From: OCS116 cluster bacterium AG-435-F03 | Lineage (GTDB): Bacteria; Pseudomonadota; Alphaproteobacteria; MED-G09 | DNA length: 64,000 nt | Assembly: GCA_003212795.1 (NCBI GenBank) | Contig: QCOV01000004.1 | Coordinates: 11,762 to 75,761 of the forward strand | Direction: 5' to 3' | In this document: piece after piece, positions 1-64,000 of the stretch | Position numbering within the stretch: position 1 is the stretch's first letter | Layout: the number at the start of each line of letters is the position of its first letter | The notes under the pieces: model-generated | Database searches by the model: none | What the model was told of the DNA's origin: nothing | What the model saw: the letters and a program-made list of their open reading frames with translations, nothing else | Translations under genes and position numbers: made by a program

Positions 1-585
1 AAAGGTAATTGTTTAGGACTACATGTTAACATGCCTTTTGCTCCACCAACTAAGGAGGCTATGGAAAATCCAAGTGAAAGAGATAAAATTGCATTTGAAG
101 GCTTAAATTATTATCAAGAATGGGGTTCTGGTTATTCAAAACAACAAAGTACAAGACCACAAACTTTAGGATATAGCCTTGTAGACTCCCCAATTGGTCA
201 AGCGGCTTGGATAATAGAAAAATTCTATGAATGGACTGATTGTGATGGCCATCCAGAAAACATTCTTACAAAAGAAGAGTTAATCGATAATATTATGTTT
301 TACTGGTTAACAAAAAGTGGAGCGTCCTCAGCACGTCTTTATTGGGAGAGCTTTGGATCATTTGGAGGAAATCCTAACGAAAAGCTTACACTACCGATTG
401 GTTGTAGTATTTTTCCAAAAGAAATTTCTCGTACTCCAAAAGCTTGGGCAGAACAAGTCTACTCAAATATTGTTTATTGGAATGAATTAGAAAAAGGCGG
501 TCATTTTGCAGCATTTGAACAACCTGAAATTTTTATAAATGAAATTAGAAATTGTTTCCGAACAATGCGTGACAATTTATCTTAA
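1..585 (+). CDS. Epoxide hydrolase-like alpha/beta hydrolase, C-terminal fragment (5' end truncated by the window edge)
   Basis: The reading frame is open from nt 1. The C-terminus has the epoxide-hydrolase-like catalytic region with 'GGHFAAFEQPE'. It is about 190 aa where a full protein would be about 380 aa. Confidence 0.55.
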   Translation, partial: KGNCLGLHVNMPFAPPTKEAMENPSERDKIAFEGLNYYQEWGSGYSKQQSTRPQTLGYSLVDSPIGQAAWIIEKFYEWTDCDGHPENILTKEELIDNIMFYWLTKSGASSARLYWESFGSFGGNPNEKLTLPIGCSIFPKEISRTPKAWAEQVYSNIVYWNELEKGGHFAAFEQPEIFINEIRNCFRTMRDNLS

Positions 586-644
586 TATTAACATTGCAGT
601 TTCTACAATAAGACTTATTTTCGTTGCATTGTAGGGAGAATTAA

Positions 645-1733
645 ATGGTTAGGTTATTACTTTTATTATCAATTCTATTGTTTTCAATCAATATATCGGC
701 AATGTCGACTGCTATTGGACATGGCCCAATAGGCTTAATGGCTGATCATTTCCATAAAAAAGGAGAGTGGATGATATCTCTTAGGGTATCGAATATGGAA
801 ATGAAAAAAAATACTTTGGATGGCAAAAATATTTCAGATATTGAAGTTTTAAATCAGCCTAATCCTTCTTTCAAAATGTCTTCTATGAACGACATGCCTA
901 TGATGGAAATGTCATCAATGAAAATGCCTAAAAATCTAAGTGTAATTCCAAGAAAAATGACTATGAGAATGATTATGCTTGGGGCGATGTATGCGCCATC
1001 TGACAAAATAACTCTAATGGGCATGGCAATGTTCAATGACAAGGAAATGGAATTGGATACATATAGAGTAATGATGAATAGAAACTATTTAGGATCATTC
1101 GAAACCTCATCATCAGATTTATCAAAAATATCATTATCAGCATTATTTAATCTTCATGAAAATGAAAGCTCAAGATGGCATTTAATAGGTGGATTAGAGA
1201 AAAGCATTGGTGAAAATACAAAAAAAGGAATGGTTTTAACGCCAATGAACACAAATACCTCAATTACTTTGCCATACGGTATGCAGCCAAGTGATAAAGC
1301 TTTAAGATTATTAACTGGAGTTACAAATGTTACTAAAATAAATAATTTTGTTTTAGGTAACCAAATTTTATTTAGAAAAAGCATTGAAGAAGAAGACTGG
1401 AATTTTGGCGATGAATTTGAATATAACCTTTGGTTTCAAGGTTCATTTAATGACAATATTTCATATTCATTAAGGTTAAATTATTTAGATACTGATTCAA
1501 TAAGCGGTAAAAATGAAAATATAATGGCCCCTGTTCAAACAGCAAATCCAAGAAATTATGGTGGTGAAATCTTAAACATCGGAATAGGTTTTAATTTCAT
1601 AACAAATTTTTTACCTGGAAAACACTCTGATAGGTTAGCAATCGAGTATATTATACCCATTGACCAAGATAAAAGTGGTTTACAAATGAAGAATGAAGCT
1701 AAATTTATAATAGGTTTTCAAAAATCGTTATAA
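645..1733 (+). CDS. Secreted Met-rich protein, possible outer-membrane beta-barrel (copper-handling candidate)
   Basis: N-terminal signal peptide (MVRLLLLLSILLFSINISA) with an RBS 'AGGGAGAA' upstream. A Met-rich stretch 'MSSMNDMPMMEMSSMKMPKN...MTMRMIMLGAMY' resembles MxM/MxxM Cu(I) motifs. The C-terminal region alternates hydrophobic and polar residues. Confidence 0.4.
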   Translation: MVRLLLLLSILLFSINISAMSTAIGHGPIGLMADHFHKKGEWMISLRVSNMEMKKNTLDGKNISDIEVLNQPNPSFKMSSMNDMPMMEMSSMKMPKNLSVIPRKMTMRMIMLGAMYAPSDKITLMGMAMFNDKEMELDTYRVMMNRNYLGSFETSSSDLSKISLSALFNLHENESSRWHLIGGLEKSIGENTKKGMVLTPMNTNTSITLPYGMQPSDKALRLLTGVTNVTKINNFVLGNQILFRKSIEEEDWNFGDEFEYNLWFQGSFNDNISYSLRLNYLDTDSISGKNENIMAPVQTANPRNYGGEILNIGIGFNFITNFLPGKHSDRLAIEYIIPIDQDKSGLQMKNEAKFIIGFQKSL

Positions 1734-1735
1734 AA

Positions 1736-2068
1736 TTAAATTTTTATTAAAAAATTTAGAATTGTTACAGAAATCACTGTTACTAAAATACTTATTAAAA
1801 AAGCTATATAAAAACCAAATTTTGAGATGACAAAAGGAAAAACTATAAACATTGGTATAGTTGGAACAATATAAAGCAATGTGTAAGACATATGTGATGA
1901 AATTTTTTCATCAGAATTTCCTTCATAATACATCCATAAAATAACAAGCAATGTCATTATAGGCATTGCCGCTATTAAGCCGCCTAGCTTATCATTAACT
2001 TTGGCAATTTCACTAATAAGAACTATAAGACCGGCAGTAACTATTATTTTAATTAGTAAAAAAATCAT
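1736..2068 (-). CDS. Small integral membrane protein (DUF3147-like)
   Basis: 110 aa, three to four predicted TM helices, packed directly against neighbouring genes. Confidence 0.35.
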   Translation of the reverse strand: MIFLLIKIIVTAGLIVLISEIAKVNDKLGGLIAAMPIMTLLVILWMYYEGNSDEKISSHMSYTLLYIVPTIPMFIVFPFVISKFGFYIAFLISILVTVISVTILNFLIKI

Positions 2069-2070
2069 GT

Positions 2071-3132
2071 TTAATTTATTTTTGTGATTTCAATCTTTTC
2101 AGAATTAGGTGGTAAAATTACCAATGTTCCATCATCAGATAATGTCCATTCCTTTCTTATATCATTCACACCTCTAACAAACATTCTCTCCATCAATGTA
2201 TTTCTTGGTGCAGGAGTAAGATGATAAAAAACCAAATGCTTCACATTTGCCTGATTTGCAATTTCAGCGGCCTCAACAGGCGTTGTATGATAAGTCACTA
2301 TATCAGCCATAATTTTTGCAGCTAAATTATTTCCAATTTTTTTATTCTCATTTTCCAAAATTTTAACAATGTGGTTAGCTTGTGCCTCATGAAATAAAAC
2401 ATCAGCATTTATAGAATTCTTAATTGTATTTTCAGTAGATATTGTATCCCCACTTATTACAATAGACCTTCCTTTATAATCAAAGCGAAAACCTAAAGCT
2501 GGTTCAATAGGATCATGGATTACCTTAAAAGCAGTTACTTTCAAACCATTATCATCAATTATAATAGGATTTGATAAATCAATGGTAAAAGTCTCGTATC
2601 CAGCCAAATTAATGGGAGCGACCTTATCACCGTGATGCTCATTTCTAAATTGGTAATCTAATGTATATGCGTCTTCAAAACCATTAACAACATCTTCAAC
2701 TCCCTCAGGTCCGTAGACTTTTAATTTTTCAGTTTTAGTAGGATTATTAACCCATGTGTTTAAGTGTAAATCAGCAAGATCAGATATATGATCAGAATGA
2801 AGATGCGTAAAAAGAACGGCCTTAACCGGAGTTAGATCTATTCTCCAATTTCTCAAATTATTAATACTGCCATCACCAATATCAACTACATACAAGTTTT
2901 GACCCGCCTTAATGATAATGCAAGTTTCAGCTCTTCCAGGAGAAGGTAAGGGAGATCTGCTGCCACAAACTAAAGCGCTAAGTCCATCATCTGGTAAAGA
3001 AACAGGATTTGAAAGGACATTTTTTATAACATTTGTTACCACTCTATCCTGAATTGCAGGAACTCTAGATAAAACGAATAAGCTAATTACAAAGATAACT
3101 AATATAAGAATTATATATTTAACTATTTTCAA
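2071..3132 (-). CDS. MBL-fold metallo-hydrolase with N-terminal membrane anchor or signal
   Basis: Metallo-beta-lactamase fold motif 'FTHLHSDHISDL' (HxHxDH); N-terminal hydrophobic segment. Confidence 0.6.
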   Translation of the reverse strand: MKIVKYIILILVIFVISLFVLSRVPAIQDRVVTNVIKNVLSNPVSLPDDGLSALVCGSRSPLPSPGRAETCIIIKAGQNLYVVDIGDGSINNLRNWRIDLTPVKAVLFTHLHSDHISDLADLHLNTWVNNPTKTEKLKVYGPEGVEDVVNGFEDAYTLDYQFRNEHHGDKVAPINLAGYETFTIDLSNPIIIDDNGLKVTAFKVIHDPIEPALGFRFDYKGRSIVISGDTISTENTIKNSINADVLFHEAQANHIVKILENENKKIGNNLAAKIMADIVTYHTTPVEAAEIANQANVKHLVFYHLTPAPRNTLMERMFVRGVNDIRKEWTLSDDGTLVILPPNSEKIEITKIN

Positions 3133-3605
3133 TTTGCTCTCCTTAAAGATAAAACAAAGAATATTAATAATAAGATCAGAATGTATGGAGCCATATAAAA
3201 ACCAGGCGTACCTGCTGTATTATAATCGTTAATCACATCACCACCTCTTCCAAAAAATGGGTAATAAATAACTCTTACTCCCCACTCAAAAATCCAAAAT
3301 AAATACATTAATGGTATAAATGAACGATATTTAATAATTGCTATCCAGCATGCAAAACAGAAAATCAATTGGGCAAATCCCCAAATAGAGAAAAAACGAT
3401 AAATTAATGGCATTGGATCAGGGTCACCGTTCAAAACAACAATATTTGCAATATCATGCATTCCAAAAGGTTCAAAAAACATATGTATTACTGAGCGCCA
3501 AGTCATAAGAGCAAGAAATATTATAAATGCCCACAGGGCTATTCGATTTCCTGAATAGTTATTGTTCACATTTTCAGGAAATATCTTATTAAGAAAATTT
3601 ACCAA
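3129..3605 (-). CDS. Hypothetical integral membrane protein
   Basis: 158 aa, multiple hydrophobic helices; 4-nt overlap with the downstream gene. Confidence 0.35.
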   Translation of the reverse strand: MVNFLNKIFPENVNNNYSGNRIALWAFIIFLALMTWRSVIHMFFEPFGMHDIANIVVLNGDPDPMPLIYRFFSIWGFAQLIFCFACWIAIIKYRSFIPLMYLFWIFEWGVRVIYYPFFGRGGDVINDYNTAGTPGFYMAPYILILLLIFFVLSLRRAN

Positions 3606-4183
3606 TCAAATTCTCCTGTTTTAGTTTCAATATTAAGTTGTCCTTTTAAGCCTGCGGCACGGTGTTTTTCACTTTCTTGGTAATCCGTATCCATAATCAT
3701 TTCCATCATAGCTTTTCGACTGGGGTATTTAGCAATTGCAATTACGTCCCAAAGCTCACCTACTTCGCCCAACATCATTCGTTCAACTTTTCCCGAAAAA
3801 ATTAGTTCCGCATCAACTTTTTTAAGATGCTCTTGTACTTCTTGCCCATAAATTGAGTAAGCCTCTTCACCGGTTAAGTTAGTTTCCCTACCATCTTCAT
3901 ATTCTGCTTTATCTTTAAATTTCAGTAAATTAACCATATATATAGGTGTATCAATATCACCTTCCATAAACCCTTTCATTTGTTCATCATTTGGTACTAA
4001 TGCATTTTTTACTTCCATAATCTCATCTCCATTAATTTCTTTTACAGATAATTCCGACTTTTCTCCAGACCCTCGTGCTTCAATGATAAGAGGATATATT
4101 TCAAAAATAATATTTGCTCGGTAATGCCAAACAACGCTTCCCAAAATTATACAAATAAAAATAATGATTACAAAATTCTTCAT
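3599..4183 (-). CDS. DUF1330-like protein with N-terminal TM segment
   Basis: 'MVNLLKFKD...AYSIYG...WDVIAIAKYPSRKAMMEM' resembles the DUF1330 fold; N-terminal hydrophobic helix. Confidence 0.4.
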   Translation of the reverse strand: MKNFVIIIFICIILGSVVWHYRANIIFEIYPLIIEARGSGEKSELSVKEINGDEIMEVKNALVPNDEQMKGFMEGDIDTPIYMVNLLKFKDKAEYEDGRETNLTGEEAYSIYGQEVQEHLKKVDAELIFSGKVERMMLGEVGELWDVIAIAKYPSRKAMMEMIMDTDYQESEKHRAAGLKGQLNIETKTGEFDW

Positions 4184-5248
4184 TTATTCTTCCTTTATAA
4201 AATCTACAAGAATCTCTGAAAGCTTTTGAGATCTTGTCCATTGAAAAAAATGACCTCCTCCTATATGGGGTGCACTTTTTGCATTTGGACACATATTTAA
4301 AACATCTTGCTCTATTCCATTTGTTACAGGATCATCGCCAGCAAAAACACTGAGAAATGGTTTATCCCATTTCCTAAAAAATTCCCTTGCCTTCCTTTGT
4401 TCATCAAGAGATTGATCAGGAATTATAGGCACTTGACTTGGCATTGCTCTAGGGCCCATTTTGTAACTTGGGTCTGGAAACGGTGCCTCATATGCTTTTG
4501 CTATATATGACTTAAAAGGAGAAGCGTTATATTTTCCTAATAATATAAATATATAATTTAAAAATGTTGAAACTAGTGATCTCTTTTCCATTTGCATAGA
4601 TTGAATGAAACCAATGGGAAGATCCTCTGTATCCCAACAAAATTTCTGCCAATACATAAATTTTAATCCAGGATGGGTTTTACCATTATCCATTTCTCTC
4701 ACTTTTTTAGCCATAGATAATGGATGCAGTTTAATATCGCTCTCTCTAAAGGTTTTTATTTCTTCAACAACTTCTTCTGGTGCATCAGGATTATAGGGAA
4801 GTCCGGTATTGCCCATTGAAACCTTTGAAAACCTATATGGTTCCCTCGCAACTACTCTTAACCCAATTAACCCACCCCAATCCTGTCCAAAGAAAGTTAT
4901 ATCTTGAAAGTCATTAGCATTTAACCAGTCAACCATCCAATCGACTTGATTTTGGTAACTGTAATCAGATCTTGAAGCAGGTTTATCAGACTTTCCATAA
5001 CCCGGTAAATCAGGCGCGATAACTCTTATTCCAGCTTTTGTTAAGAAAGGTATCATTCTTGAGTAGAGATAACACCAAACTGGTTGACCATGCATTGCCA
5101 ACAGTATAGGTCCATCTTTAGGCCCTTCATCTATGTGATGTATTCTTAATTCACTTCCATCTTTAGTCTTTATATTCGTATAACATGGCTCATAAGGAAA
5201 ATCGGTTATTACATCAAAACTTTTGTCAGGCGTTCTCAATATTTTCAT
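4184..5248 (-). CDS. Alpha/beta hydrolase, haloalkane dehalogenase-like or epoxide hydrolase-like
   Basis: 'HGQPVWCYLY...DLPGYGKSDKP' and nucleophile elbow 'FFGQDWGGLIG' (cf. dehalogenase 'HGNP...DWG'). Confidence 0.55.
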   Translation of the reverse strand: MKILRTPDKSFDVITDFPYEPCYTNIKTKDGSELRIHHIDEGPKDGPILLAMHGQPVWCYLYSRMIPFLTKAGIRVIAPDLPGYGKSDKPASRSDYSYQNQVDWMVDWLNANDFQDITFFGQDWGGLIGLRVVAREPYRFSKVSMGNTGLPYNPDAPEEVVEEIKTFRESDIKLHPLSMAKKVREMDNGKTHPGLKFMYWQKFCWDTEDLPIGFIQSMQMEKRSLVSTFLNYIFILLGKYNASPFKSYIAKAYEAPFPDPSYKMGPRAMPSQVPIIPDQSLDEQRKAREFFRKWDKPFLSVFAGDDPVTNGIEQDVLNMCPNAKSAPHIGGGHFFQWTRSQKLSEILVDFIKEE

Positions 5249-5250
5249 AT

Positions 5251-6294
5251 TTACTCCTTACCTATCAGTAATTTTTCACAACCCGTTTCTTTTAAAAAAT
5301 TAAAAACCTTTGTCTTGTCATCTTGGTCAAGCTCATTAAATTCATCTCTAATCCATTCTAAGCACTTAGCTTGATAGGGAAATGTTTTTTGCTCCCACAT
5401 TTGGTCATCAATTTTTGTTGACCAAGTTTCTTTGCCCTCTTTAAAAGCTATTGAATTTGCAATCATTGCAGGTACATATCCATGACTCAATTCCTCAAAA
5501 ATGGAGAAGGTTGTGTCTGGAAAATCTTTAATTGATAAAAGATGACTTGAGTCTACATTAAAACCTGATAAATCCTCCATAATATCAACCCAAGCAACAG
5601 ATCTAGGTGATAACTCTAGAGCTATTTCTCTTGATGTTGGATCAAAGCCAATGAGTTGGGTCATTTGTCCATAAAAAGCAAAATCTGATGACAAAGGCTT
5701 ATTGCCCAATAAAAAGGGGGTAGTTTCAAAATGATTTTCTAATAATGCTAGAAATCTTTTATAACTTCTTTCAATAATATCTGCAGTTTTTTCATTGGAA
5801 CCAACAACCCATAATCTACTTATCTGCAAATCAGTAATATATTTTTTAAAATCTTTATGTACTTTTTCTTCTAAGTTTACTGAGTGAAGAAGAGGCAATA
5901 TATTGCCAGCATTATCAATATCCCTTTGAAAATGCCACCGATAATGGAACATGTATTTAGTTACCCATTCATCGCCAAAATCTTCAAGAATTGAGTTTAA
6001 TAAGGCAAGAGATTTATTTTTCGGAATAATACCTCTGTCAGAATTACTAACCTCAAGTTTTCTTATTATGGGTGTTGTATCGCAAATAGCTGTAACTTCA
6101 CTGCCATTATGTAATAAAACTACTGGTAAAAGTGTGGGTTTGGGAGTTTCCAAGCCCATCGAATTTAATATTTCTTTGGCATTACCCCAAATTACGGAAT
6201 GTTGAATATTCCTATACCTTAAAGCTGATAGCATTTTCCTAGTGTAGGGTGATGCTGGTAAGCCAATTATCGTTATTTTGTTTTTATTTTCCAA
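5251..6294 (-). CDS. Glutathione S-transferase family protein (thioredoxin-like N-domain with a long C-terminal domain)
   Basis: N-terminus 'ITIIGLPASPYTRKMLSALRYRNIQH' is typical of the GST N-terminal fold; 347 aa. Confidence 0.45.
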   Translation of the reverse strand: MENKNKITIIGLPASPYTRKMLSALRYRNIQHSVIWGNAKEILNSMGLETPKPTLLPVVLLHNGSEVTAICDTTPIIRKLEVSNSDRGIIPKNKSLALLNSILEDFGDEWVTKYMFHYRWHFQRDIDNAGNILPLLHSVNLEEKVHKDFKKYITDLQISRLWVVGSNEKTADIIERSYKRFLALLENHFETTPFLLGNKPLSSDFAFYGQMTQLIGFDPTSREIALELSPRSVAWVDIMEDLSGFNVDSSHLLSIKDFPDTTFSIFEELSHGYVPAMIANSIAFKEGKETWSTKIDDQMWEQKTFPYQAKCLEWIRDEFNELDQDDKTKVFNFLKETGCEKLLIGKE

Positions 6295-6339
6295 TAATAT
6301 ATACTCCTATCTATAATAAAAAATAACAAGTAATAAAGG

Positions 6340-7461
6340 TTGGATATGAGTCTCATCAAAGAAGAGTTACAAACATCAAAAAAAAATTTAACACAAAGAA
6401 GAATTGTTACAAATGATATTGATTTGGATGATTTAAAAAATGGAGAAATAATAGTTCAAATTGAAAATTTTGCTTTCACATCTAACAATGTTACATACGG
6501 TGTTGCAGGTGAAATGATGGGTTATTGGCAATTTTTTCCAACTATGAATGATCCTGAGAACATATGGGGATGCATACCAATGTGGGGTTTTGCTGAAATA
6601 AAGTACTCAAATAATAAAGAATTAGAAGTTGGAGAAAGACTTTTTGGTTATTTTCCGGCATCTAATATTTTGACTTTGAAACCGATAAAAATTTCACAAA
6701 AAACTTTTATAGATGGTGAGGAACATCGAAAAGAATTACCTCCAGTTTACAATAATTACATAAGATTAAACAATGAAGATAATTATAATAAGAATAATGA
6801 CAATATAAGGGCTCTTTTATTTCCACTTCATATAACGTCTTTTTGTTTATGTGATTATCTTCAAAATGAAAATTATTTAGGGGCTGAACAGGTGATCATA
6901 GTAAGCGCATCTAGTAAAACAGCTATTGGTCTTGCTCAAGGTTTGCAAAGTGAAGAGAAAAAACCTGAAATTATTGGGTTAACTTCAAAAAGAAATTCTG
7001 AATTTGTAAAAAGCTTAAATTCATATGATCAGATTTATTCTTATGATGACCTTGGTGATATAAATATTAATAATTCTAGTGTAATGGTCGATATGGCTGG
7101 TAATAGAGAAATACTAGGAAAACTTCATAGCTCACTTGGAAATCACATGCTTAAGTGTATTACAGTTGGTATGACACATTGGGATAATGAAACAACAGCT
7201 GATGATGCAATGGGTCAACTCATGAATAGAGATAGAACTGAGTTCTTTTTTGCTCCAGATCATATCCAAAAAAGAATAAGTGACTGGGGAACAGATGGTT
7301 ACAATAAAAAAACAACATCTTTTATGGATGCTAGAGCCGAACAAAGCAAAAATTGGATGAACATTAAAGAAGTTTCAGGATTAAATAATTTTTTAGATAC
7401 TTATGATGAAGTTATTCAAGGTGATATAAATCCAAATGAAGGAATAATTGTTAATATCTAA
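6340..7461 (+). CDS. Hypothetical protein (possible Rossmann-like domain)
   Basis: 373 aa ORF with a good coding look; 'VIIVSASSKTAIGLAQGL' is nucleotide-binding-like. No firm family assignment. Confidence 0.4.
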   Translation: MDMSLIKEELQTSKKNLTQRRIVTNDIDLDDLKNGEIIVQIENFAFTSNNVTYGVAGEMMGYWQFFPTMNDPENIWGCIPMWGFAEIKYSNNKELEVGERLFGYFPASNILTLKPIKISQKTFIDGEEHRKELPPVYNNYIRLNNEDNYNKNNDNIRALLFPLHITSFCLCDYLQNENYLGAEQVIIVSASSKTAIGLAQGLQSEEKKPEIIGLTSKRNSEFVKSLNSYDQIYSYDDLGDININNSSVMVDMAGNREILGKLHSSLGNHMLKCITVGMTHWDNETTADDAMGQLMNRDRTEFFFAPDHIQKRISDWGTDGYNKKTTSFMDARAEQSKNWMNIKEVSGLNNFLDTYDEVIQGDINPNEGIIVNI

Positions 7462-7493
7462 TTAAATAAATTCTTAAATCAGAGAATTATAGA

Positions 7494-8192
7494 CTACCAA
7501 GGATGAATATCGCCATTCCATTTATAAAAATTGCCAGAATCTTCTTTTGTTAGTCCGCTAATCACATTCCTAATACCAGACGCACTTTCTTCTGCTGTTA
7601 TTTCTGCACCTGGTCCACCCATATCCGTTTGAACCCATCCTGGATGCATGATTGACACAGTTATTGGATCTTCAGCCCAATCAAGAGATAATATTTTACC
7701 GACTTTACCAACTGCAGCTTTAGTGGTTGAATAAATATACATTCCACCCATTGGCCATGTAGAAGCGCCTAACTGACTGGAGAGTATCATTAGGTTTCCA
7801 TTACCCGAAGCAACTAAATTGCTTTTAAATGCTTTCGCAACCAAAAGTGGGCCAATTGTGTTTGTATCAAGAGTTTTATGCCATTGATCTATATCTATAT
7901 TATCAAGTGATTGTTGTTCCATTGGATCTCCTCCAACATCGCCTGCAACTATTATCACGGTATCTATAACGCTATCTCCTATATTAGTTGCAGCAGCGTC
8001 AATCGATGAGGGATCTGCAATATCAAGCTGTTCGATAGAAATATTTTCTGATCCTGAAGCAAGTTCGTCAAGCAAAGAGGCATTGGCTTTATCTCTAGCG
8101 CAAGCAATTACAGAATTTCCGTCATCGGAATACTGCTTTGTTAATTCAAGCCCAATTCCTCTAGTAGCACCAACAATTAATATATTTGACAT
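7494..8192 (-). CDS. Short-chain dehydrogenase/reductase (SDR)
   Basis: N-terminal 'ILIVGATRGIGLELTKQ' Rossmann motif; SDR length. Confidence 0.65.
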   Translation of the reverse strand: MSNILIVGATRGIGLELTKQYSDDGNSVIACARDKANASLLDELASGSENISIEQLDIADPSSIDAAATNIGDSVIDTVIIVAGDVGGDPMEQQSLDNIDIDQWHKTLDTNTIGPLLVAKAFKSNLVASGNGNLMILSSQLGASTWPMGGMYIYSTTKAAVGKVGKILSLDWAEDPITVSIMHPGWVQTDMGGPGAEITAEESASGIRNVISGLTKEDSGNFYKWNGDIHPW

Positions 8193-8261
8193 ATGTATCT
8201 CCCTTAATCCTAAATAATGACATCAATATTACAGAATGTATTTAAATACTCAACAACAACT

Positions 8262-8852
8262 TTATTTCCTTGGCTCTCTTATCATAGGGTGAGCGGGGGG
8301 AGAGTCACCAATTTGAACTTTACCCATACTTTCAAAACCATGCCTTTCATAAAGCGACATATTTCGCGGATTAGAAGATTCTAAATATGCTCTCTCTCCT
8401 CTTTCATCAATCGTTTTGAGGGCTTCTTTTAATATAAAGGAACCAACACCAAGACCTTGTTTTGATGGATCGACGCCAATAAAAGCTAAATACCAAGCAT
8501 CATCGGGATGATAATTTGAGAATTCCTCAAAAAACTGACTTACAAATTCAATTCTCTCCTCTGTCATCCATTCTAGTGTTGGATATAAACATGTTTCATC
8601 AAATTCAAAACCAGGTGGATGCCATATTGAAGCCCCATAAAAATTTTCTTCGGCAAATACTACATCATTAGAAAAAGATATTTTTGAAAATTCTTCCATC
8701 CATGTATCAAAATTTACTAAATAAATATTTGGATCAGGAAACACCCATCTTATTAAAGGATCAGATGAGAAGCCAAGTTTTAAAACGCCTTTTATTTTAT
8801 CTTTTTGTTGTTTTTGTGCCCTTATAATTTTTGGTAAATTATTCTCTTCCAT
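8262..8852 (-). CDS. GNAT family N-acetyltransferase
   Basis: Acetyl-CoA binding motif A 'QGLGVGSFILKEAL'. Confidence 0.5.
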   Translation of the reverse strand: MEENNLPKIIRAQKQQKDKIKGVLKLGFSSDPLIRWVFPDPNIYLVNFDTWMEEFSKISFSNDVVFAEENFYGASIWHPPGFEFDETCLYPTLEWMTEERIEFVSQFFEEFSNYHPDDAWYLAFIGVDPSKQGLGVGSFILKEALKTIDERGERAYLESSNPRNMSLYERHGFESMGKVQIGDSPPAHPMIREPRK

Positions 8853-8860
8853 AGCTTCCC

Positions 8861-9796
8861 TTACATTCGTTTAAAATTAAATTCATTATCCCTATACAAT
8901 ACTATATCAGCAAATTTTGGTATTTCTTCCAAAACATATCTTGTTAACCTTTCATAATGCATAACAAAATGAATAACCTCTTCTTTTGTCATAATTTTCT
9001 TTTTCATTTCTGGATCAGTAAGATTTTTTTCAAGAGTTTTTTCTTGTATCCATCTACTTTCAAAAATATGTTCCATGCTTGGCACCTTAATCATGAGCAA
9101 TATATCAAAACTGTTAAACAATTCCTGATAATCTCCCGATAATTCTCTATTATACCACTTTGACCAAACTCCATCTGGATCTTGTTTTTCTTCTAGCTCG
9201 TTTAAAGGTGGTGACCAATTTTTTTCAGAAATTGGCTTAGCTCCGCAAAACCATCCATCAAAAAAAATAAAATCTGGTTTTCCTTTGTATTGCACCCATT
9301 CACTCTCTGGTAAATGCTTATCTAATGGCTTAGAAAATACAGGAATTGATGTAATCATTTCATTTGTGGCAAAATTTAAGGAATCTATTGTCTTTAAACC
9401 AAGGTCAACATCATGAGTACCAGGTACACCCCTAACTTTACACATAGTATGAATTTTTTTTCCAAGTAATTCTCTATCATTTTGAGATTTGTATATGTCA
9501 TCAATTGAGAAGCCTGTAGTTCTTTTTTTAAATCCTTTTTTTAAGGCCAACTGAACAAAGTCAGATAATGTTGTTTTACCTGAACCTTGCCCGCCTGTAA
9601 GGCCTATCAATAAAGGTTTTGCAGTCTTTTCTAACGAATTTAGATATACAGCTATAGGAATTACTATTTCTTTGAAAAATTTTTGATCAATATTTTTAAT
9701 TTTAATACTATCAGAATAGGAAAATAAATCCTTTTTAACTTTTTCAAAAAGAATTAGGCAATTTTCATCATTTGAATCTGGTAGTTTTACAGCCAT
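8861..9796 (-). CDS. P-loop kinase, D-glycerate 3-kinase (plant GLYK)-like
   Basis: Walker A 'GLTGGQGSGKTTL', then 'SIDDIY', 'GVPGTHD' and 'FFDGWFCGAKP', resembling GLYK-family kinases. Confidence 0.45.
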   Translation of the reverse strand: MAVKLPDSNDENCLILFEKVKKDLFSYSDSIKIKNIDQKFFKEIVIPIAVYLNSLEKTAKPLLIGLTGGQGSGKTTLSDFVQLALKKGFKKRTTGFSIDDIYKSQNDRELLGKKIHTMCKVRGVPGTHDVDLGLKTIDSLNFATNEMITSIPVFSKPLDKHLPESEWVQYKGKPDFIFFDGWFCGAKPISEKNWSPPLNELEEKQDPDGVWSKWYNRELSGDYQELFNSFDILLMIKVPSMEHIFESRWIQEKTLEKNLTDPEMKKKIMTKEEVIHFVMHYERLTRYVLEEIPKFADIVLYRDNEFNFKRM

Positions 9797-9860
9797 AATA
9801 TTTCCCTTTGTTTACAATTTAACAAATATTATATAAAAAATGGAAAATTAAAAAAAAATC

Positions 9861-11099
9861 ATGGATAAATCATTTCTCATATTTTTAGCTATTCCTATTT
9901 TCTTTTTAATGATCTGTATTGAATTACTTTACTGTTATGCAAAAGGTAAAAACAATTATAGATTAAATGATACAATTACGAGTATCAATATCGGCTTAAT
10001 CAGTAGATTTCCAACAATATTAAACCTTGGATTTCAAGGTCTTACATTTTCATATGTTGCTACAAATATGAATCTCTTTCAATTATCTATTAACTCACCA
10101 TTTACATGGATTTTTGCATTTTTTTTATATGATTTTTTATATTATTGGATGCACAGATTGCATCATGAATATAAATTTCTCTGGGCAACACATGTTGTTC
10201 ATCATCATGGAGAAGAATTTAATCTTTCAACGGCATTAAGACAAACTAGTACAGGTTTTTTATGGAAATGGATATTTTTTGTACCAATTCTTCTTGTTGG
10301 GATACCTTCACCTGTATTTGTTGCTGTAGGAGGTTTAAATCTGATTTACCAATTTTGGGTTCATACAGAACATATTGGTAAATTAGGATGGTATGAAAGG
10401 TATTTTATAACTCCAAGTAACCATAGAATACATCACGCTAAGAATCCTGAATATGTCGATAAAAATTACGGAGGTGTTTTTATTCTATGGGATAGATTTT
10501 TTGGGACATATTGTGAAGAAAGAGATGACTTAAAGCCTGTATACGGAACTGTTAAAGCATTAAGAAGTTGGAATCCTTTATGGGCAAATATTGAAGTATT
10601 TATTAATATGGCGAAAGACTCATACCATACAAAGAATTGGAGAGATAAAGTAAAAGTTTGGTTTTCAAGGACTACTTGGCGTCCAGAAGATGTTGAAAAG
10701 AAATTCCCTTATAGAAATATTGATCAAAATGATAAATTTGATCCAAAAATATCCCCTAACCTTATGAAATTTGTTTGGATACAATTGATTTTTATTCCTT
10801 TTATGACACTTGTAGTTTTTTTCACTTTAAAAGGCCAAAGTTTCTTAGAGACCGCCATCTTTGGTATTTCTCTTTTTCTCTCATCAATAATAATTTCTCT
10901 AGTTTTATCAAATAAGATTAACACTATCATTTACGAATCTATCAGGTCTTTATTGGTTTTATCTATAATTTATTCAGGAATTATATCAATTGAGCTATTG
11001 GCTGCTCAAGTATTGGCTATTCATGCATTATTTAATATTGGCATGATTATTATTTATCGATTTTTTATTCATAAAGAAGAAGATTTAATAACTAATTAG
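9861..11099 (+). CDS. Fatty acid hydroxylase / sterol desaturase superfamily membrane protein with an extra C-terminal TM domain
   Basis: His boxes 'HRLHHEYKF', 'HVVHHH', 'HRIHHAKN'. An additional ~130 aa hydrophobic tail lies beyond the usual domain. Confidence 0.6.
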   Translation: MDKSFLIFLAIPIFFLMICIELLYCYAKGKNNYRLNDTITSINIGLISRFPTILNLGFQGLTFSYVATNMNLFQLSINSPFTWIFAFFLYDFLYYWMHRLHHEYKFLWATHVVHHHGEEFNLSTALRQTSTGFLWKWIFFVPILLVGIPSPVFVAVGGLNLIYQFWVHTEHIGKLGWYERYFITPSNHRIHHAKNPEYVDKNYGGVFILWDRFFGTYCEERDDLKPVYGTVKALRSWNPLWANIEVFINMAKDSYHTKNWRDKVKVWFSRTTWRPEDVEKKFPYRNIDQNDKFDPKISPNLMKFVWIQLIFIPFMTLVVFFTLKGQSFLETAIFGISLFLSSIIISLVLSNKINTIIYESIRSLLVLSIIYSGIISIELLAAQVLAIHALFNIGMIIIYRFFIHKEEDLITN

Positions 11100-11190
11100 A
11101 TAATATTAGTTGATCTATTTTCATAATTTAATTGTTTAAGTTATTTATTTATTTAAAATATTTTCAATATTTTAAAAGAGGTCAAAAATT

Positions 11191-11799
11191 ATGAACAAAT
11201 TTATTCTATTCGCTTTTGTAGTTTTATTTTTACTTTCATTAACCGAAACTTATGCGGGAGAAAAACACAATTCTGATGAATGGCAGATTAAAGCTTACTC
11301 AAGCGCGGCTCCTTCATTTATTGGTGATTTTGCAACAATTATAGGTGGGGATGGTAAAATACTTAGGGAAGGAACCAATGGTTGGACATGCCAAGCAGGC
11401 AATCCTAGACCTTTTCCTAAAGAAGGCTGGAAGGATGTTCATGAGGCTATGCCAGCATGTTCCGATAAGGAAGCAATCAAATGGATGATGGCATATATGC
11501 AGGGTAAGACACCTCAACTTGATAATGATGGCTGGATGTGGATGCTTCATGGTGATGTAGGAGAGGACAACTCTAAGGCTGGTATATTAAATGAAAAAGA
11601 TAGCACGCCAGGTCAATGGATTGAGTCTGGTCCACATTTAATGCTTATGCCAAAGGACCCATCTAGTTTGGACAATATGAATGCTGATTTTACAAATGGT
11701 GCCCCTTATGTGATGTTTCCAAAAACAATATGGGCACATGTAATGATTCCTGTTGAAGGTTATTATAAGTATCAAAAAGAATCAGAACCAAAAAAATAA
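11191..11799 (+). CDS. Secreted hypothetical protein
   Basis: Signal peptide 'MNKFILFAFVVLFLLSLTETYA'; several Cys and Trp; lies 9 nt upstream of the SDR gene. Confidence 0.4.
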   Translation: MNKFILFAFVVLFLLSLTETYAGEKHNSDEWQIKAYSSAAPSFIGDFATIIGGDGKILREGTNGWTCQAGNPRPFPKEGWKDVHEAMPACSDKEAIKWMMAYMQGKTPQLDNDGWMWMLHGDVGEDNSKAGILNEKDSTPGQWIESGPHLMLMPKDPSSLDNMNADFTNGAPYVMFPKTIWAHVMIPVEGYYKYQKESEPKK

Positions 11800-11808
11800 G
11801 GAGTAAAA

Positions 11809-12594
11809 ATGAAACCTGTATGTCTAGTTCTTGGTGCAGGAGCAGGGATCGGAGGAACTGTTGCTGCAAAATTTGCGAAAGAAGGATATCACTCATATTT
11901 ATGCAGAAGAAGTGATAAAGAAGGTCTTGATCGTTTAATTACTAATATTGAAGAAAATGGTGGCAAAGCATCAGGATCCCTTCTTAATGCTGTTGATGAT
12001 AATGTATTGGAAGATTTAATTGTCTCTATAGAGAGAGATATAGGTCCAATTGAGGTTCTAATCTACAACTTAGGTGCTCAGACTGGAATGAAATTACTTC
12101 ATCAAACAACTCATAAAGAATTTGAGTTAGGTTGGAGAATGGCTAGTTTTGGTTTGTTTAGGATTGCTAAGGTTTTATGTCCTTTGATGGTCGAAAGAAA
12201 AAAAGGCAATATAATTGTAACTTCTGCAACTGCGGCAATGAGAGGAAATAAAACGCAACATTCACATGCAGCTGCAATGGGTGCAAGAAGAATGCTTTGC
12301 CAATCTCTAAATGCTGAATTTGCTTCCCAAGGAATACATGTTGCCCATGTAGTAATTGATGGAGCTGTAGATGCTCCAGATACTTTAGGTAAATTGCTTG
12401 GACCAGAATTATATCAAAAAATGCGAGAAACCAAGGGTATGGAAAATGACGGGTTAATACTTCCAGAAAAAATTGCAGATACATATTATCATTTAGCTCA
12501 GCAACATAGATCAACTTGGACACATGAAATAGATATTAGGGCGTTTTCTGATTTAGCTTGGTGGAATCACGACACTATGCTCGATAAAGATTAA
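11809..12594 (+). CDS. Short-chain dehydrogenase/reductase (SDR)
   Basis: 'VCLVLGAGAGIGGTVAAKFAKEGY' Rossmann motif; RBS 'AAGGAG' upstream. Confidence 0.6.
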   Translation: MKPVCLVLGAGAGIGGTVAAKFAKEGYHSYLCRRSDKEGLDRLITNIEENGGKASGSLLNAVDDNVLEDLIVSIERDIGPIEVLIYNLGAQTGMKLLHQTTHKEFELGWRMASFGLFRIAKVLCPLMVERKKGNIIVTSATAAMRGNKTQHSHAAAMGARRMLCQSLNAEFASQGIHVAHVVIDGAVDAPDTLGKLLGPELYQKMRETKGMENDGLILPEKIADTYYHLAQQHRSTWTHEIDIRAFSDLAWWNHDTMLDKD

Positions 12595-12625
12595 ATGAAA
12601 ATTTATTCATGACTTTGAGGGAAAA

Positions 12626-13969
12626 TTGAAATTAAAAAAATCAACTTTGTTTTTTTACAGCTTGGCAGAGATGCCTATAAATATCGCCCTTTTTCCTATC
12701 CTTGTTTTTATTCCTAAATTTTACACTGGTGAAATGGGTGTACCTTTAGCCTTAGCAGCAAATATCATTTTAGCGGTTCGTATTTTTGATGTTTTTACTG
12801 ACCCAGTAGTTGGTTACATCAATGACCGAACTAATACAAAATGGGGAAGAAGAAGACCATGGATTGCAATAGCTACACCCTTACTTATGGTAAGTATCTA
12901 TATGCTATTTATTCCTCCTGAAGGAGCTGGAGCTCTTCATCTTTTCTTATGGATGTTTCTTCTTTCAATAGGAACAACCATGCTCATTATACCTTACTAT
13001 GCTTGGGGTGCAGAGTTATCACCGGACTATAATGAGAGATCAAGAATTACTGGATGGAGATCTATTTCTGGAGTAGTTGGTAGTCTAAGCGCTCAACTTA
13101 TCCCAACTATAGCTCTTGTTTTCTTTGGTCTTGGCGGTAGCACAAATGTTTTGTATATCGTTGGGATTGCTAGTGTAATTATTATGCCCATATGTGTATT
13201 TTTAACTGTATCAAAAGTTCCTGAGTCTAAAGATTACATCAAATCAAACATCTCTCCGATCAAGGGTTTCAAAATTATGTTAGAAAACTCTCCATTTAAG
13301 AGATTAATAATGGCTTTTATGTTTGGAGGTATAGCTTTTTCCATAACAATTCCACTGTATTTATTCTTTATAACTTATGTTCTTAAGGCAGAAGAAATGG
13401 CTATATTTATGCTTACATTTTTTTATCTTACAAATATTGTTGCCGTTCCATTTTGGGTTTGGTTATCAAAGCAAATCGGAAAGCATAAGGCATATATTTG
13501 TAGTTTTGCAATGATTGCATTTGCGCATCCTTTTTATCTTCTTTTGGGTGAAGGAGATTTTTGGTGGATGTTACCTATTACCATTACTACGGGTTTTGCT
13601 GCTGGGGGTTTTGCGGCATTACCAAATTCAATGAAGGCAGATGTTATTGATCTAGATACATTAAAAAGCGGAGAAAATAGATCTGGCCTATTTTTCTCAT
13701 CGTGGTCATTAACTTCAAAATTAGCTGGATCTGTAGGAACATGGTTAGCATTAACAGCATTATCTTGGATTAGTTTTAATACGGGAACAGATGTTAGTAA
13801 CGGTCCGACTCAATTGTTAGGACTTAAGCTTTTATTCTCTACTCTTCCCTCTTTCTTTTTTATAGCTGCAATAATTATTATATGGAAGTATCCTATAACA
13901 GAAGAAATGCATTCAAAAATTCGAAATGAATTAAAAAATTCAAAAACCGAAAGAATTCTTGAAACTTAA
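12626..13969 (+). CDS. GPH-family (glycoside-pentoside-hexuronide) cation symporter, MFS
   Basis: Signature 'DPVVGYINDRTNTKWGRRRPW' as in MelB-type transporters; about 12 TM segments. Confidence 0.65.
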   Translation: MKLKKSTLFFYSLAEMPINIALFPILVFIPKFYTGEMGVPLALAANIILAVRIFDVFTDPVVGYINDRTNTKWGRRRPWIAIATPLLMVSIYMLFIPPEGAGALHLFLWMFLLSIGTTMLIIPYYAWGAELSPDYNERSRITGWRSISGVVGSLSAQLIPTIALVFFGLGGSTNVLYIVGIASVIIMPICVFLTVSKVPESKDYIKSNISPIKGFKIMLENSPFKRLIMAFMFGGIAFSITIPLYLFFITYVLKAEEMAIFMLTFFYLTNIVAVPFWVWLSKQIGKHKAYICSFAMIAFAHPFYLLLGEGDFWWMLPITITTGFAAGGFAALPNSMKADVIDLDTLKSGENRSGLFFSSWSLTSKLAGSVGTWLALTALSWISFNTGTDVSNGPTQLLGLKLLFSTLPSFFFIAAIIIIWKYPITEEMHSKIRNELKNSKTERILET

Positions 13970-14021
13970 GAAGTATTTAATCATTGTAAAATGATATATT
14001 TCTATTATTAAGGCATATCTT

Positions 14022-15461
14022 ATGAGTAACACCATTTCCAACAACACCTTACACTTATACACATTAGGTTCTGGTGCTGTTGGAGTTAAGAATTTATTGT
14101 TTGGATCATGGCTTTTAGTTTATTTTAATCAGATTTTAGGTCTTGAACCATTATTAGCATCTTATGCTCTTGCTATTGCTCTAGTATTTGATGCAATCTC
14201 AGACCCCCTGGTTGGCGCTTGGTCAGACCGTTTTAAATCAAAATGGGGAAGAAGACATCCATTTGTGTATTTAGCAATAATACCTTTCGGTTTAAGTGCG
14301 TATTTTCTTTATTCAATTCCTTCAGATACTTCTCAAACTGCACTTTTTATAAAATTATTAATTGCATCAATTCTTTTGCGAACATTGTTTACTTTTTATG
14401 AGACACCTAGAGCAGCAATTGGTCCAGAACTTATTACTGATTATGAAAGGCGTAACACCTTAAGTGGTTATGGTGTTTTATACGGCAATATGGGTTTGGG
14501 GATTATGAGCTATGCAATGCTAGCTTTTTTTCTTGTGGAAACTGAAACATTTTCAGGTTCACGTGCTTTTTTAAATCCTGAAGCTTATCCAAAATTTGGT
14601 CTTTTAGCTTGTTTTTTAATCATAGTCTTTGGTCTAGTATCTTCATTATCAACACACAAATATATTCCTGACATGGTTGAACCAGATCCTAAGAGTTTTA
14701 AATTTTCTGAATTTTGGAAAGAAATAGTTGAGTCTCTTTCAAATAGAAATTGGTTAGTTCTTTTTACTGCTGGAACTATTTTAGCACTTAATATTGGAAT
14801 ATTTTCAAGTTTAGATAATTATTTTAGTATTTATTTTTGGCAATGGACTCCAGAAGAAATAAGCTTATTTCCAATTATTATAGCGCTTCCAGTTGTTTTA
14901 GCAGGATTCTTTGCGGCACCTTTAGCTAAAGGAAAGAGCAAAAAAAACTTTGCCATAGGCTTATTTCTTATCAATCTCATTGTTGAACCAATGCCAATTT
15001 GGTTAAGATTATTGGATCCATATGTACCAATGCAAATTTTTCCTGAAAATGGAACAGATGCTCTTTGGTGGACAATTATTATATTTTTATGTGTTGGTTA
15101 TTTTTTAAGAACAGCAGGATGGATATTAGTAATATCAATGGTTTATGATGTTGTTGAAGATGGTCAATTAACGACTGGACGAAGAGATGAAGGTCTTTAT
15201 TTGTCCGCAAATGGCTTTATTCAAAAAATAATTAGTGGACTAGGTGTTGTGTTTGTTGGTTTTCTTTTAGAGTTTGTAGGTTTTGATGTAAAAAACCCAA
15301 CAGTATTAGAAATGCAGGAACCAATTTACAGATTGGCATTTTTTCAAGCTATCTTAGGTCCAATTCTAACTTTAGCATCAATCTCATGTATGTTTTTCTA
15401 TAATATTTCTAAATCTTCGCATGAAGAAGCTCTTAAATCTTTAGAAATAGAAAAAGATTAA
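14022..15461 (+). CDS. GPH-family cation symporter, MFS (tandem paralog)
   Basis: Signature 'DPLVGAWSDRFKSKWGRRHPF'; about 12 TM segments. Confidence 0.65.
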   Translation: MSNTISNNTLHLYTLGSGAVGVKNLLFGSWLLVYFNQILGLEPLLASYALAIALVFDAISDPLVGAWSDRFKSKWGRRHPFVYLAIIPFGLSAYFLYSIPSDTSQTALFIKLLIASILLRTLFTFYETPRAAIGPELITDYERRNTLSGYGVLYGNMGLGIMSYAMLAFFLVETETFSGSRAFLNPEAYPKFGLLACFLIIVFGLVSSLSTHKYIPDMVEPDPKSFKFSEFWKEIVESLSNRNWLVLFTAGTILALNIGIFSSLDNYFSIYFWQWTPEEISLFPIIIALPVVLAGFFAAPLAKGKSKKNFAIGLFLINLIVEPMPIWLRLLDPYVPMQIFPENGTDALWWTIIIFLCVGYFLRTAGWILVISMVYDVVEDGQLTTGRRDEGLYLSANGFIQKIISGLGVVFVGFLLEFVGFDVKNPTVLEMQEPIYRLAFFQAILGPILTLASISCMFFYNISKSSHEEALKSLEIEKD

Positions 15462-15543
15462 TAATTTTTAACTGTTCAAGAATAAATAGAGACAAAGATA
15501 ATCAATTAATTTATCTTTATATAGCTTTTGGAGGTTACTACCT

Positions 15544-17127
15544 ATGAGCAAGTTTCAAGTAATTTTCTTGACCATCTCACTGGTGATTTCTGGTTGTGCG
15601 GAAGAGGTAAATGAAAAAATATCTGGTGATAGTTTTCAACAAACCTATTGGGTTGAAGATTATACAAAAGATTTAAATTTTCCTTGGGCAATAACTTGGT
15701 TACCAAATGGAGATCTATTAGTTACTGAGAGATTAGGAAAAATTAAACTAATACGCAAAGGTATCGTTGTTAGTGAAATACAAGGTGTTCCGGAAGTAAT
15801 GGTATCTAGTCCATTTGATGGTTTATTGGATATCAAACTTGATCCTGATTTCGAAACACAGCCTTATATCTATCTCTCATATACCAAAGGTACAACAACT
15901 GAAAGGGTAGGAGTTGTTTATCGGGCAAAAATTAAAGACAACAAATTAGTTGAAGGGAAAGAAATATTTAATACATCTCCTCCAGCCCCAACTGGTGGGC
16001 CAAATATAACAAGAATTAATTTTCTTTCGGATAAATCCTTAGTTGCAGCAGTTGGGTCTAGCGGTCAGCATGCTTATGGCATGGTGCAAAGATTAGATGG
16101 AGATATAGGAAAGATAATAAGAATATATAGAGATGGGACCGTACCCAAAGATAACGCTCTTTCAGCTGATAACCCGGATGCTAAAGCGGAATTATGGGCA
16201 ACTGGTCTACGTTCTATTGGAGGTTTAACACTAGATAACAACGATCAACTTTGGGGTGTAGAAATGGGACCACAAGGTGGAGATGAATTAAACCTTATTG
16301 AAGGTGGAGGAAATTATGGTTTTCCTCTGATTAGTTGGGGTTTTGATTATTCTGGTCGAGCTTTATCAGAAAGACAAACAGCAGCTGGTTTTGTTGATCC
16401 AATAGTAACTTGGAGTCCTTCAATTTCACCTTATGGAATTACTTTTTATCAAGGCGAAGCCTTCCCTAACTGGAATGGTGATTTTTTTATAGGTGTTTTG
16501 GGTGATCAAACAATTATAAGAATGAGAATTCGTGATGGTAAGGTATTAGAGCAACAAGATTTACTTCCTTATCATAATGAGAGAATTCGTTCGGTAGAGA
16601 CTGGCCCAGATGGATTTATATATGCAGTTACAGATTCCTCTAATGGTAAAATTATTCGTTTAAGACCAGGTAAGCCATCTCAAAAAGACCTTGCTAATGT
16701 ATCTAAACCATTCCCTATGCCAAAAACTAACAGTATTGTTGAAAGATTAAGACTACATGGTGTAATGCAAGATGAGGAAACCATGCTAGCTATTCAAGCT
16801 GCGTATGATCAAGAAAGAGCTGAGTTTATTTACAATCAAAATTGTGTAAGCTGTCATAGCTTAAAAGCCAATGCTGAAAGTAATATTGGCCCTCATCTAG
16901 AGTCAATTGCTGGTCGAAGATCTGGGTCTTTACCTAATTATAATTATTCTTCTGCTATGAAAATGAATAATAAAACAAGTGTAATATGGGACTCACGAAC
17001 AATTGCTGCCTATATAACCAATCCTCAAGCAATTTTTCCTGGTACCAAAATGGCTTCTACCCCTCTTAAATTTGAGGATGCTGTTCAGGTTAGTAATTAT
17101 TTAACAAGATTAAAAAATGAAGAGTAA
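15544..17127 (+). CDS. PQQ-dependent sugar dehydrogenase (soluble glucose/sorbosone dehydrogenase-like beta-propeller) fused to a C-terminal cytochrome c domain; lipoprotein
   Basis: Lipobox 'VISGCA'. Propeller motifs ('ITWLPNGDLLVTER', 'GGNYGFPLISWG'). C-terminal heme-binding 'CVSCHS' (CxxCH). Confidence 0.6.
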   Translation: MSKFQVIFLTISLVISGCAEEVNEKISGDSFQQTYWVEDYTKDLNFPWAITWLPNGDLLVTERLGKIKLIRKGIVVSEIQGVPEVMVSSPFDGLLDIKLDPDFETQPYIYLSYTKGTTTERVGVVYRAKIKDNKLVEGKEIFNTSPPAPTGGPNITRINFLSDKSLVAAVGSSGQHAYGMVQRLDGDIGKIIRIYRDGTVPKDNALSADNPDAKAELWATGLRSIGGLTLDNNDQLWGVEMGPQGGDELNLIEGGGNYGFPLISWGFDYSGRALSERQTAAGFVDPIVTWSPSISPYGITFYQGEAFPNWNGDFFIGVLGDQTIIRMRIRDGKVLEQQDLLPYHNERIRSVETGPDGFIYAVTDSSNGKIIRLRPGKPSQKDLANVSKPFPMPKTNSIVERLRLHGVMQDEETMLAIQAAYDQERAEFIYNQNCVSCHSLKANAESNIGPHLESIAGRRSGSLPNYNYSSAMKMNNKTSVIWDSRTIAAYITNPQAIFPGTKMASTPLKFEDAVQVSNYLTRLKNEE

Positions 17128-18268
17128 GAAATCTTTTTCTAGAAGAGCTTTTTTAGCTGGTACAGCTGCAACAAGTGCATTAGCTCTTTCTCCAAAACCT
17201 TTAAAAAGTGATGAAAGCATCTTCTCATCAAGAACTAGGTATCGACCATCTTTGGGAATCGTTAAACTCAATGGTAATGAAAATCCATATGGACCTAGTC
17301 AAAAAGCTTTAGCAGCTATTGATGAGGCATCTAAGCATTCTGGATATTATGTAAACTCATCAGGTGAGAAATTATGTTCAATGATTGCTGAAAAACATGG
17401 ATTAACAACTGATCATATAGTCTTGAGCTCAGGGTCTACAGCAGTTCTTATGAATGTAGCATTGGCATCACTTAAAAGAGGCCATATTTTAGCACCAGAC
17501 CTCTTTTGGGACAGTACAGCAAATTTAGCTTCAGATGTTAGTCAAAATAAATTGAAGCGCTTACCAAGTAATATAAAGCATGAAATAAATCTTAAAGTTA
17601 TGAGGGACTCAATTACTAAAGATATATCTCTAGTCCATATAACAAACCCAAATAACCCGACTGGCTCTATTTTAAATAACTTAGAATTAAAAGAATTTTG
17701 TAGAGAAATATCTAATTATTGTACGGTATTAATTGATGAAGCATATAATGATCTTACTGATAAACCGAATTCTTCAACTATGATTCCTCTTATCAAAGAA
17801 GGTAAGAATATTATTGTAACAAGAACATTTTCAAAAATTCATGGTCTTGCTGGTTTACGAATAGGCTATATGATAGCTAAACCCGAAATAATCAGTGAAG
17901 TTATGAAGTTTGGTTTTATTGGAAACTGGACAACTAATAAGGCAGGTGTTGCTGCAGCAATAGCCAGCTATAATGATGAAATTTTCTTATCACATTCTAA
18001 ATCAATGATAAATGAGGGTAAAGAGATGGTGATGGAGGCAATTAAAAAGAATGGTCTTTCCGCTTTACCTTCTAAAGCTAATTTCATTTTTGTTAACTTA
18101 GATTCCTTAAATGCTGATCAATTCAAAAAAAGTATGGCTAAGAGAAATATAATTATATCTGGAATTTTTAGAAATCATAAAAACTGGTCACGAGTAAGCA
18201 TGGGAAAGATTGCTGATTTACAAAAATATATAAATGCTTTGCCGGAGGTTTTGGAAGAAATTAGCTAG
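17117..18268 (+). CDS. Tat-exported PLP-dependent aminotransferase, class I/II (HisC-like)
   Basis: Twin-arginine signal 'FSRRAFLAGTAATSALA'. HisC-like 'LNGNENPYGPS', 'NPNNPTG', 'TFSKIHGLAGLRIGY' (PLP lysine). The start overlaps the upstream gene by 11 nt. Confidence 0.6.
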   Translation: MKSKKSFSRRAFLAGTAATSALALSPKPLKSDESIFSSRTRYRPSLGIVKLNGNENPYGPSQKALAAIDEASKHSGYYVNSSGEKLCSMIAEKHGLTTDHIVLSSGSTAVLMNVALASLKRGHILAPDLFWDSTANLASDVSQNKLKRLPSNIKHEINLKVMRDSITKDISLVHITNPNNPTGSILNNLELKEFCREISNYCTVLIDEAYNDLTDKPNSSTMIPLIKEGKNIIVTRTFSKIHGLAGLRIGYMIAKPEIISEVMKFGFIGNWTTNKAGVAAAIASYNDEIFLSHSKSMINEGKEMVMEAIKKNGLSALPSKANFIFVNLDSLNADQFKKSMAKRNIIISGIFRNHKNWSRVSMGKIADLQKYINALPEVLEEIS

Positions 18269-19337
18269 TCTTATTTATCAACTCACCTACATCCTTATAA
18301 ATTAAACAGGCCATAAGGATAAGACCAATATAACCTATAGAAGGATATATAAGGTTAATAAGCTGACCAAAAGGTAAAAGGTTTCCACCAAACCAACAAA
18401 TTAAAGTTAAAGATATGGCTAACAATCTAAAGCGTAAAGTATGCTCATCAGCAAAGCGTCTACAAATTGTCCACATTAAAGGTGTAACTGTTGTATAAAT
18501 TCCAAGAAAAATAACAGCAGCAAAAATTGATCCATACACTGGAAAAACCTTTGTTGCTAATATAAGTATTGGAACTTCAGCGTCATAGACAGATTGAATA
18601 TTGCCCATAAGAGCTAAAACAACAATAGTCATAGCGCTTATAAAAAGAAATGGGCCAAGCAATGCTACGCCCTTGACCTCAAAATTACTTTTAATTGTTG
18701 CGCCCACTAAAGGTAAAAACCCATATAATCCAGGAAGAGAAAAAACAGCATATAAAATTGCAGAAAAAAACCAATTTTCAGAGGCTCTTAGGATTTCTAA
18801 TCCATCAGATAAAAGGATTCCCTCTTTTAATGACAATGAATCATCTAATATTGTGGAAACGGCAGTAGCTAAAGTAAGAATGACTATTATTGGCCCAATA
18901 ATTCCAAGCACTTCAATAATTTTATTTAAACCTAACAAAAGCGTAATAGTTGCACAAAATGCCATTAATCCTGATCCAAAAATGACAGGTAAACCATAAG
19001 CTTGTTCTAAAGTAGCTCCTACACCACCTAACATTACGCCGTAAACAGCAACAATCATAATCATAGTGTACCAAGTCATAAAAATACCAAGATAACGACC
19101 GCAAAAATGCCGGAAAGCATCCTCGTTAGTTCGAAGATCATTTTGTTTACCAGCTTTAAGCAATGAGAAACAGGTATAAATCATGAGAAAACCACAAATT
19201 AATAGACCTATTAATCCTTTACTTCCAAAACCAACAAAGAATTGCATGGCCTCCTGTCCAGTTGAAAAAGCGCCACCTATCAGTAATGCTATATATGCAC
19301 CTGAAATACTAAATATTCTAATCCATTGATTATTCAT
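18261..19337 (-). CDS. Polytopic membrane protein, transporter-like (YkvI-like?)
   Basis: 358 aa with 10 or more hydrophobic helices; overlaps neighbours by 8 nt. Confidence 0.4.
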   Translation of the reverse strand: MNNQWIRIFSISGAYIALLIGGAFSTGQEAMQFFVGFGSKGLIGLLICGFLMIYTCFSLLKAGKQNDLRTNEDAFRHFCGRYLGIFMTWYTMIMIVAVYGVMLGGVGATLEQAYGLPVIFGSGLMAFCATITLLLGLNKIIEVLGIIGPIIVILTLATAVSTILDDSLSLKEGILLSDGLEILRASENWFFSAILYAVFSLPGLYGFLPLVGATIKSNFEVKGVALLGPFLFISAMTIVVLALMGNIQSVYDAEVPILILATKVFPVYGSIFAAVIFLGIYTTVTPLMWTICRRFADEHTLRFRLLAISLTLICWFGGNLLPFGQLINLIYPSIGYIGLILMACLIYKDVGELINKTS

Positions 19338-20019
19338 AAAGATTATATAACCACATAACTGATCTACTATGATCTATAAACCCTGTATCTTTAGCAACCT
19401 CGGGATCTGACAGGGTTTCAAGGAACTTTTCTATATCAGAATAATAACCTTCTGCGGTACCTTCAAAATCAAATATATCTACTCCTGCTGAATTAGCAGC
19501 TTTCTCAGAAAATTCTTCATCAGCATGGAATTGCCTATAACCTTGTAAACCTGAAACATTTTCTCTTACATCGGCTGCATGATGATCTAACCAGTGTTCG
19601 TGCCAGTCTTTCCTAGACCATTCTAAAGGACGTCTTAAAACCATATTAAGAAATAAAGGTTCGCTTCCAGGAACAATTACATGTTCATCACCTACAAGAG
19701 CAGCACTTTTAGAAGCGTCAATTAAAGATCCTAATTTTTCCCCTATACCTTGTATTGCCTCAACAAGTGATTCATATGATGCGTCTTCAGACCTGAACTC
19801 TATTATATTATCAAAAGGTGGTTGCTCAGGTAAATCATCTGGTTGACCATCTTGAGGAACACTTGCAGTTGGATCATCTGGAACCCTTATTGCCCTTCTA
19901 AATTGTAAGTTAGGTAAATTATGATTTATAGACTTGCACTCTTTATTAAGAATATCATCTATTTTATCTCTATTATTAATATCTGAAGCACTTAATAATA
20001 ATTGTAATTTTTTAATCAT
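19330..20019 (-). CDS. Hypothetical protein with acidic/Pro-rich linker
   Basis: 229 aa ORF packed tightly in the operon; no family recognised. Confidence 0.35.
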   Translation of the reverse strand: MIKKLQLLLSASDINNRDKIDDILNKECKSINHNLPNLQFRRAIRVPDDPTASVPQDGQPDDLPEQPPFDNIIEFRSEDASYESLVEAIQGIGEKLGSLIDASKSAALVGDEHVIVPGSEPLFLNMVLRRPLEWSRKDWHEHWLDHHAADVRENVSGLQGYRQFHADEEFSEKAANSAGVDIFDFEGTAEGYYSDIEKFLETLSDPEVAKDTGFIDHSRSVMWLYNLYE

Positions 20020-20026
20020 AAAAACC

Positions 20027-20941
20027 TTAGTGGGAATAAGGAACTAACGGACCAGTTCTATATGTGCCTCTGGATAATTCAGTAGCCACACTTGGAGCTA
20101 TTGGTAACCAACCTAATTCACTACGTGCACGATCAGATGTAATAATACACTCAATACAAGATAAATCTGCAAGCTCACCAAGAGCTTCTCTAGCTTCCTC
20201 AAGAGGCCAATGAACTACCTCAATTCCTGGGCCGAAATAATCTGCAATTAAAGTTGCATAATCTTTACTGCATGTAACTTCATCAGAAGCTGCATTATAG
20301 ATACCTTGAGCAGACTCATTTGTTACTATTTTAAGATAAAGATCTGAAAGTGGATCTACATGTATTGTACTGACCAAATTAGTACCTTCACCAATATGAA
20401 GAGATTTTCCTGATTCTCGAGCTCTAAAAATTAATCCTGTAAGCCAACCCCCTGCATGACCATAAATTAAACCCGGCCTTACGCTAGCCCCTCTAATGCC
20501 ATTCTCTGACATGGCTACTACTTGCAAATCATGACGTGCGCGCCATGCTCGAAGAGGATGTGGATTTTCAATTGGTTCGCTCTCATCACGAGGAACACCT
20601 TTAGTATCATTGTAAACAACACTTGCGCTAGTTGTAACAAAAACCTTACCAGTATCTTTAAATGCCTCCTCAACTGCCAAAATGAAATTCGTATCTAGTT
20701 TTTCCATTTCCTCATCATGAGAAGCTCCAATATGTACAACAGCGTCACATTCATCTGCTGTTTCACTAATAATTTCTGTATCAGCAAAACCACCAGCAAT
20801 CCATTTAACATTATCTCTCTCTTCAAGATTAGGAATATGGTGAGGTCTAACGAGTGCATGGACCTCATGACCATTATTGACAAAATGATTTAGTGCATGG
20901 GCACCTGCATGACCAGTGCAGCCCGTCATTAATACTTTCAT
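20027..20941 (-). CDS. NAD(P)-dependent epimerase/dehydratase family (extended SDR)
   Basis: 'MKVLMTGCTGHAGAHAL' Rossmann motif. RBS 'GAGGAGGGG' lies 6 nt upstream of the ATG at 20941, so the longer ORF-track start at 20956 is unlikely. Confidence 0.6.
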   Translation of the reverse strand: MKVLMTGCTGHAGAHALNHFVNNGHEVHALVRPHHIPNLEERDNVKWIAGGFADTEIISETADECDAVVHIGASHDEEMEKLDTNFILAVEEAFKDTGKVFVTTSASVVYNDTKGVPRDESEPIENPHPLRAWRARHDLQVVAMSENGIRGASVRPGLIYGHAGGWLTGLIFRARESGKSLHIGEGTNLVSTIHVDPLSDLYLKIVTNESAQGIYNAASDEVTCSKDYATLIADYFGPGIEVVHWPLEEAREALGELADLSCIECIITSDRARSELGWLPIAPSVATELSRGTYRTGPLVPYSH

Positions 20942-21010
20942 AGAACCCCTCCTCATAAAAACTTAACTTAAAATAGAATATTAATTAATTCAACCGGAGG
21001 ATATGGTTCA

Positions 21011-21050
21011 CAAAAAAATAATGCCCAGAGTTTTGCAACTCTGAGCATTA
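21011..21050 (-). terminator. Rho-independent terminator downstream of the TonB-dependent receptor
   Basis: On the minus strand, 'TAATGCTCAGAGTTGCAAAACTCTGGGCATTA' forms an 11-bp stem (1 mismatch) with a 4-nt loop, followed by 'TTTTTTT'. Confidence 0.55.
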
Positions 21051-21072
21051 CCTCAATAAATTTTAATATTAG

Positions 21073-23436
21073 TTAAAATTTATAATTTAATTTAAGACCA
21101 TAATTTCTTCCTGGTAAAGGAACCTCATTTTTAACAAATGAAGCGTGATTTCTGGCCACTTCGTCAAGAAGATTCTTACCAAATAATGAGAAACTTATTT
21201 CATTTTGATTATTTAGAACAAAAGTCTTTTTTAAAGAGAAATCAAGCATTTCATAGGCTTCGGTTTCAGTTTCACCTTCACCAATATCATTTTGCTCTTC
21301 AACATCTTTATAAGTCAATCTTGCTAAAAGATTATCCTCTGAATAAGAAACAGTTATAATATTTCTTGCAGGTACAATTCTTGGGATATTCATACCATTC
21401 TTAAATTCACCTGTAACTGAGTCTCTGCCGAGTGATAAAGTAAGATTACCTCTATCAAAAGTAAAAATCTGACTTATTTCAAACTCATAACCTTCAAGTT
21501 CAGCATCTTTTTGTAGGAAGTTTGCTAAAATAAGACCACCATGGTCATCATGATCACCATGCTCTTCATGCTCTTCATGCTCTTCTTCCGTTTCATCTTG
21601 TAGATAGATGTAGTTATCAATGTCATTTTTGAAAATATTACCTCTAAAAGAGAAATTATTATTTTTATAAAATATATTCAAATCAATGTTGTTAGCACTC
21701 TCAGATTCAAGTTCTGTATTGCCAACTTCAAAGCGGCCAGTAACTAAATGAGCTCCATTCATATATAGCTCTACTGGTGATGGTGCTCTTTCAACTCTTG
21801 CTAGGCCTAGACTAACTGTAAAGTTATCATTAACTTCTCTCGAAAAATTAACAGCAAAACTTGTTTCGCTATAATCTTTATTAAAGTAGTCAATTTCCTC
21901 TTCATGTTCGTCTTCATCATGATGTTCGTCTTCATCGTGATGTTCGTCTTCATCATGATGTTCGTCTTCATCATGATGCTCTTCTTCATGATGAGCTAAT
22001 GAACCTTTACGAGAAATATCATCATACCTAATACCGAAATCAATATCTAATAATCCGAATTCTTTAGACAAATAATAACCAATGGATAATTCTTCATTAT
22101 CTGTTGGCCTCATAAAAGCTTCAGCACCAACTATAGAAATTTCTTCTTCTACATAATTGATAGATAATTTTTGCTTAACAACATCATTTGTTAAATCAAA
22201 AACAAAACCTAGTTCCTTGGATTTATTTTCAAAATTTGTTGGACCTTCAGCATGGCCATGTTCATCATGTTCATCTTCATCATGATGCTCTTCTTCATCG
22301 TGATGCTCTTCTTCATCGTGATGCTCTTCTTCAGCATGTTGCTCAGTATGAAGATAGTCTGAAGATCTAAAGAAATAATTAATTTTTTTCAGCCAAGAAC
22401 TATTAACTACATAAGAACCTTCAACATCAAAAATATCAGATTCTGTATTGGAAAAGATTCTTTCACCTTCATGTTCATCATGACCTTCATGTTCGTCTTC
22501 ATCATGATGCTCTTCTTCATCGTGATGCTCATCTTCATCATGATGCTCTTCTTTACCATGCATTCCATGATCTTCATGACCATCACCATGGAATGGAACA
22601 CCAAAAAGACTTTCAGAGTTCTTATAAGAAATACCGAAATATCCCCATTCACCTGTTTTTGAAATACCAAATCTTTGTGATGTTGACTCAAAGTCAGAGT
22701 TTTCTAAGTAACCAAGATTTTCTTCTTCGTGGTGCTCATCTTCATCGTGATGCTCATCTTCATCGTGATGCTCATCTTCATCGTGATGCTCATCCTCGGT
22801 ATGAATTATTGCACCATTTGGAATATCATAATTATCAAACTGAGAATCTTTATAAGCCAAACTTACATTGAAACCACCAATGTTATTTTGATAAGAAAAA
22901 CTTCCACTTTCTCCGTCGTTAACAGATTGGGTTTCTAAAGCAATATTAAATTTGGGTTCTTTAAAATCTTCTCTAGCAATTGTATTATCAATGATATTTA
23001 CTATGCCTCCAACAGTCCCACTAGAATATAGAAGTGATGATGGTCCTCTAACTATTTCTATTTGTTGAATATCATTTAAATCAACCTCATTCATATGATC
23101 GTCACCAATAGTAGAAACATCTCTCAGAGTTTTACCATTATTCATAATTCTAACTCTATTACCTGATAAACCACGAATGATAGGATGACCAACAGCTGCG
23201 CCAAAATCTGAAGATTGAATTCCAAGAAGATTATCAAGTGACTCACCTAAGCTAACTGTGGTGTCAAAAGTTGCATCATCTCCCCCAATTACATGAATTG
23301 GATCGTCTAGGTCTGATAGGTTTGTATCAATGTAAGATGATGTAACTATAATTTCATCTATCTCATTCGAATATATTTTTTCGTTGTGTATTATTAAAGT
23401 ACCCACAAACAAAAGTACTAAAAGTAAATTTTTCAA
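21073..23436 (-). CDS. TonB-dependent outer-membrane receptor with five His/Asp/Glu-rich (HHDEDE)n inserts
   Basis: TTG start with RBS 'AAAGGAGAT'. Signal peptide. TonB box 'DEIIVTSSY'. Plug and barrel organisation. C-terminal '...LKLNYKF' ending in Phe. The five His-rich inserts are listed as repeats below. Confidence 0.8.
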   Translation of the reverse strand: MKNLLLVLLFVGTLIIHNEKIYSNEIDEIIVTSSYIDTNLSDLDDPIHVIGGDDATFDTTVSLGESLDNLLGIQSSDFGAAVGHPIIRGLSGNRVRIMNNGKTLRDVSTIGDDHMNEVDLNDIQQIEIVRGPSSLLYSSGTVGGIVNIIDNTIAREDFKEPKFNIALETQSVNDGESGSFSYQNNIGGFNVSLAYKDSQFDNYDIPNGAIIHTEDEHHDEDEHHDEDEHHDEDEHHEEENLGYLENSDFESTSQRFGISKTGEWGYFGISYKNSESLFGVPFHGDGHEDHGMHGKEEHHDEDEHHDEEEHHDEDEHEGHDEHEGERIFSNTESDIFDVEGSYVVNSSWLKKINYFFRSSDYLHTEQHAEEEHHDEEEHHDEEEHHDEDEHDEHGHAEGPTNFENKSKELGFVFDLTNDVVKQKLSINYVEEEISIVGAEAFMRPTDNEELSIGYYLSKEFGLLDIDFGIRYDDISRKGSLAHHEEEHHDEDEHHDEDEHHDEDEHHDEDEHEEEIDYFNKDYSETSFAVNFSREVNDNFTVSLGLARVERAPSPVELYMNGAHLVTGRFEVGNTELESESANNIDLNIFYKNNNFSFRGNIFKNDIDNYIYLQDETEEEHEEHEEHGDHDDHGGLILANFLQKDAELEGYEFEISQIFTFDRGNLTLSLGRDSVTGEFKNGMNIPRIVPARNIITVSYSEDNLLARLTYKDVEEQNDIGEGETETEAYEMLDFSLKKTFVLNNQNEISFSLFGKNLLDEVARNHASFVKNEVPLPGRNYGLKLNYKF
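21538..21591 (-). repeat. Repeat tract 5 encoding 'TEEEHEEHEEHGDHDDHGG'
   Basis: Plus strand 'ctcttcatg' 9-nt unit repeated three times. Confidence 0.7.
21898..21996 (-). repeat. Repeat tract 4 encoding 'AHHEEEHHDEDEHHDEDEHHDEDEHHDEDEHEEE'
   Basis: Plus strand 'gttcgtcttcatcatgat' repeated four times, near-perfect. Confidence 0.85.
22249..22341 (-). repeat. Repeat tract 3 encoding 'HAEEEHHDEEEHHDEEEHHDEDEHDEHGHAEG'
   Basis: Plus strand 'gatgctcttcttcatcgt' repeated three times. Confidence 0.8.
22462..22587 (-). repeat. Repeat tract 2 encoding 'HGDGHEDHGMHGKEEHHDEDEHHDEEEHHDEDEHEGHDEHEGE'
   Basis: Imperfect tandem 18-nt units (catcatgatg/ctcttcttcatcgtgatg). Confidence 0.75.
22723..22803 (-). 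repeat. In-frame tandem 18-nt repeat tract 1 encoding 'HTEDEHHDEDEHHDEDEHHDEDEHHEEE'
   Basis: Plus strand shows 'gatgctcatcttcatcgt' repeated three times. Confidence 0.8.
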
Positions 23437-23473
23437 TTTTATCTCCTTTTTAAATTTACATAAGAAATGAAAT

Positions 23474-23758
23474 TTAAATTTGAGGAGGTCCTCTGGAGTA
23501 AAATTTAGAAATATTGTTGTCTAAAAATTGATTATCTACTTTCTGAATAAAATAAAAAGTAGTATGGAATTGATCCCCAAAAGTTGCTATTTGATTATCA
23601 AACTCAGGGGCAACATTAACACAAAAATCACAATCTATTTCTACAGACATATGATCATGATGATCATGATGTTCGTGCAATATCTCTTCGGCTGAAACCG
23701 AAGTAAAAAATAACAAAGCTATAAAGAAAGCCAGTGTTTTATTAGATAAATTGTGCAT
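23474..23758 (-). CDS. Small secreted His-rich protein (candidate periplasmic metal-binding partner of the receptor)
   Basis: Signal peptide 'MHNLSNKTLAFFIALLFFTSVSA', then 'EEILHEHHDHHDHMSVEIDCDFC'. The stop lies 37 nt upstream of the receptor start on the same strand. Confidence 0.5.
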   Translation of the reverse strand: MHNLSNKTLAFFIALLFFTSVSAEEILHEHHDHHDHMSVEIDCDFCVNVAPEFDNQIATFGDQFHTTFYFIQKVDNQFLDNNISKFYSRGPPQI

Positions 23759-23795
23759 AGCGAGTTAAATATTAAAGATATCGCATAAAGTCAAA

Positions 23796-24407
23796 CTATA
23801 TAAGCAATTCCTCTACTTGCCATAATGTGTCTTTTCCAAAGAATATTTGATCGCCGACAAAAAAAGTTGGTATACCAAAAACCCCTCTTTCAACAGCTGA
23901 TTCAGTATTAGATATTAGTTTTGCTTTAACATCTGGATCCTGCATTTGACTCATTAATTTATCCGCATCTAATCCTGATTCAAGAAATGCTTCTTTGATG
24001 ACTTCTGGATCATCCATTTTCTTGGGTTGCTCCCACATATGAACTAATACTTTATCTATATAATCTTCAAGATAGCCATCCATTTCAGCAGCAATTGCAC
24101 CTCTTATAATTTGTAAACTTATTACCGGAAAGTGCGGATTCATTTGAAAAGATTGTAAACCATGTCTTTCAATAAATCTCGTTATTTCAAGTGATTGGTA
24201 TTCTAATTTACCTTTTACCTCAGCAAATTGAACCATTGGTGGGTTGTTATTAGTAGCCTTAAATATACCTCCCAAGAGAACAGGAATATAATTAACTTTA
24301 GCACCCGTTTTTTCAGAAATTGATTTAAGCACTTTATGACTTAAATATGCATTTGGACTAGCAAAATCAAAATAAAAATCTACTTCTTTGGTCATCATCT
24401 TCTCCAA
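23796..24407 (-). CDS. DsbA-like thioredoxin-fold protein / 2-hydroxychromene-2-carboxylate isomerase family (kappa-class GST-like)
   Basis: N-terminal 'VDFYFDFASPNAYL' is characteristic of the HCCA isomerase/DsbA-like family; 203 aa. Confidence 0.55.
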   Translation of the reverse strand: MEKMMTKEVDFYFDFASPNAYLSHKVLKSISEKTGAKVNYIPVLLGGIFKATNNNPPMVQFAEVKGKLEYQSLEITRFIERHGLQSFQMNPHFPVISLQIIRGAIAAEMDGYLEDYIDKVLVHMWEQPKKMDDPEVIKEAFLESGLDADKLMSQMQDPDVKAKLISNTESAVERGVFGIPTFFVGDQIFFGKDTLWQVEELLI

Positions 24408-24496
24408 TATTACTTAATTATTAATATTATATATTTTAAATAGTTTAGAAAGAAATAATTAAGAGATAATTTGATTTATAATGATATTATTTAACT

Positions 24497-25399
24497 ATGA
24501 TCTATTTCTATTTAATCATTTTTTTATTTGTAAGTATTTTCTTTAAAATACCTATTTTAGCGATATTTGGTGGAATAATTTTTAGTCTGATGTTTAAAAC
24601 TAAAAATGAATTTATTACGAAAAAATATTCAACAATTATTTTGCAGACTGGAATAGTTCTTCTTGGCTTTTCAATTAATTATCAATCAGCAATTAATTCT
24701 AGCTTGCAATACATGCCTGCAATATCAACATTTGTTGTATTAACTTTTACATTTGTTTTTTTATTAGGTCTTTCACTTAAAATTGATAAAAATTATTCTC
24801 TTTTAGTTGCTTCTGGATCATCAATTTGTGGTGGAACGGCAATGGTATCTATTGCACCAATTATTAAATCAAAAAATGAAGATTTAGCTGCAGCTTTAGC
24901 AATAATATTCATTCTAAATGCCTTAGGAGTATTTCTTTTTCCATTTATAGGGGAATTATTAAATTTATCTCAAAGTCAATTTGGAGTATGGGCCGCGACT
25001 GTAATTCATGATACTAGCGCGGTCATAGGCGCTTCAATGAGTTACGGGTATGAGTCTCTGGAGACTGCATCAACATTAAAACTAGGGCGAACTTTATGGT
25101 TAATACCATTAATTATGTTAATAAGCATAACTGAGAAGAGTGATAAAAAACATTTTCCATTCCCAATGTTTGTTATTTTTTTTATTTTAGCAATTATTTC
25201 AGGGTCTTATTTCAATACAACTATAGAAAAAGAAATTATCAGAAATGTTAGCCAAATTTTGCTCCTTATTGGTTTATTTTCGGTTGGAACACAAATAACA
25301 TTTAAGAATTTGAAAAATATTGATTCAAAGAAATTAATTTATCCAATTATTTCATGGATATTGATAATACCTTTTTCTTTTTTTATTGTTTTTCTCTAG
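24497..25399 (+). CDS. YeiH/UPF0324-like putative sulfate exporter family membrane protein
   Basis: 300 aa polytopic membrane protein; 'GVWAATVIHDTSAVIGA' resembles the YeiH family. Confidence 0.45.
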   Translation: MIYFYLIIFLFVSIFFKIPILAIFGGIIFSLMFKTKNEFITKKYSTIILQTGIVLLGFSINYQSAINSSLQYMPAISTFVVLTFTFVFLLGLSLKIDKNYSLLVASGSSICGGTAMVSIAPIIKSKNEDLAAALAIIFILNALGVFLFPFIGELLNLSQSQFGVWAATVIHDTSAVIGASMSYGYESLETASTLKLGRTLWLIPLIMLISITEKSDKKHFPFPMFVIFFILAIISGSYFNTTIEKEIIRNVSQILLLIGLFSVGTQITFKNLKNIDSKKLIYPIISWILIIPFSFFIVFL

Positions 25400-25431
25400 T
25401 TTAAGGCGAAGTCTTTTGAAATAGATATTTC

Positions 25432-26622
25432 TTAATCATTTTTAACTACTAATTTACCTTCATCTATCAATCTTTGTTGTAGTGACTTTTCATAACCAAG
25501 ATCCGAAAGTATCTCTAAGCCATGTTCACCTAATTTTGGTGCTGGTCTTACAATTTCACTTTCTGTTTCACTAAATCTTGCAGCCGGGCGTGCCTGCCTT
25601 ATTTGACCAAATCCATCAAAGTTATCATACAAAATTGTTTCATTTGCAGTTATTTGCTCATGATCCATTAATTCCATCCTATCAAGCAATGGGGCGCAAG
25701 GAACTCCTTCCTTTTGAAATCTTTCAAGTAAATCGTCACTATTCCACTTAGAAATTTCTTCTCCAGTCAGCTCTTTTCTCTCTTGTGCATTTACCATGCG
25801 AGAAGAAGAGTCTGAGAATCTTTCATCATCTATCAAATCTTCTCTGTCCAGAGCCCTGCACATTCCTCGCCATTCAGCATCAGAAACAGCACCAGCAGTG
25901 ATATAACGATCTTTTGCTTTATAAATTAAATCTTGTGTTCCTTGAATCTTTCGAACATCAAATTCCTTATCCTCGTAAACTAAACCAGCCATACCTTCAG
26001 GCCAGAAAAAAGCGAGCATACTATCTAACATTGATAAACTAATATGCTGCCCAGTGCCTGATACCTCTCTAGCATAGAGAGCTGATGAAACTGCTTGAGC
26101 AGCTGTCAATGCTGTCGTCTTATCAGCAATAATTATACGGAACATTTTAGGTCTTCCAGTATCTCTATCAGCTTGAATATCTGTTGCTCCCGATAAAGCT
26201 TGAATAACTGGATCATATACTCGTGATTGAGAGTAAGGACCTTTTTCACCAAAACCACTAATTGATAAATAAATAATTTTTTTATTTAACTTTCGAATGA
26301 CTTTTTCGCTAAAACCCATTCGATCAATGGCTCCTGGTCTAAAATTTTGCATGAAGACATCTGCATCTTCAACTAGTTTTAACAAAATTTCTTTTCCTTC
26401 TTTTGATTTTAAATCAATCGCTAATGATTTCTTACCTCTATTTACGGAGTAAAATGGTGCATTTACACCATTATGAGGCGTTGCCATATGTCGAACTTGA
26501 TCCCCAATAACTGGCTCAACTTTAATTACCTCTGCACCCTGGTCGGCCAAAATCATTGAGCACATTGGTCCTGATACCATACTTGTAAGATCAATTATTT
26601 TTATGCCTTTAAGTGGTCCCAT
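25432..26622 (-). CDS. CoA-transferase family III (CaiB/BaiF)
   Basis: N-terminal 'GPLKGIKIIDLTSMVSGPMCSMILADQGAEVIKVE' is a canonical CaiB/BaiF start. Confidence 0.7.
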   Translation of the reverse strand: MGPLKGIKIIDLTSMVSGPMCSMILADQGAEVIKVEPVIGDQVRHMATPHNGVNAPFYSVNRGKKSLAIDLKSKEGKEILLKLVEDADVFMQNFRPGAIDRMGFSEKVIRKLNKKIIYLSISGFGEKGPYSQSRVYDPVIQALSGATDIQADRDTGRPKMFRIIIADKTTALTAAQAVSSALYAREVSGTGQHISLSMLDSMLAFFWPEGMAGLVYEDKEFDVRKIQGTQDLIYKAKDRYITAGAVSDAEWRGMCRALDREDLIDDERFSDSSSRMVNAQERKELTGEEISKWNSDDLLERFQKEGVPCAPLLDRMELMDHEQITANETILYDNFDGFGQIRQARPAARFSETESEIVRPAPKLGEHGLEILSDLGYEKSLQQRLIDEGKLVVKND

Positions 26623-27277
26623 TATTAGCTACCTCAGTTGATTTATAATTTGCTAACATTGCCTTTTTGAAAGCCGGTCTTTTTTTTATATTTTCTCTAT
26701 ATGACATAATATTATCAGGTAATTTAAACTCATAATAAATTGCCCAGTCAAGACAAGAAATAAGCATGATATCTGCTAATCCAAATCCTTTATCAAGAAT
26801 GGATTTTTTATTTTTTATAAAATTATCAATTATTGCCAGATGCTTATCTAAATGCTCTCTACAAGCTTTTACTACAATTGGTGAGTCACCGTAAATCGAT
26901 TTGAGATCATAATGCCTTCTCATTACATAAAGAGCTGTTTCGTCAATTTCTCCATAAATGTAACTACACCATTCATCTTCTTTTGCTTTATCAATATTAT
27001 TCTTTGGTATAAATATTTTGTCAGATGGAAAGGTATATTGCAAATATCTACATATAGCTAAACTTTCAGACAATTTGATTTCACCATTTTCCAAAAATGG
27101 TATTTTTTGTTTAGGGTTGAGGTCTGTGTATTCTTTTGATTGTGTCTCACCAGTTCTTGGGCCAATAGGCATTAATTCATAATCTATTCCTAGCTCTTCA
27201 GCCATCCAAATTGGTCTTAGCGTTCTAGTTGTGCCAGCGCCCCATAATTTAATTTTATTTTCCAATATAGATCTCAA
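26609..27277 (-). CDS. Glutathione S-transferase
   Basis: GST N-domain 'IPFLENGEIKLSESLAICRYL'; overlaps the downstream CoA-transferase start by 14 nt. Confidence 0.55.
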   Translation of the reverse strand: MRSILENKIKLWGAGTTRTLRPIWMAEELGIDYELMPIGPRTGETQSKEYTDLNPKQKIPFLENGEIKLSESLAICRYLQYTFPSDKIFIPKNNIDKAKEDEWCSYIYGEIDETALYVMRRHYDLKSIYGDSPIVVKACREHLDKHLAIIDNFIKNKKSILDKGFGLADIMLISCLDWAIYYEFKLPDNIMSYRENIKKRPAFKKAMLANYKSTEVANNGTT

Positions 27278-27295
27278 AAATTCATTTTTAAAATA

Positions 27296-28165
27296 TCATA
27301 ATCTTTTTTTAGGGAAAATTAAAAGTTGATTGGTTTTGTCCATATAATCTTTATAACCATCTCTTTTAACTAAACTTCTATCATCCATCATTTTACAAGT
27401 AATCAATGCAAACATAAGATTCATAGATAATGGACATATAAATAAATACCAGTAAGAGGTATCAACAGCCAATGTCATGAAGAAGATTCCCCACCAAAAA
27501 AGAATTTCTCCTAAATAATTAGGGTGCCTTGAATATGACCAAAGACCAGTTTTTATAAATTTATTTTTATTATCTTTATTTTTTTTAAACTTCCAAAGCT
27601 GATTATCTGATATTAATTCTAATGTGACAGCCATAATAGTATAAAAACTGGCTAAATAAAGCCAATAACTCGATGTATTTGTTGATACAGATAAACCATA
27701 ATACAATGGCAAAAGAGACAAATTTACTTGCAGAGTAGGATATAAATGAATGCCAAAAAAATCTATGAATGAGGCAAATTTTAACTCTTTGAGGTCTTCA
27801 TAACGAAAATCCTCATCATATAAACCTTCCCATCTACGTGCCCAATTATATGTTAGTCGAATACCCCAATATAAAACGGGAATAAAAAATAAGAATATCT
27901 TCTCGTAATCTAGGTTTTCGGAATCCGGCCAAAAAGAAATATATATTACAATTGGTATAGGCGCTATTGACCAGAAAGGATCATAAAAACTTGAATTTTT
28001 AAATAGTAAACTAGCTATATAAACTATAACAGTCGCTATTATATGAGCAATTAGAACAGTTACCCATTGATTTAATACAATATTACTACATATTAAAATA
28101 CTTATAGCTAGAGCAAAAACATAAACTAGAAGGCAAATTATTAAACTTTTAACCTTTATTCCCAA
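27296..28165 (-). CDS. DUF1295 family membrane protein (steroid 5-alpha-reductase / ICMT-like fold)
   Basis: C-terminal 'YSRHPNYLGEILFWWGIFFM' motif; multiple TM helices. Confidence 0.5.
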   Translation of the reverse strand: MGIKVKSLIICLLVYVFALAISILICSNIVLNQWVTVLIAHIIATVIVYIASLLFKNSSFYDPFWSIAPIPIVIYISFWPDSENLDYEKIFLFFIPVLYWGIRLTYNWARRWEGLYDEDFRYEDLKELKFASFIDFFGIHLYPTLQVNLSLLPLYYGLSVSTNTSSYWLYLASFYTIMAVTLELISDNQLWKFKKNKDNKNKFIKTGLWSYSRHPNYLGEILFWWGIFFMTLAVDTSYWYLFICPLSMNLMFALITCKMMDDRSLVKRDGYKDYMDKTNQLLIFPKKRL

Positions 28166-29097
28166 TTAATAACCATCCTGCCTCTAGTACCTCCTGCATC
28201 CAGTCTTTTATGGGCCTCAAAAGCATTTTCTGGAGTTACTGTATCAGCTACTCTAAGAGATATAAGCCCTTCTTCAACTTGTTGACGAAGCTTATCAAGT
28301 TTATCGAAGTCGCAATCATATTCAATTACCCAAGTAGTGGTAAAATTTATATTTCTTTGAGGTTCTCCTCTAAATCCTCTTACACTTGTAAAAGATCCGT
28401 TGTCTTTAACAGCATCAATTGCTTTTTCATTTAATAAAGCTCCATCAGCAATACCATCAACACCTTCGGGAAAGACTTCTTTTATTTTTTCAGAAAAATT
28501 TTCACCTCTTGGTATTATATGATCGACACCTAATTCATTTAAAAGCTCAATATCATTTTCATTTGAATCCGCAATCACGGTTAAGCCATCGGCTTTTGCT
28601 AACTGAATTACATAACCCCCATAAGCACCTGGTCCACCAGTAACAGCAACAACTTGTCCTTTATTTAGATTTAATAAATCCAAAGAAAGTCGAGCTGTTA
28701 ATCCATTCATAGGTAATGTTGAAGACTCAGCAAAAGAATAGCCTTCCGGAGCCTTAACAACTGCAAACTGATTTAAAGTTATCTGCTCACGATATGCGCC
28801 GTGAAGTTCATTGGGTATAACCATTCCCATTACCTTATCACCAATACTTATGTCTGTTTCAACGCCTTCTCCAATTTGATCTACAATCCCAGAGATATCC
28901 ATTCCTGGAACTGATGGAAGAGGAAAATCTTTACGAAACTGAGATATTAAACCGCTTCTTGAAACAATATCTGTAGGATTTACAGCCGAAGCATAATTTT
29001 TAATTCTAATTTCTCCAGGACCCGCAGAAACCTCTGGAATATCCATTACTTCAAGAACTTCCGGATCCCCAAATTCTTTAAAACCAACTGCTCTCAT
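28156..29097 (-). CDS. Medium-chain dehydrogenase/reductase, NADPH:quinone oxidoreductase-like
   Basis: 'MRAVGFKEFGDPEVLEVMDIPE...' GroES-like and Rossmann domains ('VAVTGGPGAYGGYVIQLAK'). Confidence 0.6.
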   Translation of the reverse strand: MRAVGFKEFGDPEVLEVMDIPEVSAGPGEIRIKNYASAVNPTDIVSRSGLISQFRKDFPLPSVPGMDISGIVDQIGEGVETDISIGDKVMGMVIPNELHGAYREQITLNQFAVVKAPEGYSFAESSTLPMNGLTARLSLDLLNLNKGQVVAVTGGPGAYGGYVIQLAKADGLTVIADSNENDIELLNELGVDHIIPRGENFSEKIKEVFPEGVDGIADGALLNEKAIDAVKDNGSFTSVRGFRGEPQRNINFTTTWVIEYDCDFDKLDKLRQQVEEGLISLRVADTVTPENAFEAHKRLDAGGTRGRMVINWE

Positions 29098-30248
29098 ATT
29101 TCACTCCTCGTAATTACTGGAAATAGTTTAACTCCATTACTTATTTCTTTCGATAGATAATTCATAAATAACCCTGGATCAATAATTCCTGACTCTGGAG
29201 CATGAACACCAGAACTATCAATCAGCCCATCAATGAGCATTTTTACTCCACATGCTAAAGGAAAGGAAGTGGCTTCCCCCATTGATAGATCCATAATATC
29301 TCCATCAATAGTTACGCCAACTGAAATCTTTTGACCATTCCTATTTCCCTCAGCATAACCAAAGACTGGCGGTAAATGTAATTTTTCTGTTTTTTGCTTT
29401 GGGGTGGTCGATCCTTCCATCCATGTAAGAATCCTTGCAGCCATATTTTTTGTCAGAAGATTCATCTCAATTAAAAACCTTATAAACCTCAAGGTTGCAA
29501 TAAATCCTCTTTCTTCACCATGCATTATGTTTAATGACTCATTAATATTTGGATAATGGTAAGGAAAACTTATTGCTTCAGGATGGCCAAATATATTTGC
29601 TTTAAATTCTCCTAATTCTGGATAATGAATTTTTACTTCTGTTAAAGGTCTTTCCATTTGATATTTTCCATCTTTAAATACCTTAACTTTTCCAATCATT
29701 TGTTCGATAGCATGAACCATAGCTGCATTAACCCCTTTTTGTGATGATATAGGCTCTGGTTTAGCTGAGGACATATCCCATCCTGTATAAACTTTTGAAA
29801 TATCATCAAGCTCAAGCATAGCCATATAAGCAAGGATATTTGTTAAACCAGGACTAGCACCTAATCCTAAGATTGCTGTAATTCCAGCGTTTTTTGCCTG
29901 ATCATCTAAGAGAAACATTTTTTCAGTCGGCTCCCAATCATCACAAATATCAAAATAATGACAATTTGTTACTATTGAAGCTCTTAGAATTGGTTCTGCA
30001 AATTTAAAAAAAGGACCAGTAGTATTAACTACTATATCGACTTCAGACATAACCTCTAATAAAGATTCATGTTTTGTAACATCTAATCCTATGCCCTCTA
30101 CCTTATCACCAAAACTTAATGAAAAATCTTTTGCAGCATCAGCGTTGATATCAGCTACATAAATTTTTTTTATTTTAGAGTGTTTATATAAAGACTGAAC
30201 AGCATATCTTCCCATTCCACCACTGCCCCCTAATGCTAAAACCTTCAT
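29094..30248 (-). CDS. Saccharopine dehydrogenase-like NAD(P)-binding protein
   Basis: 'MKVLALGGSGGMGRYAVQSL' Rossmann motif; 384 aa; ATGA overlap with the downstream gene. Confidence 0.55.
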   Translation of the reverse strand: MKVLALGGSGGMGRYAVQSLYKHSKIKKIYVADINADAAKDFSLSFGDKVEGIGLDVTKHESLLEVMSEVDIVVNTTGPFFKFAEPILRASIVTNCHYFDICDDWEPTEKMFLLDDQAKNAGITAILGLGASPGLTNILAYMAMLELDDISKVYTGWDMSSAKPEPISSQKGVNAAMVHAIEQMIGKVKVFKDGKYQMERPLTEVKIHYPELGEFKANIFGHPEAISFPYHYPNINESLNIMHGEERGFIATLRFIRFLIEMNLLTKNMAARILTWMEGSTTPKQKTEKLHLPPVFGYAEGNRNGQKISVGVTIDGDIMDLSMGEATSFPLACGVKMLIDGLIDSSGVHAPESGIIDPGLFMNYLSKEISNGVKLFPVITRSEI

Positions 30249-30269
30249 ATCTTACCTCTTTATCATTAT

Positions 30270-30707
30270 TTATAAGTTTTTTTGACTTCCCAAATTAAAT
30301 ACGGGTCGTGTTACTGAGTAAGCCCAATAGAAAAATAAAAATTGTAGCACAAGACGAAAATAAAGGATTTCAATTGGAATATCTGGAAATGCCTCTGGAG
30401 AAATAGCCATATAAATATTAGCTGGATAAACAGCAATTAGTAGAGCAACTAAACCCCATCCCGCTATTTTTCGAAAGCGAGGAATTAAAACACCAATACC
30501 TGCAGCTATTTCAAAAAAACCACTTATATATACTGCCTCTTCATGTAATGGAAATGATGGAGGCATAATAGATAAATAAAAATCTGGATTAATAAAATGA
30601 TCCACACCAAAATAGATAAAAAAAGCAGACAGCCCAAACAAAACAAGCTTTTTCCATAAACCTAAGGGTAGTTTGAGGGCAATTGAAATATCATATAACA
30701 TGTTCAT
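30270..30707 (-). CDS. DoxX-like small membrane protein
   Basis: 145 aa with 4 TM helices. Confidence 0.35.
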   Translation of the reverse strand: MNMLYDISIALKLPLGLWKKLVLFGLSAFFIYFGVDHFINPDFYLSIMPPSFPLHEEAVYISGFFEIAAGIGVLIPRFRKIAGWGLVALLIAVYPANIYMAISPEAFPDIPIEILYFRLVLQFLFFYWAYSVTRPVFNLGSQKNL

Positions 30708-30709
30708 TC

Positions 30710-31507
30710 TTATAAATTAGAAAGAATTGTCTTAACATCATACTCGTCATCACCATCATATCGTGGTGCATATTTTTTATAAGCCTGGGTTATCTCATTA
30801 ATTCGCTTTTCAATATGAACAGTATTATAAGCGTGTGATACTATTATATGCTCTTCGTTTTTAATCTGTTCCTTAACAATTTCAGCAAACTTATCAGCAT
30901 TCATTCCACCTTCCACTTGACCTGTAAGAGGTGTATCTACATATCCAGGAAATATTGTTCCTACATGAATAAAATCTGGAAGATCGTTCCTTAGGCTCTC
31001 ACTTAACCCAAGAACTGCGTGTTTAGAAGCAACATATGCAACTGAATTAGGCACTGCAACAAACAATGAATTTTCAGAGCCTAAGTTATAAATTGCTGCT
31101 TTCGTTCCCTGCTCAATCATTTTTTTACTAAAAACCGAGCATCCTTGCCATACTCCGAAAAAATTAACATCAAAAACTTTTTTAGCTTCTTCAATATCTA
31201 CCTTATCAATCCTTCCTCGAGCACCAGAAATTCCTGCATTGTTAATCAACATATCTACACGTCCATAACGCTCGCAGGTAAAATCAGCGAATTTTTCAAC
31301 ACTTTTCAGATCGGTAACATCTAAATGAGTTTTATCGGCATCAATATTAAGGTTTTTTAATATATCTATAGCTTCTTGAAGTTTTTCTTCTCTAGTTTCC
31401 CCAATAACTATTTTAGCTCCCTCAGATCCGAAAGCTTTGGCAAGAGCAAAACCAATTCCGGTAGCGCCGCCTGTTATAGCAATAATCTTGTCTTTTAAGT
31501 CTTTCAT
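30710..31507 (-). CDS. Short-chain dehydrogenase/reductase (SDR)
   Basis: 'IAITGGATGIGFALAKAFGSEGAKIVI' motif. Confidence 0.65.
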   Translation of the reverse strand: MKDLKDKIIAITGGATGIGFALAKAFGSEGAKIVIGETREEKLQEAIDILKNLNIDADKTHLDVTDLKSVEKFADFTCERYGRVDMLINNAGISGARGRIDKVDIEEAKKVFDVNFFGVWQGCSVFSKKMIEQGTKAAIYNLGSENSLFVAVPNSVAYVASKHAVLGLSESLRNDLPDFIHVGTIFPGYVDTPLTGQVEGGMNADKFAEIVKEQIKNEEHIIVSHAYNTVHIEKRINEITQAYKKYAPRYDGDDEYDVKTILSNL

Positions 31508-31512
31508 GAAAA

Positions 31513-33252
31513 TTAGCTATTAAGAGCTATTTCTCTTTTTTCATTACTTCTTCGCACTAATTTTCCTGGAAGCGCTCCTGTATGAACACCATTATCAAAG
31601 ATAACTTCGCCAGCTTTAACGGTTATTTCATAACCTTCAGGTTTTTGAACTAATCTTCTTCCACCTGCAGGTAAATCAAATATTGCTTCGGGTCTATGCA
31701 GTCTCATTGAATCAAAATCGATGATATTGATATCAGCAATTTTTCCTTCTTTAATGTAACCTCTATCAAACATGCCAAATGCTTCTGCAGTACTTGATGT
31801 AAGAGACTTTACAATAAATTCTAATGATAATTTATCACCGCGAGTTCTATCTCGACCCCAATGCGTCATTATAAATGTAGGCATGCCAGCATCTGCAATC
31901 ACTCCACAATGGGCTCCTCCATCGCTTAGTCCAAATAACACATTTGGATGTTCCAGTAATTTTTTGTGAGGTTCCAAATCATATGTATGGTATCCACCTA
32001 AAGGCTGATAAAAAAGCTCTTTTCCTTCTCCTTGAATAAGTAGGTCATACATAACCTCCATAACATCTAAATTACGTTCTAGCGCAATTCCAGCTACACT
32101 ATCTTTAAACTCAGGTTCATAATTTGGTTTTTCACCTAGTGGAAAAACTTGACCCATTAAAGATGGTAAATCCTGTAGTAATTCATTTTTGATAGTAGTT
32201 TCTTCAGCAAGAATTTTCTTTTTTGTCTCTGGATCACGTAATCTCGCTAATAATTCATCATGATCAAGGGATGCAAGTTCATCTTTCCAAGTTGGGTGCC
32301 CAACAAATGCATGAAAACTTGACTGAAGACCATGTAATACGCCAGTAGGTCTTCCGGCAGCTTGCGGCCTAATTTCATGTCCCTCAAGGCGTGCTTGCTC
32401 AGCAAGATTATACATCTTATTGTTTTTATAAGCAGGAGCAGTTGTTGCGATCAAAGTTACAGTTAAACCTGTCTGCTTCTGAAAATCCTTAACCCATTCC
32501 CATTCTTCATCTTCGCCTAAATGATCTGATACTAACTCAAAAACCGAGTTATTTAGACCCTTCATTCCTAAGCCAAGTGCCAACATTTCCTCATTTCCAG
32601 AAAAAGTTCCAGGCATATACTCCCCATTAATGTCTTTATGTAATAATGTTTTGGAGCTAGAAAAACCTAATGCTCCAGCCTCTACACCCTCTCTAACTAA
32701 TTCAGCCATCTGAACTACTTCATCTTTAGTTGGAGCATAATCTGAATTACAACGCTCCCCCATTACATATGCACGTATTGCTCCATGGGGGACTTGGGTT
32801 GCAACATCAATTGCTCTAGGAAAAGACTCTAACGCATCAAGATATTCAGGAAAACTCTCCCATTGCCAATCAATACCTTCAGATAGAGCAGCGCCCGGAA
32901 TATCCTCAACTCCCTCCATTAATTCAATAAGGAAATCCCTATCCTTTGGTTTAACAGGCGCAAAACCTACACCGCAGTTACCCATAACCACTGTTGTTAC
33001 ACCATGCCAACTTGATGGCGCTAAAACTGGATCCCAAGTAGCTTGGCCATCATAATGAGTATGAACATCAACCCATCCAGGTGTCACTAGCTTACCTTCA
33101 GCATCTATCTCTTTATCGGCAGGCTCGTTAATTTCTCCTACACTAGCTATTTTGCCATCTTTTATAGCAATATCAGCAACATAACGATCATTTCCTGTGC
33201 CATCAATAATAGTGCCGTTTCTAATAATTAAGTCGTACATAGGGCTCTCCAA
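31513..33252 (-). CDS. Amidohydrolase, N-acyl-D-amino-acid deacylase (D-aminoacylase) family
   Basis: 'YDLIIRNGTIIDGTGNDRYVADIAIKDGKIASVG...GWVDVHTHYDGQ' is typical of the D-aminoacylase family; 579 aa. Confidence 0.6.
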   Translation of the reverse strand: MESPMYDLIIRNGTIIDGTGNDRYVADIAIKDGKIASVGEINEPADKEIDAEGKLVTPGWVDVHTHYDGQATWDPVLAPSSWHGVTTVVMGNCGVGFAPVKPKDRDFLIELMEGVEDIPGAALSEGIDWQWESFPEYLDALESFPRAIDVATQVPHGAIRAYVMGERCNSDYAPTKDEVVQMAELVREGVEAGALGFSSSKTLLHKDINGEYMPGTFSGNEEMLALGLGMKGLNNSVFELVSDHLGEDEEWEWVKDFQKQTGLTVTLIATTAPAYKNNKMYNLAEQARLEGHEIRPQAAGRPTGVLHGLQSSFHAFVGHPTWKDELASLDHDELLARLRDPETKKKILAEETTIKNELLQDLPSLMGQVFPLGEKPNYEPEFKDSVAGIALERNLDVMEVMYDLLIQGEGKELFYQPLGGYHTYDLEPHKKLLEHPNVLFGLSDGGAHCGVIADAGMPTFIMTHWGRDRTRGDKLSLEFIVKSLTSSTAEAFGMFDRGYIKEGKIADINIIDFDSMRLHRPEAIFDLPAGGRRLVQKPEGYEITVKAGEVIFDNGVHTGALPGKLVRRSNEKREIALNS

Positions 33253-33343
33253 TTAATTTTTTTAACAAAATATCATTTGGTTAAAATTGTATCAAGAAAA
33301 TATATTAAAACTAGTTTAAGCAAGAATTACTAGAGTCAAAGAA

Positions 33344-33550
33344 TTATTTATATTTTTCCCTTCTATCAGAAAATTCTCTAACTCTTTTTCTCCATGATTT
33401 ATATGAACGAGATTTTAAGTTTTCTCTCATTAGTTTTTTAACATCCTTTTCGCCAATCCCATAAATTGATTTAATATTATCAAAAGTAGCGTGATCAGAT
33501 AAAGCTAATTCAATAATTTCACTTTTCTCACTTTCTGAAAATTTCTTCAT
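33344..33550 (-). CDS. Small conserved hypothetical protein (DUF2805-like)
   Basis: 68 aa basic/acidic protein; assignment tentative. Confidence 0.3.
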   Translation of the reverse strand: MKKFSESEKSEIIELALSDHATFDNIKSIYGIGEKDVKKLMRENLKSRSYKSWRKRVREFSDRREKYK

Positions 33551-33592
33551 TATCTTATTTATAGTTTTCTTAAATTAGATTTTTTAAATAGG

Positions 33593-34246
33593 TCATCTGT
33601 TTAAAATCTTGTATGATCGACTCATAGCAATCTCTTTTAAATTATCGTCAGGATTTACAACTATTGGATCTCCACAAGCTTCAAACATTGGAAGATCATT
33701 TATTGAGTCAGAATAAAAAATTGAATCTTCAATTTTTAAATTATTTTCAGAACACCAATTCTTAACAGCCTTAACTTTTCCTTCACTAAATGTTGGTTCA
33801 CCCGATAAGCTACCTGTAAAGATATCTTTTTTTATTTCAACTGGTGTCCCAATGCTAAATTCTATTCCAAAATATTCAGCAAAACCTTTTACAAGAAAAT
33901 CATGTGATCCCGATGCAATAAGAACTTTGTCTGCAGACTTTGCCTCTTTTAAAAGGTCAGTAGTAAGGTCATCTGTTAAATCATCAATATTCTTTTTAAT
34001 AAATTCATCCACTAAATTTTCTACTGTAGTGATATCTAAATTTTTGAGAGGTGCCTGAATATAGCTTGAGTATTCATCAAAATTCAGAATGCCCTTCCTG
34101 TAGTCGCTATCAAATTGATTAAGTTTTGATGAGTGCTCATCGCCACCTAATAACCCTTTAATAACCAGAAAATTTATCCACCCTGCTTCGCAATCCCCGC
34201 ATAATAAAGTGTCATCTAAGTCAAAAATTATAAATTTCATTTTCAA
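33593..34246 (-). CDS. HAD-superfamily hydrolase (subfamily IB, phosphoserine phosphatase-like)
   Basis: Motif I 'FIIFDLDDTLL'; 217 aa. Confidence 0.5.
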   Translation of the reverse strand: MKMKFIIFDLDDTLLCGDCEAGWINFLVIKGLLGGDEHSSKLNQFDSDYRKGILNFDEYSSYIQAPLKNLDITTVENLVDEFIKKNIDDLTDDLTTDLLKEAKSADKVLIASGSHDFLVKGFAEYFGIEFSIGTPVEIKKDIFTGSLSGEPTFSEGKVKAVKNWCSENNLKIEDSIFYSDSINDLPMFEACGDPIVVNPDDNLKEIAMSRSYKILNR

Positions 34247-34257
34247 TCAACAAAAGT

Positions 34258-35046
34258 TCAAATATTTAATTTATCTTTATACCAATCAAGATATGTTCCT
34301 ATTACTAAGGAAAACTCCTCTCTTTTAGCTAAAGAGAATAAGTGTGTAAATGTTTTTGGATATTCATCTTTAAAATTATTAGCTACTAAATCAAAGCCTC
34401 TATCTTTTAAAACATCCTCATAATGCCCTTCTCTCAAAAATTGAGCAACATCACAAACAAAAGATATATCTGCGATACTCAAATTTTCACCAGATATAAA
34501 AGGACTCTCATTCAAAGCTTGCTCAATTCCAGATAAGTAAAATTCATAAGCCGCAGAAACTCTTTCATATCCTTCTTTGCTTACATTTTCATAATCCAAC
34601 ATATAAACTTGAGCTTCCCTTGCAAAAACTAGGTTTGCATCAAGGAAACTATCAATTCTTGAAGCTTGATATTCGTTTTCGCCATATAAATTAAACTCTT
34701 TACCTACCCTTGCAACAGCTCTTAATATACTATTAGACTCGAATATACCAATATCTCCATCTGGACTAAATGCAGCCGGTACTGTTCCAAAAGGATGAGC
34801 CTTTAAAAATGAGTCTGTTTTATATAAAACTCCTGAAAAACCTCTTTTGCCTTTCCTAGCATATTTATGATCGGGATTTTTTTCCTTTTCATCCAAAATC
34901 TTAGGGTTAAAATCCCAAAGCCATGAACCAAGGTTAGATGGTTTATCACCTATAACTTCAACCTCTACTCCACATATTTTTCCTGCAATAATAGCTTTCC
35001 AGACACGTGGATTAGGAATATATGAAAATATTTTTAATTTATACAT
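34258..35046 (-). CDS. Glutathione S-transferase-like protein
   Basis: Thioredoxin-like N-domain followed by a helical C-domain; 262 aa. Confidence 0.45.
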   Translation of the reverse strand: MYKLKIFSYIPNPRVWKAIIAGKICGVEVEVIGDKPSNLGSWLWDFNPKILDEKEKNPDHKYARKGKRGFSGVLYKTDSFLKAHPFGTVPAAFSPDGDIGIFESNSILRAVARVGKEFNLYGENEYQASRIDSFLDANLVFAREAQVYMLDYENVSKEGYERVSAAYEFYLSGIEQALNESPFISGENLSIADISFVCDVAQFLREGHYEDVLKDRGFDLVANNFKDEYPKTFTHLFSLAKREEFSLVIGTYLDWYKDKLNI

Positions 35047-35057
35047 TTTTTAACTAG

Positions 35058-35543
35058 TTAACGAACAACAAAACTACCAAATATATATTTTCCATCATCT
35101 TGTATTCCTGATTCACCAATAGGTCTACCTACTGCACTAGGAACATTTCCAACATAAAGTTGATAAGAGCCTGGTTTAATTGGAACAAGGCTAACATGTG
35201 CGGAGCCTATTTCGTCACATTCAATTGCGTTAAAGCTTAAACCCTGAAGATGGACTTCAATATCACCAACAGTTACCAATCTAAGATGGGAATTATGTAA
35301 AAGTTCTAACATTTCTATACGCCAGCCTGTTAAATCATCTCTAACATCAGGACAGTTAATATTTAGACGATAGTATTTACCAGTTATAAGTTTAATTTGT
35401 TCTGGAGCAATTTTAGGATATCCATCATTTAAAGTTGTTATAGTGATATCTATTTCTTCTGGAGGATATTTTGCAAGATTACCAGATGATTCTGAGATTA
35501 AGGGATAAAGTGAGATAGCGAAAATAATTAAAAGTTTTTTCAT
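35058..35543 (-). CDS. Secreted hypothetical protein
   Basis: Signal peptide 'MKKLLIIFAISLYPLISES'; 161 aa. Confidence 0.4.
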   Translation of the reverse strand: MKKLLIIFAISLYPLISESSGNLAKYPPEEIDITITTLNDGYPKIAPEQIKLITGKYYRLNINCPDVRDDLTGWRIEMLELLHNSHLRLVTVGDIEVHLQGLSFNAIECDEIGSAHVSLVPIKPGSYQLYVGNVPSAVGRPIGESGIQDDGKYIFGSFVVR

Positions 35544-35660
35544 AATAATTATTTAATAATTTTTTTTAGTTAGATGCAAATTATTCCACCTATATTGATT
35601 ATTGAAAATTATTAAAAGCTAGTTCATGATAACATTTCATTAGTTTTTTAATGGGATAAA

Positions 35661-37292
35661 ATGGAAGAAAATTTTGATTACATAATTGTAGGTGCTGGAA
35701 GTGCTGGTTGCGTATTAGCCAATAAATTATCAGATAACGATAAAAACTCTGTTCTTCTTATTGAGGCAGGAGGAAAGGATACAAACTTATTTATCCATAT
35801 GCCTTCTGGATATTCACAAATTGTTCCTAAATCAAACAAGCAAAATTATGGTTTCGAAACTGAACCAGAAAGCAATACAGCTGGAAGAAAATTATATTGG
35901 CCCAGAGGAAGGGGATGGGGTGGGTCATCATCAATTAATGCAATGATTTATACGCGAGGACATTCCTCGGATTATGATCATTGGAGACAGCTTGGTAATC
36001 CTGGTTGGTCTTATGATGATGTATTACCCTACTTTAAAAGAGCTGAAAACTATGAAGGCGATGGTGATGAAGAATTTCACGGGCAAGGTGGTCCACTAAA
36101 TGTAAAAAAATCAACAAGAGAAGATGATATTCTTTTGGATAAGTTTGTTGAAGCCGGCAAACAAGCAGGTTTCCCTTTAACAAATGATTTTAATGGAAAA
36201 CAGCAAGAAGGTTTTTCGCGTTATGAGCATACCATAAAAGGATCTAAAAGATTTAGTTCAGCAAGAGCCTATCTTTATCCTGCGTTAAATAGAAAAAATT
36301 TACATACCAAGACAAATATAACAGTAGATAAAGTTATATTTAAAAATAAAAAAGCAATTGGAGTAGAATATTTAGAAAAAGGTAAAAAGATTCTTAGCAC
36401 TTGTAATAGAGAGGTAATTTTATCCTCAGGCGCAGTAAATTCTCCACAAATATTATTGAGAAGTGGAATTGGAGATCCTGAAGAAATGAAAAAACATGGA
36501 ATTCAAGTTAATCACGAGCTCAAAGGTGTAGGAAAAAATTTACAGGATCATTTTGCTGTAGTTAGTCAATTTGCTTGTACACAACCAGTAACTCTTCATA
36601 GATCGGCAGGCTTTTTTAGTACAATGCTAGCTGGCGCAAAATATTTAATAACAGGAACTGGTGATGCCGCAAATCCACCCTGTGTTGGTGGTGCTTTTAT
36701 AAAATCACAACCTGAAAAAGAAATACCTGATATTCAAATACATTATGTATCAATTGCAATGCAAGATGTTCATGGTAGAGAAGGCGTCCCTCTAGAACAT
36801 GGTTTTTCTAATCTTGTTTATTTATGCAGACCTCAAAGTAGAGGACATATAACACTTAAGAGTTCCGATCCAAATGATGCCCCACTAATGTATCCAAATT
36901 ATTTTTCTGTAGAACAAGACCTAATTGATACTAGAAATGGACTTAGAGAAGCCCGTAGAGTCTTTATGCAGCCTGTTTTTGATGAGTTTAGGGGAGAGGA
37001 ACTTAAACCAGGATCAAATATAGATATAAATGATGATGATGAATTAGATAATTGGATAAGAGAAACTGGCGAAACACTCTATCATCCGGTTGGAACATGT
37101 AAAATGGGCATAGATGAACTTGCCGTAACTAATGAACATGGTCAAGTTCATGGAATTGAGTCTCTAAGAGTTGTTGATGCATCATTAATGCCTAGCTTGA
37201 TTGCTGGAAACACAAATGCACCAACAATTATGATAGCTGAAAAAATATCTGATCATATTAATGGAAAATCATTCTTATCGAAAGAAAACTAG
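35661..37292 (+). CDS. GMC-family oxidoreductase, choline dehydrogenase-like
   Basis: FAD-binding 'DYIIVGAGSAGCVLANKLS', GMC signature 'GGSSSINAMIYTRG', C-terminal 'HPVGTCKMG'. Confidence 0.7.
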   Translation: MEENFDYIIVGAGSAGCVLANKLSDNDKNSVLLIEAGGKDTNLFIHMPSGYSQIVPKSNKQNYGFETEPESNTAGRKLYWPRGRGWGGSSSINAMIYTRGHSSDYDHWRQLGNPGWSYDDVLPYFKRAENYEGDGDEEFHGQGGPLNVKKSTREDDILLDKFVEAGKQAGFPLTNDFNGKQQEGFSRYEHTIKGSKRFSSARAYLYPALNRKNLHTKTNITVDKVIFKNKKAIGVEYLEKGKKILSTCNREVILSSGAVNSPQILLRSGIGDPEEMKKHGIQVNHELKGVGKNLQDHFAVVSQFACTQPVTLHRSAGFFSTMLAGAKYLITGTGDAANPPCVGGAFIKSQPEKEIPDIQIHYVSIAMQDVHGREGVPLEHGFSNLVYLCRPQSRGHITLKSSDPNDAPLMYPNYFSVEQDLIDTRNGLREARRVFMQPVFDEFRGEELKPGSNIDINDDDELDNWIRETGETLYHPVGTCKMGIDELAVTNEHGQVHGIESLRVVDASLMPSLIAGNTNAPTIMIAEKISDHINGKSFLSKEN

Positions 37293-37310
37293 AGAATTAA
37301 TAAGTATTTA

Positions 37311-37931
37311 TTATGATTTTTGAGGATTTATACCTCTAAAAGTACTGTAATATTTTTGAATATAGGCTAAATCTTCTTCACTATTGCCAGTAGGGTTAAA
37401 GATATTTCCTATTTCTATACTTTTAGTTGGCGCATCAATAGAAATTAATAAAATTTTTGAATGTGTTTGTTTGGCTATTCTCAAAAAACCTGTTTTCCAT
37501 CTCTTTACCTTCTTTCTAGTTCCCTCAGGGGTCATAGCAATAACAATACTTCTTTCTTTTTTAACTATATTTACAACATTCTCGATTAATGATGACGGAT
37601 TATCTCTATAAACAGGAATACCACCAAGCCACTCAAAAAACTTTTTAAAACCAGGTTTAAATATTGAGTGTTTTCCAAGCCATCTTACCTTAATATTCAA
37701 ACCAAAAATTGCTAACATAGCCAAAATAAAATCCCAATTTGATGTATGAGGAGCAGCAATTATCACTATTCTCTCTTCATCAGGAACCTTTCCCTTTATA
37801 GTCCAGCCAGATATATTTATTCCAAATCTAGCAATTTTTCTTAATATTTTAGATCGACTACCTCTCAATCTTTCAGGTATTTGACTTTCAGAAATTCTTA
37901 TAATTTTTCTTATCACTTTACTCCCGCTCAA
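37311..37931 (-). CDS. Lysophospholipid (1-acyl-sn-glycerol-3-phosphate) acyltransferase-like
   Basis: HX4D motif 'AAPHTSNWDF' and 'TPEGTR' motif. Confidence 0.5.
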   Translation of the reverse strand: MSGSKVIRKIIRISESQIPERLRGSRSKILRKIARFGINISGWTIKGKVPDEERIVIIAAPHTSNWDFILAMLAIFGLNIKVRWLGKHSIFKPGFKKFFEWLGGIPVYRDNPSSLIENVVNIVKKERSIVIAMTPEGTRKKVKRWKTGFLRIAKQTHSKILLISIDAPTKSIEIGNIFNPTGNSEEDLAYIQKYYSTFRGINPQKS

Positions 37932-37959
37932 TATATTTCTGTGGGTATTTAATTATGGA

Positions 37960-39372
37960 TTAAAAATCCAAAACATATAATCCACCATAAATATAATCAC
38001 CTTTTTCTTTTCTTAGTTTAAATTTTTCAAAAAATATCATTTTAAAATTAAATTTTTTACAAAGACCCTCAATATATTTTTTTGAGTGGGAATAACGCCC
38101 TGAAGTTTCAAGGGTAAAACCATCTGATTCACTATTATGCTCAGTAGTAAATGCAAATTTACCGCTAGACCTATTTCTTGATTTAATAAGACGAAAAATT
38201 TCCGTTACATCACCAATATAAATAAAAACATCAGTTGATACAAAAACATCAAAATTAATATTTTTATTTTTTAAATAAGACTCAATATCCTCAATAATAA
38301 GATCATCATATACATTTTTTAATTTAGCTTTTTGTATCATTTTTCTGGATAGATCGACACCTATTATTTTTTTAGCAAAACCAGAAATCTGCTCTCCAAC
38401 GAGTCCTGTGCCACAACCTAAGTCTAATACTGATCCAAGAGATTTATCAAAAAACCTATTAATTAATATATTACTAATAAGTTTATGAGCATTATATTCA
38501 AGCTCATTTACTAAATTATTTTCAAAACTTGTGGCGTATTGATCAAATAATCTTTCTACATATTCTCTTGGTGGGCTTGATGTTGTCTTACCTTCTAGAG
38601 CAGATAGAAGATGTTGAGCCTCCAATTGTAATTGTTGAGAATCTATATTGTCCGGCTTAATTGAACTTACTTTTTTATAACATTCTATAGCATCTTCTAA
38701 TTTACCTAAATAATTATAGATTGAACCTAAATTATTATATGCTTTATAATTATTTGGCATTATATTTATAGCTCTTTTATTCCAATTTATGGCTTCTTGA
38801 TAATTTCCAAGATCTTTAAAAGTTAAGGCCAAATTGTTAAAAGCCTCAATATAATCGTTTTTTATATCAATCGCTTTAAGATACATATTTTTGGCCTCTT
38901 CATATCTTGTCAAACTCCTTAGAACATTACCTAAATTATAATAGGCAAAAGGAAAATTTGCTTTTATATTAATAGCCCGTAAAAGATTAGATTCAGCATC
39001 TTTAAATTTTTCTAATCTGTGCTCTACAACACCAAGATTACAATATGCATCAGCAAAGTTTGGATTAAGTGAGATTGCTTTTTTATAACTTTCTTCCGCA
39101 CTAGATAATTTTTGAAGTTTATCTAAAACATTTGCATAGTTAAAATGTAACTCACAATCATCTGAATTTAAAAAAATTAGTTTTTTATAAATAATTGCAG
39201 ATTCTTCTAGCAAACCCTCTTTATTGAGCAATGAACTCATTACTTTTAAAACAAAAGGATGATCGGGATAATCCCGTAATAGTGATTGAGCAAGAATTTT
39301 AGTACGAGCATAATTTTTATTACGATAAAGATGAAAAAGTTTTTCAATTTTTTTTTGAGATAATTTTTTCAT
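37960..39372 (-). CDS. TPR-repeat protein fused to a C-terminal class I SAM-dependent methyltransferase
   Basis: Multiple TPR units ('AISLNPNFADAYCNLG', 'AIDIKNDYIEAFNNLA') and SAM motif I 'VLDLGCGTGLVGE'. Start taken at the ATG at 39372 (MKKLSQ...); the ORF track extends to a GTG at 39384. Confidence 0.55.
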   Translation of the reverse strand: MKKLSQKKIEKLFHLYRNKNYARTKILAQSLLRDYPDHPFVLKVMSSLLNKEGLLEESAIIYKKLIFLNSDDCELHFNYANVLDKLQKLSSAEESYKKAISLNPNFADAYCNLGVVEHRLEKFKDAESNLLRAINIKANFPFAYYNLGNVLRSLTRYEEAKNMYLKAIDIKNDYIEAFNNLALTFKDLGNYQEAINWNKRAINIMPNNYKAYNNLGSIYNYLGKLEDAIECYKKVSSIKPDNIDSQQLQLEAQHLLSALEGKTTSSPPREYVERLFDQYATSFENNLVNELEYNAHKLISNILINRFFDKSLGSVLDLGCGTGLVGEQISGFAKKIIGVDLSRKMIQKAKLKNVYDDLIIEDIESYLKNKNINFDVFVSTDVFIYIGDVTEIFRLIKSRNRSSGKFAFTTEHNSESDGFTLETSGRYSHSKKYIEGLCKKFNFKMIFFEKFKLRKEKGDYIYGGLYVLDF

Positions 39373-39474
39373 GCTCACTCCCACTCAGTAATAACCCAAT
39401 TTTAAACCCTTGTAGCACATGGGTTTTAAAGGAGTAAAAAAAATTGTGTAACTTTTGTGTAACTGTTTTTCCAT

Positions 39475-39996
39475 TTAATAACCAATAAGAAGCAAACCTT
39501 TTAAGTCCAATTTTATTCTTTGTGTTGAATAAAATGGTTCAAGCCATTCGTATATTTTTAGATAATCATTTCTCCCTCTGTAACACTCCCTAACAGCAAT
39601 AACTAAATATTTAATATCTGTCATCATCGCAGCTTCAAAAACATCTTTTAAGAATTGGTGGTTATCTAATGCTCTCCCTGCTTCAACCTCTATAACAATA
39701 CCTGCTTCTTCTTTCCAAGCATCAACCTCAAAGAATAATCTTGCTTTATCCTCATTTCCTACATAGACAGGCATCCTTATCTTGTCCTTTTTAGCTTTAC
39801 TTTTTTCTACTAAAAATCCTTCTGCTTCAAGATCAGATTCAACTACTCTTAAAACATCGTCGCTAGATAATCTTCCTTCATTAGTTGAGTCATTTGAAAA
39901 TGAATCAATTTCATTTTCATGATTTTTGAATATATTTACTACTCTTTTAATGGATTCAGGAATATCATCATTTCTAGGAAAATAAGAGTAGTTCAT
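39475..39996 (-). CDS. ORFan hypothetical protein (possible nuclease-like fold) within a repeat-bounded insertion hotspot
   Basis: 173 aa; acidic N-terminus with alternating beta-like C-terminal 'FFEVDAWKEEAGIVIEVEAGR...KYLVIAVRE'. Flanked by repeats related to the guaA 3' end. Confidence 0.35.
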   Translation of the reverse strand: MNYSYFPRNDDIPESIKRVVNIFKNHENEIDSFSNDSTNEGRLSSDDVLRVVESDLEAEGFLVEKSKAKKDKIRMPVYVGNEDKARLFFEVDAWKEEAGIVIEVEAGRALDNHQFLKDVFEAAMMTDIKYLVIAVRECYRGRNDYLKIYEWLEPFYSTQRIKLDLKGLLLIGY

Positions 39997-40014
39997 AGCA
40001 AGTATATTCTTAAG

Positions 40015-40052
40015 TTATTGATTTTATTCACTTTATTCCCACTCAATAATAA
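40015..40052. repeat. 38-bp exact direct-repeat copy of the guaA 3' end plus downstream sequence (att-like)
   Basis: 'TAAGTTATTGATTTTATTCACTTTATTCCCACTCAATA' is identical to 40315-40352, which spans the guaA stop codon. Confidence 0.7.
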
Positions 40053-40061
40053 CCTTTTGAA

Positions 40062-40274
40062 CTATAGCCATTTCCAAATGGTATGTAATGATATCCAAAT
40101 AGCAAACCCAATCCCACTGAAAAATAAAAAAAGTAAAAAACCTGATAAACTTTTAAATCTAGTAAATATTTCATTATCAGGTTTTTTACTTTTCTTTTTA
40201 GATTCTTCAATCATTTCATTAATTATTTTTTTGTTAAGTTCAGGTGAGATTTTTCTGTTTTTATCAACATTCAT
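40062..40274 (-). CDS. Small hypothetical tail-anchored membrane protein (doubtful)
   Basis: 70 aa with a Lys-rich N-terminus and C-terminal TM. It lies over a 20-bp inverted repeat, so it may not be a real gene. Confidence 0.2.
   Translation of the reverse strand: MNVDKNRKISPELNKKIINEMIEESKKKSKKPDNEIFTRFKSLSGFLLFLFFSGIGFAIWISLHTIWKWL
40129..40193. repeat. 20-bp perfect inverted repeat (25-nt spacer), hairpin flanked by A/T runs; possibly a bidirectional terminator or miniature element core
   Basis: Arms 'AAAAGTAAAAAACCTGATAA' (40129-40148) and 'TTATCAGGTTTTTTACTTTT' (40174-40193). Confidence 0.6.
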
Positions 40275-40314
40275 TTTAATTTATCCAAAATTCTATACAA
40301 TCTATAAATATCTA

Positions 40315-40352
40315 AGTTATTGATTTTATTCACTTTATTCCCACTCAATAGT
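40315..40352. repeat. Direct repeat copy B (native guaA 3' end)
   Basis: Same 38-mer as 40015-40052; includes guaA codons for '...TIEWE*'. Confidence 0.7.
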
Positions 40353-41897
40353 GCCAGGTGGTTTTGATGTTATATCGTAAACCACTCTATTAATTCCTTT
40401 TACTTCATTAATAATACGAGTACTTACATTAGCTAAGAACTCTTGTTGAAAAGGATAATAATCCGCTGTCATACCATCAAGTGAAGTCACAGCCCTTAAA
40501 GCACAAACAAAATCATATGTTCTCTCGTCTCCCATCACACCAACCGTCTGAACAGGCAAAAGTACAGCAAAAGCTTGCCAAATCTCATTATAAAGTCCGG
40601 CTTTTCTTATCTCTTCAATATAAATAGTGTCAGCTTTCCTTAAAATATCGGCTTTTTTAGAAGAAATTTCACCAGGTAAACGAATTGCAAGTCCAGGGCC
40701 TGGAAATGGGTGTCTCTCAATAAAGTGACTGGGAATTCCTAGTTCTTTTCCGAGTTCTCTAACTTCATCTTTAAAAAGTTCTCGCAAAGGCTCAACTAGC
40801 TCCATATTCATTCGTTCTGGAAGCCCTCCTACATTGTGATGGCTTTTAATTGTCACAGATGGTCCACCCGTAAAAGAAACGCTCTCAATAACATCCGGAT
40901 AAAGAGTTCCTTGAGCTAAAAAATCTGCTCCGCCAATTTTGTTTGCCTCTTCTTCAAAAATATCGATAAAAGAGGAACCAATAATTTTTCTTTTTTCTTC
41001 AGGATCACTTACTCCAGTCAATCTAGTTAAAAAAGTATCGCCTGCATCAACATCTATAAGAGGAATATTAAAATTTTCTCTAAATAGATTTACTACTTCA
41101 TCCGTTTCATTCTCTCGCATTAAACCTGTATCCACATAAATGCATGTCAATTGGTCTCCGATTGCTTCATGAATAAGAACAGCTGCAACAGATGAATCTA
41201 CCCCTCCTGAAAGACCACAAATTACTTTTCCTTTTCCGACTTGAGTTCGTATATTCTCAATAGCAACCTTTTTAAATGAATCCATTGTCCAGTTACCGCT
41301 ACATCCAGAAATTTTATGAGTAAAATTTTTCAGTAATTTTGCACCATTTGGAGTATGAACAACCTCTGGATGAAACTGTACACCATAAAATGATCGGATT
41401 TCATCAGAAATAGCCGCAAATGGAGCGTTTTTACTTTCTGCAATAACTTCAAATCCTTTTGGCAGTTTTGTAACTTTATCACCATGACTCATCCAGACAG
41501 GTTCTGTATTTCCTTTAATATCGAACCCCTCAAATAAAGGTGAAGGCTTCAGGAATTTAATATTTGCTCTACCAAACTCTCTTTCATTTGATTTTTCTAC
41601 TTCGCCTCCAAGCAATGAACACATGATTTGTTGTCCATAACAAATTCCTAAGATAGGAATTTTTAAATCAAATATTTTATCATCAATTGTTGGCGCATCT
41701 TGGTTGTTAACTGATGCAGGACCACCTGATAATATAATGCCTTTTGGTTTTAATTTTTTAATAGCCTCATCTGCTTTTGAAAAAGGAAAAATCTCAGAAT
41801 AAATTCCACTCTCTCTTACCCTTCTTGCAATAAGCTGTGTAACTTGGCTACCAAAATCTAAAATTAAGATTGAATCGTTGTGTTGATCGTTTACCAT
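40335..41897 (-). CDS. guaA: GMP synthase (glutamine-hydrolysing)
   Basis: N-terminal glutamine amidotransferase ('[20 protein letters not shown]', 'GICYGQQ'), ATP-PPase 'SGGVDSSV', C-terminal dimerisation domain ending 'TIEWE'. Confidence 0.9.
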
Positions 41898-41910
41898 AAC
41901 AATTCTAGAA

Positions 41911-42237
41911 CTACTCCTCTTTCTTTTTATTATTTATAAGAGATTCTAAATCTTTTACATCCATTAGAAGAGGTCCGAGTGCTTTGGCTTTTTTATAAAA
42001 TATCTCAGCAGATGGTAAATCTTCACTCAGTAGGTAAATTTTACCCGCAATTGCCCAAGCCTTTGCATTTTTAGGATCAGCAACTACACTTTGTTGAATA
42101 AGAAAGATAGCAGATTCCAAATCTTTTTCTGCTATTTTAATTGCTTCCACTGCAAGATCATTAGAAAGAGATTTATTGGTTGCATTAGCTAAAAGGGGAG
42201 AAAATAAAATACCTATAAAAATTATAACCCTTATCAT
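41911..42237 (-). CDS. Small periplasmic TPR-like protein
   Basis: Signal peptide and helical repeats; inserted between guaB and guaA. Confidence 0.4.
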
Positions 42238-42244
42238 AGATATA

Positions 42245-43708
42245 TTAACCTCTTGTAGGATAATTAGGCGCTTCTCGAGTTACAACTACATCGTGCGTAT
42301 GACTTTCGTTTAGTGAAGCTGCTGTAATTTTAATAAAGTTAGTTTTCGTCTGGAAATCCTCTAAATTTTTACAACCTGTGTAACCCATTGATGCTCTTAA
42401 ACCACCAATTAATTGATAAATTACATTATGTACTGATCCAATATAAGGAACCTGCCCTTCAATTCCTTCAGGCACAAGTTTATCTGATGCACTGAGATCA
42501 GATTGGAAATATCTATCTGCTGATCCTTCAGCCATAGCTGCAACTGATCCCATTCCTCTATAGGATTTGAATCTCCTACCTTGGTGAAGAAATACTTCGC
42601 CTGGTGTTTCATCTGTTCCAGCAAAAAGAGAGCCGATCATTGCAAGATCAGCTCCTCCAGCTAGTGCTTTGGCTAAATCTCCAGAAAACTTAATACCCCC
42701 ATCAGCAATGACGGGTATTGAATGCTTTTTAGCCTCATTAACACAATCCATAATTGCCGTAAGCTGTGGCACACCAACACCTGCAATTATTCTTGTTGTA
42801 CATATTGATCCTGGACCAATACCAACCTTTATACAATCTGCACCTGCTCCAATTAATGATTTTGAAGCTTCTTTAGTTGCAACATTGCCAGCAACAACCT
42901 GAACAGAATTTGATAGTTTTTTTATCCTTTCAATAATCTGTGGAACTTTAATAGAGTGACCATGTGCAGTATCCACAACAATTATATCTGTTTCGCTATC
43001 AATTAATGCTTCAGCTCTTTCAAAACCTTTATCACCAACTGTCGTTGCTGCTGCAACCCTCAACCTACCCTTTTCATCTTTTGTAGCATCGGGATGTAAA
43101 TTAGATTTCTCAATATCTTTTACAGTGATTAAGCCAATACAACGATATTCGTTATCAACAACAAGCAATTTCTCTATTCGGTGTTTATGAAGTATTTCTT
43201 TTGCTTCATTTTCAGAAACATTATCTTTAACAGTAATCAAATCATTCTTAGTCATAAGTTCAGAAACTTTTTGATTTTTATTAGAGGCAAATCTAACATC
43301 TCTATTTGTCAAAATTCCTTCAAGTTTATTCGTTTTTGTGTCTGTTACAGGCACTCCTGAAATATTATTTTCTTTCATTAGAGCTAAAGCATCTTCAAGC
43401 GTAGAGTCTGGAGAAATAGTAAGTGGATTAACCACCATTCCGGATTCATATTTTTTTACTTTATTTACCTCTTTAATTTGCTGTTCAATTTCTAAATTTC
43501 TATGTATTACACCAATTCCTCCAGCTTGCGCCATAGCAATTGCCATACTTGATTCTGTCACTGTATCCATTGCTGCTGAAGCAACAGGAACATTAAGATC
43601 AATATTTTTTGTAATTTTTGTTTTTAAAATCGTTTCAGAAGGTAAGACGGCAGATTCTGAAGGCTCAAGTAATACATCATCAAAGGTGATAGCTTCTCGG
43701 ACTTTCAT
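42245..43708 (-). CDS. guaB: Inosine-5'-monophosphate dehydrogenase
   Basis: '[11 protein letters not shown]', CBS pair, catalytic '[11 protein letters not shown]'; RBS GGAGG upstream. Confidence 0.9.
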
Positions 43709-43787
43709 GTCAACCTCCTGTTTTCAGGTTATGTTGACATTTGCTTATAACCTATACAGAAATAAGTTCAAACACTTTTGAATTTTT

Positions 43788-44450
43788 TTACGCTTTAAAA
43801 CCTTTAGCTATTACATAATTTTCAGGAGATCCTTTTCTACTAGCATCTGGTTTGTAATGTTTTATCGTAGTAAAATTCTTTTTTAAAATATCTAGGAGCG
43901 CTTGATGTGTGCCACCTTGAAAAACTTTTGAACAGAAAGACCCCCCAGTCTTCAAAAAATTCAAAGCATAATCTGCAGCTAATTCTGCTAATTCTTGTGT
44001 CCTAATATGATCGGTTGATTTATGTCCTGTTGTATCTGAAGCCATATCGGAAAGAACCAAATCAACCTCAGTAACTATTTTACGTATTCGATCAAATGAT
44101 TCTTGTGATGACAAATCAAGATTAAGAATCTCAACGCCAGATATTGGATCCATCTCTAACTTATCAACTGCTATCACTTTATTACCTTTAATTTGATTTA
44201 CAACTTCTGACCAGCTACCCGGTGCTGCTCCAAGATCTAACACCACTTGATTCGGTCTTAACAAATCAAATTTCTCATTGATCTGAATTAATTTGTAGGC
44301 TGCTCTTGATCTTCTTCCTTCAACTTTTGATTGTTTAACATAAGGGTCATTCAATTGGCGTTGTAGCCATCTAGTAGAAGATATTTTTCGTTTTTTAGCT
44401 GTTTTGACCTTTTCTTTTAATCTTTTATAGGGTTTTTGCTTTTTAATCAT
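43788..44450 (-). CDS. rlmE: 23S rRNA (uridine2552-2'-O)-methyltransferase RlmE (FtsJ)
   Basis: 'RSRAAYKLIQINEKFDLLRPNQVVLDLGAAPGSWSEV' matches the FtsJ/RlmE family. Confidence 0.8.
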   Translation of the reverse strand: MIKKQKPYKRLKEKVKTAKKRKISSTRWLQRQLNDPYVKQSKVEGRRSRAAYKLIQINEKFDLLRPNQVVLDLGAAPGSWSEVVNQIKGNKVIAVDKLEMDPISGVEILNLDLSSQESFDRIRKIVTEVDLVLSDMASDTTGHKSTDHIRTQELAELAADYALNFLKTGGSFCSKVFQGGTHQALLDILKKNFTTIKHYKPDASRKGSPENYVIAKGFKA

Positions 44451-44519
44451 AATTGAATCTTATAAGTTAAATATTACTAACTAGTTAGCACATATAATAA
44501 CTTTCTAGCAGAGGAAAAT

Positions 44520-45338
44520 ATGTACATTGATAATATTTCTGAATTTGGTGCACATAAACCTTCCTTGTTAGTCGATCTAATTATTAAAATAACAAGATCA
44601 TTAGGGGAAAACTGGTTTTCTAAAAGGCTTATATTTTTTTTAAGAAAAGTGGCATTAAATTTCTCTGGAGAATGCATTGATACAGAGCTATTTCAAGGTC
44701 AAGCAAGACTATATACTAAAGGAAATATCTGTGAAAAAAGAGCTCTTTTTTCACCACAAATATTTGAAAGTTTTGAGAGAAATTTTATTTCAAGTTATGC
44801 AAAAGATGGTTCAATTTTTATAGATATTGGATCTAATATCGGTTTATATTCACTCTCTGTTGGAGCAAGGTATAAAGATTTTATTAATACTGAAATTCAT
44901 AGTATAGAACCACACCCAAATTTATTTAAAAGATTGCAATTCAATACATCTTTAAACAAGGATTTTCCTATAAAAATTCATAATTTGGCAATTATGGATA
45001 AGAATGGGGAATTTAATTTAAAAGTAAACGAAAGTAATCTTGGTCAGACAGTAATTTCTAATGAGGGACAAATAAAAGTTATAGGGAAAAGTCTTAATAC
45101 CTTTTTAAAAGAAGAAAACATTAATAAAATAACAGCTCTTAAAATTGATGTAGAGGGTAACGAAGAAAAGATTCTTATTCCATTTCTAAAGGAGGAAAAT
45201 AAAAAACTCTTTCCTAAAATAATTATTATAGAGCGGAATGATAATTTATGGGATAGTGATTTAATTAAAACCCTTAATAATTTTAATTACAGCATCCATA
45301 AAAAAACTAAAATGAACTACATATTAATTAATGATTAA
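44520..45338 (+). CDS. FkbM-family methyltransferase
   Basis: 'FIDIGSNIGLYS' SAM motif; FkbM-domain length. Confidence 0.55.
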   Translation: MYIDNISEFGAHKPSLLVDLIIKITRSLGENWFSKRLIFFLRKVALNFSGECIDTELFQGQARLYTKGNICEKRALFSPQIFESFERNFISSYAKDGSIFIDIGSNIGLYSLSVGARYKDFINTEIHSIEPHPNLFKRLQFNTSLNKDFPIKIHNLAIMDKNGEFNLKVNESNLGQTVISNEGQIKVIGKSLNTFLKEENINKITALKIDVEGNEEKILIPFLKEENKKLFPKIIIIERNDNLWDSDLIKTLNNFNYSIHKKTKMNYILIND

Positions 45339-45414
45339 TTTTATTTATTTAATAGAAAAAAATTTTATAAATGTGATAAGATTTTGATCTAAGCTAGGAA
45401 TAAAGGAGAAGAAT

Positions 45415-46260
45415 TTGTCTAAATATAATTCAATTATTGTTGATTTACCTAAAGATAGGATATCAAGAATTACTCTTAATAGACCAAAGCAAAGAAATTC
45501 TCTTTCAGCGGAATTAAGAACAGAGTTATTTCAAGTTTTAGAAAGTAATGACCTAAATAAGGAGATTAGTGTAACCATAATAAGAGGTTCTGGTGAGAGT
45601 TTCTCAGCAGGTTATGATTTAAAAAGATCAGATGATGATATTGATCCATATTATTCCGCGGGTGGCCTTGGGCACTGGCCAAGACATGTTGTTGATGGAT
45701 GTTTTAAAATTTGGGATTTAGCAAAGCCAGTTATTGCACAAGTTCACGGATATTGTCTTGCTGGAGGCACAGAATTAGCTCAATCATGTGATTTAGTATA
45801 TGTAGCTGATAACGCAAAGATAGGGTATCCAGTTGTTAGAAATATATCGCCTCCAGATAACCAATTTTTTCCTTGGATTGTTGGAATGAGAAAAGCTATG
45901 GAACTTATGTTAACAGGAAACTCAATGACAGGTCATGACGCAGTTGAATGTGGCTTTGCAAACCTTTCCTTTCCTGAAGAAAAACTTGAAGAAGAGGTTT
46001 TAAAAATTGCAGAAAATGTTGCTAAGGTACCCCAAGATGTTCAGCAAATTAATAAAAGAGCTGTTCATAGGCAAATGGAGATGATGGGCATTAGATCAGC
46101 TTTGAGAGCTGGTACAGAGTTACAGCAACTATCGATGCATACAAAATCTGCAAGAAATTTTTTTAAAATGGTTGCTGAGGAGGGCTTAACAAAAGCTCTG
46201 TCAGATAGAGATACAAAATATGGTGACTACAGAGAAACCAATGATAAAAAAAAGGACTAG
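45415..46260 (+). CDS. Enoyl-CoA hydratase/isomerase (crotonase) family
   Basis: 'SAGYDL...AQVHGYCLAGGTELA' oxyanion-hole motifs. Confidence 0.6.
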   Translation: MSKYNSIIVDLPKDRISRITLNRPKQRNSLSAELRTELFQVLESNDLNKEISVTIIRGSGESFSAGYDLKRSDDDIDPYYSAGGLGHWPRHVVDGCFKIWDLAKPVIAQVHGYCLAGGTELAQSCDLVYVADNAKIGYPVVRNISPPDNQFFPWIVGMRKAMELMLTGNSMTGHDAVECGFANLSFPEEKLEEEVLKIAENVAKVPQDVQQINKRAVHRQMEMMGIRSALRAGTELQQLSMHTKSARNFFKMVAEEGLTKALSDRDTKYGDYRETNDKKKD

Positions 46261-46270
46261 AAAACAATAC

Positions 46271-46732
46271 ATGGATAATAAAGAAAAAGTCTTAACATTG
46301 GCATCTGCTGCTAGGAAAGTTGGTATAGATCCTGAAGAGCTTCGAGAGCTTATTAATGAAGGCAGACTTGACGCTGTTGAAACCGAAGGTGGAAATTTGC
46401 TTATTGGTGAGGAATCTTTAAAAGGTATAATCAAAGAAATAGAAACAACTGAATTAGCCCAACAAGATCATGAGCATGAAATTGTACTTCATGATGATAT
46501 AAAAATTCTCTTAAGTCAGGCCGCAAATTTCATAGAAAGACAAGAAGAAGAACTAAAGATTTATAGAGAAAGAGAAGAAAAACATATTTCTTTACTTAAG
46601 GGTGCAGAAAAACAGATAAGTAAAACATTAGATCAAATAAGCATTCTTTATTCTCACAATATAAAATTAGGTAATGAAAACAGAAAAATCCTAAAAAAAC
46701 TTATAGAAATACAATCTAAAAATACAGCTTAA
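46271..46732 (+). CDS. Hypothetical DNA-binding (excisionase/MerR-type HTH-like) coiled-coil protein
   Basis: 'LTLASAARKVGIDPEELRELINEGRL' is HTH-like, followed by heptad-rich coiled coil. Start chosen to avoid overlap with the upstream gene. Confidence 0.35.
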   Translation: MDNKEKVLTLASAARKVGIDPEELRELINEGRLDAVETEGGNLLIGEESLKGIIKEIETTELAQQDHEHEIVLHDDIKILLSQAANFIERQEEELKIYREREEKHISLLKGAEKQISKTLDQISILYSHNIKLGNENRKILKKLIEIQSKNTA

Positions 46733-46742
46733 GGAGAAATAA

Positions 46743-47033
46743 ATGGTATGTGTATTAGCAACTTTAAAAGTTAAAGCGGACAAAACTCAAGATTTTGAGA
46801 CTATATTCAAAAAACTTAGTGAAGATGTTCGTTCGATTGAAGAAGGGAATATTTTTTATCAGGTGGCAAAAGATAGAGAAAATGAAAATACTTACCTAGT
46901 ATTAGAACATTATAAAGATCAAGAAAGTGTTGACGCACATGGAAAAAGTGATCACTTCAGGTCTGCAGGAAGAGAAATAGGAGAATGCTTAGATGGCCCA
47001 CCTATAATAAAATATCTTGATACTCTATTATAA
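46743..47033 (+). CDS. Antibiotic-biosynthesis monooxygenase (ABM) domain protein
   Basis: 96 aa with ferredoxin-like ABM pattern 'VLATLKVKADK...YLVLEHYKDQESVDAH'. Confidence 0.5.
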   Translation: MVCVLATLKVKADKTQDFETIFKKLSEDVRSIEEGNIFYQVAKDRENENTYLVLEHYKDQESVDAHGKSDHFRSAGREIGECLDGPPIIKYLDTLL

Positions 47034-47034
47034 A

Positions 47035-48450
47035 TTAATTGAAATATATACTATCGTCAGCTAGCTCAGCTTCTGCTGCTTCTGCTGCAAGTCTATCGGC
47101 TTCTCTTCTAGCCTGTTTTGATTCTATAACCTTAACCCATCTTCTAGCATCGGCTTCCATATCCTCATAACCAGTAGACCTTTTGAAAGCAAATAGTGCA
47201 GAATTTTCATATTTAATGCCTTTTTTATTTCTTGTAATACCAAGAAGAAGCCAAGCCCTTCCAGGATTTTCAAGATCACCTTTTTTAATAGCATATTTAA
47301 TATATTCCTCAGCTTCTTTCCAATTTTCCTCTTGCATAAAAGTTTGACCTAATCTTAAAAATAGTTCTCCATCTTCAGACATTTCAGCGGCCTTCTTCAA
47401 AGGAGGAATGGCTTTTTTCCATTCTCTTGCTGATAACCATGCATTAGCTAACTGTTCCCAATTTTTTTCTTCATCTTCAATTCTTCCGCTTTCTAATTCT
47501 TCTTCAAGAATTAGAGCGGCCTTATATGGTACTTCATAAAATAAGTATAATTGAGCAATCCTTAGTAATTCATCATGCTTTTCAAGCATGTCTTTTGAAA
47601 ACATGATCTGTTGAATATGAAAAGAATCTTCTTCTCTTTGTAATTCGGCATAAAGCGCAGCTAATTGTCTATAGTAATTCTTTTTGTCAGGAAACCTGTA
47701 TACCATAGCTTCAAGAATTGGAACAGATTCTTCATACCTGTCGTCAAATAATAAGATTGATAAGTATATTTGATACCAATTTTCTCTAGGCTCCGCAGCA
47801 GAAAATACCGCTTTTTCAGCATGTGGTTCTGCTTTCCTATAGTATTGTTTTTCTTCGGGGGAATCACTTTCAGTTTCCGAAGCAAAATAAAGATAGATTT
47901 GCGCTAATAAAGCATGTGCAGATGGTCCGGGAGGAAAGCCCATTTCCTCAGCGTCTTTAAACCATCTTAATAATTGATCGCGTCCCTCATCCCATCTATC
48001 TGTTGCGAGATAAAGTTGAGCAATCTGAAACTGTAAATCAAGTTGGTCTTGAGGTTGAAGAGCGTTTAAAGAGTAAACACGCTCAAGATAATCTAAAGAT
48101 TTTTCATATTGTTCTTTTTCGGCAAATACATAAGCCTGGAGTCTAATAATTTGAGCTTGTTCAAAAGGTCTTAAATCATCTCTTCTCAAAAGATTGCTTA
48201 AAATATCAAAAGCTCTATCAGGTAGATCTTCGCCTAATGCTTCCTGTGCCTTAATAAATTCTGCACCAACCTTCTTACTCATTGTTTGTGTTCTTTTTGC
48301 TTTAGGAGGTTTTCTTCTTTCTTTCTTTTTCTGAGCGTAGACTGTATCAGAAAATAATCCAGAAATTGTAATTGTTGCTGGCAAAGCCAATGAGAATATT
48401 ACAAAAACAAATATAAAATGTTTAATATAAATTTTTAAATTATCTAGCAT
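47035..48450 (-). CDS. TPR-repeat protein of the TonB2-type complex (TtpD-like)
   Basis: TM anchor then many TPR units; lies downstream of and overlaps tonB by 11 nt. Confidence 0.5.
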   Translation of the reverse strand: MLDNLKIYIKHFIFVFVIFSLALPATITISGLFSDTVYAQKKKERRKPPKAKRTQTMSKKVGAEFIKAQEALGEDLPDRAFDILSNLLRRDDLRPFEQAQIIRLQAYVFAEKEQYEKSLDYLERVYSLNALQPQDQLDLQFQIAQLYLATDRWDEGRDQLLRWFKDAEEMGFPPGPSAHALLAQIYLYFASETESDSPEEKQYYRKAEPHAEKAVFSAAEPRENWYQIYLSILLFDDRYEESVPILEAMVYRFPDKKNYYRQLAALYAELQREEDSFHIQQIMFSKDMLEKHDELLRIAQLYLFYEVPYKAALILEEELESGRIEDEEKNWEQLANAWLSAREWKKAIPPLKKAAEMSEDGELFLRLGQTFMQEENWKEAEEYIKYAIKKGDLENPGRAWLLLGITRNKKGIKYENSALFAFKRSTGYEDMEADARRWVKVIESKQARREADRLAAEAAEAELADDSIYFN

Positions 48451-49120
48451 CTTCTAACTCATAAGTAATTAAGTGTTGTACTCCGGGTCTGGGTACAGCC
48501 TTTCCATCTAAAATTCTTGGTTTATATTTCCATTTAACGATAGTTCTCAAAGCAGAACGATTAAAAATACCTGGGGGCTCTGCATCAACAACTATAGGGT
48601 TTGTTACAGCGCCACTAGGAGTAATTGTAAATTCTACTAAGACCCAACCTTCAATTCCTCTTTGTGTTGCTCTTCTTGGGTATTGAGGCGGAACTTTAAC
48701 AATAGGCAACACATCTGCGTCTGTTGAAGCCGCAAAAGAACCAAATGCAGGACCACCAAATTCTGGTGTTGCGACACTTTCAGCTGACATTTCAGGTCTT
48801 GGGGTTTCTGGAATATCCATATCTGGAGGATCAGGCTCTTGTTCTTGCTCAGGTCTATTTGGTTTTTTCTTAGCTGTTTGAGTTTCAGTATCCTGAAGCT
48901 GTCTTAAAAAACTTATATTGATATTTACACCTTCATCACCAATATCATACTCATTGCTTGTAACTAAGGCCTGCATAACCAAAAATAAAAAGACAGTTAC
49001 TATTGCAGCTAGTGGAATAGCGGTAACTCTACTGTCTAACTCTTTCAATGAATATCCTGCGATCTCGATATCTTGAGCTTTATTAATATAAAATTTTATT
49101 TTATTTATAAGTTCTAACAA
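48440..49120 (-). CDS. tonB: Energy transducer TonB
   Basis: N-terminal TM, Pro/Glu-rich spacer 'EPDPPDMDIPETPRPE', C-terminal TonB domain. Confidence 0.65.
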   Translation of the reverse strand: MLELINKIKFYINKAQDIEIAGYSLKELDSRVTAIPLAAIVTVFLFLVMQALVTSNEYDIGDEGVNINISFLRQLQDTETQTAKKKPNRPEQEQEPDPPDMDIPETPRPEMSAESVATPEFGGPAFGSFAASTDADVLPIVKVPPQYPRRATQRGIEGWVLVEFTITPSGAVTNPIVVDAEPPGIFNRSALRTIVKWKYKPRILDGKAVPRPGVQHLITYELEDAR

Positions 49121-49131
49121 GTTATCACCAA

Positions 49132-49533
49132 TTAATTTTTCTCAGATGCAGCAATTGAATATTGCTCTACTCCAGCTAATCTTACTGCATCAATAACTTC
49201 AACCATCAAACCAACTTCTGATCTTTCGTCAGCTTGAATAACAGCTCCACCTTGAGGATTTTCTGCATGGAGTTTTTCAACATTAGCCTGTACAGCATCC
49301 ATATCAACTAACCTTCTATTAATCCAAACTTCATTTTTGTCACTAATAGCTATTAATATACCTACTCTATTTTGCTGTTGGGCGGTTTCAGAGTCAGGAC
49401 GAGTAACATCAATGCCGGACTCCTTAACAAATGTAGCAGTAACAATGAAGAAAATAAGCATTATGAAAACAATATCCAATAAAGGCGTTATATTGATTTC
49501 ACTTTCTTCATCTAATCTCTGTCTTCTTCTCAT
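49132..49533 (-). CDS. exbD: Biopolymer transport protein ExbD/TolR
   Basis: 133 aa; 'INITPLLDIVFIMLIFFIV' TM and periplasmic domain. Confidence 0.7.
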   Translation of the reverse strand: MRRRQRLDEESEINITPLLDIVFIMLIFFIVTATFVKESGIDVTRPDSETAQQQNRVGILIAISDKNEVWINRRLVDMDAVQANVEKLHAENPQGGAVIQADERSEVGLMVEVIDAVRLAGVEQYSIAASEKN

Positions 49534-49556
49534 TTTTTTCTCCTAATATTCAAATG

Positions 49557-50102
49557 TTAAGATAAAGATAAATTATCTTCAACATAGGAAATCTCTCTTT
49601 TTGATCTAGACTCTAACTGTGCAATAAAAAATAAACCAGATAAAGACGCTACCATACCTGACATAGTGGGAAGAGTTGCTTTTGATATTCCAGCCGCCAT
49701 TGCTCGAGCATTTGAGGAACCTGTGATAGCCATAACATCAAAAACTTCTACCATACCAGTTACTGTTCCAAGTAATCCAAATAAAGGTGCAGCAGCAACA
49801 AGTGTTTTAATATAAAGCAAGCCCCTTTCAGAAGATTGCTTTACTTCACTAATAAGCTTTTCTCTAATTCTTCTGGCATACCAAGAACTATGGTCTGATC
49901 TTTCATTCCAATGATTTATTGCATTTTTTGATAGACCTTTTTGTGAGGTTGCAAAATGCCAATATCTTTCAATTATTAAAGCCCACATAATAAAAGTTGC
50001 AAGCATTATAGCTAAAAGAACATCGCCACCAAGCTCAATAAAATCACGTAATGAGCTGAAAGCTAAATCAGGTCTAACAAGTTTAATTAAAAAGTCACCC
50101 AT
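49557..50102 (-). CDS. exbB: MotA/TolQ/ExbB proton channel (short ExbB)
   Basis: 181 aa; C-terminal 'PLFGLLGTVTGMVEVF' signature. Confidence 0.7.
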   Translation of the reverse strand: MGDFLIKLVRPDLAFSSLRDFIELGGDVLLAIMLATFIMWALIIERYWHFATSQKGLSKNAINHWNERSDHSSWYARRIREKLISEVKQSSERGLLYIKTLVAAAPLFGLLGTVTGMVEVFDVMAITGSSNARAMAAGISKATLPTMSGMVASLSGLFFIAQLESRSKREISYVEDNLSLS

Positions 50103-50129
50103 TTATATAACCTTTAAATATCCTCAATT

Positions 50130-51521
50130 TTATCTAGATTCTGCTTTCGCAGCAATTAAACCTGCGCTTTGCTCTTCTAAAACTTGCTGAATAGATCTGC
50201 TTCTTTGTTGTGCAACAGAATGTAATAAAACAAGTGGAATAGCAGCAGTTAATCCTAAGACAGTTGTAACCAATGCCTGAGAAATACCACCAGCCATTAA
50301 TTTTGGATCACCAGTACCGAATAATGTAATTGCCTGGAATGTAACAATCATACCAGTAACAGTTCCGAGCAAGCCTAATAATGGAGCTACAGATGATAAT
50401 AATTTAATGAAATTAATACCTCTTTCTAAGGCAGGTAACTCCTTTAAAATTGCATCATCAAGTTTTAGTTCCAATGTTTCAACATCAGCACTTTGATTTG
50501 AATGATATGCTGAGAGAACTCTACCGAGTGGGTTATCATCATTTGGATTATCTACATCTTTTGATTGAGCGTTAACAGACCTAGAAACAATAGTTAATCT
50601 AAATATCCTCTCAGCTGAGAGAAGAAGCCCGATAATTAAAAGTCCAATAATAATATAACCAACCACTCCACCTTGACTAACTCTTTCTGATAGACCTGGA
50701 GTTTGAATTAATAATCCAAGAATTGCTCCTCTAGATGGGTCAATAGCACCTTTAACTATATCGCCTGTATCGCCATCAACAACATTATCTCCTAAGTCAA
50801 GAAATCTTGCCTGAGGTTGTCTACCTAGAACTCTATATCTTTCGTCATCAGGAAGATAACCTAAAAAATTACCTCTTCTATCAAATGCCGTCCAAGGCCC
50901 AACTCTAATAACATCCTCTTCAGAAAAACTACCATCTGTATCAACAATCGTACCTGTGAAACGCTTTACTTCACCTTGAGCTTTCATTTCCTCAAGAAGA
51001 TGGAACCACAATAATTCAAGCTCCTCATTAGATGGAAGTTTCTGTGATTTTGCCAAATTTGTTAATGTTTCATGTCTACCTGATAATTCACCGCTAATAA
51101 TGGATTCTTTAATTTGAGCACCCATTTCACTTGCAGTACCACGAACGACACCAAATAATTCACCAAAAGCGCCAAGTCTCTCTGCTTTAAGATCTTCTAA
51201 TTCGCTTAATTTAACATCATTTTCATCAAATTCTTTTTCTAAAACAACAGCTCTATCTTCTTCAACTTTTAGGTCGGCAAGAGTTTTATCAAGAATTGTT
51301 TGTTGTGTGTCTTGTTCAGCAACAAATTTAGCAATTCTTTGACGGTTTTCTTCAGTGTCATAAAGAGCTTCCTCTTGAACCTTAAGAATTAATTGTTCTA
51401 AAGATGTAACTTCAGCTGGAGTTTCATTTTCCTCTTTTTGAGCAAAAGAGCTAAGTGGGAAAGCAACAATTGATAAAAAAGAAACTAATATAATAATTTT
51501 ATTTTCTGTAAATTTTTTCAT
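50130..51521 (-). CDS. MotA/TolQ/ExbB family protein with long N-terminal periplasmic coiled-coil domain (TtpC-like)
   Basis: Signal peptide, about 250 aa coiled-coil, then 'APLLGLLGTVTGMIVTFQAI' channel signature. Confidence 0.65.
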   Translation of the reverse strand: MKKFTENKIIILVSFLSIVAFPLSSFAQKEENETPAEVTSLEQLILKVQEEALYDTEENRQRIAKFVAEQDTQQTILDKTLADLKVEEDRAVVLEKEFDENDVKLSELEDLKAERLGAFGELFGVVRGTASEMGAQIKESIISGELSGRHETLTNLAKSQKLPSNEELELLWFHLLEEMKAQGEVKRFTGTIVDTDGSFSEEDVIRVGPWTAFDRRGNFLGYLPDDERYRVLGRQPQARFLDLGDNVVDGDTGDIVKGAIDPSRGAILGLLIQTPGLSERVSQGGVVGYIIIGLLIIGLLLSAERIFRLTIVSRSVNAQSKDVDNPNDDNPLGRVLSAYHSNQSADVETLELKLDDAILKELPALERGINFIKLLSSVAPLLGLLGTVTGMIVTFQAITLFGTGDPKLMAGGISQALVTTVLGLTAAIPLVLLHSVAQQRSRSIQQVLEEQSAGLIAAKAESR

Positions 51522-51535
51522 TTTTTTCCCCTAAT

Positions 51536-52321
51536 TTATTCCGAAGTGATCTCAAGCGGAACGACCATTAAATCTGGCGCTGCTTGTTCATTAGCAATTC
51601 TAATTCCAACCTGGATTGGCAGACGATAAGATCCGCCCAATCTAGTCCACTCTCCATCTGCTTTATTCCAAACAGCTGCATCGTCTCCATCTAGAGTTTG
51701 GTAAATGTAAGAATTTCTTCCGATTCTTAAGAAATTAACTGTTCTGTCATCATCTGGGCTAACTTTACCGGTGTAAGCCTCAATTGTGCGACCATACTCA
51801 TTTTCTATTTCATAAGCTTCAGAAATTTTTCTATATTTTTCAGCTGGTGAAGCATCCGGGTTATTCATAAGAGTTCTTAAACCTTGAACTCTCTGTCTTC
51901 TTTCATCTATTAAAAATGGGACATCGAGTTCAACAAAAGTATCTAACGCATCTATCATTTTAAACATCAAAGGCATAACTGATCGTGTCAAACTACTTAT
52001 ACGAGCAACATCTTGCTCGATTCGAACCATTTTTCTCTCTTGCCTATCAATAAGAATTTCTAACTGGTCATTATATGCTGTTAGATCAATTAATTGCTGA
52101 TAGTTCTGTCTAAACTCTTGAACGATAACATTTGTTGAGTCATCTAAAGCATCAATTTGTCCTTGAGCTTCCTTTCCAGAATTATTTGATTGAGCAAAAA
52201 GTGATCTTACTGGATCTAATTGTCTAGCAGGATCAATGTTTTTTTGAGAATATGCATCATTTGATAATAAAAATATCAATGAAAATAATGCAATTTTTTT
52301 AATATTTATGTTTAAAGACAT
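51536..52321 (-). CDS. DUF3450 family periplasmic protein (TtpB-like), first gene of the TonB2-type operon
   Basis: Signal peptide, coiled-coil; conserved position upstream of the TtpC-like gene. Confidence 0.5.
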   Translation of the reverse strand: MSLNINIKKIALFSLIFLLSNDAYSQKNIDPARQLDPVRSLFAQSNNSGKEAQGQIDALDDSTNVIVQEFRQNYQQLIDLTAYNDQLEILIDRQERKMVRIEQDVARISSLTRSVMPLMFKMIDALDTFVELDVPFLIDERRQRVQGLRTLMNNPDASPAEKYRKISEAYEIENEYGRTIEAYTGKVSPDDDRTVNFLRIGRNSYIYQTLDGDDAAVWNKADGEWTRLGGSYRLPIQVGIRIANEQAAPDLMVVPLEITSE

Positions 52322-52344
52322 AGTGTCCCCTTTACCATTAAGCT

Positions 52345-52372
52345 TATAGAATAAAAAAATGAATATTCTATA
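52345..52372. promoter_or_regulatory. AT-rich inverted repeat in the promoter region of the TonB2-type operon (candidate Fur-type operator)
   Basis: 'TATAGAATA-aaaaaatgaa-TATTCTATA' has 9-bp perfect arms and contains the palindrome GAATATTC. It lies about 25-50 nt upstream of the DUF3450 start. Confidence 0.3.
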
Positions 52373-52548
52373 TAATTAATTAATACACTTTTAAAATTTT
52401 ACTGAATTGTCAACCTGATTTTTTTCCCCTCTTATCATTAGACCAAAAATTATTAGCAGTCTCAAACAATATAATCAATTTAGAAATTAAAAAAATTAAC
52501 ATTTTTATCTTGCAAATATGACTAGAGATTATTATATCCATATTAAAT

Positions 52549-52564
52549 ATGACGCTAGCGTCAT
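52549..52564. promoter_or_regulatory. 16-bp perfect palindrome immediately upstream of the RND efflux operon (candidate operator)
   Basis: 'ATGACGCTAGCGTCAT', followed directly by a consensus -10 'TATAAT' (52567-52572), with the ATG at 52583. Confidence 0.35.
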
Positions 52565-52582
52565 TTTTATAATGCTATTATC

Positions 52583-53662
52583 ATGAGTAAAACAGTAAAA
52601 ACATCACTAATAACTCTTTCTGTCCTTATTTTTTGGATGTTCACTGGTATATTTTCAAATGATGATGAAGGATCAAATTCAGTAATTGAAATTGAAGGTA
52701 ATACTGCAATAAATAACTCTACCCTAGTGAGCGCTAGAATTTTTAATGCAAAACCTAAAATATCTTTTGTTGTTTTAAGGGGCAGAACTGAGTCTGATAG
52801 AAATGTTTACATTGCAGCTGAGACAACCGGTATTGTAGAAAATATTTATTTTGAAAAGGGAGATAAGGTAAAAAAAGGTGAAATTATATGCAAACAATCA
52901 ATAGATGCTCGAAAAGCCAAACTTGATGAAGCTAATGCATTAATGAAACAAAAAGAGTTAGAATGGCAAGCCTCTAAGACATTAGTAGAGAAAGGATATA
53001 GATCACAGACACAATTAGCTGCTTCTTCAGCAGCATATGATGCTTCAAAAGCATTAGTTAAACAAATGGAGCAGGAGCTCGATAACATAAATATTAGAGC
53101 ACCATTTGATGGTATATTTAATGAAAAACTAGCGGAAATAGGTGATTTTTTATCAATAGGAAAGCCTTGCGGAAAAGTAGTTGACTACGATCCAATTAAA
53201 ATAACTGCTCAAGTGTCAGAAAAAGAAATTCTTAGTGTAAAAAATGGTCTTCCAGGTAGAGCTAATTTATCTACAGGAGAAAAAGTTGAAGGTTTAGTAA
53301 CATATGTTTCAAATACTGCTGATCCAGCAACCAGAACTTTTCGAATTGAAATGGAAGTTGAAAATAATAACCTTAGTTATAAAGATGGTTTAACAGCCGA
53401 AATTTTTATACCTATAAAAGAAATTAACGGCCATTTGATTCCTCCTTCCTCTTTAACATTAAATGAAGTAGGTGAAGTGGGTGTTCGCCATATTGTTGAT
53501 AAAAATAAAGCTAAATTTTCAAAAGTAGAAATCTTAGGCGATGAAAATGAACTTGTTTGGATTTCAGGGTTACCTGAAAAAGTTACAATTATTACTGTTG
53601 GTCATGAATTTGTATCAAACGGAGATTCGGTGAATTATAGATTACAGGATGAAAACAGTTGA
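52583..53662 (+). CDS. RND efflux periplasmic adaptor (membrane fusion protein, HlyD family)
   Basis: N-terminal TM, coiled-coil hairpin and beta-barrel domains; overlaps the RND permease start by 4 nt. Confidence 0.7.
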   Translation: MSKTVKTSLITLSVLIFWMFTGIFSNDDEGSNSVIEIEGNTAINNSTLVSARIFNAKPKISFVVLRGRTESDRNVYIAAETTGIVENIYFEKGDKVKKGEIICKQSIDARKAKLDEANALMKQKELEWQASKTLVEKGYRSQTQLAASSAAYDASKALVKQMEQELDNINIRAPFDGIFNEKLAEIGDFLSIGKPCGKVVDYDPIKITAQVSEKEILSVKNGLPGRANLSTGEKVEGLVTYVSNTADPATRTFRIEMEVENNNLSYKDGLTAEIFIPIKEINGHLIPPSSLTLNEVGEVGVRHIVDKNKAKFSKVEILGDENELVWISGLPEKVTIITVGHEFVSNGDSVNYRLQDENS

Positions 53663-56600
53663 TCAACATTATTGATTATATAATGGCTGCAAGAAAAACT
53701 ACTGTTTTTCTTATGCTTATTCTTATAACCATTGGAACCTTTACTTTCATATCAATACCAAAGGATGCAGAACCAGATATAGATGTTCCTTTTGTTTACG
53801 TTTCAGTGGTTTTACCTGGAATATCACCTGAAGATTCAGAAAGATTAATAGTTAGACCATTAGAAACAGAATTAAAAAATATTGAAGGATTAAAAGAAAT
53901 ATCAGGAATGGCATCCCAAAATTATGGATCTGTTTTATTAGAATTTGATATTAGCTTTGATAAGGATAAGGTTTTAAGTGATGTTAGGGAAAAAGTTGAT
54001 CTAGCTAAATCGGAATTTCCTCAAGATGCTGAGGAACCACAAGTCTTAGAATTTAATATGGCTACAATGCCTGTAATGACCGTTTCGTTATCAGGCAAAG
54101 TACCAAATAGGACTTTAATTTATCATGCAAAAGAACTTCAGAATCAAATAGAACGAGTACCCGGTATATTAGAAGCACCAATAGTGGGAGATAAAGAGGA
54201 ATTACTAGAAATACTTGTTAGTCCTTCTAAACTTGAGAATTATGATGTTTCACTTGCTGATTTGATAAGATCAATAACTGGTAACAATAGAATAGTTGCA
54301 GCTGGTACAATCAATAAAGGACAGGGAAAATTTTCAGTAAAAGTACCAGCAGTTTATGAAAGCGCACAAGACGTATACAACATAGGAATTATAACACGAG
54401 GCGAAGGTACTGTTAAACTTGGCGATATAGCTGAAATACGAAGTACATTTAAGGAAAATGAGACTTATGCAAGAATTGATGGCAAACCAGCTATCCACCT
54501 AGATGTAAAAAAAAGAATTGGTGAAAATGTAATCCTAATAAATAAAGAAATTAGAAAAGTTGGTAATAAATATAAGCAAGATAATCTTTCTAACAACATA
54601 TACATAGACTTTTCTGCAGATACATCTGATTACATTAATGAAATGCTTGGATCTTTATCTAATGCAATTTCAAATGCAATTATAAGCGTTATGCTTCTGG
54701 TTATAGCTTCACTAGGAATAAGATCGGCTTTAATGGTTGGGATATCCATTCCTACTTCTTTTCTTATGGCGATTACGCTTCTTGCTGTTTCTGGTGGATA
54801 TATAAACATGATGGTTATGTTTGGATTATTAGTTTCTGTAGGTCTACTTGTTGATGGATCAATAGTAATGGTTGAATATGCTGATAGGAAAATGGCAGAA
54901 GGTCTAGATAGGAAGGCAGCTTATACCCAGGCATATAAAAGAATGATATGGCCGATTATATCTTCTACTGCAACAACACTCGCAGCATTTCTACCATTAG
55001 TTTTATGGCCTGGTATACCAGGGCAATTCATGAAATGGATGCCGTTCATGGTAAGTCTAGTTTTAGTGTCTTCTTTACTTTCTGCATTAATTTTCATACC
55101 AGTAATGGGTTCTTTATTTGGTAGAACAGAAAATAAAAATAAAATTAAACTAGATGAAGAGTTCAGTTTTAATAATCTTAAGGGAATAACTCTTACATAC
55201 GCAAAATTATTAGAGAAATGTCTAAAAAGACCTATGGCAGTTCTATTGTCTGCAGTTCTTGTGGTCTTTACATTGATAATACTCTACTCAAATTTCAATG
55301 CTGGTTCACAGTATTCAGTTGATACTGACTCTAATCAAATGCTGGTTCACGTTAACGCAAGAGGAAATTTATCCCCTGAAGAAAAATTAGATCTTTCGAT
55401 AGATGTTGAAGAAATAGTGATGGGTACTGATGGCGTTGATAGAGTTCTTACATCGATAGGCTCTGGAGATGGATTTAATGTTTACTCTGCAATGGGTGGT
55501 TCAGGAAATAGAACAGATCAAATTGCCTCATTGATGGTTGAATTAAAGCCAGTTCATGAAAGAAGATCAGCTGATAAAATAAAAGATGATATTTTAAGTA
55601 AATCTAAACTTTTACCTGGGATTATTGTTGAGGCTTATAAAATTGAAAATAAACCTGATACAGGAAAAGATATTCAAATGGAAATAACCTCAAATAATAA
55701 AAATAATCTTGAAAAAGTAACAAAACTCATCACAGCAAAATTAGAAAATATGGATGGTATCCAGGAAGTTGATAACACCATGCCTTTACCCGGTATTGAG
55801 TGGATAATTAATGTTGATAGAGAGCTTGCTGGACGTTTTGGAGCGGATATATCAACTATTGGAGCAATTGTTCAATTGGTAACAAATGGAATTCTGGTTG
55901 ACAAGTATAGGCCAGATAATTCTGACGATGAGGTTGATATTCGAGTTCGATTTCCTGAAGAATACAGGATGATAGAGGAATTTGACCAATTAAGAATTCC
56001 TACAAGTGAAGGTGCTGTCCCATTATCAAATTTTGTAACAAGAACGCCAAATTCTAAGGTATCAACAATCGAAAGACTTGATGGTTTAAGAATTTTTAAA
56101 ATAAGAGCAAATACATCTATCGACCCTTCAACAGGTAAAAAGTATCTTGCAGTTGATAAAAGTAATGAATTAAAAAAATGGATTTCTCAAGAAAGCCTTC
56201 CAAAAAATGTATTTATCAAATTTGCTGGTTCAGATGAAGAAAGAGAGGAATCTGCTGCATTCCTGGGAAATGCTATGATAGGAGCCCTTTTTCTAATGTT
56301 CATAATTTTATTAACTCAATTTAATAGTTTTTATCAAGCTGCTATAACATTATCGACTGTAATATTATCTACAATTGGTGCTTTAACTGGTCTTATGATT
56401 GTTGGTCAATATTTTTCAGTAATTATGACTGGCTTAGGAATTGTTTCATTGGCAGGAATAATTGTTAATAACTCAATAGTCTTAATTGATACATATAATA
56501 GACTCAGAGTTCAGCATGAAGACCCAATTGAGACAATTTTGCATTCTTCTGTTCAACGATTTAGACCTATTGTCTTAACGACTGCTACCACAATGATTGC

Positions 56601-56838
56601 TCTTATACCGGTTGCTTTACAGGTTACAATTGGTTGGTTTGATAGAAGTATTGAATTTGGCGGATTAATGGCTGCATGGTGGGTTCCATTCTCTACAGCT
56701 GTAATTTGGGGATTAGGATTTTCAAGTGTATTAACTCTTTTTCTTGTACCTACACTCTTAAGTATGCCAATATATTTTGAGAGAAATAAACATAAAATTT
56801 TAAAGTTTTTTACTAATAAAATTCAACCGGCAGAGTAA
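53659..56838 (+). CDS. RND efflux permease (AcrB/AcrD/AcrF family)
   Basis: 1059 aa; 12 TM helices with two large periplasmic loops; conserved 'GLLVDGSIVMVEY' and 'AGIIVNNSIVLIDT' TM4/TM10 motifs. Confidence 0.85.
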   Translation: MINIIDYIMAARKTTVFLMLILITIGTFTFISIPKDAEPDIDVPFVYVSVVLPGISPEDSERLIVRPLETELKNIEGLKEISGMASQNYGSVLLEFDISFDKDKVLSDVREKVDLAKSEFPQDAEEPQVLEFNMATMPVMTVSLSGKVPNRTLIYHAKELQNQIERVPGILEAPIVGDKEELLEILVSPSKLENYDVSLADLIRSITGNNRIVAAGTINKGQGKFSVKVPAVYESAQDVYNIGIITRGEGTVKLGDIAEIRSTFKENETYARIDGKPAIHLDVKKRIGENVILINKEIRKVGNKYKQDNLSNNIYIDFSADTSDYINEMLGSLSNAISNAIISVMLLVIASLGIRSALMVGISIPTSFLMAITLLAVSGGYINMMVMFGLLVSVGLLVDGSIVMVEYADRKMAEGLDRKAAYTQAYKRMIWPIISSTATTLAAFLPLVLWPGIPGQFMKWMPFMVSLVLVSSLLSALIFIPVMGSLFGRTENKNKIKLDEEFSFNNLKGITLTYAKLLEKCLKRPMAVLLSAVLVVFTLIILYSNFNAGSQYSVDTDSNQMLVHVNARGNLSPEEKLDLSIDVEEIVMGTDGVDRVLTSIGSGDGFNVYSAMGGSGNRTDQIASLMVELKPVHERRSADKIKDDILSKSKLLPGIIVEAYKIENKPDTGKDIQMEITSNNKNNLEKVTKLITAKLENMDGIQEVDNTMPLPGIEWIINVDRELAGRFGADISTIGAIVQLVTNGILVDKYRPDNSDDEVDIRVRFPEEYRMIEEFDQLRIPTSEGAVPLSNFVTRTPNSKVSTIERLDGLRIFKIRANTSIDPSTGKKYLAVDKSNELKKWISQESLPKNVFIKFAGSDEEREESAAFLGNAMIGALFLMFIILLTQFNSFYQAAITLSTVILSTIGALTGLMIVGQYFSVIMTGLGIVSLAGIIVNNSIVLIDTYNRLRVQHEDPIETILHSSVQRFRPIVLTTATTMIALIPVALQVTIGWFDRSIEFGGLMAAWWVPFSTAVIWGLGFSSVLTLFLVPTLLSMPIYFERNKHKILKFFTNKIQPAE

Positions 56839-56840
56839 AA

Positions 56841-57401
56841 ATGGCTAACATAGGTGTATTTTGTTCATCACTTGATGGTGAAAAAATCTTTTCTGAGAAA
56901 GCTAAAGAGTTAGGCGCTTTATTGGCAAAAGAAAATTATTCTCTAGTCTATGGAGGAGGCAAACTTGGTTTAATGGGCGACCTAGCTAAGAGTGTTAAGA
57001 AAAACGATTCTGAAGTTATTTCAGTTATTCCAAGTTATTTAAATAAACCAAATATTACATTTAGTGAATCAGACGAAATTTATGAAACAAAAGATTTGTT
57101 TGAAAGAAAGAAAAAATTAATCGAATTATCAGATGTTTTAATTGCTCTTCCAGGAGGAGTAGGTACATTGGATGAAATATTTGATGTCATTGCATTATTT
57201 GCCCTTGGAGAAATTAATAAATCTATTTTCTTATTAAATATTAATAATTTCTGGTTGCCTTTTGATAATATGATAAAACATCTTAGAGATAATAAAATGA
57301 TTAGACCAAGTGATGACAAATTTATTGAAGCAAGAAGTTTAAAAAATTTATTTATTTCAAATAGTATTGAAGAGATATTCTCTCATCCAAAATTTATTTA
57401 A
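56841..57401 (+). CDS. LOG family protein (cytokinin riboside 5'-monophosphate phosphoribohydrolase-like)
   Basis: 'VYGGGKLGLMG' and 'PGGVGTLDE' LOG motifs; starts 3 nt after the RND stop. Confidence 0.65.
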   Translation: MANIGVFCSSLDGEKIFSEKAKELGALLAKENYSLVYGGGKLGLMGDLAKSVKKNDSEVISVIPSYLNKPNITFSESDEIYETKDLFERKKKLIELSDVLIALPGGVGTLDEIFDVIALFALGEINKSIFLLNINNFWLPFDNMIKHLRDNKMIRPSDDKFIEARSLKNLFISNSIEEIFSHPKFI

Positions 57402-58977
57402 TATCAGATTTTATTAACTTATAATTTATTGAGTCCATCAAAGCTTCAAATGATGCCTCAATAATGTTTGGGCTAATACCAACCGTAAACCAGCTTTGAT
57501 TTTTACTGTCCGAACTCTCAATTACAACTCTTGTAATAGCTTCAGTTCCACCATCTAAGATACGAACTTTATAATCAACTAAAGTAAGGTCTTGAATATA
57601 TTCATTGTATATTCCTAAATCTTTTCTTAATGCATTATCTAATGCATTAACTGGCCCATTACCCTCACCTGTTGAATTGATAATTCTTTCATCTACATTC
57701 AGCACTATATTTGCTTTTGATAAAGAGCTCTTATCTTTAGAGCCGGCAATGGTTACTTCATAATTCTCAACTGAAAAAAAACTTGGAACTTGATCCAAAA
57801 TATTTTTAGCAAGAATTTCAAAAGAAGCACCAGCTCCATCATATGAATATCCCATGTACTCTCTTTCTTTTACGATATCTAAAAGAGTATTTATTCTTTT
57901 ATCATCACTATCAATTTCCATACCTATAGACTTCAATCTTGATAATAAATTTGATCTTCCAGCCTGATTTGAGACTAAAATTTTTCTATTATTACCAACT
58001 AATTCTGGATTGACATGTTCATAAGTTGTTGGGTCCTTCATAACAGCCGATACATGAAGCCCACCTTTATGAGCAAATGCATTTTCACCAACATAAGGCT
58101 GGTGATTATTTGGATGTTTATTCAAAATATCATCAACTAATCGAGATAAATTTTTTAATTCAGATAGCTTGTTAGCATTAATTGAAATCTCATATTTATC
58201 AGAATATTCTTTTTTAAGTAATAATGTGGGAATTATAGATATTAAATTAGCATTTCCACATCTTTCACCTAATCCGTTTATAGTTCCTTGGAGATGTCTT
58301 GCACCAGCATCAATTGCAGCTAAGCTATTGGCGACAGCATTTTCTGTATCATTATGACAATGAATCCCAATCTTATCGCCTGGAAATTTTTTAGTAATTT
58401 CTTCTACGATATTAAAAATCTCACTAGGAAGTGTTCCTCCATTTGTATCGCATAATACTACCCATTCCGCACCAGATTCTAGTGCGGCTTCTATACATTT
58501 AAATGAGAATTCAGAATTTGATTTGTATCCGTCAAAAAAATGTTCGCAGTCAATAAGTGGTTCTTTACCGCCTGCCTTTACAGATAAAACTGAATCTTTT
58601 ATTGCCTCAATATTTTCTTCCAAAGAAATACCTAATGCCAGATCAACATGAAAATCCCAAGTTTTAGCGACTAAACAAACAGAATCAGAATGTGCGTCAA
58701 TTAGTGATCTCAGCTGAGGGTCATTATCAGCGGATCTTCCAGATCTTTTGGTCATTCCAAATGCTGTAAATTTAGCATTTGAAAAATTGTTTTTGTTTTC
58801 AAAAAACTTTGTGTCGGTAGGATTTGCTCCTGGCCACCCACCTTCAATATAGTCTATCCCAATATTATCAAGGGCATTAGCAATATTCACTTTATCCTGA
58901 ACTGAAAAATCTACTCCTTGGGTTTGTTGACCATCCCTAAGTGTAGTATCAAATAAAATAACCTTTTCTCTGGGCAT
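57394..58977 (-). CDS. cimA: (R)-citramalate synthase (CimA-type; LeuA family)
   Basis: 'ILFDTTLRDGQQTQGVDFS...IEGGWPGANPTD' is CimA-type; 527 aa with C-terminal LeuA-dimer domain. Confidence 0.55.
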   Translation of the reverse strand: MPREKVILFDTTLRDGQQTQGVDFSVQDKVNIANALDNIGIDYIEGGWPGANPTDTKFFENKNNFSNAKFTAFGMTKRSGRSADNDPQLRSLIDAHSDSVCLVAKTWDFHVDLALGISLEENIEAIKDSVLSVKAGGKEPLIDCEHFFDGYKSNSEFSFKCIEAALESGAEWVVLCDTNGGTLPSEIFNIVEEITKKFPGDKIGIHCHNDTENAVANSLAAIDAGARHLQGTINGLGERCGNANLISIIPTLLLKKEYSDKYEISINANKLSELKNLSRLVDDILNKHPNNHQPYVGENAFAHKGGLHVSAVMKDPTTYEHVNPELVGNNRKILVSNQAGRSNLLSRLKSIGMEIDSDDKRINTLLDIVKEREYMGYSYDGAGASFEILAKNILDQVPSFFSVENYEVTIAGSKDKSSLSKANIVLNVDERIINSTGEGNGPVNALDNALRKDLGIYNEYIQDLTLVDYKVRILDGGTEAITRVVIESSDSKNQSWFTVGISPNIIEASFEALMDSINYKLIKSDIK

Positions 58978-58978
58978 A

Positions 58979-60316
58979 CTATTTTCTCTTTAATCTTTCC
59001 ATTACTTTATTATAGCCCATTAATAAAATAAGTTTATTTAATTCTGGTCCATTTGTTTTTCCTGTTAAAGCAATTCTTATTGGCATAAACAATTCTTTAC
59101 CCTTTTTTTGTGTTTTTTCTTTTAATCTTAATATCCATTCATCCCATGTTTTTGAGTCCCAAGGTTCATTAGGTAAAAGATCCTGAGCAATAGTTAAATA
59201 ATTTTCTTCTAAATTAAAATCACCTTCAATTGGTTCATTTAAGATTTTGATCCAATCATTAACCTCTGATAAAGTTGAGATATTTTGTTTAATACAATCC
59301 CAAAATTCTGCATCCAAAAAATCATTTTTATCTTTAAGAAGCAGAGATATTTTTTCAAAATCGTAATTAGAAATTAATTGCGAATTAAGTTTATCTAGCT
59401 GATTATTGCTATAACGAGCAGGTGATTTACTAAGTGAACTAATTTCAAATTTATCAGCTAAAAGATCTAATGATTCAAAAGCTTCAATATCAACTGAACT
59501 ACCTATAGACGCATTAAGAGAATTGACTGCATTAGGATCAATATCTTTTTCTTTAAGCTGTTCAATTGAAGCCGCTGCATTTCTTTTTGAAAAAGGTTCA
59601 CCATTCTCTGAAACCAGTAAAGAATTATGTCCAAAAAGAGGTATGTTTGAATTAAGGGCATTAAATATTTCAATTTGTATTCCAGAATTTGTAATATGAT
59701 CTTCCCCTCTAATTATATGAGTTATATTCATATCAATATCATCAACAACGCTTGGCAGATTATATAGATAATCACCATCTTCTCTTTTTATAACAGGATC
59801 AGACTGGGCTGCTAGATCAACACTTACATCCCCCCTAATTAAATCTTTAAATTTAATTTTTTTACTTGAAAGCTTAAATCGCCAATATGGTTTTTTTCCA
59901 GAATCCAATAATGATTTTATTTCATCTTGTTTAAGTTTTAAGGCAGCTCGATCGTAAACAGGTGGCATCCTTCTTGTAATTAATCTTTTTCTTTTTTTAT
60001 CTAATTCATCGGGCGTTTCAAAACAAGGATAAATTAAATCTTTAGCTTTCAGAATATCAAATGCCTTATCATAAAGTGTAATTCTATTTGATTGCTGATA
60101 ACATTCATCATAATTCAAGCCAAGCCAACTAAGATCCTCTTTAATGCTATCTATATATTTATCCTTACTTCTCTCTTGATCAGTATCATCAATTCTTAAA
60201 ATAAACTTTCCATTACTTTTTTTTGAAACCAAAAAATTAAGCAATGCAGTCCTTACATTCCCTACATGAAGTAAGCCCGAAGGACTAGGAGCAAATCTTG
60301 TTACTGAATTATTCAA
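58979..60316 (-). CDS. gltX: Glutamate--tRNA ligase
   Basis: 'RFAPSPSGLLHVGNVRTAL' (HIGH) and 'RIDDTDQER' motifs; 445 aa. Confidence 0.8.
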   Translation of the reverse strand: MNNSVTRFAPSPSGLLHVGNVRTALLNFLVSKKSNGKFILRIDDTDQERSKDKYIDSIKEDLSWLGLNYDECYQQSNRITLYDKAFDILKAKDLIYPCFETPDELDKKRKRLITRRMPPVYDRAALKLKQDEIKSLLDSGKKPYWRFKLSSKKIKFKDLIRGDVSVDLAAQSDPVIKREDGDYLYNLPSVVDDIDMNITHIIRGEDHITNSGIQIEIFNALNSNIPLFGHNSLLVSENGEPFSKRNAAASIEQLKEKDIDPNAVNSLNASIGSSVDIEAFESLDLLADKFEISSLSKSPARYSNNQLDKLNSQLISNYDFEKISLLLKDKNDFLDAEFWDCIKQNISTLSEVNDWIKILNEPIEGDFNLEENYLTIAQDLLPNEPWDSKTWDEWILRLKEKTQKKGKELFMPIRIALTGKTNGPELNKLILLMGYNKVMERLKRK

Positions 60317-61958
60317 TTTTATCTCTAAATTTATTGGTTATTGGATATCTTCTATCTCTTCCAAAGTTTCTTAAACTAATTTTAACCCCTGGAGCAGATT
60401 GTCTTCTTTTGTATTCTGATACATATAATAAATTCTCAACCTTTTTAATTTCTTCTCTAGAAAATCCTTTTTTCTCAAGCTCACTTGTACTTAATTCATA
60501 TTCGACTAAACCTTCTAAAATTTGATCCAATTCATCATAAGGAGGAAGTGAATCTGAGTCTTTTTGATTGTCTCTAAGCTCAGCAGTTGGTTCTTTACTT
60601 ATTATAGATGCAGGTATGACATCTTTCTTATCTAATAATATATTATTTGGGAGATTGATATTTCGCCAATTGGCTAGAGCATATAATTCTGTCTTATAAA
60701 TATCTTTTATAGGATTAAATCCTCCATTCATATCTCCATACAAAGTGGAATAACCAACTGAAACTTCTGATTTATTTCCAGTCGTTATTAGCATCTTTCC
60801 TTTCTTATTCGATATGGCCATCAATATTGTGCCTCTTATTCTTGATTGTAAATTTTCTTCTGTAATGTCATTTGGCAAACCCTTAAATGAAGTCTTTAAA
60901 GACTCTTCAAGAGATAGAAAAGTATCGCTTATCGGTATAGTTTCTAAATTAATTTCTAATCTATTTGCACAATCCTCAGCATCAATCGTGCTATTTTCAG
61001 ATGTATAATTTGAAGGCAACATATAGGCTTCAACCTTATCTTTACCAAGAGCATCAACGGCTACAGCAGCACAAAATGCAGAGTCTATACCACCAGACAA
61101 ACCTAAAATAACTCCAGGAAAATTATTTTTACTTACATAATCTCTCAGACCAATAACTGTTGCCATATATATATTTTCTAAATCAGAAAATTTGAATTCA
61201 TTAAAAGATAGATTATTAAATTTTTTTTCTTTTTCATTAAACTCAATAACAGCATTATGCTCTTGCCATGGAGGAGCTTCATATATTATCTCTTTATCTC
61301 CATTCATTATAAGGCTACTTCCATCAAAAACCAATTCATCCTGACCTCCGACTTGATTAATATACACAAATGGAAGTCCAATCTCAGATACTCTATCTTC
61401 TATAATTGTTTTTCTCTGATTAATTTTATATTTATCAAAAGGAGATCCATTTGGAGAAACGATCAATTCGCAACCTTGATTCTTAAGCTCTAAACAAACA
61501 TTGTCCTGCCAAATATCTTCACAAATTGGAACTCCTAACTTAAGTCCTCTAAATTCAAATACTTTTGGAATATCATTTTGATGAAAAACACGTTTTTCAT
61601 CAAAAACGCTATAATTTGGTAAATTAATTTTTTTAGAAAAACCAATCAACTTACCTTCATCTACAATTGCTGCAGCATTAAATAGATTGTTTTTCTCATA
61701 TATTGGCAGACCGACAATTAAACCTACTTTTTTTGTTTTTGAATAATTTATTAATGTATCTAAAGCATTTCTGCATTCTTCAACAAATGACTTTTTTAAA
61801 ACTAAATCCTCAGGAGGATAACCAGATAAGAATAGTTCAGAAAAAACAACCAGATCAGAATTTAATTCTTCTGCTTGATCAAGAATATCGATAGCTCTTT
61901 TAAGATTACCGTCGATGTCTCCAACAATGTTATTTATTTGTGCTAAAAATAATTTCAT
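60309..61958 (-). CDS. nadE: Glutamine-dependent NAD+ synthetase
   Basis: N-terminal nitrilase/CN-hydrolase domain, C-terminal NAD synthetase 'GLSGGIDSA' P-loop; 549 aa. Confidence 0.85.
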   Translation of the reverse strand: MKLFLAQINNIVGDIDGNLKRAIDILDQAEELNSDLVVFSELFLSGYPPEDLVLKKSFVEECRNALDTLINYSKTKKVGLIVGLPIYEKNNLFNAAAIVDEGKLIGFSKKINLPNYSVFDEKRVFHQNDIPKVFEFRGLKLGVPICEDIWQDNVCLELKNQGCELIVSPNGSPFDKYKINQRKTIIEDRVSEIGLPFVYINQVGGQDELVFDGSSLIMNGDKEIIYEAPPWQEHNAVIEFNEKEKKFNNLSFNEFKFSDLENIYMATVIGLRDYVSKNNFPGVILGLSGGIDSAFCAAVAVDALGKDKVEAYMLPSNYTSENSTIDAEDCANRLEINLETIPISDTFLSLEESLKTSFKGLPNDITEENLQSRIRGTILMAISNKKGKMLITTGNKSEVSVGYSTLYGDMNGGFNPIKDIYKTELYALANWRNINLPNNILLDKKDVIPASIISKEPTAELRDNQKDSDSLPPYDELDQILEGLVEYELSTSELEKKGFSREEIKKVENLLYVSEYKRRQSAPGVKISLRNFGRDRRYPITNKFRDKIE

Positions 61959-62058
61959 TTTTCTAAAATTTAATATTTATCATAAGTTTAAACAAGTTTG
62001 CTTATTTATTATAACATTATATATACTTATCAATATCTATATCCAAGAGGAGTTGATT

Positions 62059-63069
62059 ATGAGTAGCAATAGAAGTAAAGAAATTCATTTAGCTAATAGA
62101 CCAACTGGATTTCCTGACGATACAAATTTTATAGTTAAAGAAGTTGATTTAACTGATCCAAACACTGACGAAGTATTAGTAAAAAATTTATGGATGTCTG
62201 TTGATCCTTATATGAGAGGACGAATGATTGACAGAAAGAGTTATGTTCCCCCTTTTCAAATAGATCAAGTTCTTGAAGGTGGGGCTATTGGTATCGTTGA
62301 AAAATCTAATTCTAGTAACCTAAATGAAGGTGATTATGTAATGTCAAATTACGGTTGGAGAGAGTATTTTGTTACGAATGAAAATAACTTAAAAGTTATA
62401 AATCCAGAATTCGGTCCTATTCAAGCTTATTTAGGGGCTCTTGGAATGCCAGGTTTAACTGCATATGCCGGTCTACTCGAAGTTGGTAAATTACAAGATG
62501 GAGAAAATGTTTTGGTTTCTGCAGCTGCAGGTGCTGTTGGATCTGTAGTATGTCAAATAGCTAAAGCAAAGGGTTGTAAAGTCTACGGAACATCAGGTTC
62601 AGATGAAAAATGTAGATGGCTTGAAAAAGAGTTAGGTATAGATAAAGCAATAAATTATAAAAAAGTAGATAATCTTATATCGGAATATAGGTCTCAAATA
62701 ACTGATGGAATAGATGTTTATTTTGAAAATGTTGGCGGTGATCATCTTGAGGCAGCAATTAATATTTTAAATGTTGGCGGCAGAATTGCTCTTTGCGGAA
62801 TGATTGACCAATATAATGATGAGGCCGTAAGAAGTGGACCACCTAACTTGATGATGTTAATTATGAAAAATGCGAGTATGGAAGGTTTCATTGTTTCAAA
62901 GTATAATCATCTTCAAGAACAATTCTTAAATGATATGAAGGGTTGGATCGATTCTGGTAATTTATCTTGGAAAGAGACAGTGGTTGAAGGCATTGATAAT
63001 GCTCCTAAAGCTTTTATAAATTTATTTTCAGGAAAAAATACTGGTAAAATGCTTGTAAAAATATCATAA
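62059..63069 (+). CDS. NADP-dependent oxidoreductase, MDR family (YncB/CurA/alkenal reductase-like)
   Basis: 'LANRPTGFPDDTNF...VKNLWMSVDPYMRGRM' and 'AAAGAVGSVVCQIAKAKGCKVYG'. RBS 'GAGGAG' before the ATG at 62059. The longer ORF-track N-terminus is AT-rich read-through. Confidence 0.7.
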   Translation: MSSNRSKEIHLANRPTGFPDDTNFIVKEVDLTDPNTDEVLVKNLWMSVDPYMRGRMIDRKSYVPPFQIDQVLEGGAIGIVEKSNSSNLNEGDYVMSNYGWREYFVTNENNLKVINPEFGPIQAYLGALGMPGLTAYAGLLEVGKLQDGENVLVSAAAGAVGSVVCQIAKAKGCKVYGTSGSDEKCRWLEKELGIDKAINYKKVDNLISEYRSQITDGIDVYFENVGGDHLEAAINILNVGGRIALCGMIDQYNDEAVRSGPPNLMMLIMKNASMEGFIVSKYNHLQEQFLNDMKGWIDSGNLSWKETVVEGIDNAPKAFINLFSGKNTGKMLVKIS

Positions 63070-63076
63070 GACAAAA

Positions 63077-63499
63077 ATGAGTGATTTAAAAATTGAAGAT
63101 TTAATTACCGATTTTGAATTTTTTGATAATTGGGAAGACAAATACAAATATATTATCGAATTAGGTAAAAACTGTCCCTCATTAAATGAAAATGAAAAAA
63201 ATAATGATAATAAGGTTGATGGTTGCGCAAGCCAAGTCTGGTTAATTACTAAAAAAGAAAAGCTAAATGATAAAATTATCCTTAAATTTAAGGGAGACTC
63301 AGATGCTTTAATAGTAAAAGGTTTGGTTGTTATTCTTTTCAGTATTTTTTCGGAAAAGTCACCAGATGAAATTATTAAAATCGATGCCTTTGAGAAATTG
63401 AGAAATCTTGATCTCGAGAGAAATCTAACTATGCAAAGATCAAACGGATTATCATCTATGGTAAAAAGGATTAAAGAAGAAGCTCAAAAATACATCTAG
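63077..63499 (+). CDS. sufE: Cysteine desulfuration protein SufE-like
   Basis: Conserved active-site region 'VDGCASQVWLI'; 140 aa. Confidence 0.7.
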   Translation: MSDLKIEDLITDFEFFDNWEDKYKYIIELGKNCPSLNENEKNNDNKVDGCASQVWLITKKEKLNDKIILKFKGDSDALIVKGLVVILFSIFSEKSPDEIIKIDAFEKLRNLDLERNLTMQRSNGLSSMVKRIKEEAQKYI

Positions 63500-63501
63500 A
63501 T

Positions 63502-64000
63502 ATGACTAAAAATTTTTTATATTACATGATTGGTCAGGGATCATGGTTTCTTTCACAAGGCCTTCAAATGGTTCTTTTTCCTACAATTCTAGTCTTAATG
63601 CTTAATGTTTCACCAGCTTTCTATGGATTGGCACAAGTATCTATTCTTGCCCCTTCAATTTTCTTAATTGTATTAGGGGGAGCAATTGCAGATAGGGTTG
63701 ATACAAGAAGATTGCTTGGAATTATCCACCTTTTAGCTACCTTACCTTTATTCCTTATATTATTTGGACTTAATTATAGCTTTCTTTCTTTTCAAATTAT
63801 GATTTTGTATGGTCTAACGACTGGAACAGCTCAAGCCTTTGCTCTTCCAGCGAGAGATAGCTTGCTTAACAAAGTTGCTGATGGGAATATTCAAAAAACT
63901 GTAATAACAGCTATGCTTATTCAATTCATTTGCCAATTAAGCGGGATGAGTATGGGTGGTTTAGCAGATGAGTGGGGGATTTTTCCTCTTGTTATTATGC
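63502..64000 (+). CDS. MFS transporter, 5' fragment (runs off the window end)
   Basis: ATG at 63502. Hydrophobic helices with 'GGAIADRVDTRRLLGI', an MFS motif A-like loop. Confidence 0.5.
   Translation, partial: MTKNFLYYMIGQGSWFLSQGLQMVLFPTILVLMLNVSPAFYGLAQVSILAPSIFLIVLGGAIADRVDTRRLLGIIHLLATLPLFLILFGLNYSFLSFQIMILYGLTTGTAQAFALPARDSLLNKVADGNIQKTVITAMLIQFICQLSGMSMGGLADEWGIFPLVIM

Follow-up and report, generated by a model that had tools for sequence, protein, structure and literature searches.

Why does a marine bacterium encode, in overlapping genes, a dehydrogenase and an aminotransferase that are both predicted to work in the periplasm, and do the two enzymes act on the same compound? The question is raised by a gene pair in a 64-kb stretch of DNA, here called the window. 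The source genome has a GC content of about 32% and comes from a very abundant lineage: the 90%-identity clusters of the two proteins hold 576 and 337 members. An earlier note on this DNA had taken the pair to imply an uncharacterised periplasmic step in which oxidation and transamination are joined.

Results

The dehydrogenase gene (DH, 527 aa; 15544..17127, plus strand) encodes a predicted lipoprotein in which a six-bladed propeller of GSDH type is followed by a cytochrome c domain at the C-terminus. A Shine-Dalgarno-like GGAGG, read from the sequence, lies 9 nt 5' of its ATG (15530..15534, plus strand). The aminotransferase gene (AT, 383 aa; 17117..18268, plus strand) encodes a HisC-like class I/II PLP enzyme of the PtaA-like family with a Tat signal. 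AT starts at 17117 and DH stops at 17127, and the two genes share the 11 nt ATGAAGAGTAA (17117..17127, plus strand), as the earlier note had described. At its 3' end AT overlaps by 8 nt a convergent gene for a multi-pass membrane protein of 358 aa without a family match (18261..19337, minus strand). This protein was considered as a relative of the AEC-like permease that follows AT in Bacteroidota and was rejected, as no similarity was found at E 1e-5. An EthD gene (19330-20019) and a NAD epimerase gene (20027-20956) complete a block that is syntenic with DH in every lineage down to 65% identity. Directly 5' of DH lie two MFS_2/GPH-type symporter genes (12626..15461, plus strand), which are unlinked to the pair in relatives and are found about 6.5 kb downstream in L084 and L086. 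A promoter and terminator scan of positions 11000-21200 returned fewer sites than shuffled sequences did and is uninformative on the limits of the operon. The Rfam scan of the whole window gave zero matches and therefore no riboswitch clue to the substrate. No second aminotransferase or GSDH copy is present in the window. Its annotated genes include no NRPS or pvd genes and no his genes near AT; Tat, Ccm and PQQ-synthesis genes are likewise missing from its annotated parts, which is uninformative for 64 kb.

DH starts with a Sec/SPII-type signal peptide (15544..15597, plus strand, from the translation) whose lipobox LVISG-C ends at Cys18. The lipobox residues I-S-G-C18 follow the hydrophobic stretch QVIFLTISLV and match the pattern [LVI][ASTVI][GAS]C, in agreement with the lipoprotein call of the earlier note. 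A crude regular expression picks out a lipobox-like motif in 56 of 89 cytochrome-fused DH homologues, and the signal consensus in homologue set A2 is 'L...GC'. The propeller domain (residues 44-372; 15673..16659, plus strand) matches Pfam GSDH PF07995 with E 1.4e-97 and 327 bits at a cutoff of 25. E. coli Asd (2g8s) is recovered with a phmmer E of 7e-57, 34% identity and a Foldseek E of 2.5e-28; the score against NCBIfam TIGR03606 (104 bits) is far under its cutoff of 434.55. For the AF2 model of DH (pLDDT 77.9, pTM 0.80) the best Foldseek matches are 2g8s and 7cdy, in which the propeller alone is covered; 3a9g and 1c9u were also found, and none of the Foldseek matches is a solved structure of a GSDH propeller fused to cytochrome c. 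The C-terminal domain (residues 428-523; 16825..17112, plus strand) matches Pfam PF00034 Cytochrom_C (23.6 bits, cutoff 21.3), the NCBIfam cytochrome c-550 CycA domain (E 5.6e-18) and mitochondrial-type cytochromes c (phmmer, about E 1e-16). In its CVSCH haem-attachment motif (C434-V-S-C437-H438; 16843-16857, plus strand) C434, C437 and H438 are invariant in 29 homologues, as is the axial Met503; with CxxCH, a distal Met ligand and the cytochrome c fold, the domain has the marks of a class I c-type cytochrome. The two Pfam matches confirm the proposed combination of a PQQ sugar-dehydrogenase-like propeller with a haem domain.

The active site of this propeller is altered. Where canonical enzymes have their general-base His (His144 in sGDH; 'GNHFGGR' in Asd), DH has Pro153 (codon 16000..16002, plus strand). 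The general-base role of this His has been described for PQQ sugar dehydrogenases (PMC6881810). Of 88 cytochrome-fused homologues, 91% have Pro at position 153, and of 27 homologues without a cytochrome, 89% have His there; the His of 'EHGP' is likewise replaced. R157, R223, R347 and R349 and the GPxGGDELN loop (GPQGGDELN in DH) are conserved in fused and canonical propellers; among these arginines are those that we take to correspond to sGDH Arg406 and Arg408, which together with Arg228 bind the PQQ carboxylate or C5 carbonyl. Neither the four PQQ-carboxylate arginines nor the metal-site loop, which belongs to the Ca site, varies within the cytochrome-fused clade. The new point is that the whole fused subfamily appears to have exchanged the catalytic His for Pro while the PQQ-binding arginines were kept. 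DH resembles a quinohaemoprotein and presumably uses PQQ, and its chemistry, judged from the Pro that the entire fused subfamily carries in place of the general-base His, is non-canonical. Because the catalytic His is missing, PQQ-dependent dehydrogenase activity itself is unproven.

AT matches Pfam Aminotran_1_2 (PF00155, E 1.7e-40, 139.8 bits, gathering cutoff 19.7). Its best NCBIfam models are PRK09105/NF006580, hisC and PtaA. PRK09105/NF006580 scores highest (227.5 bits over residues 5-380, including the signal region) but stays under its cutoff of 444, and the hisC model TIGR01141 (E 1.4e-61, 208.3 bits) stays under its curated trusted cutoff of 276.55. The PtaA model NF051461 covers residues 6-375 (193.2 bits, E 5e-57), far under its equivalog cutoff of 500, by which AT appears to be related to PtaA and not its orthologue. 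Lys240 (codon 17834..17836, plus strand, in the motif TFSKIHGLAGLR) is the predicted PLP Schiff-base lysine and is invariant in 29 homologues together with N180, D207, Y210 and R359; with the Pfam match this bears out the assignment as a HisC-like class I/II aminotransferase. In the PDB its best matches are enzymes of HisC type (3ly1, 3get, 1fg3), and homologues are named 'histidinol-phosphate aminotransferase' in the source databases.

Residues 1-23 of AT (MKSKKSFSRRAFLAGTAATSALA/LS; 17117..17185, plus strand) form a putative twin-arginine signal peptide with predicted cleavage after A21-L22-A23. It contains the motif SRRAFL (S8-R-R-A-F-L13; 17138-17155, plus strand), its n-region has a charge of +5, and its h-region AFLAGTAATSALALS is weakly hydrophobic, with a mean Kyte-Doolittle value of 1.44 as opposed to 2.0 for the Sec-type h-region of DH. 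By its sequence it thus combines the features expected of a Tat signal, namely an S/T-R-R-x-F-L-K-type motif, a moderate h-region and an AxA site. The residues flanking [SN]RRxF[LF] diverge among 120 close homologues, yet 117 of these retain the motif, far more than chance would give. Among genomic relatives, which span several phyla, at least 74 of 82 carry it too, as do 117 of 133 full-length representatives clustered at 50% identity, and conservation of the signal extends over several phyla to proteins with as little as 30% identity. The next Met of AT is residue 89, past the invariant K50/N54-E55-N56-P57 block; a shorter cytoplasmic form is therefore implausible, which speaks against the earlier concern that the true start might lie downstream of the arginines. 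PA2531 (PtaA) of P. aeruginosa, a homologue with the signal MPALSRRSFVTLTALASSSILLSPRAFA, is an experimentally validated Tat substrate (PMC6085387). We infer that AT is exported by Tat in the source organism, as had been proposed. Contrary to the earlier view, a periplasmic PLP aminotransferase is not without precedent: PtaA and PvdN are known, and AT itself, with 24,922 representative matches at E<=1e-3, appears to belong to a very large, already recognised family of Tat-bearing HisC-like proteins.

The DH-AT pair is confined to one narrow clade in which DH is at least 74% identical. The identical 11-nt overlap is present in L173 (DH protein identical), in L084/L085/L089 (DH 78%, AT 80%) and in L086/L087 (DH 74%, AT 71%), and the DH/AT junction is near-identical in L084, L086 and L173 despite a rearranged upstream context. 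Compared with relatives, both genes have dS values of 1.05-1.54 and dN/dS values of 0.10-0.14, indicating purifying selection. Three sublineages whose upstream genes differ have therefore retained the overlap past synonymous saturation (dS>1), which argues that co-expression is selected and not accidental. L174 was considered as a truncated AT beside an identical DH, i.e. a pseudogene; the truncation is a scaffold gap of Ns.

Sister loci with the same synteny lack AT (L090, DH 65%; L169/L170, 67%; L171, 66%). Here DH is followed by the convergent membrane protein and EthD, with 5-43 nt at the place of AT, and the epimerase is also present in L171, the sole sister contig that reaches that far. 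DH relatives at 60-63% identity occur in unrelated contexts without AT, and a metagenome scan with the DH profile returned mostly cytochrome-less GSDH relatives of about 37% identity, with five informative loci. Most likely, AT entered the locus by insertion between DH and the gene of the convergent membrane protein, in the common ancestor of a single subclade. This polarity follows from parsimony over short metagenomic contigs, and a loss of AT in three sister lineages is possible. The adjacency appears to be recent and lineage-restricted and not a conserved pathway.

Elsewhere, AT relatives have other neighbours. Searches around 83 other AT loci (tblastn; profile search at E<1e-3) detected no homologue of DH within 10 kb. 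The earlier note had staked its proposal on conservation of the pair across genomes; with the pair present in close relatives only, three AT-less sister loci and none of these 83, the outcome largely goes against it. The usual partners of AT are TauE permeases, TonB/SusCD transporters and AEC-like permeases, and in the closest groups outside the clade the order is TauE, AT and a convergent TonB receptor. One protein (P0285) is called as a 690-aa TauE-AT fusion, which may be a gene-calling read-through. Redox partners are found at about 3-8 of 82 loci and are heterogeneous. In the nearest AT outgroup (L001, 59%), AT is co-transcribed with a different periplasmic PQQ-like propeller, AT being the first gene. 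L056 (Marinimicrobia) has AT, a cytochrome c and a bona fide PQQ dehydrogenase plus an NHL propeller, and L064 (Bacteroidia) has a 3-keto-disaccharide-hydrolase-family protein, a remote GSDH-like propeller with cytochrome c and then AT. Thus three distant loci pair AT with other periplasmic propellers, two of them with a c-type cytochrome, and such recurrent pairings favour a real functional coupling of the transaminase family with periplasmic dehydrogenases. Tat-signal flavin amine oxidases flank AT in L048 and L074. For AT and DH themselves, our analysis leaves metabolic coupling possible but unproven. Both families appear to be large and already recognised and the pairing itself lineage-restricted; because the comparative data show it to be young, it is unusable as evidence for a conserved pathway.

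Discussion

We lean towards reading the locus as a transcription unit of two genes that encode periplasmic enzymes and whose adjacency is young. As each enzyme family operates alone elsewhere, any coupling would be a lineage-specific add-on and not a conserved pathway. DH would be exported by its Sec/lipoprotein signal, anchored to lipid, and most likely oxidise a sugar-like or carbonyl-hydrate substrate. Electrons would pass within DH to its own His/Met-ligated c-type haem and onward to the respiratory chain, a direction that we infer. AT would fold with PLP in the cytoplasm, be exported by Tat and act in the periplasm, where an amine or amino-acid moiety and a keto acceptor would be its partners in amino-group exchange. 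Since its insertion, AT would have been kept co-transcribed, and possibly translationally coupled, with DH.

Alternatively, DH and AT could constitute a real two-step periplasmic pathway, which we regard as possible, if on balance unlikely, in either of two versions. In the first, an amine that has entered through the outer membrane, for instance an amino sugar or amino alcohol, would be deaminated by AT, and DH would oxidise the resulting carbonyl or hemiacetal, so that nitrogen ends up in an amino acid and electrons in respiration. In the second, DH would make a keto compound, e.g. by converting an osone to a 2-keto acid in the manner of sorbosone dehydrogenases, and by accepting the amino group this compound would turn periplasmic PMP back into PLP. 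The K. vulgare sorbosone dehydrogenase is a GSDH-type quinohaemoprotein; a literature search on this haem c enzyme yielded nothing usable, and it is not used as evidence here. The overlap and junction kept at dS>1 in three sublineages with differing upstream genes speak for a pathway, but in streamlined marine genomes unrelated genes often overlap, and AT overlaps its downstream gene by 8 nt too. Both enzymes are predicted to be periplasmic, and HisC-type enzymes naturally act on an amino-alcohol phosphate; however, the substrates named for the pathway are hypothetical. The independent analogous pairings in L001, L056 and L064 and the amine oxidases in L048 and L074 also fit, whereas in three sister lineages the DH orthologue occupies this locus without AT, this DH is found at 0 of 83 other AT loci, and permeases and TonB/SusCD transporters dominate over the few, heterogeneous redox partners. 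The non-canonical site with Pro153 is compatible with a non-standard substrate. A review finds that the regeneration of PLP in the periplasm is unexplained (PMC6206403), and the second version would supply a route. Of the joint step put forward in the earlier note, its possibility therefore survives, given the overlap and the distant pairings, but the data do not imply it.

A wider proposal, which we consider unlikely and offer tentatively, is that PtaA-like Tat transaminases and periplasmic propeller/cytochrome c dehydrogenases form a recurrent, convergently assembled deaminate-then-oxidise module (this clade, L001, L056 and L064), including its substrate use and a retuned propeller. If so, bacteria, among them oligotrophic marine ones, would remove the amino groups of amino sugars or amino alcohols that they are unable to import, retain the nitrogen as amino acid and pass the carbonyl electrons to respiration, and the His-less cytochrome-fused propeller would be retuned for such a non-sugar substrate.

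It seems quite improbable to us that the propeller is no PQQ dehydrogenase at all and instead a binding or lactonase-like protein, or a haem redox protein with a substrate-binding propeller. The Pro in 91% of the 88 fused homologues and the replaced 'EHGP' His would agree with this, but the general-base His is likewise missing from more than 25% of the AA12 PQQ enzymes of fungi (PMC6881810). The GSDH fold also serves non-PQQ proteins such as HHIP and lactonase-like propellers, which appear lower in the Foldseek list of DH; yet the fused clade shows no variation in the four PQQ-carboxylate arginines or in the metal-site loop, and a quinoprotein would be expected to pass its electrons out through a fused c-type cytochrome, as in type II alcohol dehydrogenases and some six-bladed proteins. 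That AT is an ordinary cytoplasmic HisC with a fortuitous RR motif is hardly credible: the TIGR01141 match, the database labels and the HisC-like PDB relatives would suit it, but the score lies below the curated cutoff, the signal is conserved across phyla, PA2531 is experimentally Tat-exported, TauE permeases and TonB receptors are the usual neighbours with his genes absent nearby, and the signal is followed by no alternative start.

Periplasmic PLP chemistry is rare, and the role of the Tat-bearing HisC-like family outside pyoverdine tailoring is a standing question, as is the puzzle of cofactor recycling without cytoplasmic keto acids. The locus provides a concrete, expressible pair, in which AT is co-transcribed with a candidate partner enzyme. 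The cytochrome-fused GSDH subfamily, with its PQQ site kept and its catalytic His systematically replaced, represents an uncharacterised enzyme class.

Several known systems share parts of this arrangement. PtaA, the periplasmic transaminase A of Pseudomonas fluorescens and P. aeruginosa (PA2531; Ringel, Draeger and Brueser 2017, as cited in PMC6206403), is a Tat-exported PLP transaminase that also occurs in bacteria not making pyoverdine (PMC6206403). It shares with AT the HisC-like class I/II PLP fold, with a full-length model match, and a twin-arginine signal at the N-terminus that has the SRRxF motif, an AxA site and a similar length, which implies a periplasmic location. However, PtaA acts on the glutamate side chain of pyoverdine, whereas no pyoverdine context is seen in this 64-kb window for AT, whose genomic partner is DH and whose close relatives are accompanied by a TauE permease and a TonB receptor. 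HisC (TIGR01141; 3ly1, 3get, 1fg3) has the fold and the PLP-binding residues corresponding to K240, D207, N180, Y210 and R359 in common with AT; AT differs by its Tat signal, its position outside a his operon and its score under the curated cutoff. PvdN, which acts in pyoverdine tailoring, is likewise a folded PLP enzyme that reaches the periplasm via Tat (PMC6206403, PMC6085387), but it belongs to another PLP fold family and forms a succinamide instead of transaminating. Asd/YliI (2g8s) and the sGDH of A. calcoaceticus (1c9u/1cq1) resemble DH in their periplasmic six-bladed GSDH propeller, PQQ-binding arginines and GPxGGDE(L/I)N loop; DH departs from them by Pro153 in place of the general-base His, the added C-terminal cytochrome c and the lipoprotein anchor. 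Haem domains have been reported on some six-bladed PQQ proteins, which are CcPDH/AA12-like and not Asd-like (bioRxiv 10.64898/2026.07.10.737718). Type II quinohaemoprotein alcohol dehydrogenases (1kv9, 1yiq) have an unrelated eight-bladed propeller, yet like DH they join a PQQ propeller to a fused c-type cytochrome as electron carrier.

The dehydrogenase and its active site

The GC content of the window is low (about 0.32), and both genes of the pair described in the earlier note lie exactly where it had placed them on the forward strand: the gene of the 527-aa dehydrogenase (DH) at 15544-17127, with GGAGG 9 nt before its ATG, and that of the 383-aa aminotransferase (AT) at 17117-18268. Their overlap of 11 nt is real, the ATG of AT being located 11 nt within the DH gene, and the junction AAAAATGAAGA[GA]TAA is preserved across the pair-bearing relatives compared. 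At its other end, the stop of AT overlaps by 8 nt (18261-18268) with the stop of a convergent gene for a 358-aa membrane protein, which had no Pfam or NCBIfam match.

DH starts with a Sec-type signal (MSKFQVIFLTISLVISGC) carrying a lipobox at Cys18. Residues 44-372 match the glucose/sorbosone dehydrogenase (GSDH) domain (Pfam, E 1.4e-97) and residues 428-523 Cytochrom_C (Pfam), and a cytochrome c-550-like domain was recognised as well (NCBIfam, E 5.6e-18). An alignment of 29 DH homologues with identities down to 35% shows no variation at C434, C437, H438 and M503, which form a class I haem c site ligated by His and Met. The earlier reading of DH as a lipoprotein with a propeller and a C-terminal CxxCH haem domain is thus confirmed. 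The nearest solved structures are E. coli aldose sugar dehydrogenase (Asd; 2g8s, E 7e-57) and 7cdy. The AF2 model of DH (pLDDT 77.9, pTM 0.80) fits both across the propeller only, and the structure comparison returned no solved chain that spans a GSDH propeller fused to a cytochrome c. A 2026 preprint (bioRxiv 10.64898/2026.07.10.737718) mentions in passing that some PQQ proteins with six blades bear haem domains.

In soluble sugar dehydrogenase, His144 acts as general base with help from Arg228 (PMC6881810). The column of the canonical catalytic histidine is occupied in DH by Pro153 (codon at 16000-16002, forward strand). Among the homologue-search matches to DH, this column holds proline in 91% of the 88 proteins with a fused cytochrome and histidine in 89% of the 27 without one, and it is essentially the sole column that strongly discriminates the two groups, which share R157, R223, R347, R349 and the GPxGGDELN loop. 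Proline for the catalytic histidine, together with retained PQQ-binding arginines, is thus a trait of the entire GSDH subfamily with a fused cytochrome c (homologues P0121-P0216). Since the histidine is replaced while the arginines and the loop are kept, the fused subfamily probably still binds PQQ, and its acid-base chemistry or its substrate class must differ from the canonical one.

The aminotransferase and its Tat signal

AT matches Aminotran_1_2 (Pfam, E 1.7e-40), and its PLP lysine K240 as well as N180, D207, Y210 and R359 are invariant among the homologues aligned, in agreement with the proposed class I/II PLP aminotransferase. The N-terminus, MKSKKSFSRRAFLAGTAATSALA/LS, has an n-region of +5 and fits the SRRxFL consensus; its h-region is weakly hydrophobic, and an AxA site is present. 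No alternative start was found ahead of Met89, and starting there would remove invariant residues. The RR motif is present in 117 of the 120 best AT homologues (identity 47-98%), with diverging flanks. It recurs in 74 or more of the 82 genomic relatives (identity 30-53%), which belong to Gammaproteobacteria, Alphaproteobacteria, Bacteroidota, Verrucomicrobiota, Acidobacteriota, Gemmatimonadota and Marinimicrobia; the eight in which it was missed are high-GC loci whose crudely set ORF start is over-extended. A search of representatives (50% identity clusters) with AT gave 24,922 matches at E<=1e-3, of which 767 reach E<=1e-30. Of the best 150, 133 are full-length, and 117 of these 133 carry the motif. 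Given the full consensus features, this conservation and the lack of a plausible later start, the Tat signal claimed for AT can be regarded as real and as a trait of the family. In one metagenome scaffold AT seems truncated (L174:6483-6582), but a scaffold gap filled with Ns, and not gene decay, accounts for this.

Conservation of the gene pair

The pair occurs with the identical 11-nt overlap in L173, a close relative whose DH protein is identical, in the contigs L084/L085/L089 (DH 78%, AT 80%) and in L086/L087 (DH 74%, AT 71%). Across these comparisons both DH and AT show dS of 1.05-1.54 and dN/dS of 0.10-0.14. The two MFS_2 symporter genes that directly precede the pair in the window are found about 6.5 kb from it in L084, L085 and L086, where a peroxidase gene takes their place upstream. 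A secreted 202-aa protein at 11191-11799 (forward strand) without a family match is 81% conserved in L084.

Three sister lineages, L169/L170 (67%), L171 (66%) and L090 (65%), have the same synteny without AT: DH is followed after 5-43 nt by the convergent gene of the 358-aa membrane protein and then by EthD. In L171, which alone among these contigs extends that far, an epimerase comes after EthD. The block of membrane protein, EthD and NAD epimerase is syntenic with DH down to 65% identity. DH relatives at 60-63% identity have unrelated surroundings and no AT. Conversely, no relative of the window DH was detected within 10 kb at 83 AT loci (tblastn, 1e-5), and a profile of 29 DH homologues had no match below 1e-3 among 1,235 ORFs of AT loci. 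Co-occurrence is thus limited to one subclade, and conservation lends no support to the periplasmic pathway that the earlier note had proposed. The most parsimonious history is that the ancestor of this subclade gained the AT gene by insertion between DH and the convergent membrane-protein gene.

Genomic context of the aminotransferase family

AT neighbours were clustered, and a Pfam census covered 115 putative operon partners. A TauE/SafE permease is encoded directly upstream of AT in 17 gammaproteobacterial loci (L002, L005-L011, L013-L017, L022, L025, L175, L176). In marine Gammaproteobacteria AT nearly always comes next after this permease, and downstream of it there is often a convergent TonB receptor. 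TauE, AT and convergent TonB receptor is also the order in those AT groups that come next in similarity to the window AT (53-55%). The order is tatC, tauE, AT in L007, a SAR86 single-cell genome (L007:3141-5179), and one database protein of 690 aa, P0285, has been called as a fusion of TauE with AT. A possible role of the permease is to deliver or take away the co-substrate of periplasmic transamination. In 28 Bacteroidota loci (within L026-L078, e.g. L033:4569-12075) an AEC/Mem_trans-like 370-aa membrane protein is encoded directly downstream of AT, and the Tat-signal transaminases of this phylum carry an NRRxWLK motif. Since SusC, SusD and a small lipoprotein precede AT in 8-10 of the 28, the Bacteroidota AT with SusC/SusD is part of a PUL-like uptake locus. 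With TauE, AEC-like, SusC/SusD and TonB neighbours dominating, the core context of the AT family is transport, i.e. outer-membrane TonB-dependent uptake and an inner-membrane permease.

The window itself encodes a TonB-dependent receptor (Plug plus barrel; 21073-23436, reverse strand) with several long His/Asp/Glu-rich repeat insertions (HHDEDEHHDEDEHH...), adjoined by a 94-aa secreted protein containing HEHHDHHDH (23474-23758, reverse strand). The two look like a metal-capturing uptake system. The gene at the receptor's position in L173 encodes 716 aa versus 787 in the window, and its product has no Pfam match on record.

Redox partners occur in a minority of AT loci. Flavin amine oxidases (Pfam Amino_oxidase) are operon partners in four, and in two or more of these they carry Tat signals. 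Genes flanking Bacteroidota AT at L048:8445-10019 and L074:2563-3528 carry twin-arginine signals, and the L048 protein resembles a flavin amine oxidase; such neighbours suggest periplasmic amine processing. In L056 (Marinimicrobia) the genes after AT encode, in this order, a cytochrome c of 156 aa, a complete PQQ dehydrogenase (PF01011, E 4e-180) and an NHL propeller. Upstream of AT in L064 (Bacteroidia) are a 3-keto-disaccharide-hydrolase-family protein and a 643-aa protein combining DUF7133 with cytochrome c, the latter being the sole, marginal match of the DH profile (E 0.009). The AT of L001, the nearest outgroup of the window AT (59%), opens an operon in which a divergent eight-bladed PQQ-like propeller follows after 20 nt and a PatB-like lyase and an SDR come next. 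Because of these analogous pairings, a functional link between the AT family and periplasmic dehydrogenases stays a live hypothesis.

Discussion

On balance we favour, with some reserve, two self-sufficient periplasmic enzymes that were recently joined in one transcription unit and whose co-expression is kept by selection. DH would be a quinohaemoprotein-like, lipid-anchored enzyme whose own haem passes electrons on to respiration, and AT a PtaA-like transaminase exported via Tat; a recent insertion would have placed both in one transcription unit, with selection maintaining their co-expression since. The main rival is a true two-step pathway in which deamination precedes oxidation or DH supplies the keto acceptor. 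The pairings in L001, L056 and L064 favour it as a hypothesis, but the confinement of the pair to one subclade makes it the less likely reading. A cytoplasmic HisC reading of AT is excluded for practical purposes.

DH and AT are two interesting kinds of protein, both recognised before; the His-to-Pro DH subfamily and the role of periplasmic transaminases are noteworthy for experiment. In the stretch of the general base, Asd reads GNHFGGR with the canonical histidine, whereas the window DH reads GGPNITR with Pro153. The top NCBIfam models for AT, NF006580/PRK09105, hisC and pyoverdine transaminase PtaA, all score under their curated cutoffs. The earlier statement that aminotransferases with PLP hardly ever leave the cytoplasm holds in general, but the family that departs from it here is very large and already known. 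PtaA of Pseudomonas is described as a normal PLP transaminase that is unusual in passing through Tat folded with its cofactor and acting in the periplasm; it is also found in species without pyoverdine production, and the way in which PMP is turned back into PLP there is not known (PMC6206403). Its P. aeruginosa orthologue PA2531, with the signal MPALSRRSFVTLTALASSSILLSPRAFA, is a Tat substrate by experiment (PMC6085387). PtaA/PA2531 and the window AT, whose export is read from its sequence, are alike in being HisC-like transaminases that carry a Tat signal.

Follow-up and report, generated by a model that had tools for sequence, protein, structure and literature searches.

What does a TonB-dependent receptor import when it is interrupted at five points by segments rich in His, Asp and Glu, and what is the role of the small ORF directly upstream of its gene? 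Trace-metal acquisition and its regulation are little known in the abundant oligotrophic bacteria of the ocean, whose small genomes encode few classical regulators. We analysed this question in a 64,000-nucleotide stretch of DNA (hereafter the window) from a marine alphaproteobacterium of the PS1/OCS116 clade. We consider it probable that the two genes form a trace-metal uptake module, composed of a ZnuD-type receptor and a CruR/CutF-like arrest leader (Table 1).

Table 1. Features of the receptor-leader locus, in window positions.
Feature	Position	Strand	Basis
ZnuD-like TonB-dependent receptor, 787 aa	21073..23436	-	ORF list, Pfam, NCBIfam, PDB sequence, structure model, Foldseek
Receptor start codon TTG	23434-23436	-	Sequence; kept in PS1-clade relatives L001-L008
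Shine-Dalgarno AAGGAG of receptor gene	23443..23448	-	Sequence
Plug domain, residues 41-145, including D113-H114	23002..23316	-	Pfam PF07715; alignment to 4rdr
H/D/E insert 1, residues 214-239, loop L2 (strands 3/4)	22720..22797	-	Sequence, model, repeats
H/D/E insert 2, residues 296-317, loop L3 (~ ZnuD loop 3)	22486..22551	-	Sequence, alignment, model, repeats
H/D/E insert 3, residues 369-393, loop L4	22258..22332	-	Sequence, model, repeats
H/D/E insert 4, residues 482-514, loop L6	21895..21993	-	Sequence, model, repeats
H/D/E(G) insert 5, residues 617-632, loop L8	21541..21588	-	Sequence, model, repeats
Leader ORF, 94 aa, putative CruR/CutF-like metal-sensing arrest peptide	23474..23758	-	ORF list, synteny, weak DUF2946
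Leader export signal, residues 1-23, MHNLSNKTLAFFIALLFFTSVSA	23690..23758	-	Inspection; conserved in alignment A2
Leader His run HEHHDHHDH, residues 28-36, putative sensor part	23651..23677	-	Sequence; H28 conservation
Leader CxxC, C43-D-F-C46	23621..23632	-	C43 invariant in 71 relatives
Leader RGPP, residues 89-92, putative arrest motif	23483..23494	-	C-terminal conservation, published arrest motifs
A/U-rich hairpin including leader stop codon	23449..23478	-	-4.6 kcal/mol, z = -7.6
Intrinsic terminator closing the module	21012..21054	-	Hairpin -23.6 kcal/mol, z = -7.3, then T-run

The receptor and its five loops

Domain searches and inspection bear out the receptor described by the initial annotation. 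Pfam identified the plug (E = 6.8e-17) and the barrel (TonB_dep_Rec PF00593, residues 401-756, E = 3.8e-23), which has 22 strands in the AlphaFold model. A TonB-box-like DEIIVTSS was found by inspection at residues 27-34, as was the C-terminus ...NYKF, ending in Phe. Hence, the plug, 22-strand barrel, TonB box and C-terminal aromatic of the TonB-dependent receptor superfamily are all present. The TTG start lies 7 nt past the Shine-Dalgarno sequence.

The nearest relative by sequence and fold is ZnuD of Neisseria meningitidis (PDB 4rdr/4rdt/4rvw), in line with the proposed ZnuD-type assignment. It ranked first among NCBIfam families (NF038289, 220 bits, well under the cut-off of 950), among PDB sequences (E = 4.7e-39 with the single sequence, 2.7e-58 with a profile) and in Foldseek (E = 3.7e-32, TM 0.66/0.73-0.84, from a model with a mean pLDDT of 59 and a poorly modelled plug). 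Identity is approximately 20%. The high-affinity zinc ligands of ZnuD are D99, H100, E340 and H499 (PMC4557270). Three of these four align with receptor residues, D99, H100 and H499 corresponding to D113, H114 and H563, and these three are invariant among 37 receptor relatives (alignment A1). E340 falls in a stretch without alignment to the receptor, and the fourth ligand is not mapped. By this alignment, the Asp-His pair in the plug and the His in a barrel loop would be common to the buried sites of both proteins. On sequence and modelled fold we assign the receptor to the ZnuD type of TonB-dependent transporters. Its host is a free-living marine oligotroph, whereas ZnuD belongs to a pathogen.

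All five His/Asp/Glu inserts reported initially are present, but the range of 18-35 residues given for them is wrong for insert 5. The pure runs measure 26, 22, 25, 33 and 10 aa (inserts 1-5), and the last one (617-626) reaches 16 aa when one Gly is permitted. The receptor has 55 His in total. Four of the inserts are 18-nt tandem arrays encoding HHDEDE (3.2-5.1 copies, 89-96% matches), which shows that they did not arise by chance. In the 22-strand model, each of the five sits between an odd-numbered strand and the next even-numbered one. The structure prediction suggested as a check on their location therefore places all of them in extracellular loops. Insert 2 aligns with the His/Asp-rich loop 3 of ZnuD, whose surface exposure is experimental, and it comes after H283...H287, which is in the same loop and aligns with the ZnuD cluster 241-HSHEYDD. 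The flexible His/Asp/Glu-rich extracellular loop 3 of ZnuD is a metal 'fishing net'. The same is expected here, with the difference that ZnuD has one such loop and this receptor has five, made of slippage-prone HHDEDE repeats.

The initial annotation regarded five such cassettes in one receptor as extreme, but they are usual among its homologs. His-rich segments occur at the same five loops in 120 of the 120 best database homologs and in 85-99% of 78 genomic relatives, with 20 to 65 His per homolog. We found more than 500 relatives with these five loops in PS1/OCS116 (the clade of the window), SAR86, SAR92/Porticoccaceae and Woeseiaceae, in genomes that include an isolate (HTCC2207), single-cell genomes and complete chromosomes. 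Our literature search did not turn up any work on this subfamily of receptors in SAR86, SAR92 or PS1, and a query of the assembly index with the exact receptor protein gave no record. A paper on nickel in cable bacteria was discarded as a parallel because it concerns RcnA, not a TonB receptor.

This distribution bears on two other explanations of the loops. Tandem repeats of 18 nt misassemble easily, and the low-complexity segments could in principle be assembly or sequencing artefacts. We rejected this explanation, whose probability we regard as negligible: every repeat is in frame, and the same loop positions recur in hundreds of independent assemblies, including those of single cells, the HTCC2207 isolate and complete chromosomes. 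Between single-cell genomes that were assembled independently of each other, the number of hexapeptide copies varies only in whole 6-aa steps, always in frame (42/48/54 aa for L2, 32/44 for L3, 25/31/37 for L6), which also argues against an artefact. It is very improbable, too, that the receptor imports heme or another organic chelate, clamped by two conserved His, with the acidic loops as incidental decoration. The heme/hemoglobin receptor families TIGR01785 and TIGR01786 were the next-best NCBIfam matches, but their 110-117 bits are well below the cut-offs (317-324) and ZnuD is clearly nearer by sequence and fold, for which reasons we rejected them. PhuR, ChuA, ShuA and HasR are among the fold matches, and the His-His clamp geometry is common to ZnuD and HasR (PMC4557270). 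Yet five loops made only of His, Asp and Glu, conserved in four clades, point to cation binding, and a leader with a His/Cys motif suits the sensing of a metal ion.

The small ORF as a candidate arrest leader

The initial annotation read 'EEILHEHHDHHDHM...CDFC' in the 94-aa ORF, where we also find it, and proposed a secreted metal-binding partner of the receptor. The N-terminus has the Lys of an n-region, a hydrophobic core and then VSA (by inspection). Of 80 genome loci, from four clades, 71 have an equivalent small ORF immediately before the receptor gene. Mean sequence identity among these 71 relatives is 18%, and conservation beside the export signal is limited to C43, P91/P92 and H28, the latter kept in at least 90% of them. 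Among 72 leaders, 53 have a CxxC and 19 a single Cys; the Porticoccaceae, for example, have one Cys and three His (H-x-H-x2-H...C). The C-terminal motif is RAPP in 57, QAPP in 9, RGPP in 5 and RASP in 1, and the RGPP of the window is two codons ahead of the stop. The Cys motif and R(A/G)PP are 42 residues apart in the window, and for 69 of the 72 leaders this distance is 40-43. The length of this linker is kept while its sequence is not, which suggests a tunnel-length ruler rather than a folded domain.

These traits are those of the CruR/CutF family: a CXXC, a RAPP-type C-terminus, a fixed spacing, an export signal and the first position in the operon. CruR (Bp2923) of Bordetella pertussis is also a small exported ORF that precedes a TonB receptor gene, that of BfrG/CrtA, which it was experimentally found to regulate via CXXC and RAPP with a spacing of 45 residues (PMC9426467). 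Arrest has been validated experimentally for RAPP (PMC9426467) and for RGPP, the most potent arrest core known, and small ORFs of this kind are overrepresented in front of genes for TonB receptors (PMC12992588). The leader differs from CruR in having RGPP instead of RAPP, an additional His run, and a spacing that is 2-5 residues below the 45 of DUF2946. It is also below the threshold of this Pfam family (PF11162; 12.9 bits, E = 0.2, against a gathering threshold of 23.7 bits). DUF2946 matches 14 of the 71 relatives at E <= 1 (best 9.4e-4, 20.4 bits) and is the Pfam family matching most leaders, if weakly. When the whole library was searched with a profile of the narrow leader alignment A2, only 10 matches came back. 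This is uninformative on family size, as a leader of such shortness and divergence is beyond the reach of the search. The exported leader of the Rhodobacter capsulatus cutFOG operon, CutF (DUF2946; PMC9973294), likewise combines a Cys motif with a C-terminus rich in Pro. A C-terminal core of the R-(A/G)-P-P type is further shared with SecM, ApdA, ApdP and ApcA (RAGP, RAPP and RAPG cores; PMC12992588, PMC10987492), where it blocks peptidyl transfer in a small exported protein regulating a downstream gene. Those peptides monitor export and are released by force from Sec or YidC, whereas here a putative metal-binding segment lies at tunnel-exit distance.

Could the product nevertheless work outside the cytoplasm, as a secreted or periplasmic His-rich metal binder, similar to a chaperone or a metallophore, that delivers to or from the receptor? 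We find this unlikely. In its favour, the product has an export signal and its mature part carries both a His run and a CxxC, the gene pair is strictly conserved, and a double role as sensor and binder is conceivable. Against this, conservation is limited to one His, one Cys and a terminal APP around a linker of fixed length, which is unlike a folded domain, and the His run is not kept outside the PS1 clade. RGPP is the tetrapeptide most strongly avoided in bacterial proteomes, arrest peptides excepted (PMC12992588). In addition, CutF is degraded upon export and CruR is barely detectable. The few conserved elements fit a regulatory leader better than a secreted partner. By its sequence and by analogy, the small ORF most likely encodes a leader peptide that senses metal, stalls the ribosome and acts as an on/off switch for the receptor.

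A possible route from a stalled ribosome to the receptor gene

Other regulators and possible partners were sought as well. As stated initially, the neighbourhood lacks Zur and ABC genes: Pfam revealed no Fur/Zur-family protein or ABC importer in the 38 window ORFs scanned, and reading the other ORFs by eye brought no candidate to light. The suggested search for a Zur/Fur box upstream of the leader gave no box in the window. Over approximately 70 loci the best Zur-consensus matches were 17/23 and 15/19, and nothing was convincing except a GTTATATTATAAC palindrome in one relative (L071). Compared with ZnuD, the receptor gene thus has a predicted stalling leader upstream and no Zur box found. When searching for inner-membrane partners, we observed that the conserved neighbours are mostly housekeeping genes (asmA, mutY, yggX, hisBH). 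The only recurring possible partner is a MerC-like gene, of which the window has no homolog.

The junction between the two genes offers a candidate route for transmitting the stall. The hairpin at the leader stop codon (z computed against dinucleotide shuffles, folding in an 86-nt segment) ends 1 nt ahead of the Shine-Dalgarno sequence of the receptor. Over 53 relatives with short spacers z averages -3.2, and in 92% of them the stop codon is base-paired. Across 70 loci, the accessibility of the Shine-Dalgarno sequence is 0.14 in full context, 0.42 when the footprint of the stalled ribosome is removed and 0.26 in shuffled sequences, pooled values that overstate independence since the loci are phylogenetically related. 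No such effect is seen in the window itself (0.33 in full context, 0.25 with the footprint masked, 0.26 in shuffled sequences). Sequestration of the Shine-Dalgarno sequence is therefore supported over the set of loci, not in the window, and is one possible route. RNAalifold revealed no consensus structure in 36 aligned junctions, because the A/T-rich spacer aligns poorly, and the per-sequence folding test was used in its place. The leader 3' end has approximately twofold more C (17-18%) than G (8-9%).

The known leaders differ on this point. In the CutF system, the Shine-Dalgarno sequence of the target gene is shielded by a stem-loop lying between it and the leader, until a paused ribosome opens this structure (PMC9973294). 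Here the hairpin is also between leader and target, but it abuts the Shine-Dalgarno sequence without covering it. CruR has a GC-rich spacer of 162 nt with a Rho site, and the spacer of the window is A/U-rich and only 37 nt long, so the Rho mechanism of B. pertussis may not transfer. The sign should differ as well: CutF switches on a detoxifying oxidase at high copper, and the opposite is expected for an uptake receptor. Downstream, the module ends in the clean terminator already noticed in the sequence.

We infer the following cycle. The five disordered, strongly acidic loops would act as a high-capacity net for free or weakly complexed divalent metal and pass the ion to the buried ZnuD-like site (plug D113/H114 and barrel-loop H563), TonB powering its passage through the receptor. 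A ribosome translating the leader would arrest at RGPP, at a moment when the His run and the CxxC, which precedes RGPP by 42 residues, would just have cleared the exit tunnel. It would then mask the hairpin and the C-rich, G-poor leader 3' end, so that the receptor gene stays transcribed and translatable. With enough metal, binding to the nascent His/Cys segment would lift the arrest, and the ribosome would terminate and depart. Receptor expression would then drop, either by Rho-dependent termination or by refolding of the RNA near the Shine-Dalgarno sequence.

Which metal, and what the module means

The substrate of the receptor is most likely Zn2+, and Cu2+, Co2+ and Ni2+ are possible. Copper deserves attention because the experimentally characterised DUF2946 leaders, CruR (PMC9426467) and CutF (PMC9973294), sense copper via Cys motifs, and not zinc. 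On the CruR paradigm, the leader would sense copper via its CxxC and the receptor would import Cu(II) caught by the His-rich loops. One use of the metal could be the supply of heme-copper oxidases. We regard copper acquisition as possible but doubtful. In its favour, CruR homologs often head TonB-receptor operons, His binds Cu(II) well, no Zur box was found upstream, and the fold matches next in rank to ZnuD include OprC. The receptor, however, is not of the known copper types. It is ZnuD-like rather than CrtA-like, and 9rvq, recorded as a 'TonB-dependent receptor' of 732 aa and probably CrtA/BfrG, matches only at the level of the plug (E = 3.5e-4). PepSY_TM was not recognised in the conserved neighbour clusters either (13 representatives by eye, one with Pfam), and with the plug-only match this led us to reject a CrtA/BfrG transporter. 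Past the start Met, the invariant columns of A1 include no Cys and one Met (M559), which indicates that the Cys-His-Met-Met site of OprC is absent. OprC/NosA (TIGR01778), which is not among the NCBIfam matches, was rejected accordingly. On the leader side, the one-Cys/three-His version of the Porticoccaceae bears less resemblance to a CxxC site for Cu(I), and DUF2946 members such as CzcI accompany Co/Zn/Cd systems.

A bolder reading may be put forward tentatively. The leader might be the first nascent-chain sensor of a metal other than copper, most plausibly zinc, which it would bind with a His/Cys site that leaves the tunnel exactly as the ribosome reaches RGPP. This cis switch might take the place of a Zur-type factor for outer-membrane metal uptake in the streamlined marine genomes of PS1, SAR86, SAR92 and Woeseiaceae, while slippage in the HHDEDE repeats would give populations a means of adjusting the capture capacity of the loops.

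Both halves of the module belong to kinds already known, and the novelty is their combination. Two recently described principles would be united here, the capture of free ions at the outer membrane in the manner of ZnuD and the detection of metal by the nascent chain of a stalled ribosome in the manner of CruR, a pairing that has not been characterised before. The module is found in four of the major clades of the ocean. Should the leader sense a metal other than copper, the range of arrest-peptide sensing would be broadened. The module is short and self-contained, and hence testable in vitro, it occurs in the cultured strain HTCC2207, and its transcripts could mark metal stress in situ.

Receptor type and loop architecture

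The initial annotation was right on the receptor, its uniqueness apart; it is of the ZnuD type. ZnuD was the best NCBIfam family (220 bits, the equivalog cut-off being 950), the best PDB sequence match (4rdr; E 4.7e-39 with the single sequence, 2.7e-58 with the family profile) and the best Foldseek hit of the receptor model (E 3.7e-32, TM 0.66/0.73-0.84), followed by PhuR and OprC. Pfam places a Plug domain at residues 41-145 and a TonB-dependent barrel at 401-756; the TonB box reads DEIIVTSS and the last residue is Phe. The protein contains 55 His and five segments consisting of His, Asp and Glu alone (214-239, 296-317, 369-393, 482-514 and 617-626), four of which are, at the DNA level, 18-nt tandem arrays coding HHDEDE (3.2-5.1 copies, 89-96% matches).

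Mean pLDDT of the AlphaFold model is low (59) owing to poor modelling of the inserts and plug, but its 22 barrel strands score 70-90. The inserts fall between strands 3-4, 5-6, 7-8, 11-12 and 15-16, with the same result when strands are counted from either end, and all periplasmic turns are 2-7 residues long. All five are thereby predicted to lie in extracellular loops (L2, L3, L4, L6 and L8), the location on which the proposed metal capture had been made to depend. ZnuD has a His/Asp cluster, 241-HSHEYDD, in loop 3, where it is surface-exposed in crystal structures (PMC4557270); insert 2 of the receptor starts at the equivalent place, H283 aligning with H241. The buried zinc site of ZnuD consists of D99, H100, E340 and H499 (PMC4557270). 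The PDB chain is numbered with an offset of 14 residues; with this corrected, D99/H100 aligned with receptor D113/H114 and H499 with H563. These three receptor residues are invariant in a 37-sequence alignment, and E340 falls inside a stretch without alignment to the receptor.

The receptor stands outside the known copper receptor families. PDB chain 9rvq, which we take to be probably CrtA/BfrG, matches it in the plug only (E 3.5e-4). Beyond the start Met, the invariant columns of the 37-sequence alignment include no Cys and a single Met (M559), and therefore an OprC-type site is absent.

A scan of one genome per species yielded at least 527 receptor relatives. Closest, at 95-80% identity, are those in single-cell genomes from the marine alphaproteobacterial OCS116/PS1 clade, an affinity in keeping with the GC content of the window (~32%). 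At 45-56% identity are SAR92/Porticoccaceae (including the isolate HTCC2207, locus L012, and one complete chromosome), SAR86 and Woeseiaceae. The five cassettes had been considered extreme for one receptor, but H/D/E runs occupy the same five places in all 120 best database homologs, and at any one of the five loops 85-99% of 78 genomic relatives have 3 His or more, with totals of 20 to 65 His per protein. Hence, the receptor is a particularly rich member of a large family rather than a singular case. Loop lengths in independently assembled close relatives (42/48/54 aa for L2, 32/44 for L3, 25/31/37 for L6) differ by whole hexapeptides. This is expected from repeat slippage and argues against an assembly artefact, which we rejected.

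The upstream ORF as a probable leader peptide

The small ORF before the receptor gene encodes a signal-peptide-like N-terminus, a His run (HEHHDHHDH), the motif C43-D-F-C46 and a C-terminus ending FYSRGPPQI. Three features define the DUF2946 family: an export signal, a CXXC motif and, at a fixed 45-residue spacing from it, a C-terminal RAPP (PMC9426467). One member, CruR of B. pertussis, is encoded first in cruR-bfrG-bp2921; ribosome arrest at its RAPP maintains expression of the TonB transporter until copper, sensed via CXXC, lifts the arrest and Rho ends transcription (PMC9426467). CutF of R. capsulatus acts via a stem-loop masking the Shine-Dalgarno of the next gene (PMC9973294). The most potent arrest core known is RGPP, and small exported ORFs with RAPP/RGPP show enrichment ahead of genes for TonB receptors (PMC12992588).

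A profile made from close homologs of the leader recovered, in distant loci too, a small ORF immediately preceding the receptor gene. With upstream ORFs picked by their C-terminus, 71 of 80 loci had one of leader type, and most of the nine failures were loci cut at a contig end. C43 and P92 are the only invariant residues of these 71 sequences; H28, Ala/Gly at 90 and P91 are kept in at least 90%. The terminal motif, counted in 72 sequences, is RAPP in 57, QAPP in nine, RGPP in five and RASP in one, with 1-4 residues after it in 69. HTCC2207-type Porticoccaceae have a single Cys (SCSVSV) following H-x-H-x2-H. Of the Pfam families, DUF2946 is touched by the largest number of leaders: 14 of 71 match it at E<=1, the best at 9.4e-4 and the window leader at E 0.2, all under the gathering threshold.

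The initial annotation took this ORF for a secreted metal-binding partner of the receptor. This is probably wrong: mean identity among the 71 sequences is only 18%, while 69 of 72 leaders have the Arg 40-43 residues beyond the Cys motif (45 in CruR). Length is kept and sequence is not, which fits a spacer gauged against the ribosome exit tunnel rather than a folded binding domain. Judging from these sequence patterns, the ORF probably encodes a CruR/CutF-like leader peptide. No Shine-Dalgarno is recognisable for it in the 37 nt separating its start from the stop of a DsbA-like gene, and it may be translated off a near-leaderless transcript or by read-through.

Possible coupling of the leader to the receptor gene

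A ribosome arrested with Pro91 in its P site would have its leading edge at the stop codon of the leader. This codon belongs to the 5' arm of an A/U hairpin, the 3' arm of which stops one base short of the receptor Shine-Dalgarno. The hairpin is weak (-4.6 kcal/mol) yet well beyond dinucleotide shuffles (z = -7.6). Where the spacer is short (33-52 nt; 53 relatives), z averages -3.2 and 92% have the stop codon paired. Long spacers (68-91 nt) at 17 loci, mainly HTCC2207-type Porticoccaceae, carry instead a GC-rich hairpin (e.g. GTGCCGGTCATTCGGCGC) and a U-run just before the receptor Shine-Dalgarno, an arrangement resembling a leader-coupled transcription attenuator. Across 70 related loci, pooled despite shared kinship, the unpaired probability of the Shine-Dalgarno was 0.14 in full context, 0.42 with the stalled-ribosome part removed and 0.26 with this part shuffled; the window alone showed no such effect (0.33, 0.25 and 0.26, respectively). 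Over its final ~100 nt the leader contains 17-18% C vs 8-9% G, so a Rho-loading site is also possible.

The receptor starts with TTG, 7 nt beyond the Shine-Dalgarno AAGGAG. TTG is shared by all eight closest PS1-clade relatives (L001-L008), and more distant relatives have ATG; the conserved weak start beside a strong Shine-Dalgarno may have a role in coupling to leader translation. A strong intrinsic terminator 3' of the receptor gene (-23.6 kcal/mol, z = -7.3) closes the module, as originally described. We assume that metal would switch the receptor off, because of the logic of uptake systems and the precedent of CruR.

Candidate metals and genomic context

Zinc is our tentative first choice of metal, at somewhat under an even chance. 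The receptor is ZnuD-like with a conserved ZnuD-like N/O-ligand site, its loops are composed of H, D and E, and the putative sensor of the leader pairs His with Cys (H-x-H-x2-H...C, with one Cys, in Porticoccaceae). Other DUF2946 members, e.g. CzcI, accompany Co/Zn/Cd systems (PMC9973294). Copper comes second, as a less likely candidate: both leaders studied by experiment (CruR and CutF) respond to it, and our scan upstream of the leaders detected no Zur box. Other metals, among which cobalt and nickel are possible candidates, are together slightly less likely still. In one Woeseiaceae genome (L071), GTTATATTATAAC overlaps the leader start region and matches the palindromic core of Zur boxes from Gammaproteobacteria; it was not seen in three relatives (L066, L070 and L080).

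Pfam scans of 38 window ORFs showed no Zur/Fur-family regulator and no ABC importer, in agreement with the initial annotation. The window has a complete TonB cluster (a DUF3450 protein, a long MotA/ExbB of 463 aa, ExbB of 181 aa, ExbD, TonB of 226 aa and a TPR protein) that could energise the receptor. In 13 of 80 loci the neighbour of the leader-receptor pair is a four-helix membrane protein of the MerC family (PF03203, E 1e-23), ending in the Cys/His motif C-x4-5-(D/N)C-x-CH; in four PS1-type genomes its gene immediately precedes the leader. This candidate inner-membrane partner may import the metal; the window itself has no MerC homolog. The adjacency of a zinc-type alcohol dehydrogenase to the leader in several SAR86 genomes may be coincidence.

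Features of the leader-receptor module, its relatives and its surroundings
Feature	Position	Strand	Remark
TonB-dependent receptor, 787 aa	21073-23436	-	
Receptor start codon	23434-23436	-	TTG
A/U hairpin	23449-23478		
Leader ORF, 94 aa	23474-23758	-	37 nt upstream of receptor
Region before leader start	23759-23795		..TTTAACTCGCTATG
TTGACT	23789-23794		
DsbA-like gene	23796-24407		
TonB cluster	47035-52321	-	
362-aa protein	645-1733	+	N-terminal signal-like segment; motif GHGPIGLMADHFHKKGEWM; no Pfam match at E<=0.01; possibly an envelope protein not yet characterised
Glucose/sorbosone dehydrogenase	15544-17127	+	lipoprotein-like (GSDH, E 1.4e-97); fused C-terminal cytochrome c domain
359-aa protein, then 1059-aa transporter	52583-56838	+	adjoins TonB cluster; by size and N-terminal sequence, looks like an RND-type efflux system, the 359-aa protein probably its membrane-fusion component
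GC-rich-hairpin spacers, HTCC2207-type Porticoccaceae	L012, L015, L017, L018, L021-L024, L027, L029, L031, L035, L037, L038, L043		
MerC-like gene	L006:5281-5691, L007, L008:950-1360, L010:5277-5687; also L061, L066, L070, L071, L077, L079, L080		
Alcohol dehydrogenase, SAR86	L062:4487-5560, L064:4626-5684, L077:4581-5645		immediately upstream of leader; CGVCHSDVH motif
Zur-box-like palindrome	L071 ~5650-5680		just upstream of leader start

In the literature we found no description of a ZnuD-like receptor with an arrest leader, nor of this marine receptor subfamily. Two known kinds of element are brought together in the module: a metal receptor resembling ZnuD and, probably, an arrest-peptide leader resembling CruR.

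Follow-up and report, generated by a model that had tools for sequence, protein, structure and literature searches.

In-frame minisatellites of variable copy number in five His-rich tracts of a ZnuD-like TonB-dependent receptor from the marine PS1/OCS116 clade

The window considered here (the whole stretch of DNA that was analysed, 64 kb) comes from a member of the PS1/OCS116 clade, an abundant marine alphaproteobacterium. It carries a gene for a ZnuD-like TonB-dependent receptor, which is preceded by a small conserved ORF. Five repetitive tracts rich in His, Asp and Glu were found in the receptor gene, all in a single minus-strand ORF (21073..23436) and every one of them in frame. The features of both genes are as follows.

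23474..23758, minus strand: conserved upstream ORF of 94 aa, resembling a CruR/DUF2946 regulatory uORF
23651..23677, minus strand: His-rich stretch HEHHDHHDH of the upstream ORF, partly a 9-nt repeat
23621..23632, minus strand: CxxC motif (C43-D-F-C46) of the upstream ORF
23483..23494, minus strand: arrest-like motif R89-G-P-P92 of the upstream ORF
21073..23436, minus strand: ZnuD-like TonB-dependent receptor gene, 787 aa, recognised by ORF, Pfam, NCBIfam, PDB and fold matches
23095..23100, minus strand: Asp113-His114 at the plug apex, aligned with ZnuD zinc ligands Asp99-His100
22720..22797, minus strand: tract 1, aa 214-239, EDEHHD x4, predicted loop L2 (b3/b4), unit GAG CAT CAC GAT GAA GAT
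22468..22590, minus strand: tract 2, aa 283-323, HGDGHEDHGMHGK plus EEHHDE units, predicted loop L3
22257..22344, minus strand: tract 3, aa 365-393, EEEHHD x3, predicted loop L4
21895..21993, minus strand: tract 4, aa 482-514, HHDEDE x4, predicted loop L6, unit CAT CAT GAT GAA GAC GAA
21748..21750, minus strand: His563 in '...MNGAHLVTGRFEVGN', aligned with ZnuD zinc ligand His499
21537..21597, minus strand: tract 5, aa 614-632, EEH x3 plus GDHDDH, predicted loop L8, 9-nt unit

The receptor gene started with TTG, with an AAGGAG ribosome-binding site, and its product displayed a signal peptide, a TonB box (DEIIVTS), a plug domain and a 22-strand barrel. Plug and barrel both scored above the Pfam gathering thresholds (PF07715 Plug, 62.4 bits for a cutoff of 23.9; PF00593 TonB_dep_Rec_b-barrel, 83.5 bits for a cutoff of 27), and the protein thus belongs to the TonB-dependent receptor superfamily. 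Its closest characterised relative was clearly the zinc importer ZnuD, by sequence as well as by fold. ZnuD was the top NCBIfam model (NF038289, zinc piracy receptor, 220.2 bits), the best PDB sequence match (4rdr, E 4.7e-39) and the best fold match (E 8.5e-31), the OprC copper transporters being among the next-best folds. Since 220.2 bits are far under the curated NF038289 cutoff of 950 bits, the receptor was filed as ZnuD-like and not as a ZnuD ortholog. It shares the plug and 22-strand barrel of ZnuD from Neisseria meningitidis (4rdr/4rdt/4rvw; PMC4557270), although sequence identity between the two is only ~20%. Identity as a haem/haemoglobin receptor was rejected (TIGR01785 and TIGR01786, 110 and 117 bits for cutoffs of 317 and 324). 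No paper describing this receptor family was found in the searched literature.

The AF2 model of the receptor, of moderate quality (mean pLDDT 63), contained 22 barrel strands, and the tracts fell between b3/b4, b5/b6, b7/b8, b11/b12 and b15/b16. The odd-numbered strand connections (b2/b3, b4/b5 and so on) were only 2-7 residues long. According to this model, the five tracts sit in surface loops L2, L3, L4, L6 and L8; pLDDT within them was below 50, consistent with disorder. The alignment with ZnuD ended at 'PAHSHEYDD', which is the start of ZnuD loop 3, and tract 2 begins there. ZnuD loop 3 is His/Asp/Glu-rich and flexible, was proposed to capture metal and forms part of what the ZnuD authors called a 'fishing net' (PMC4557270). 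Through tract 2, the receptor displays this same signature of a His/Asp/Glu-rich flexible extracellular loop 3. The two proteins differ in that ZnuD carries such a tract in one loop and the receptor in five, and in that the receptor tracts are regular DNA-level tandem repeats of variable copy number, whereas ZnuD is, according to its authors, a highly conserved surface protein (PMC4557270). Their hosts are also dissimilar, a pathogen in the case of ZnuD and a free-living ocean oligotroph here.

Tandem Repeats Finder (TRF) delimited arrays of period 18 in tract 1 (22721-22794, 4.1 copies, 96% matches), tract 2 (22496-22553, 3.2 copies, 90%), tract 3 (22262-22344, 4.6 copies, 89%) and tract 4 (21904-21994, 5.1 copies, 93%), and one of period 9 in tract 5 (21540-21585, 5.1 copies, 86%). 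By direct reading, 'gttcgtcttcatcatgat' was present at 21906-21977 in three exact copies and one with a single mismatch, and 'gatgctcatcttcatcgt' at 22731-22784 in two exact copies and one with a single mismatch. An earlier note on this DNA had described tandem repeats of 9-18 nt, four tracts being built on an 18-nt unit and the fifth on a 9-nt unit; its periods agreed with those of TRF, and its units, counts and coordinates were right within a few bases. The commonest encoded unit across tracts was E-H-H-D-E-D. Eleven of the 13 TRF rows scoring at least 50 in the whole 64-kb window fell within the receptor gene, and the host genome is streamlined and almost devoid of tandem repeats outside it.

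Codon use in this AT-rich host is strongly biased (CAT 84%, GAT 86%, GAA 74%). When synonymous codons were permuted within tracts, none of 20,000 shuffles reached the 70 in-register same-codon pairs observed (53.9 expected). The minor codons CAC, GAC and GAG paired in register 16 times, for 3.5 expected from the codon usage of the 64-kb window itself (0/20,000). Because rare synonymous codons recur in register beyond codon bias, the repeats are DNA-level duplications, and tract periodicity is more than a by-product of a periodic protein combined with AT-biased codon use. The receptor gene is therefore an in-frame coding tandem repeat locus of the VNTR type, with periods of 18 and 9. Units differed at 1.68 positions per 18 nt within a tract, 2.36 between tracts of one genome and 2.53 for the same tract across genomes; being more alike within a tract than the same tract is between genomes, they point to turnover or homogenisation. 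The near-identity of units announced by the earlier note thus held within tracts and was weaker between them, while its suggestion of ongoing recombination between tracts met a weak signal (2.36 vs 2.66) and was not established.

Copy numbers were compared in 27 orthologs from the PS1/OCS116 clade, of which 26 were intact and one (L096) was cut by its contig end. Tract lengths shifted in 6-aa steps: tract 1 measured 27, 33 or 39 aa (3, 4 or 5 units) and tract 4 measured 21, 33, 39 or 44 aa (1-5 units), while tract 2 comprised 1-4 units and tract 5 varied in 3-aa steps (19, 22 or 25 aa). No frameshifted allele was seen among these 27 orthologs. Six out of seven ortholog pairs that were 98.3-99.8% identical at the nucleotide level outside tracts differed by one to three clean unit indels of 18, 36 or 54 nt with matching flanks. 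The seven pairs together displayed 11 unit-indel events for ~87 substitutions, the latter counted over ~1.86 kb of non-tract sequence per pair; the only other indel in the receptor gene was an N-terminal 7-aa insert. Repeat copy number is thus polymorphic among closely related strains, and since it changes fast relative to point substitution, a statement on relative rates only, loop lengths differ in near-identical strains. Clusters at 90% identity or more in other lineages likewise displayed length differences confined to tracts. The suspicion of a variable locus was borne out by these whole-unit differences, and the ortholog comparison that the earlier note had recommended returned the opposite of identical counts with synonymously diverged units, the outcome it had named as contrary.

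The receptor family is very common in marine metagenomes, with more than 4,000 matches among scored candidates and clusters of up to 171 member sequences. It was encountered in PS1, SAR86, SAR92 and Halieaceae. In relatives from the latter three groups, tracts occupied the same five places and were built on units of different length; all five positions were kept down to ~50% identity across alpha- and gammaproteobacteria, and the His content of the tracts was conserved likewise. Arrays inside family genes (155 loci) had a period divisible by three in 546 out of 547 cases, in agreement with the anticipated change of length without frameshift, and their density was 1.54 per kb compared with 0.057 per kb in the flanks.

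These data bear on the strongest competing explanation, according to which the tracts are slippage-prone merely as disordered, weakly constrained loops, their variation being neutral drift with no role in tuning or evasion. We lean away from this reading, by no great distance. The tracts are predicted to be disordered, lineages that keep the tract positions vary freely in tract composition, unit length and copy number, and copy number stays within ~1-5 units, as for mutation balanced by loose purifying selection. Conservation of the five positions and of His content to ~50% identity nevertheless argues that the loops themselves are under selection, and drift addresses only why length varies, not what the feature is.

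The buried zinc site of ZnuD is formed by Asp99, His100, Glu340 and His499 (PMC4557270). Three of these four ligands aligned with receptor residues, namely Asp113, His114 and His563, while the Glu340 segment gave no alignment; the plug-apex Asp-His pair and the barrel His are thus conserved in the receptor, and all three residues were invariant in a 43-sequence family alignment. No match to the Zur box TGTTATNNNATAACA with two mismatches or fewer was found near the receptor gene (19000-26000). Zur-box-like palindromes were ~5 times enriched upstream of gammaproteobacterial relatives and found only in some of these; two of the matches were perfect, one of them situated ~60 nt upstream of a CxxC...RAPP uORF. 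Zn(II) seems the most likely substrate, with Cu as a possible one.

As a whole, a ZnuD-like receptor with in-frame minisatellite loops of variable copy number that would serve in metal capture appears the best explanation of the locus, and we hold it with fair confidence. Replication slippage, or else unequal recombination among the direct repeats, would add and remove units; every unit being a multiple of three nucleotides, the protein would stay intact and only loop length would be altered. Each His-His pair with its flanking carboxylates could provide a weak divalent-metal site. Judging from homology and composition, the five loops would jointly form a multivalent, low-affinity capture 'net' that probably collects scarce metal and passes it to the buried site of Asp113/His114 (plug apex) and His563, as in ZnuD, after which TonB-driven import would follow. 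The likely metal-catching loops would then be loops that change length unusually fast. Such variation in copy number may have an adaptive value or may be selectively neutral.

Expression of the receptor is probably under metal control through the upstream ORF. This ORF was found directly before the receptor gene, on the same strand, in 118 out of ~155 loci. It displayed a signal peptide, a His-rich stretch (TRF 23651-23671, period 9, 2.3 copies, 100% matches) and a CxxC motif; at its C terminus, an R-G-P-P motif ended two residues short of the stop. Its length was 94 aa in the ten closest PS1-clade orthologs and 90-93 aa in more distant ones. C43 was invariant and C46 conserved in at least 90% of sequences (alignment A2); R89, P91 and P92 were invariant. 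The CxxC motif was present in 93 of the 118 upstream ORFs and R[AG]PP in 94; the latter motif followed CxxC by 40-43 residues (42 in the window) and lay 1-4 residues from the end. The Pfam model PF11162 (DUF2946) remained under its cutoff on the window's ORF (E 0.2, 12.9 bits for 23.7), and one out of 16 members matched. Judged by sequence motifs, the ORF bears the marks of a metal-sensing arrest peptide of the CruR/DUF2946 type.

CruR is copper-responsive and heads TonB-dependent transporter operons (Bordetella bp2923-bfrG; PMC9426467), a precedent that speaks against a firm assignment of the receptor to zinc. Like CruR, the upstream ORF would encode a small exported-type peptide, is first in its operon, directly precedes a TonB-dependent transporter gene and combines CxxC with a RAPP-type motif 1-4 residues from the C terminus, at a tightly conserved spacing. 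This spacing is 45 in CruR, whose family keeps it constant to 1-2 residues and has RAPP ~3 residues ahead of the end (PMC9426467), and two to five residues shorter in the receptor-linked ORFs (40-43). Further differences are RGPP instead of RAPP in the window's ORF, its additional His-rich stretch ahead of CxxC, a downstream transporter that is ZnuD-like and not OprC/BfrG-like, and an intergenic gap of 37 nt as compared with 162 nt in Bordetella. With so short a gap, Rho-dependent termination of the Bordetella kind does not obviously apply.

The CruR hallmarks also feed the second competing explanation, in which the receptor imports copper instead of zinc and the loops, together with the CxxC ORF, form a copper-responsive cassette like Bordetella cruR-bfrG. 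OprC transporters among the next-best folds speak in its favour, as do His/Asp/Glu sites, which also bind Cu(II). We regard copper as a tentative candidate only, against which stand the clear proximity of ZnuD among characterised relatives, the invariance of the Asp-His and His zinc ligands and the Zur-like boxes upstream of some relatives. DUF2946 genes moreover head a Zur-controlled zinc-efflux operon in Caulobacter, so this type of uORF is not exclusive to copper.

TonB-dependent receptors are common phage receptors. Length variation might accordingly be kept by selection for surface diversity, that is for escape from phages or grazers, and not for metal acquisition. The variable segments are surface-exposed in the model, and divergence peaked locally at the receptor cassette, which is a mosaic shaped by recombination. 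This reading is improbable, since unit composition stays nearly constant (always H, D and E) and thus offers little new surface chemistry, and since divergence in the plug part was largely synonymous, the protein alignment being conserved there.

It is very improbable that copy-number differences are artefacts of short-read assembly. The comparison sequences were all short-read assemblies, single-cell genomes or metagenome-assembled genomes, in which individual copy numbers of 70-90-nt arrays could be misjudged; the arrays, of 54-95 nt, are close to common k-mer sizes, and many database members were fragments beginning at or right after a tract. One exact protein was nevertheless recovered on 21 contigs and its indel variant on eight, others on 15, seven, five and four; random assembly error is unlikely, since the same alleles recur across many independent assemblies. 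A single-cell genome and a Tara contig (L006 and L088) agreed in all five tracts, and the differences were clean unit indels with matching flanks. The one-unit tract 4 of L082 is shorter than typical final k-mers and should not be a product of collapse at such values of k. Finally, that the repeats are ancient, fixed and kept solely by protein-level selection was refuted by the codon-register tests and by the near-identical strains that differ in copy number, even though an AT-rich genome with strong codon bias would alone yield much unit identity.

Bacterial surface proteins are known to carry VNTRs or minisatellites, composed of head-to-tail units whose copy number varies between closely related strains, with slipped-strand mispairing or unequal recombination as the likely mechanism. 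In classical contingency loci, on/off switching of genes relies on units that are not multiples of three. The receptor shares with both the head-to-tail units, the surface exposure (predicted here) and the strain-level differences in copy number, and differs from both in that its repeats lie in the loops of a transporter barrel, where they code for putative metal ligands. A phase-variable on/off locus was ruled out, all receptor units being multiples of three; with 546 of 547 arrays in frame and no frameshifted allele among the 27 PS1 orthologs, changes in copy number grade the length of the loops and do not produce phase variation. Segments of low complexity, rich in His, Asp and Glu and regarded as capturing or buffering divalent metals, are also encountered in ZnuA (as cited in PMC4557270) and in Hpn and Hpn-like of H. 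pylori. These proteins are periplasmic or cytoplasmic, in contrast to the receptor segments, which are placed in five outer-membrane surface loops and for which strain-level copy-number variation is documented.

Free zinc, copper and other trace metals are very scarce in surface seawater, and to our knowledge little is known of how abundant small ocean heterotrophs acquire them. The receptor gene clearly exemplifies coding minisatellites within genomes that are streamlined and avoid repeats elsewhere, and its upstream ORF, as far as motifs indicate, would extend the known metal-sensing leader peptides of the CruR type to receptors of a ZnuD-like family. If the loops capture metal, their quickly changing length would be a genetic marker that can be counted directly; whole arrays fit within 150-nt reads, so that the lengths of alleles could be set against metal concentrations measured along ocean transects. 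A bolder and rather unlikely reading considers the loop minisatellites as a maintained evolvability device, which varies the number of metal sites, tracks metals or phages and is switched by an undescribed His-rich branch of the CruR type. Selection would then maintain arrays of slippage-prone codons in five surface loops of a receptor family that is among the most widespread in ocean oligotrophs (PS1, SAR86, SAR92, Halieaceae), and populations whose genomes are otherwise repeat-free and streamlined would carry, as standing variation, alleles that differ in their number of metal-capture sites. The length of these alleles would follow the prevailing trace metals (Zn, Cu, Co) or the pressure from phages, and the cassette switch would possibly be a zinc-sensing branch of CruR-type arrest peptides.

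Some minor observations concern nucleic acid folding and local divergence. A hairpin predicted to mask the ribosome-binding site in the window (z -2.1) found no support in a 12-sequence consensus fold. The unit of tract 4 holds a 10-nt palindrome, CATCATGATG, and the predicted fold of this tract as single-stranded DNA was -18.5 kcal/mol (z -6.5). Identity to several relatives amounted to 94-97% in flanking genes, 80-87% in the 5' part of the receptor gene and 71-83% in the upstream ORF.

The interval 21538-22803 lay entirely within one reverse-strand ORF (21073..23436, 787 aa), which displayed a TTG start codon with AAGGAG in front. Pfam recognised the plug and barrel of a TonB-dependent receptor, and no record matched the receptor in an exact-protein look-up. 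The top NCBIfam model was ZnuD, the "zinc piracy" receptor, with 220 bits, well under the 950-bit cutoff; a haem-receptor assignment was rejected, the corresponding NCBIfam models scoring about half of the ZnuD model. ZnuD of N. meningitidis was also the top solved structure by sequence (E 4.7e-39; family profile E 3.6e-58). An AlphaFold2 model of moderate quality, with an alignment of 43 sequences as input (mean pLDDT 63, about 80 for barrel strands and below 50 for the repeat tracts), again had ZnuD as its best fold match (E 8.5e-31, TM 0.73-0.84), followed by PhuR and OprC. The buried zinc ligands of ZnuD are Asp99, His100, Glu340 and His499 (PMC4557270). Asp113-His114 and His563 of the receptor aligned with ligands one, two and four and were invariant in the 43-sequence family alignment, while no alignment to the receptor was obtained for the Glu340 region. 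With three of four ligand positions matched and this region unaligned, the receptor is, on its sequence, a ZnuD-like protein and not ZnuD.

The repeats formed five His/Asp/Glu-rich tracts.

Repeat tracts of the receptor gene (TRF values and encoded residues)
22721-22794, reverse strand: tract 1, period 18, 4.1 copies, 96% matches; aa 214-239, EDEHHD x4
22496-22553, reverse strand: tract 2, period 18, 3.2 copies, 90% matches; aa 296-323, EEHHDE units
22262-22344, reverse strand: tract 3, period 18, 4.6 copies, 89% matches; aa 369-393, EEEHHD x3
21904-21994, reverse strand: tract 4, period 18, 5.1 copies, 93% matches; aa 482-514, HHDEDE x4
21540-21585, reverse strand: tract 5, period 9, 5.1 copies, 86% matches; aa 614-632, EEH x3 + GDHDDH

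The two example units quoted in the earlier note were recovered, one as three exact copies plus one with a single mismatch and the other as two exact copies plus one with a single mismatch. The receptor gene held 11 of the 13 TRF rows scoring at least 50 in the whole 64-kb window. Short plus-strand ORFs running across the repeats are by-products, since the repeats are stop-free. Codon usage of the window's genes was biased (CAT 84%, GAT 86%, GAA 74%), so that a periodic protein would by itself bring some DNA identity. Minor codons recurred at the same unit position, e.g. GAG-CAT-CAC-GAT-GAA-GAT three times. In-register minor-codon pairs numbered 16 against 3.5 expected, and in-register identical codons 70 against 53.9 with synonymous codons shuffled within tracts (each value reached in none of 20,000 simulations). 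Because both tests exceeded expectation, the tract units arose as copies at the DNA level.

Tracts 1 to 5 fell between strands b3/b4, b5/b6, b7/b8, b11/b12 and b15/b16 (counted in the AlphaFold2 model), which are extracellular loops L2, L3, L4, L6 and L8 in standard receptor topology; intervening strand connections were 2-7 residues long, like periplasmic turns. The start of tract 2 coincided exactly with the point where the alignment reached the start of ZnuD loop 3. This ZnuD loop carries two His/Asp/Glu clusters, shifts conformation with zinc and belongs to what the ZnuD authors call a "fishing net" dragging zinc to the buried site (PMC4557270). The five loops of the receptor, disordered and surface-placed in the model, contain about 41 His as His-His pairs with flanking carboxylates, an arrangement resembling the ZnuD clusters, although ZnuD has only one such His/Asp/Glu-rich surface loop. 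They may offer many weak divalent-metal sites above the conserved buried site, and the number of these sites would be set by the number of repeat units.

A first homology search was dominated by low-complexity words and missed close relatives, its best match being 73% identical. Scanning one genome per species assigned the window organism to a clade of marine Alphaproteobacteria, PS1/OCS116, and yielded orthologs of this clade 95% (locus L001), 91%, 90%, 85%, 81% and 80% identical; a further 17 PS1-type sequences came from a metagenome scan. Receptor relatives from SAR86, SAR92/Porticoccaceae and Halieaceae were 40-57% identical, and those from Colwellia, Pseudoalteromonas and Microbulbifer about 28%. 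When 27 PS1-type proteins were aligned, all internal length differences fell within the tracts, except for one 7-aa insert after the signal peptide. Tract lengths differed mostly by whole numbers of units: tract 1 was 27, 33 or 39 aa long, tract 2 30-45 aa, tract 3 28, 29, 34 or 35 aa, tract 4 21, 33, 39 or 44 aa and tract 5 19, 22 or 25 aa. The 7-aa insert (e.g. SEEKVIEP), located between signal peptide and TonB box in most PS1-clade orthologs, was absent from L001 and from the window (~23340-23360, reverse strand) in comparison with L002-L007.

Near-identical pairs of receptor genes (nucleotide identity outside tracts; tract length difference)
L094/L097: 99.8%; 12 aa in tract 2
L082/L083: 99.7%; 6 aa in tract 2, 18 aa in tract 4
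L004/L081: 99.7%; 6, 6 and 3 aa
L007/L092: 99.2%; 6 aa
L085/L086: 98.6%; 6 and 6 aa
L002/L003: 98.6%; 12 and 6 aa
L006/L088: 99.8%; no tract difference

The earlier note had proposed a locus of variable copy number whose changes would leave the frame intact, and the orthologs bore out both points: six of the seven pairs differed in tract length, and no frameshifted allele was seen among PS1 orthologs. Over the seven pairs, 11 tract indel events were counted against about 87 substitutions outside the tracts, where ~1.86 kb was compared per pair; the tracts of a gene thus change length about once per eight substitutions elsewhere in the gene. As units are multiples of three, the outcome is a graded loop length and not on/off switching. 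As a genetic observation, repeat copy-number polymorphism is solid; the length variation could well be neutral drift, to which we give a little less than an even chance.

Assembly error is a very improbable explanation of the copy-number differences, even though the population evidence came from assemblies throughout. Full-length members of clusters drawn at 90% identity in other lineages also differed only in tracts (e.g. lengths of 777, 773, 759, 755 and 747 aa at 98.8-99.4% identity), and the same specific alleles turned up across many assemblies made independently. One and the same protein sequence was encoded by 21 contigs of several origins, a variant of it with three substitutions and two tract indels by eight, and further recurrent alleles by 15, 7, 5 and 4 contigs. 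A single-cell genome and a Tara contig were identical in length for all five tracts. Repeat collapse, moreover, should be unable to give very short alleles if the final k-mer used for assembly exceeds the array in length.

Arrays of three to five 18-nt direct repeats are textbook targets of slipped-strand mispairing or direct-repeat recombination. Codon listings of the pairs displayed clean tract indels of 18, 36 or 54 nt in either direction, which fit these processes, and units would be gained and lost in this way. The near-identity of units within and between tracts had also been read in the earlier note as recent expansion or ongoing recombination. PS1 units differed by 1.68 per 18 nt within one tract of one genome and by 2.53 between the same tract of other genomes, which indicates homogenisation within tracts. 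Units of different tracts differed by 2.36 per 18 nt within a genome and 2.66 between genomes, a signal too weak to claim exchange or gene conversion between tracts.

His-His-Asp in common codons reads CATCATGATG, a 10-nt palindrome kept by tract 4 of the window. As single-stranded DNA, tract 4 (21895-21996, both strands) formed nested 10-bp hairpins (-18.5 kcal/mol, z -6.5), which gave seven "terminator-like" hits; tract 1 uses CAC and lacks a fold (z -0.3), yet varies in relatives. Since both tracts are variable in copy number, hairpins were rejected as a requirement for slippage, which they may still aid. His-His-Asp was spelled CATCACGAT or CATCATGAC in 111 of 151 units (window 21895-22797 plus 13 PS1-clade orthologs). 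The all-common-codon CATCATGAT, which with the next G makes up the palindrome, accounted for 17% of these units against ~60% expected, and both C-ending codons occurred together in only five. The perfect palindrome looks avoided in tract units.

His/Asp/Glu-rich tracts were present at these positions in 30 of 30 homologs inspected, down to ~50% identity, a few of which registered four of five tracts in the tract scan. They varied in length, composition and period (e.g. HEGEE x5, EEEHGDH x3, DDDH x7). Among 547 non-overlapping TRF arrays in receptor genes of 155 loci, 546 had a period divisible by three, ranging from 9 to 54 and most often 18; array density was 1.54 per kb in receptor genes against 0.057 per kb in flanking DNA. 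As positions are kept family-wide while units and periods differ, the loop positions are old and the arrays within them young and repeatedly rebuilt. Many deposited family members (database clusters P0184, P0266, P0274-P0288, P0290) were C-terminal fragments that begin at a His-rich tract or directly behind it, some of them on contigs of more than 100 kb; they could represent contig ends or frames disrupted at repeats.

A small ORF of 94 aa (23474..23758, reverse strand) ended 37 nt ahead of the receptor gene. Homologous or similar ORFs immediately preceded the receptor gene, in the same orientation, in 118 of ~155 loci (e.g. L001:5678-5962, L011, L030, L074:5600-5887, L072:4970-5323), and no other conserved neighbour was common to more than 25 of the ~155. 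The ORF displayed a signal-peptide-like N terminus, a His-rich stretch HEHHDHHDH that is partly a 9-nt repeat, a CxxC motif and R-G-P-P two residues before the stop. R[AG]PP was present in 94 of the 118 ORFs, one to four residues from the end, and CxxC in 93, with a spacing of 40-43 residues. In CruR, a DUF2946-type upstream ORF from Bordetella, ribosomes stall at a C-terminal RAPP motif of the peptide being made, and copper sensed via CxxC relieves the stall, thereby controlling the downstream TonB-dependent transporter (PMC9426467). The upstream ORF shares this architecture but has an extra His-rich motif and precedes a ZnuD-like receptor. No significant family was found in Pfam, NCBIfam or homology search, the homologs being unnamed and the DUF2946 match reaching E 0.2 only; the ORF is therefore called CruR-like by motif architecture, read against the literature, and may represent an undescribed, possibly zinc-sensing branch of CruR-type regulators. 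A hairpin masking the receptor's ribosome-binding site was predicted at the junction of the two ORFs in the window and was set aside, a consensus fold across 12 relatives giving no support. In 23759-23795, a conserved TTGACT follows the DsbA-like stop codon (also in L001-L004, L082-L090 and L096) and an AT-rich -10-like element (TATTTA in the window) ends a few bases before the ATG of the upstream ORF; no Shine-Dalgarno sequence was visible ahead of it, and its transcript may be leaderless or nearly so.

Zinc is favoured as the metal because of the relationship to ZnuD, the conserved ligands and Zur-box-like palindromes in relatives. Such palindromes were ~5x enriched within 600 nt upstream of gammaproteobacterial relatives, two being perfect matches, and in Pseudoteredinibacter one of these two preceded the leader ORF of the operon by ~60 nt; near the window's receptor gene there was no Zur box. 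Copper is a live alternative, as the upstream ORF shares the architecture of copper-responsive CruR; DUF2946 genes, however, also stand first in a zinc-efflux operon under Zur control in Caulobacter. The sole "Fur-like" match near the gene (23651-23669, reverse strand), sharing 15 of the 19 positions of the Fur-box consensus, was the repeat of His codons CATCATGATCATCATGATC within the upstream ORF, and its likeness to the box probably arises by chance from His and Asp codons. SAR86 loci L043, L044, L125 and L152 shared TGTGATG(C/A)TATAATA ~346 nt upstream of the receptor start, at a fixed position just 5' of the leader ORF, which may act as a weak Zur-like operator or be no more than a -10 region.

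His/Asp/Glu-rich capture loops (ZnuD), in-frame repeat variation in bacterial surface proteins and CruR-type leader peptides before TonB-dependent transporters were already known. Neither this marine receptor family nor variation of repeats in receptors of this type was covered in the literature searched, which also gave no description of the combination encountered here: a very widespread marine receptor family with five His/Asp/Glu-rich surface loops, likely metal-binding, instead of one, built of in-frame minisatellites that are the sole repeat hotspot of a streamlined genome, with strain-level copy-number polymorphism and a His-rich CruR-like leader ORF in front. The polymorphism is directly testable with existing ocean metagenomes.

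Receptor and upstream ORF formed a local divergence peak (window 19330-25399 against L001-L004, L081-L086 and L096). Flanking genes (EthD-like, epimerase, DsbA-like, membrane protein) displayed 94-97% nucleotide identity to several relatives, against 80-87% for the 5' part of the receptor gene and 71-83% for the upstream ORF. As the window's upstream ORF resembled that of L096 (95%) while its receptor resembled that of L001 (96-97%), comparison of these loci suggests that the region is a recombination mosaic.
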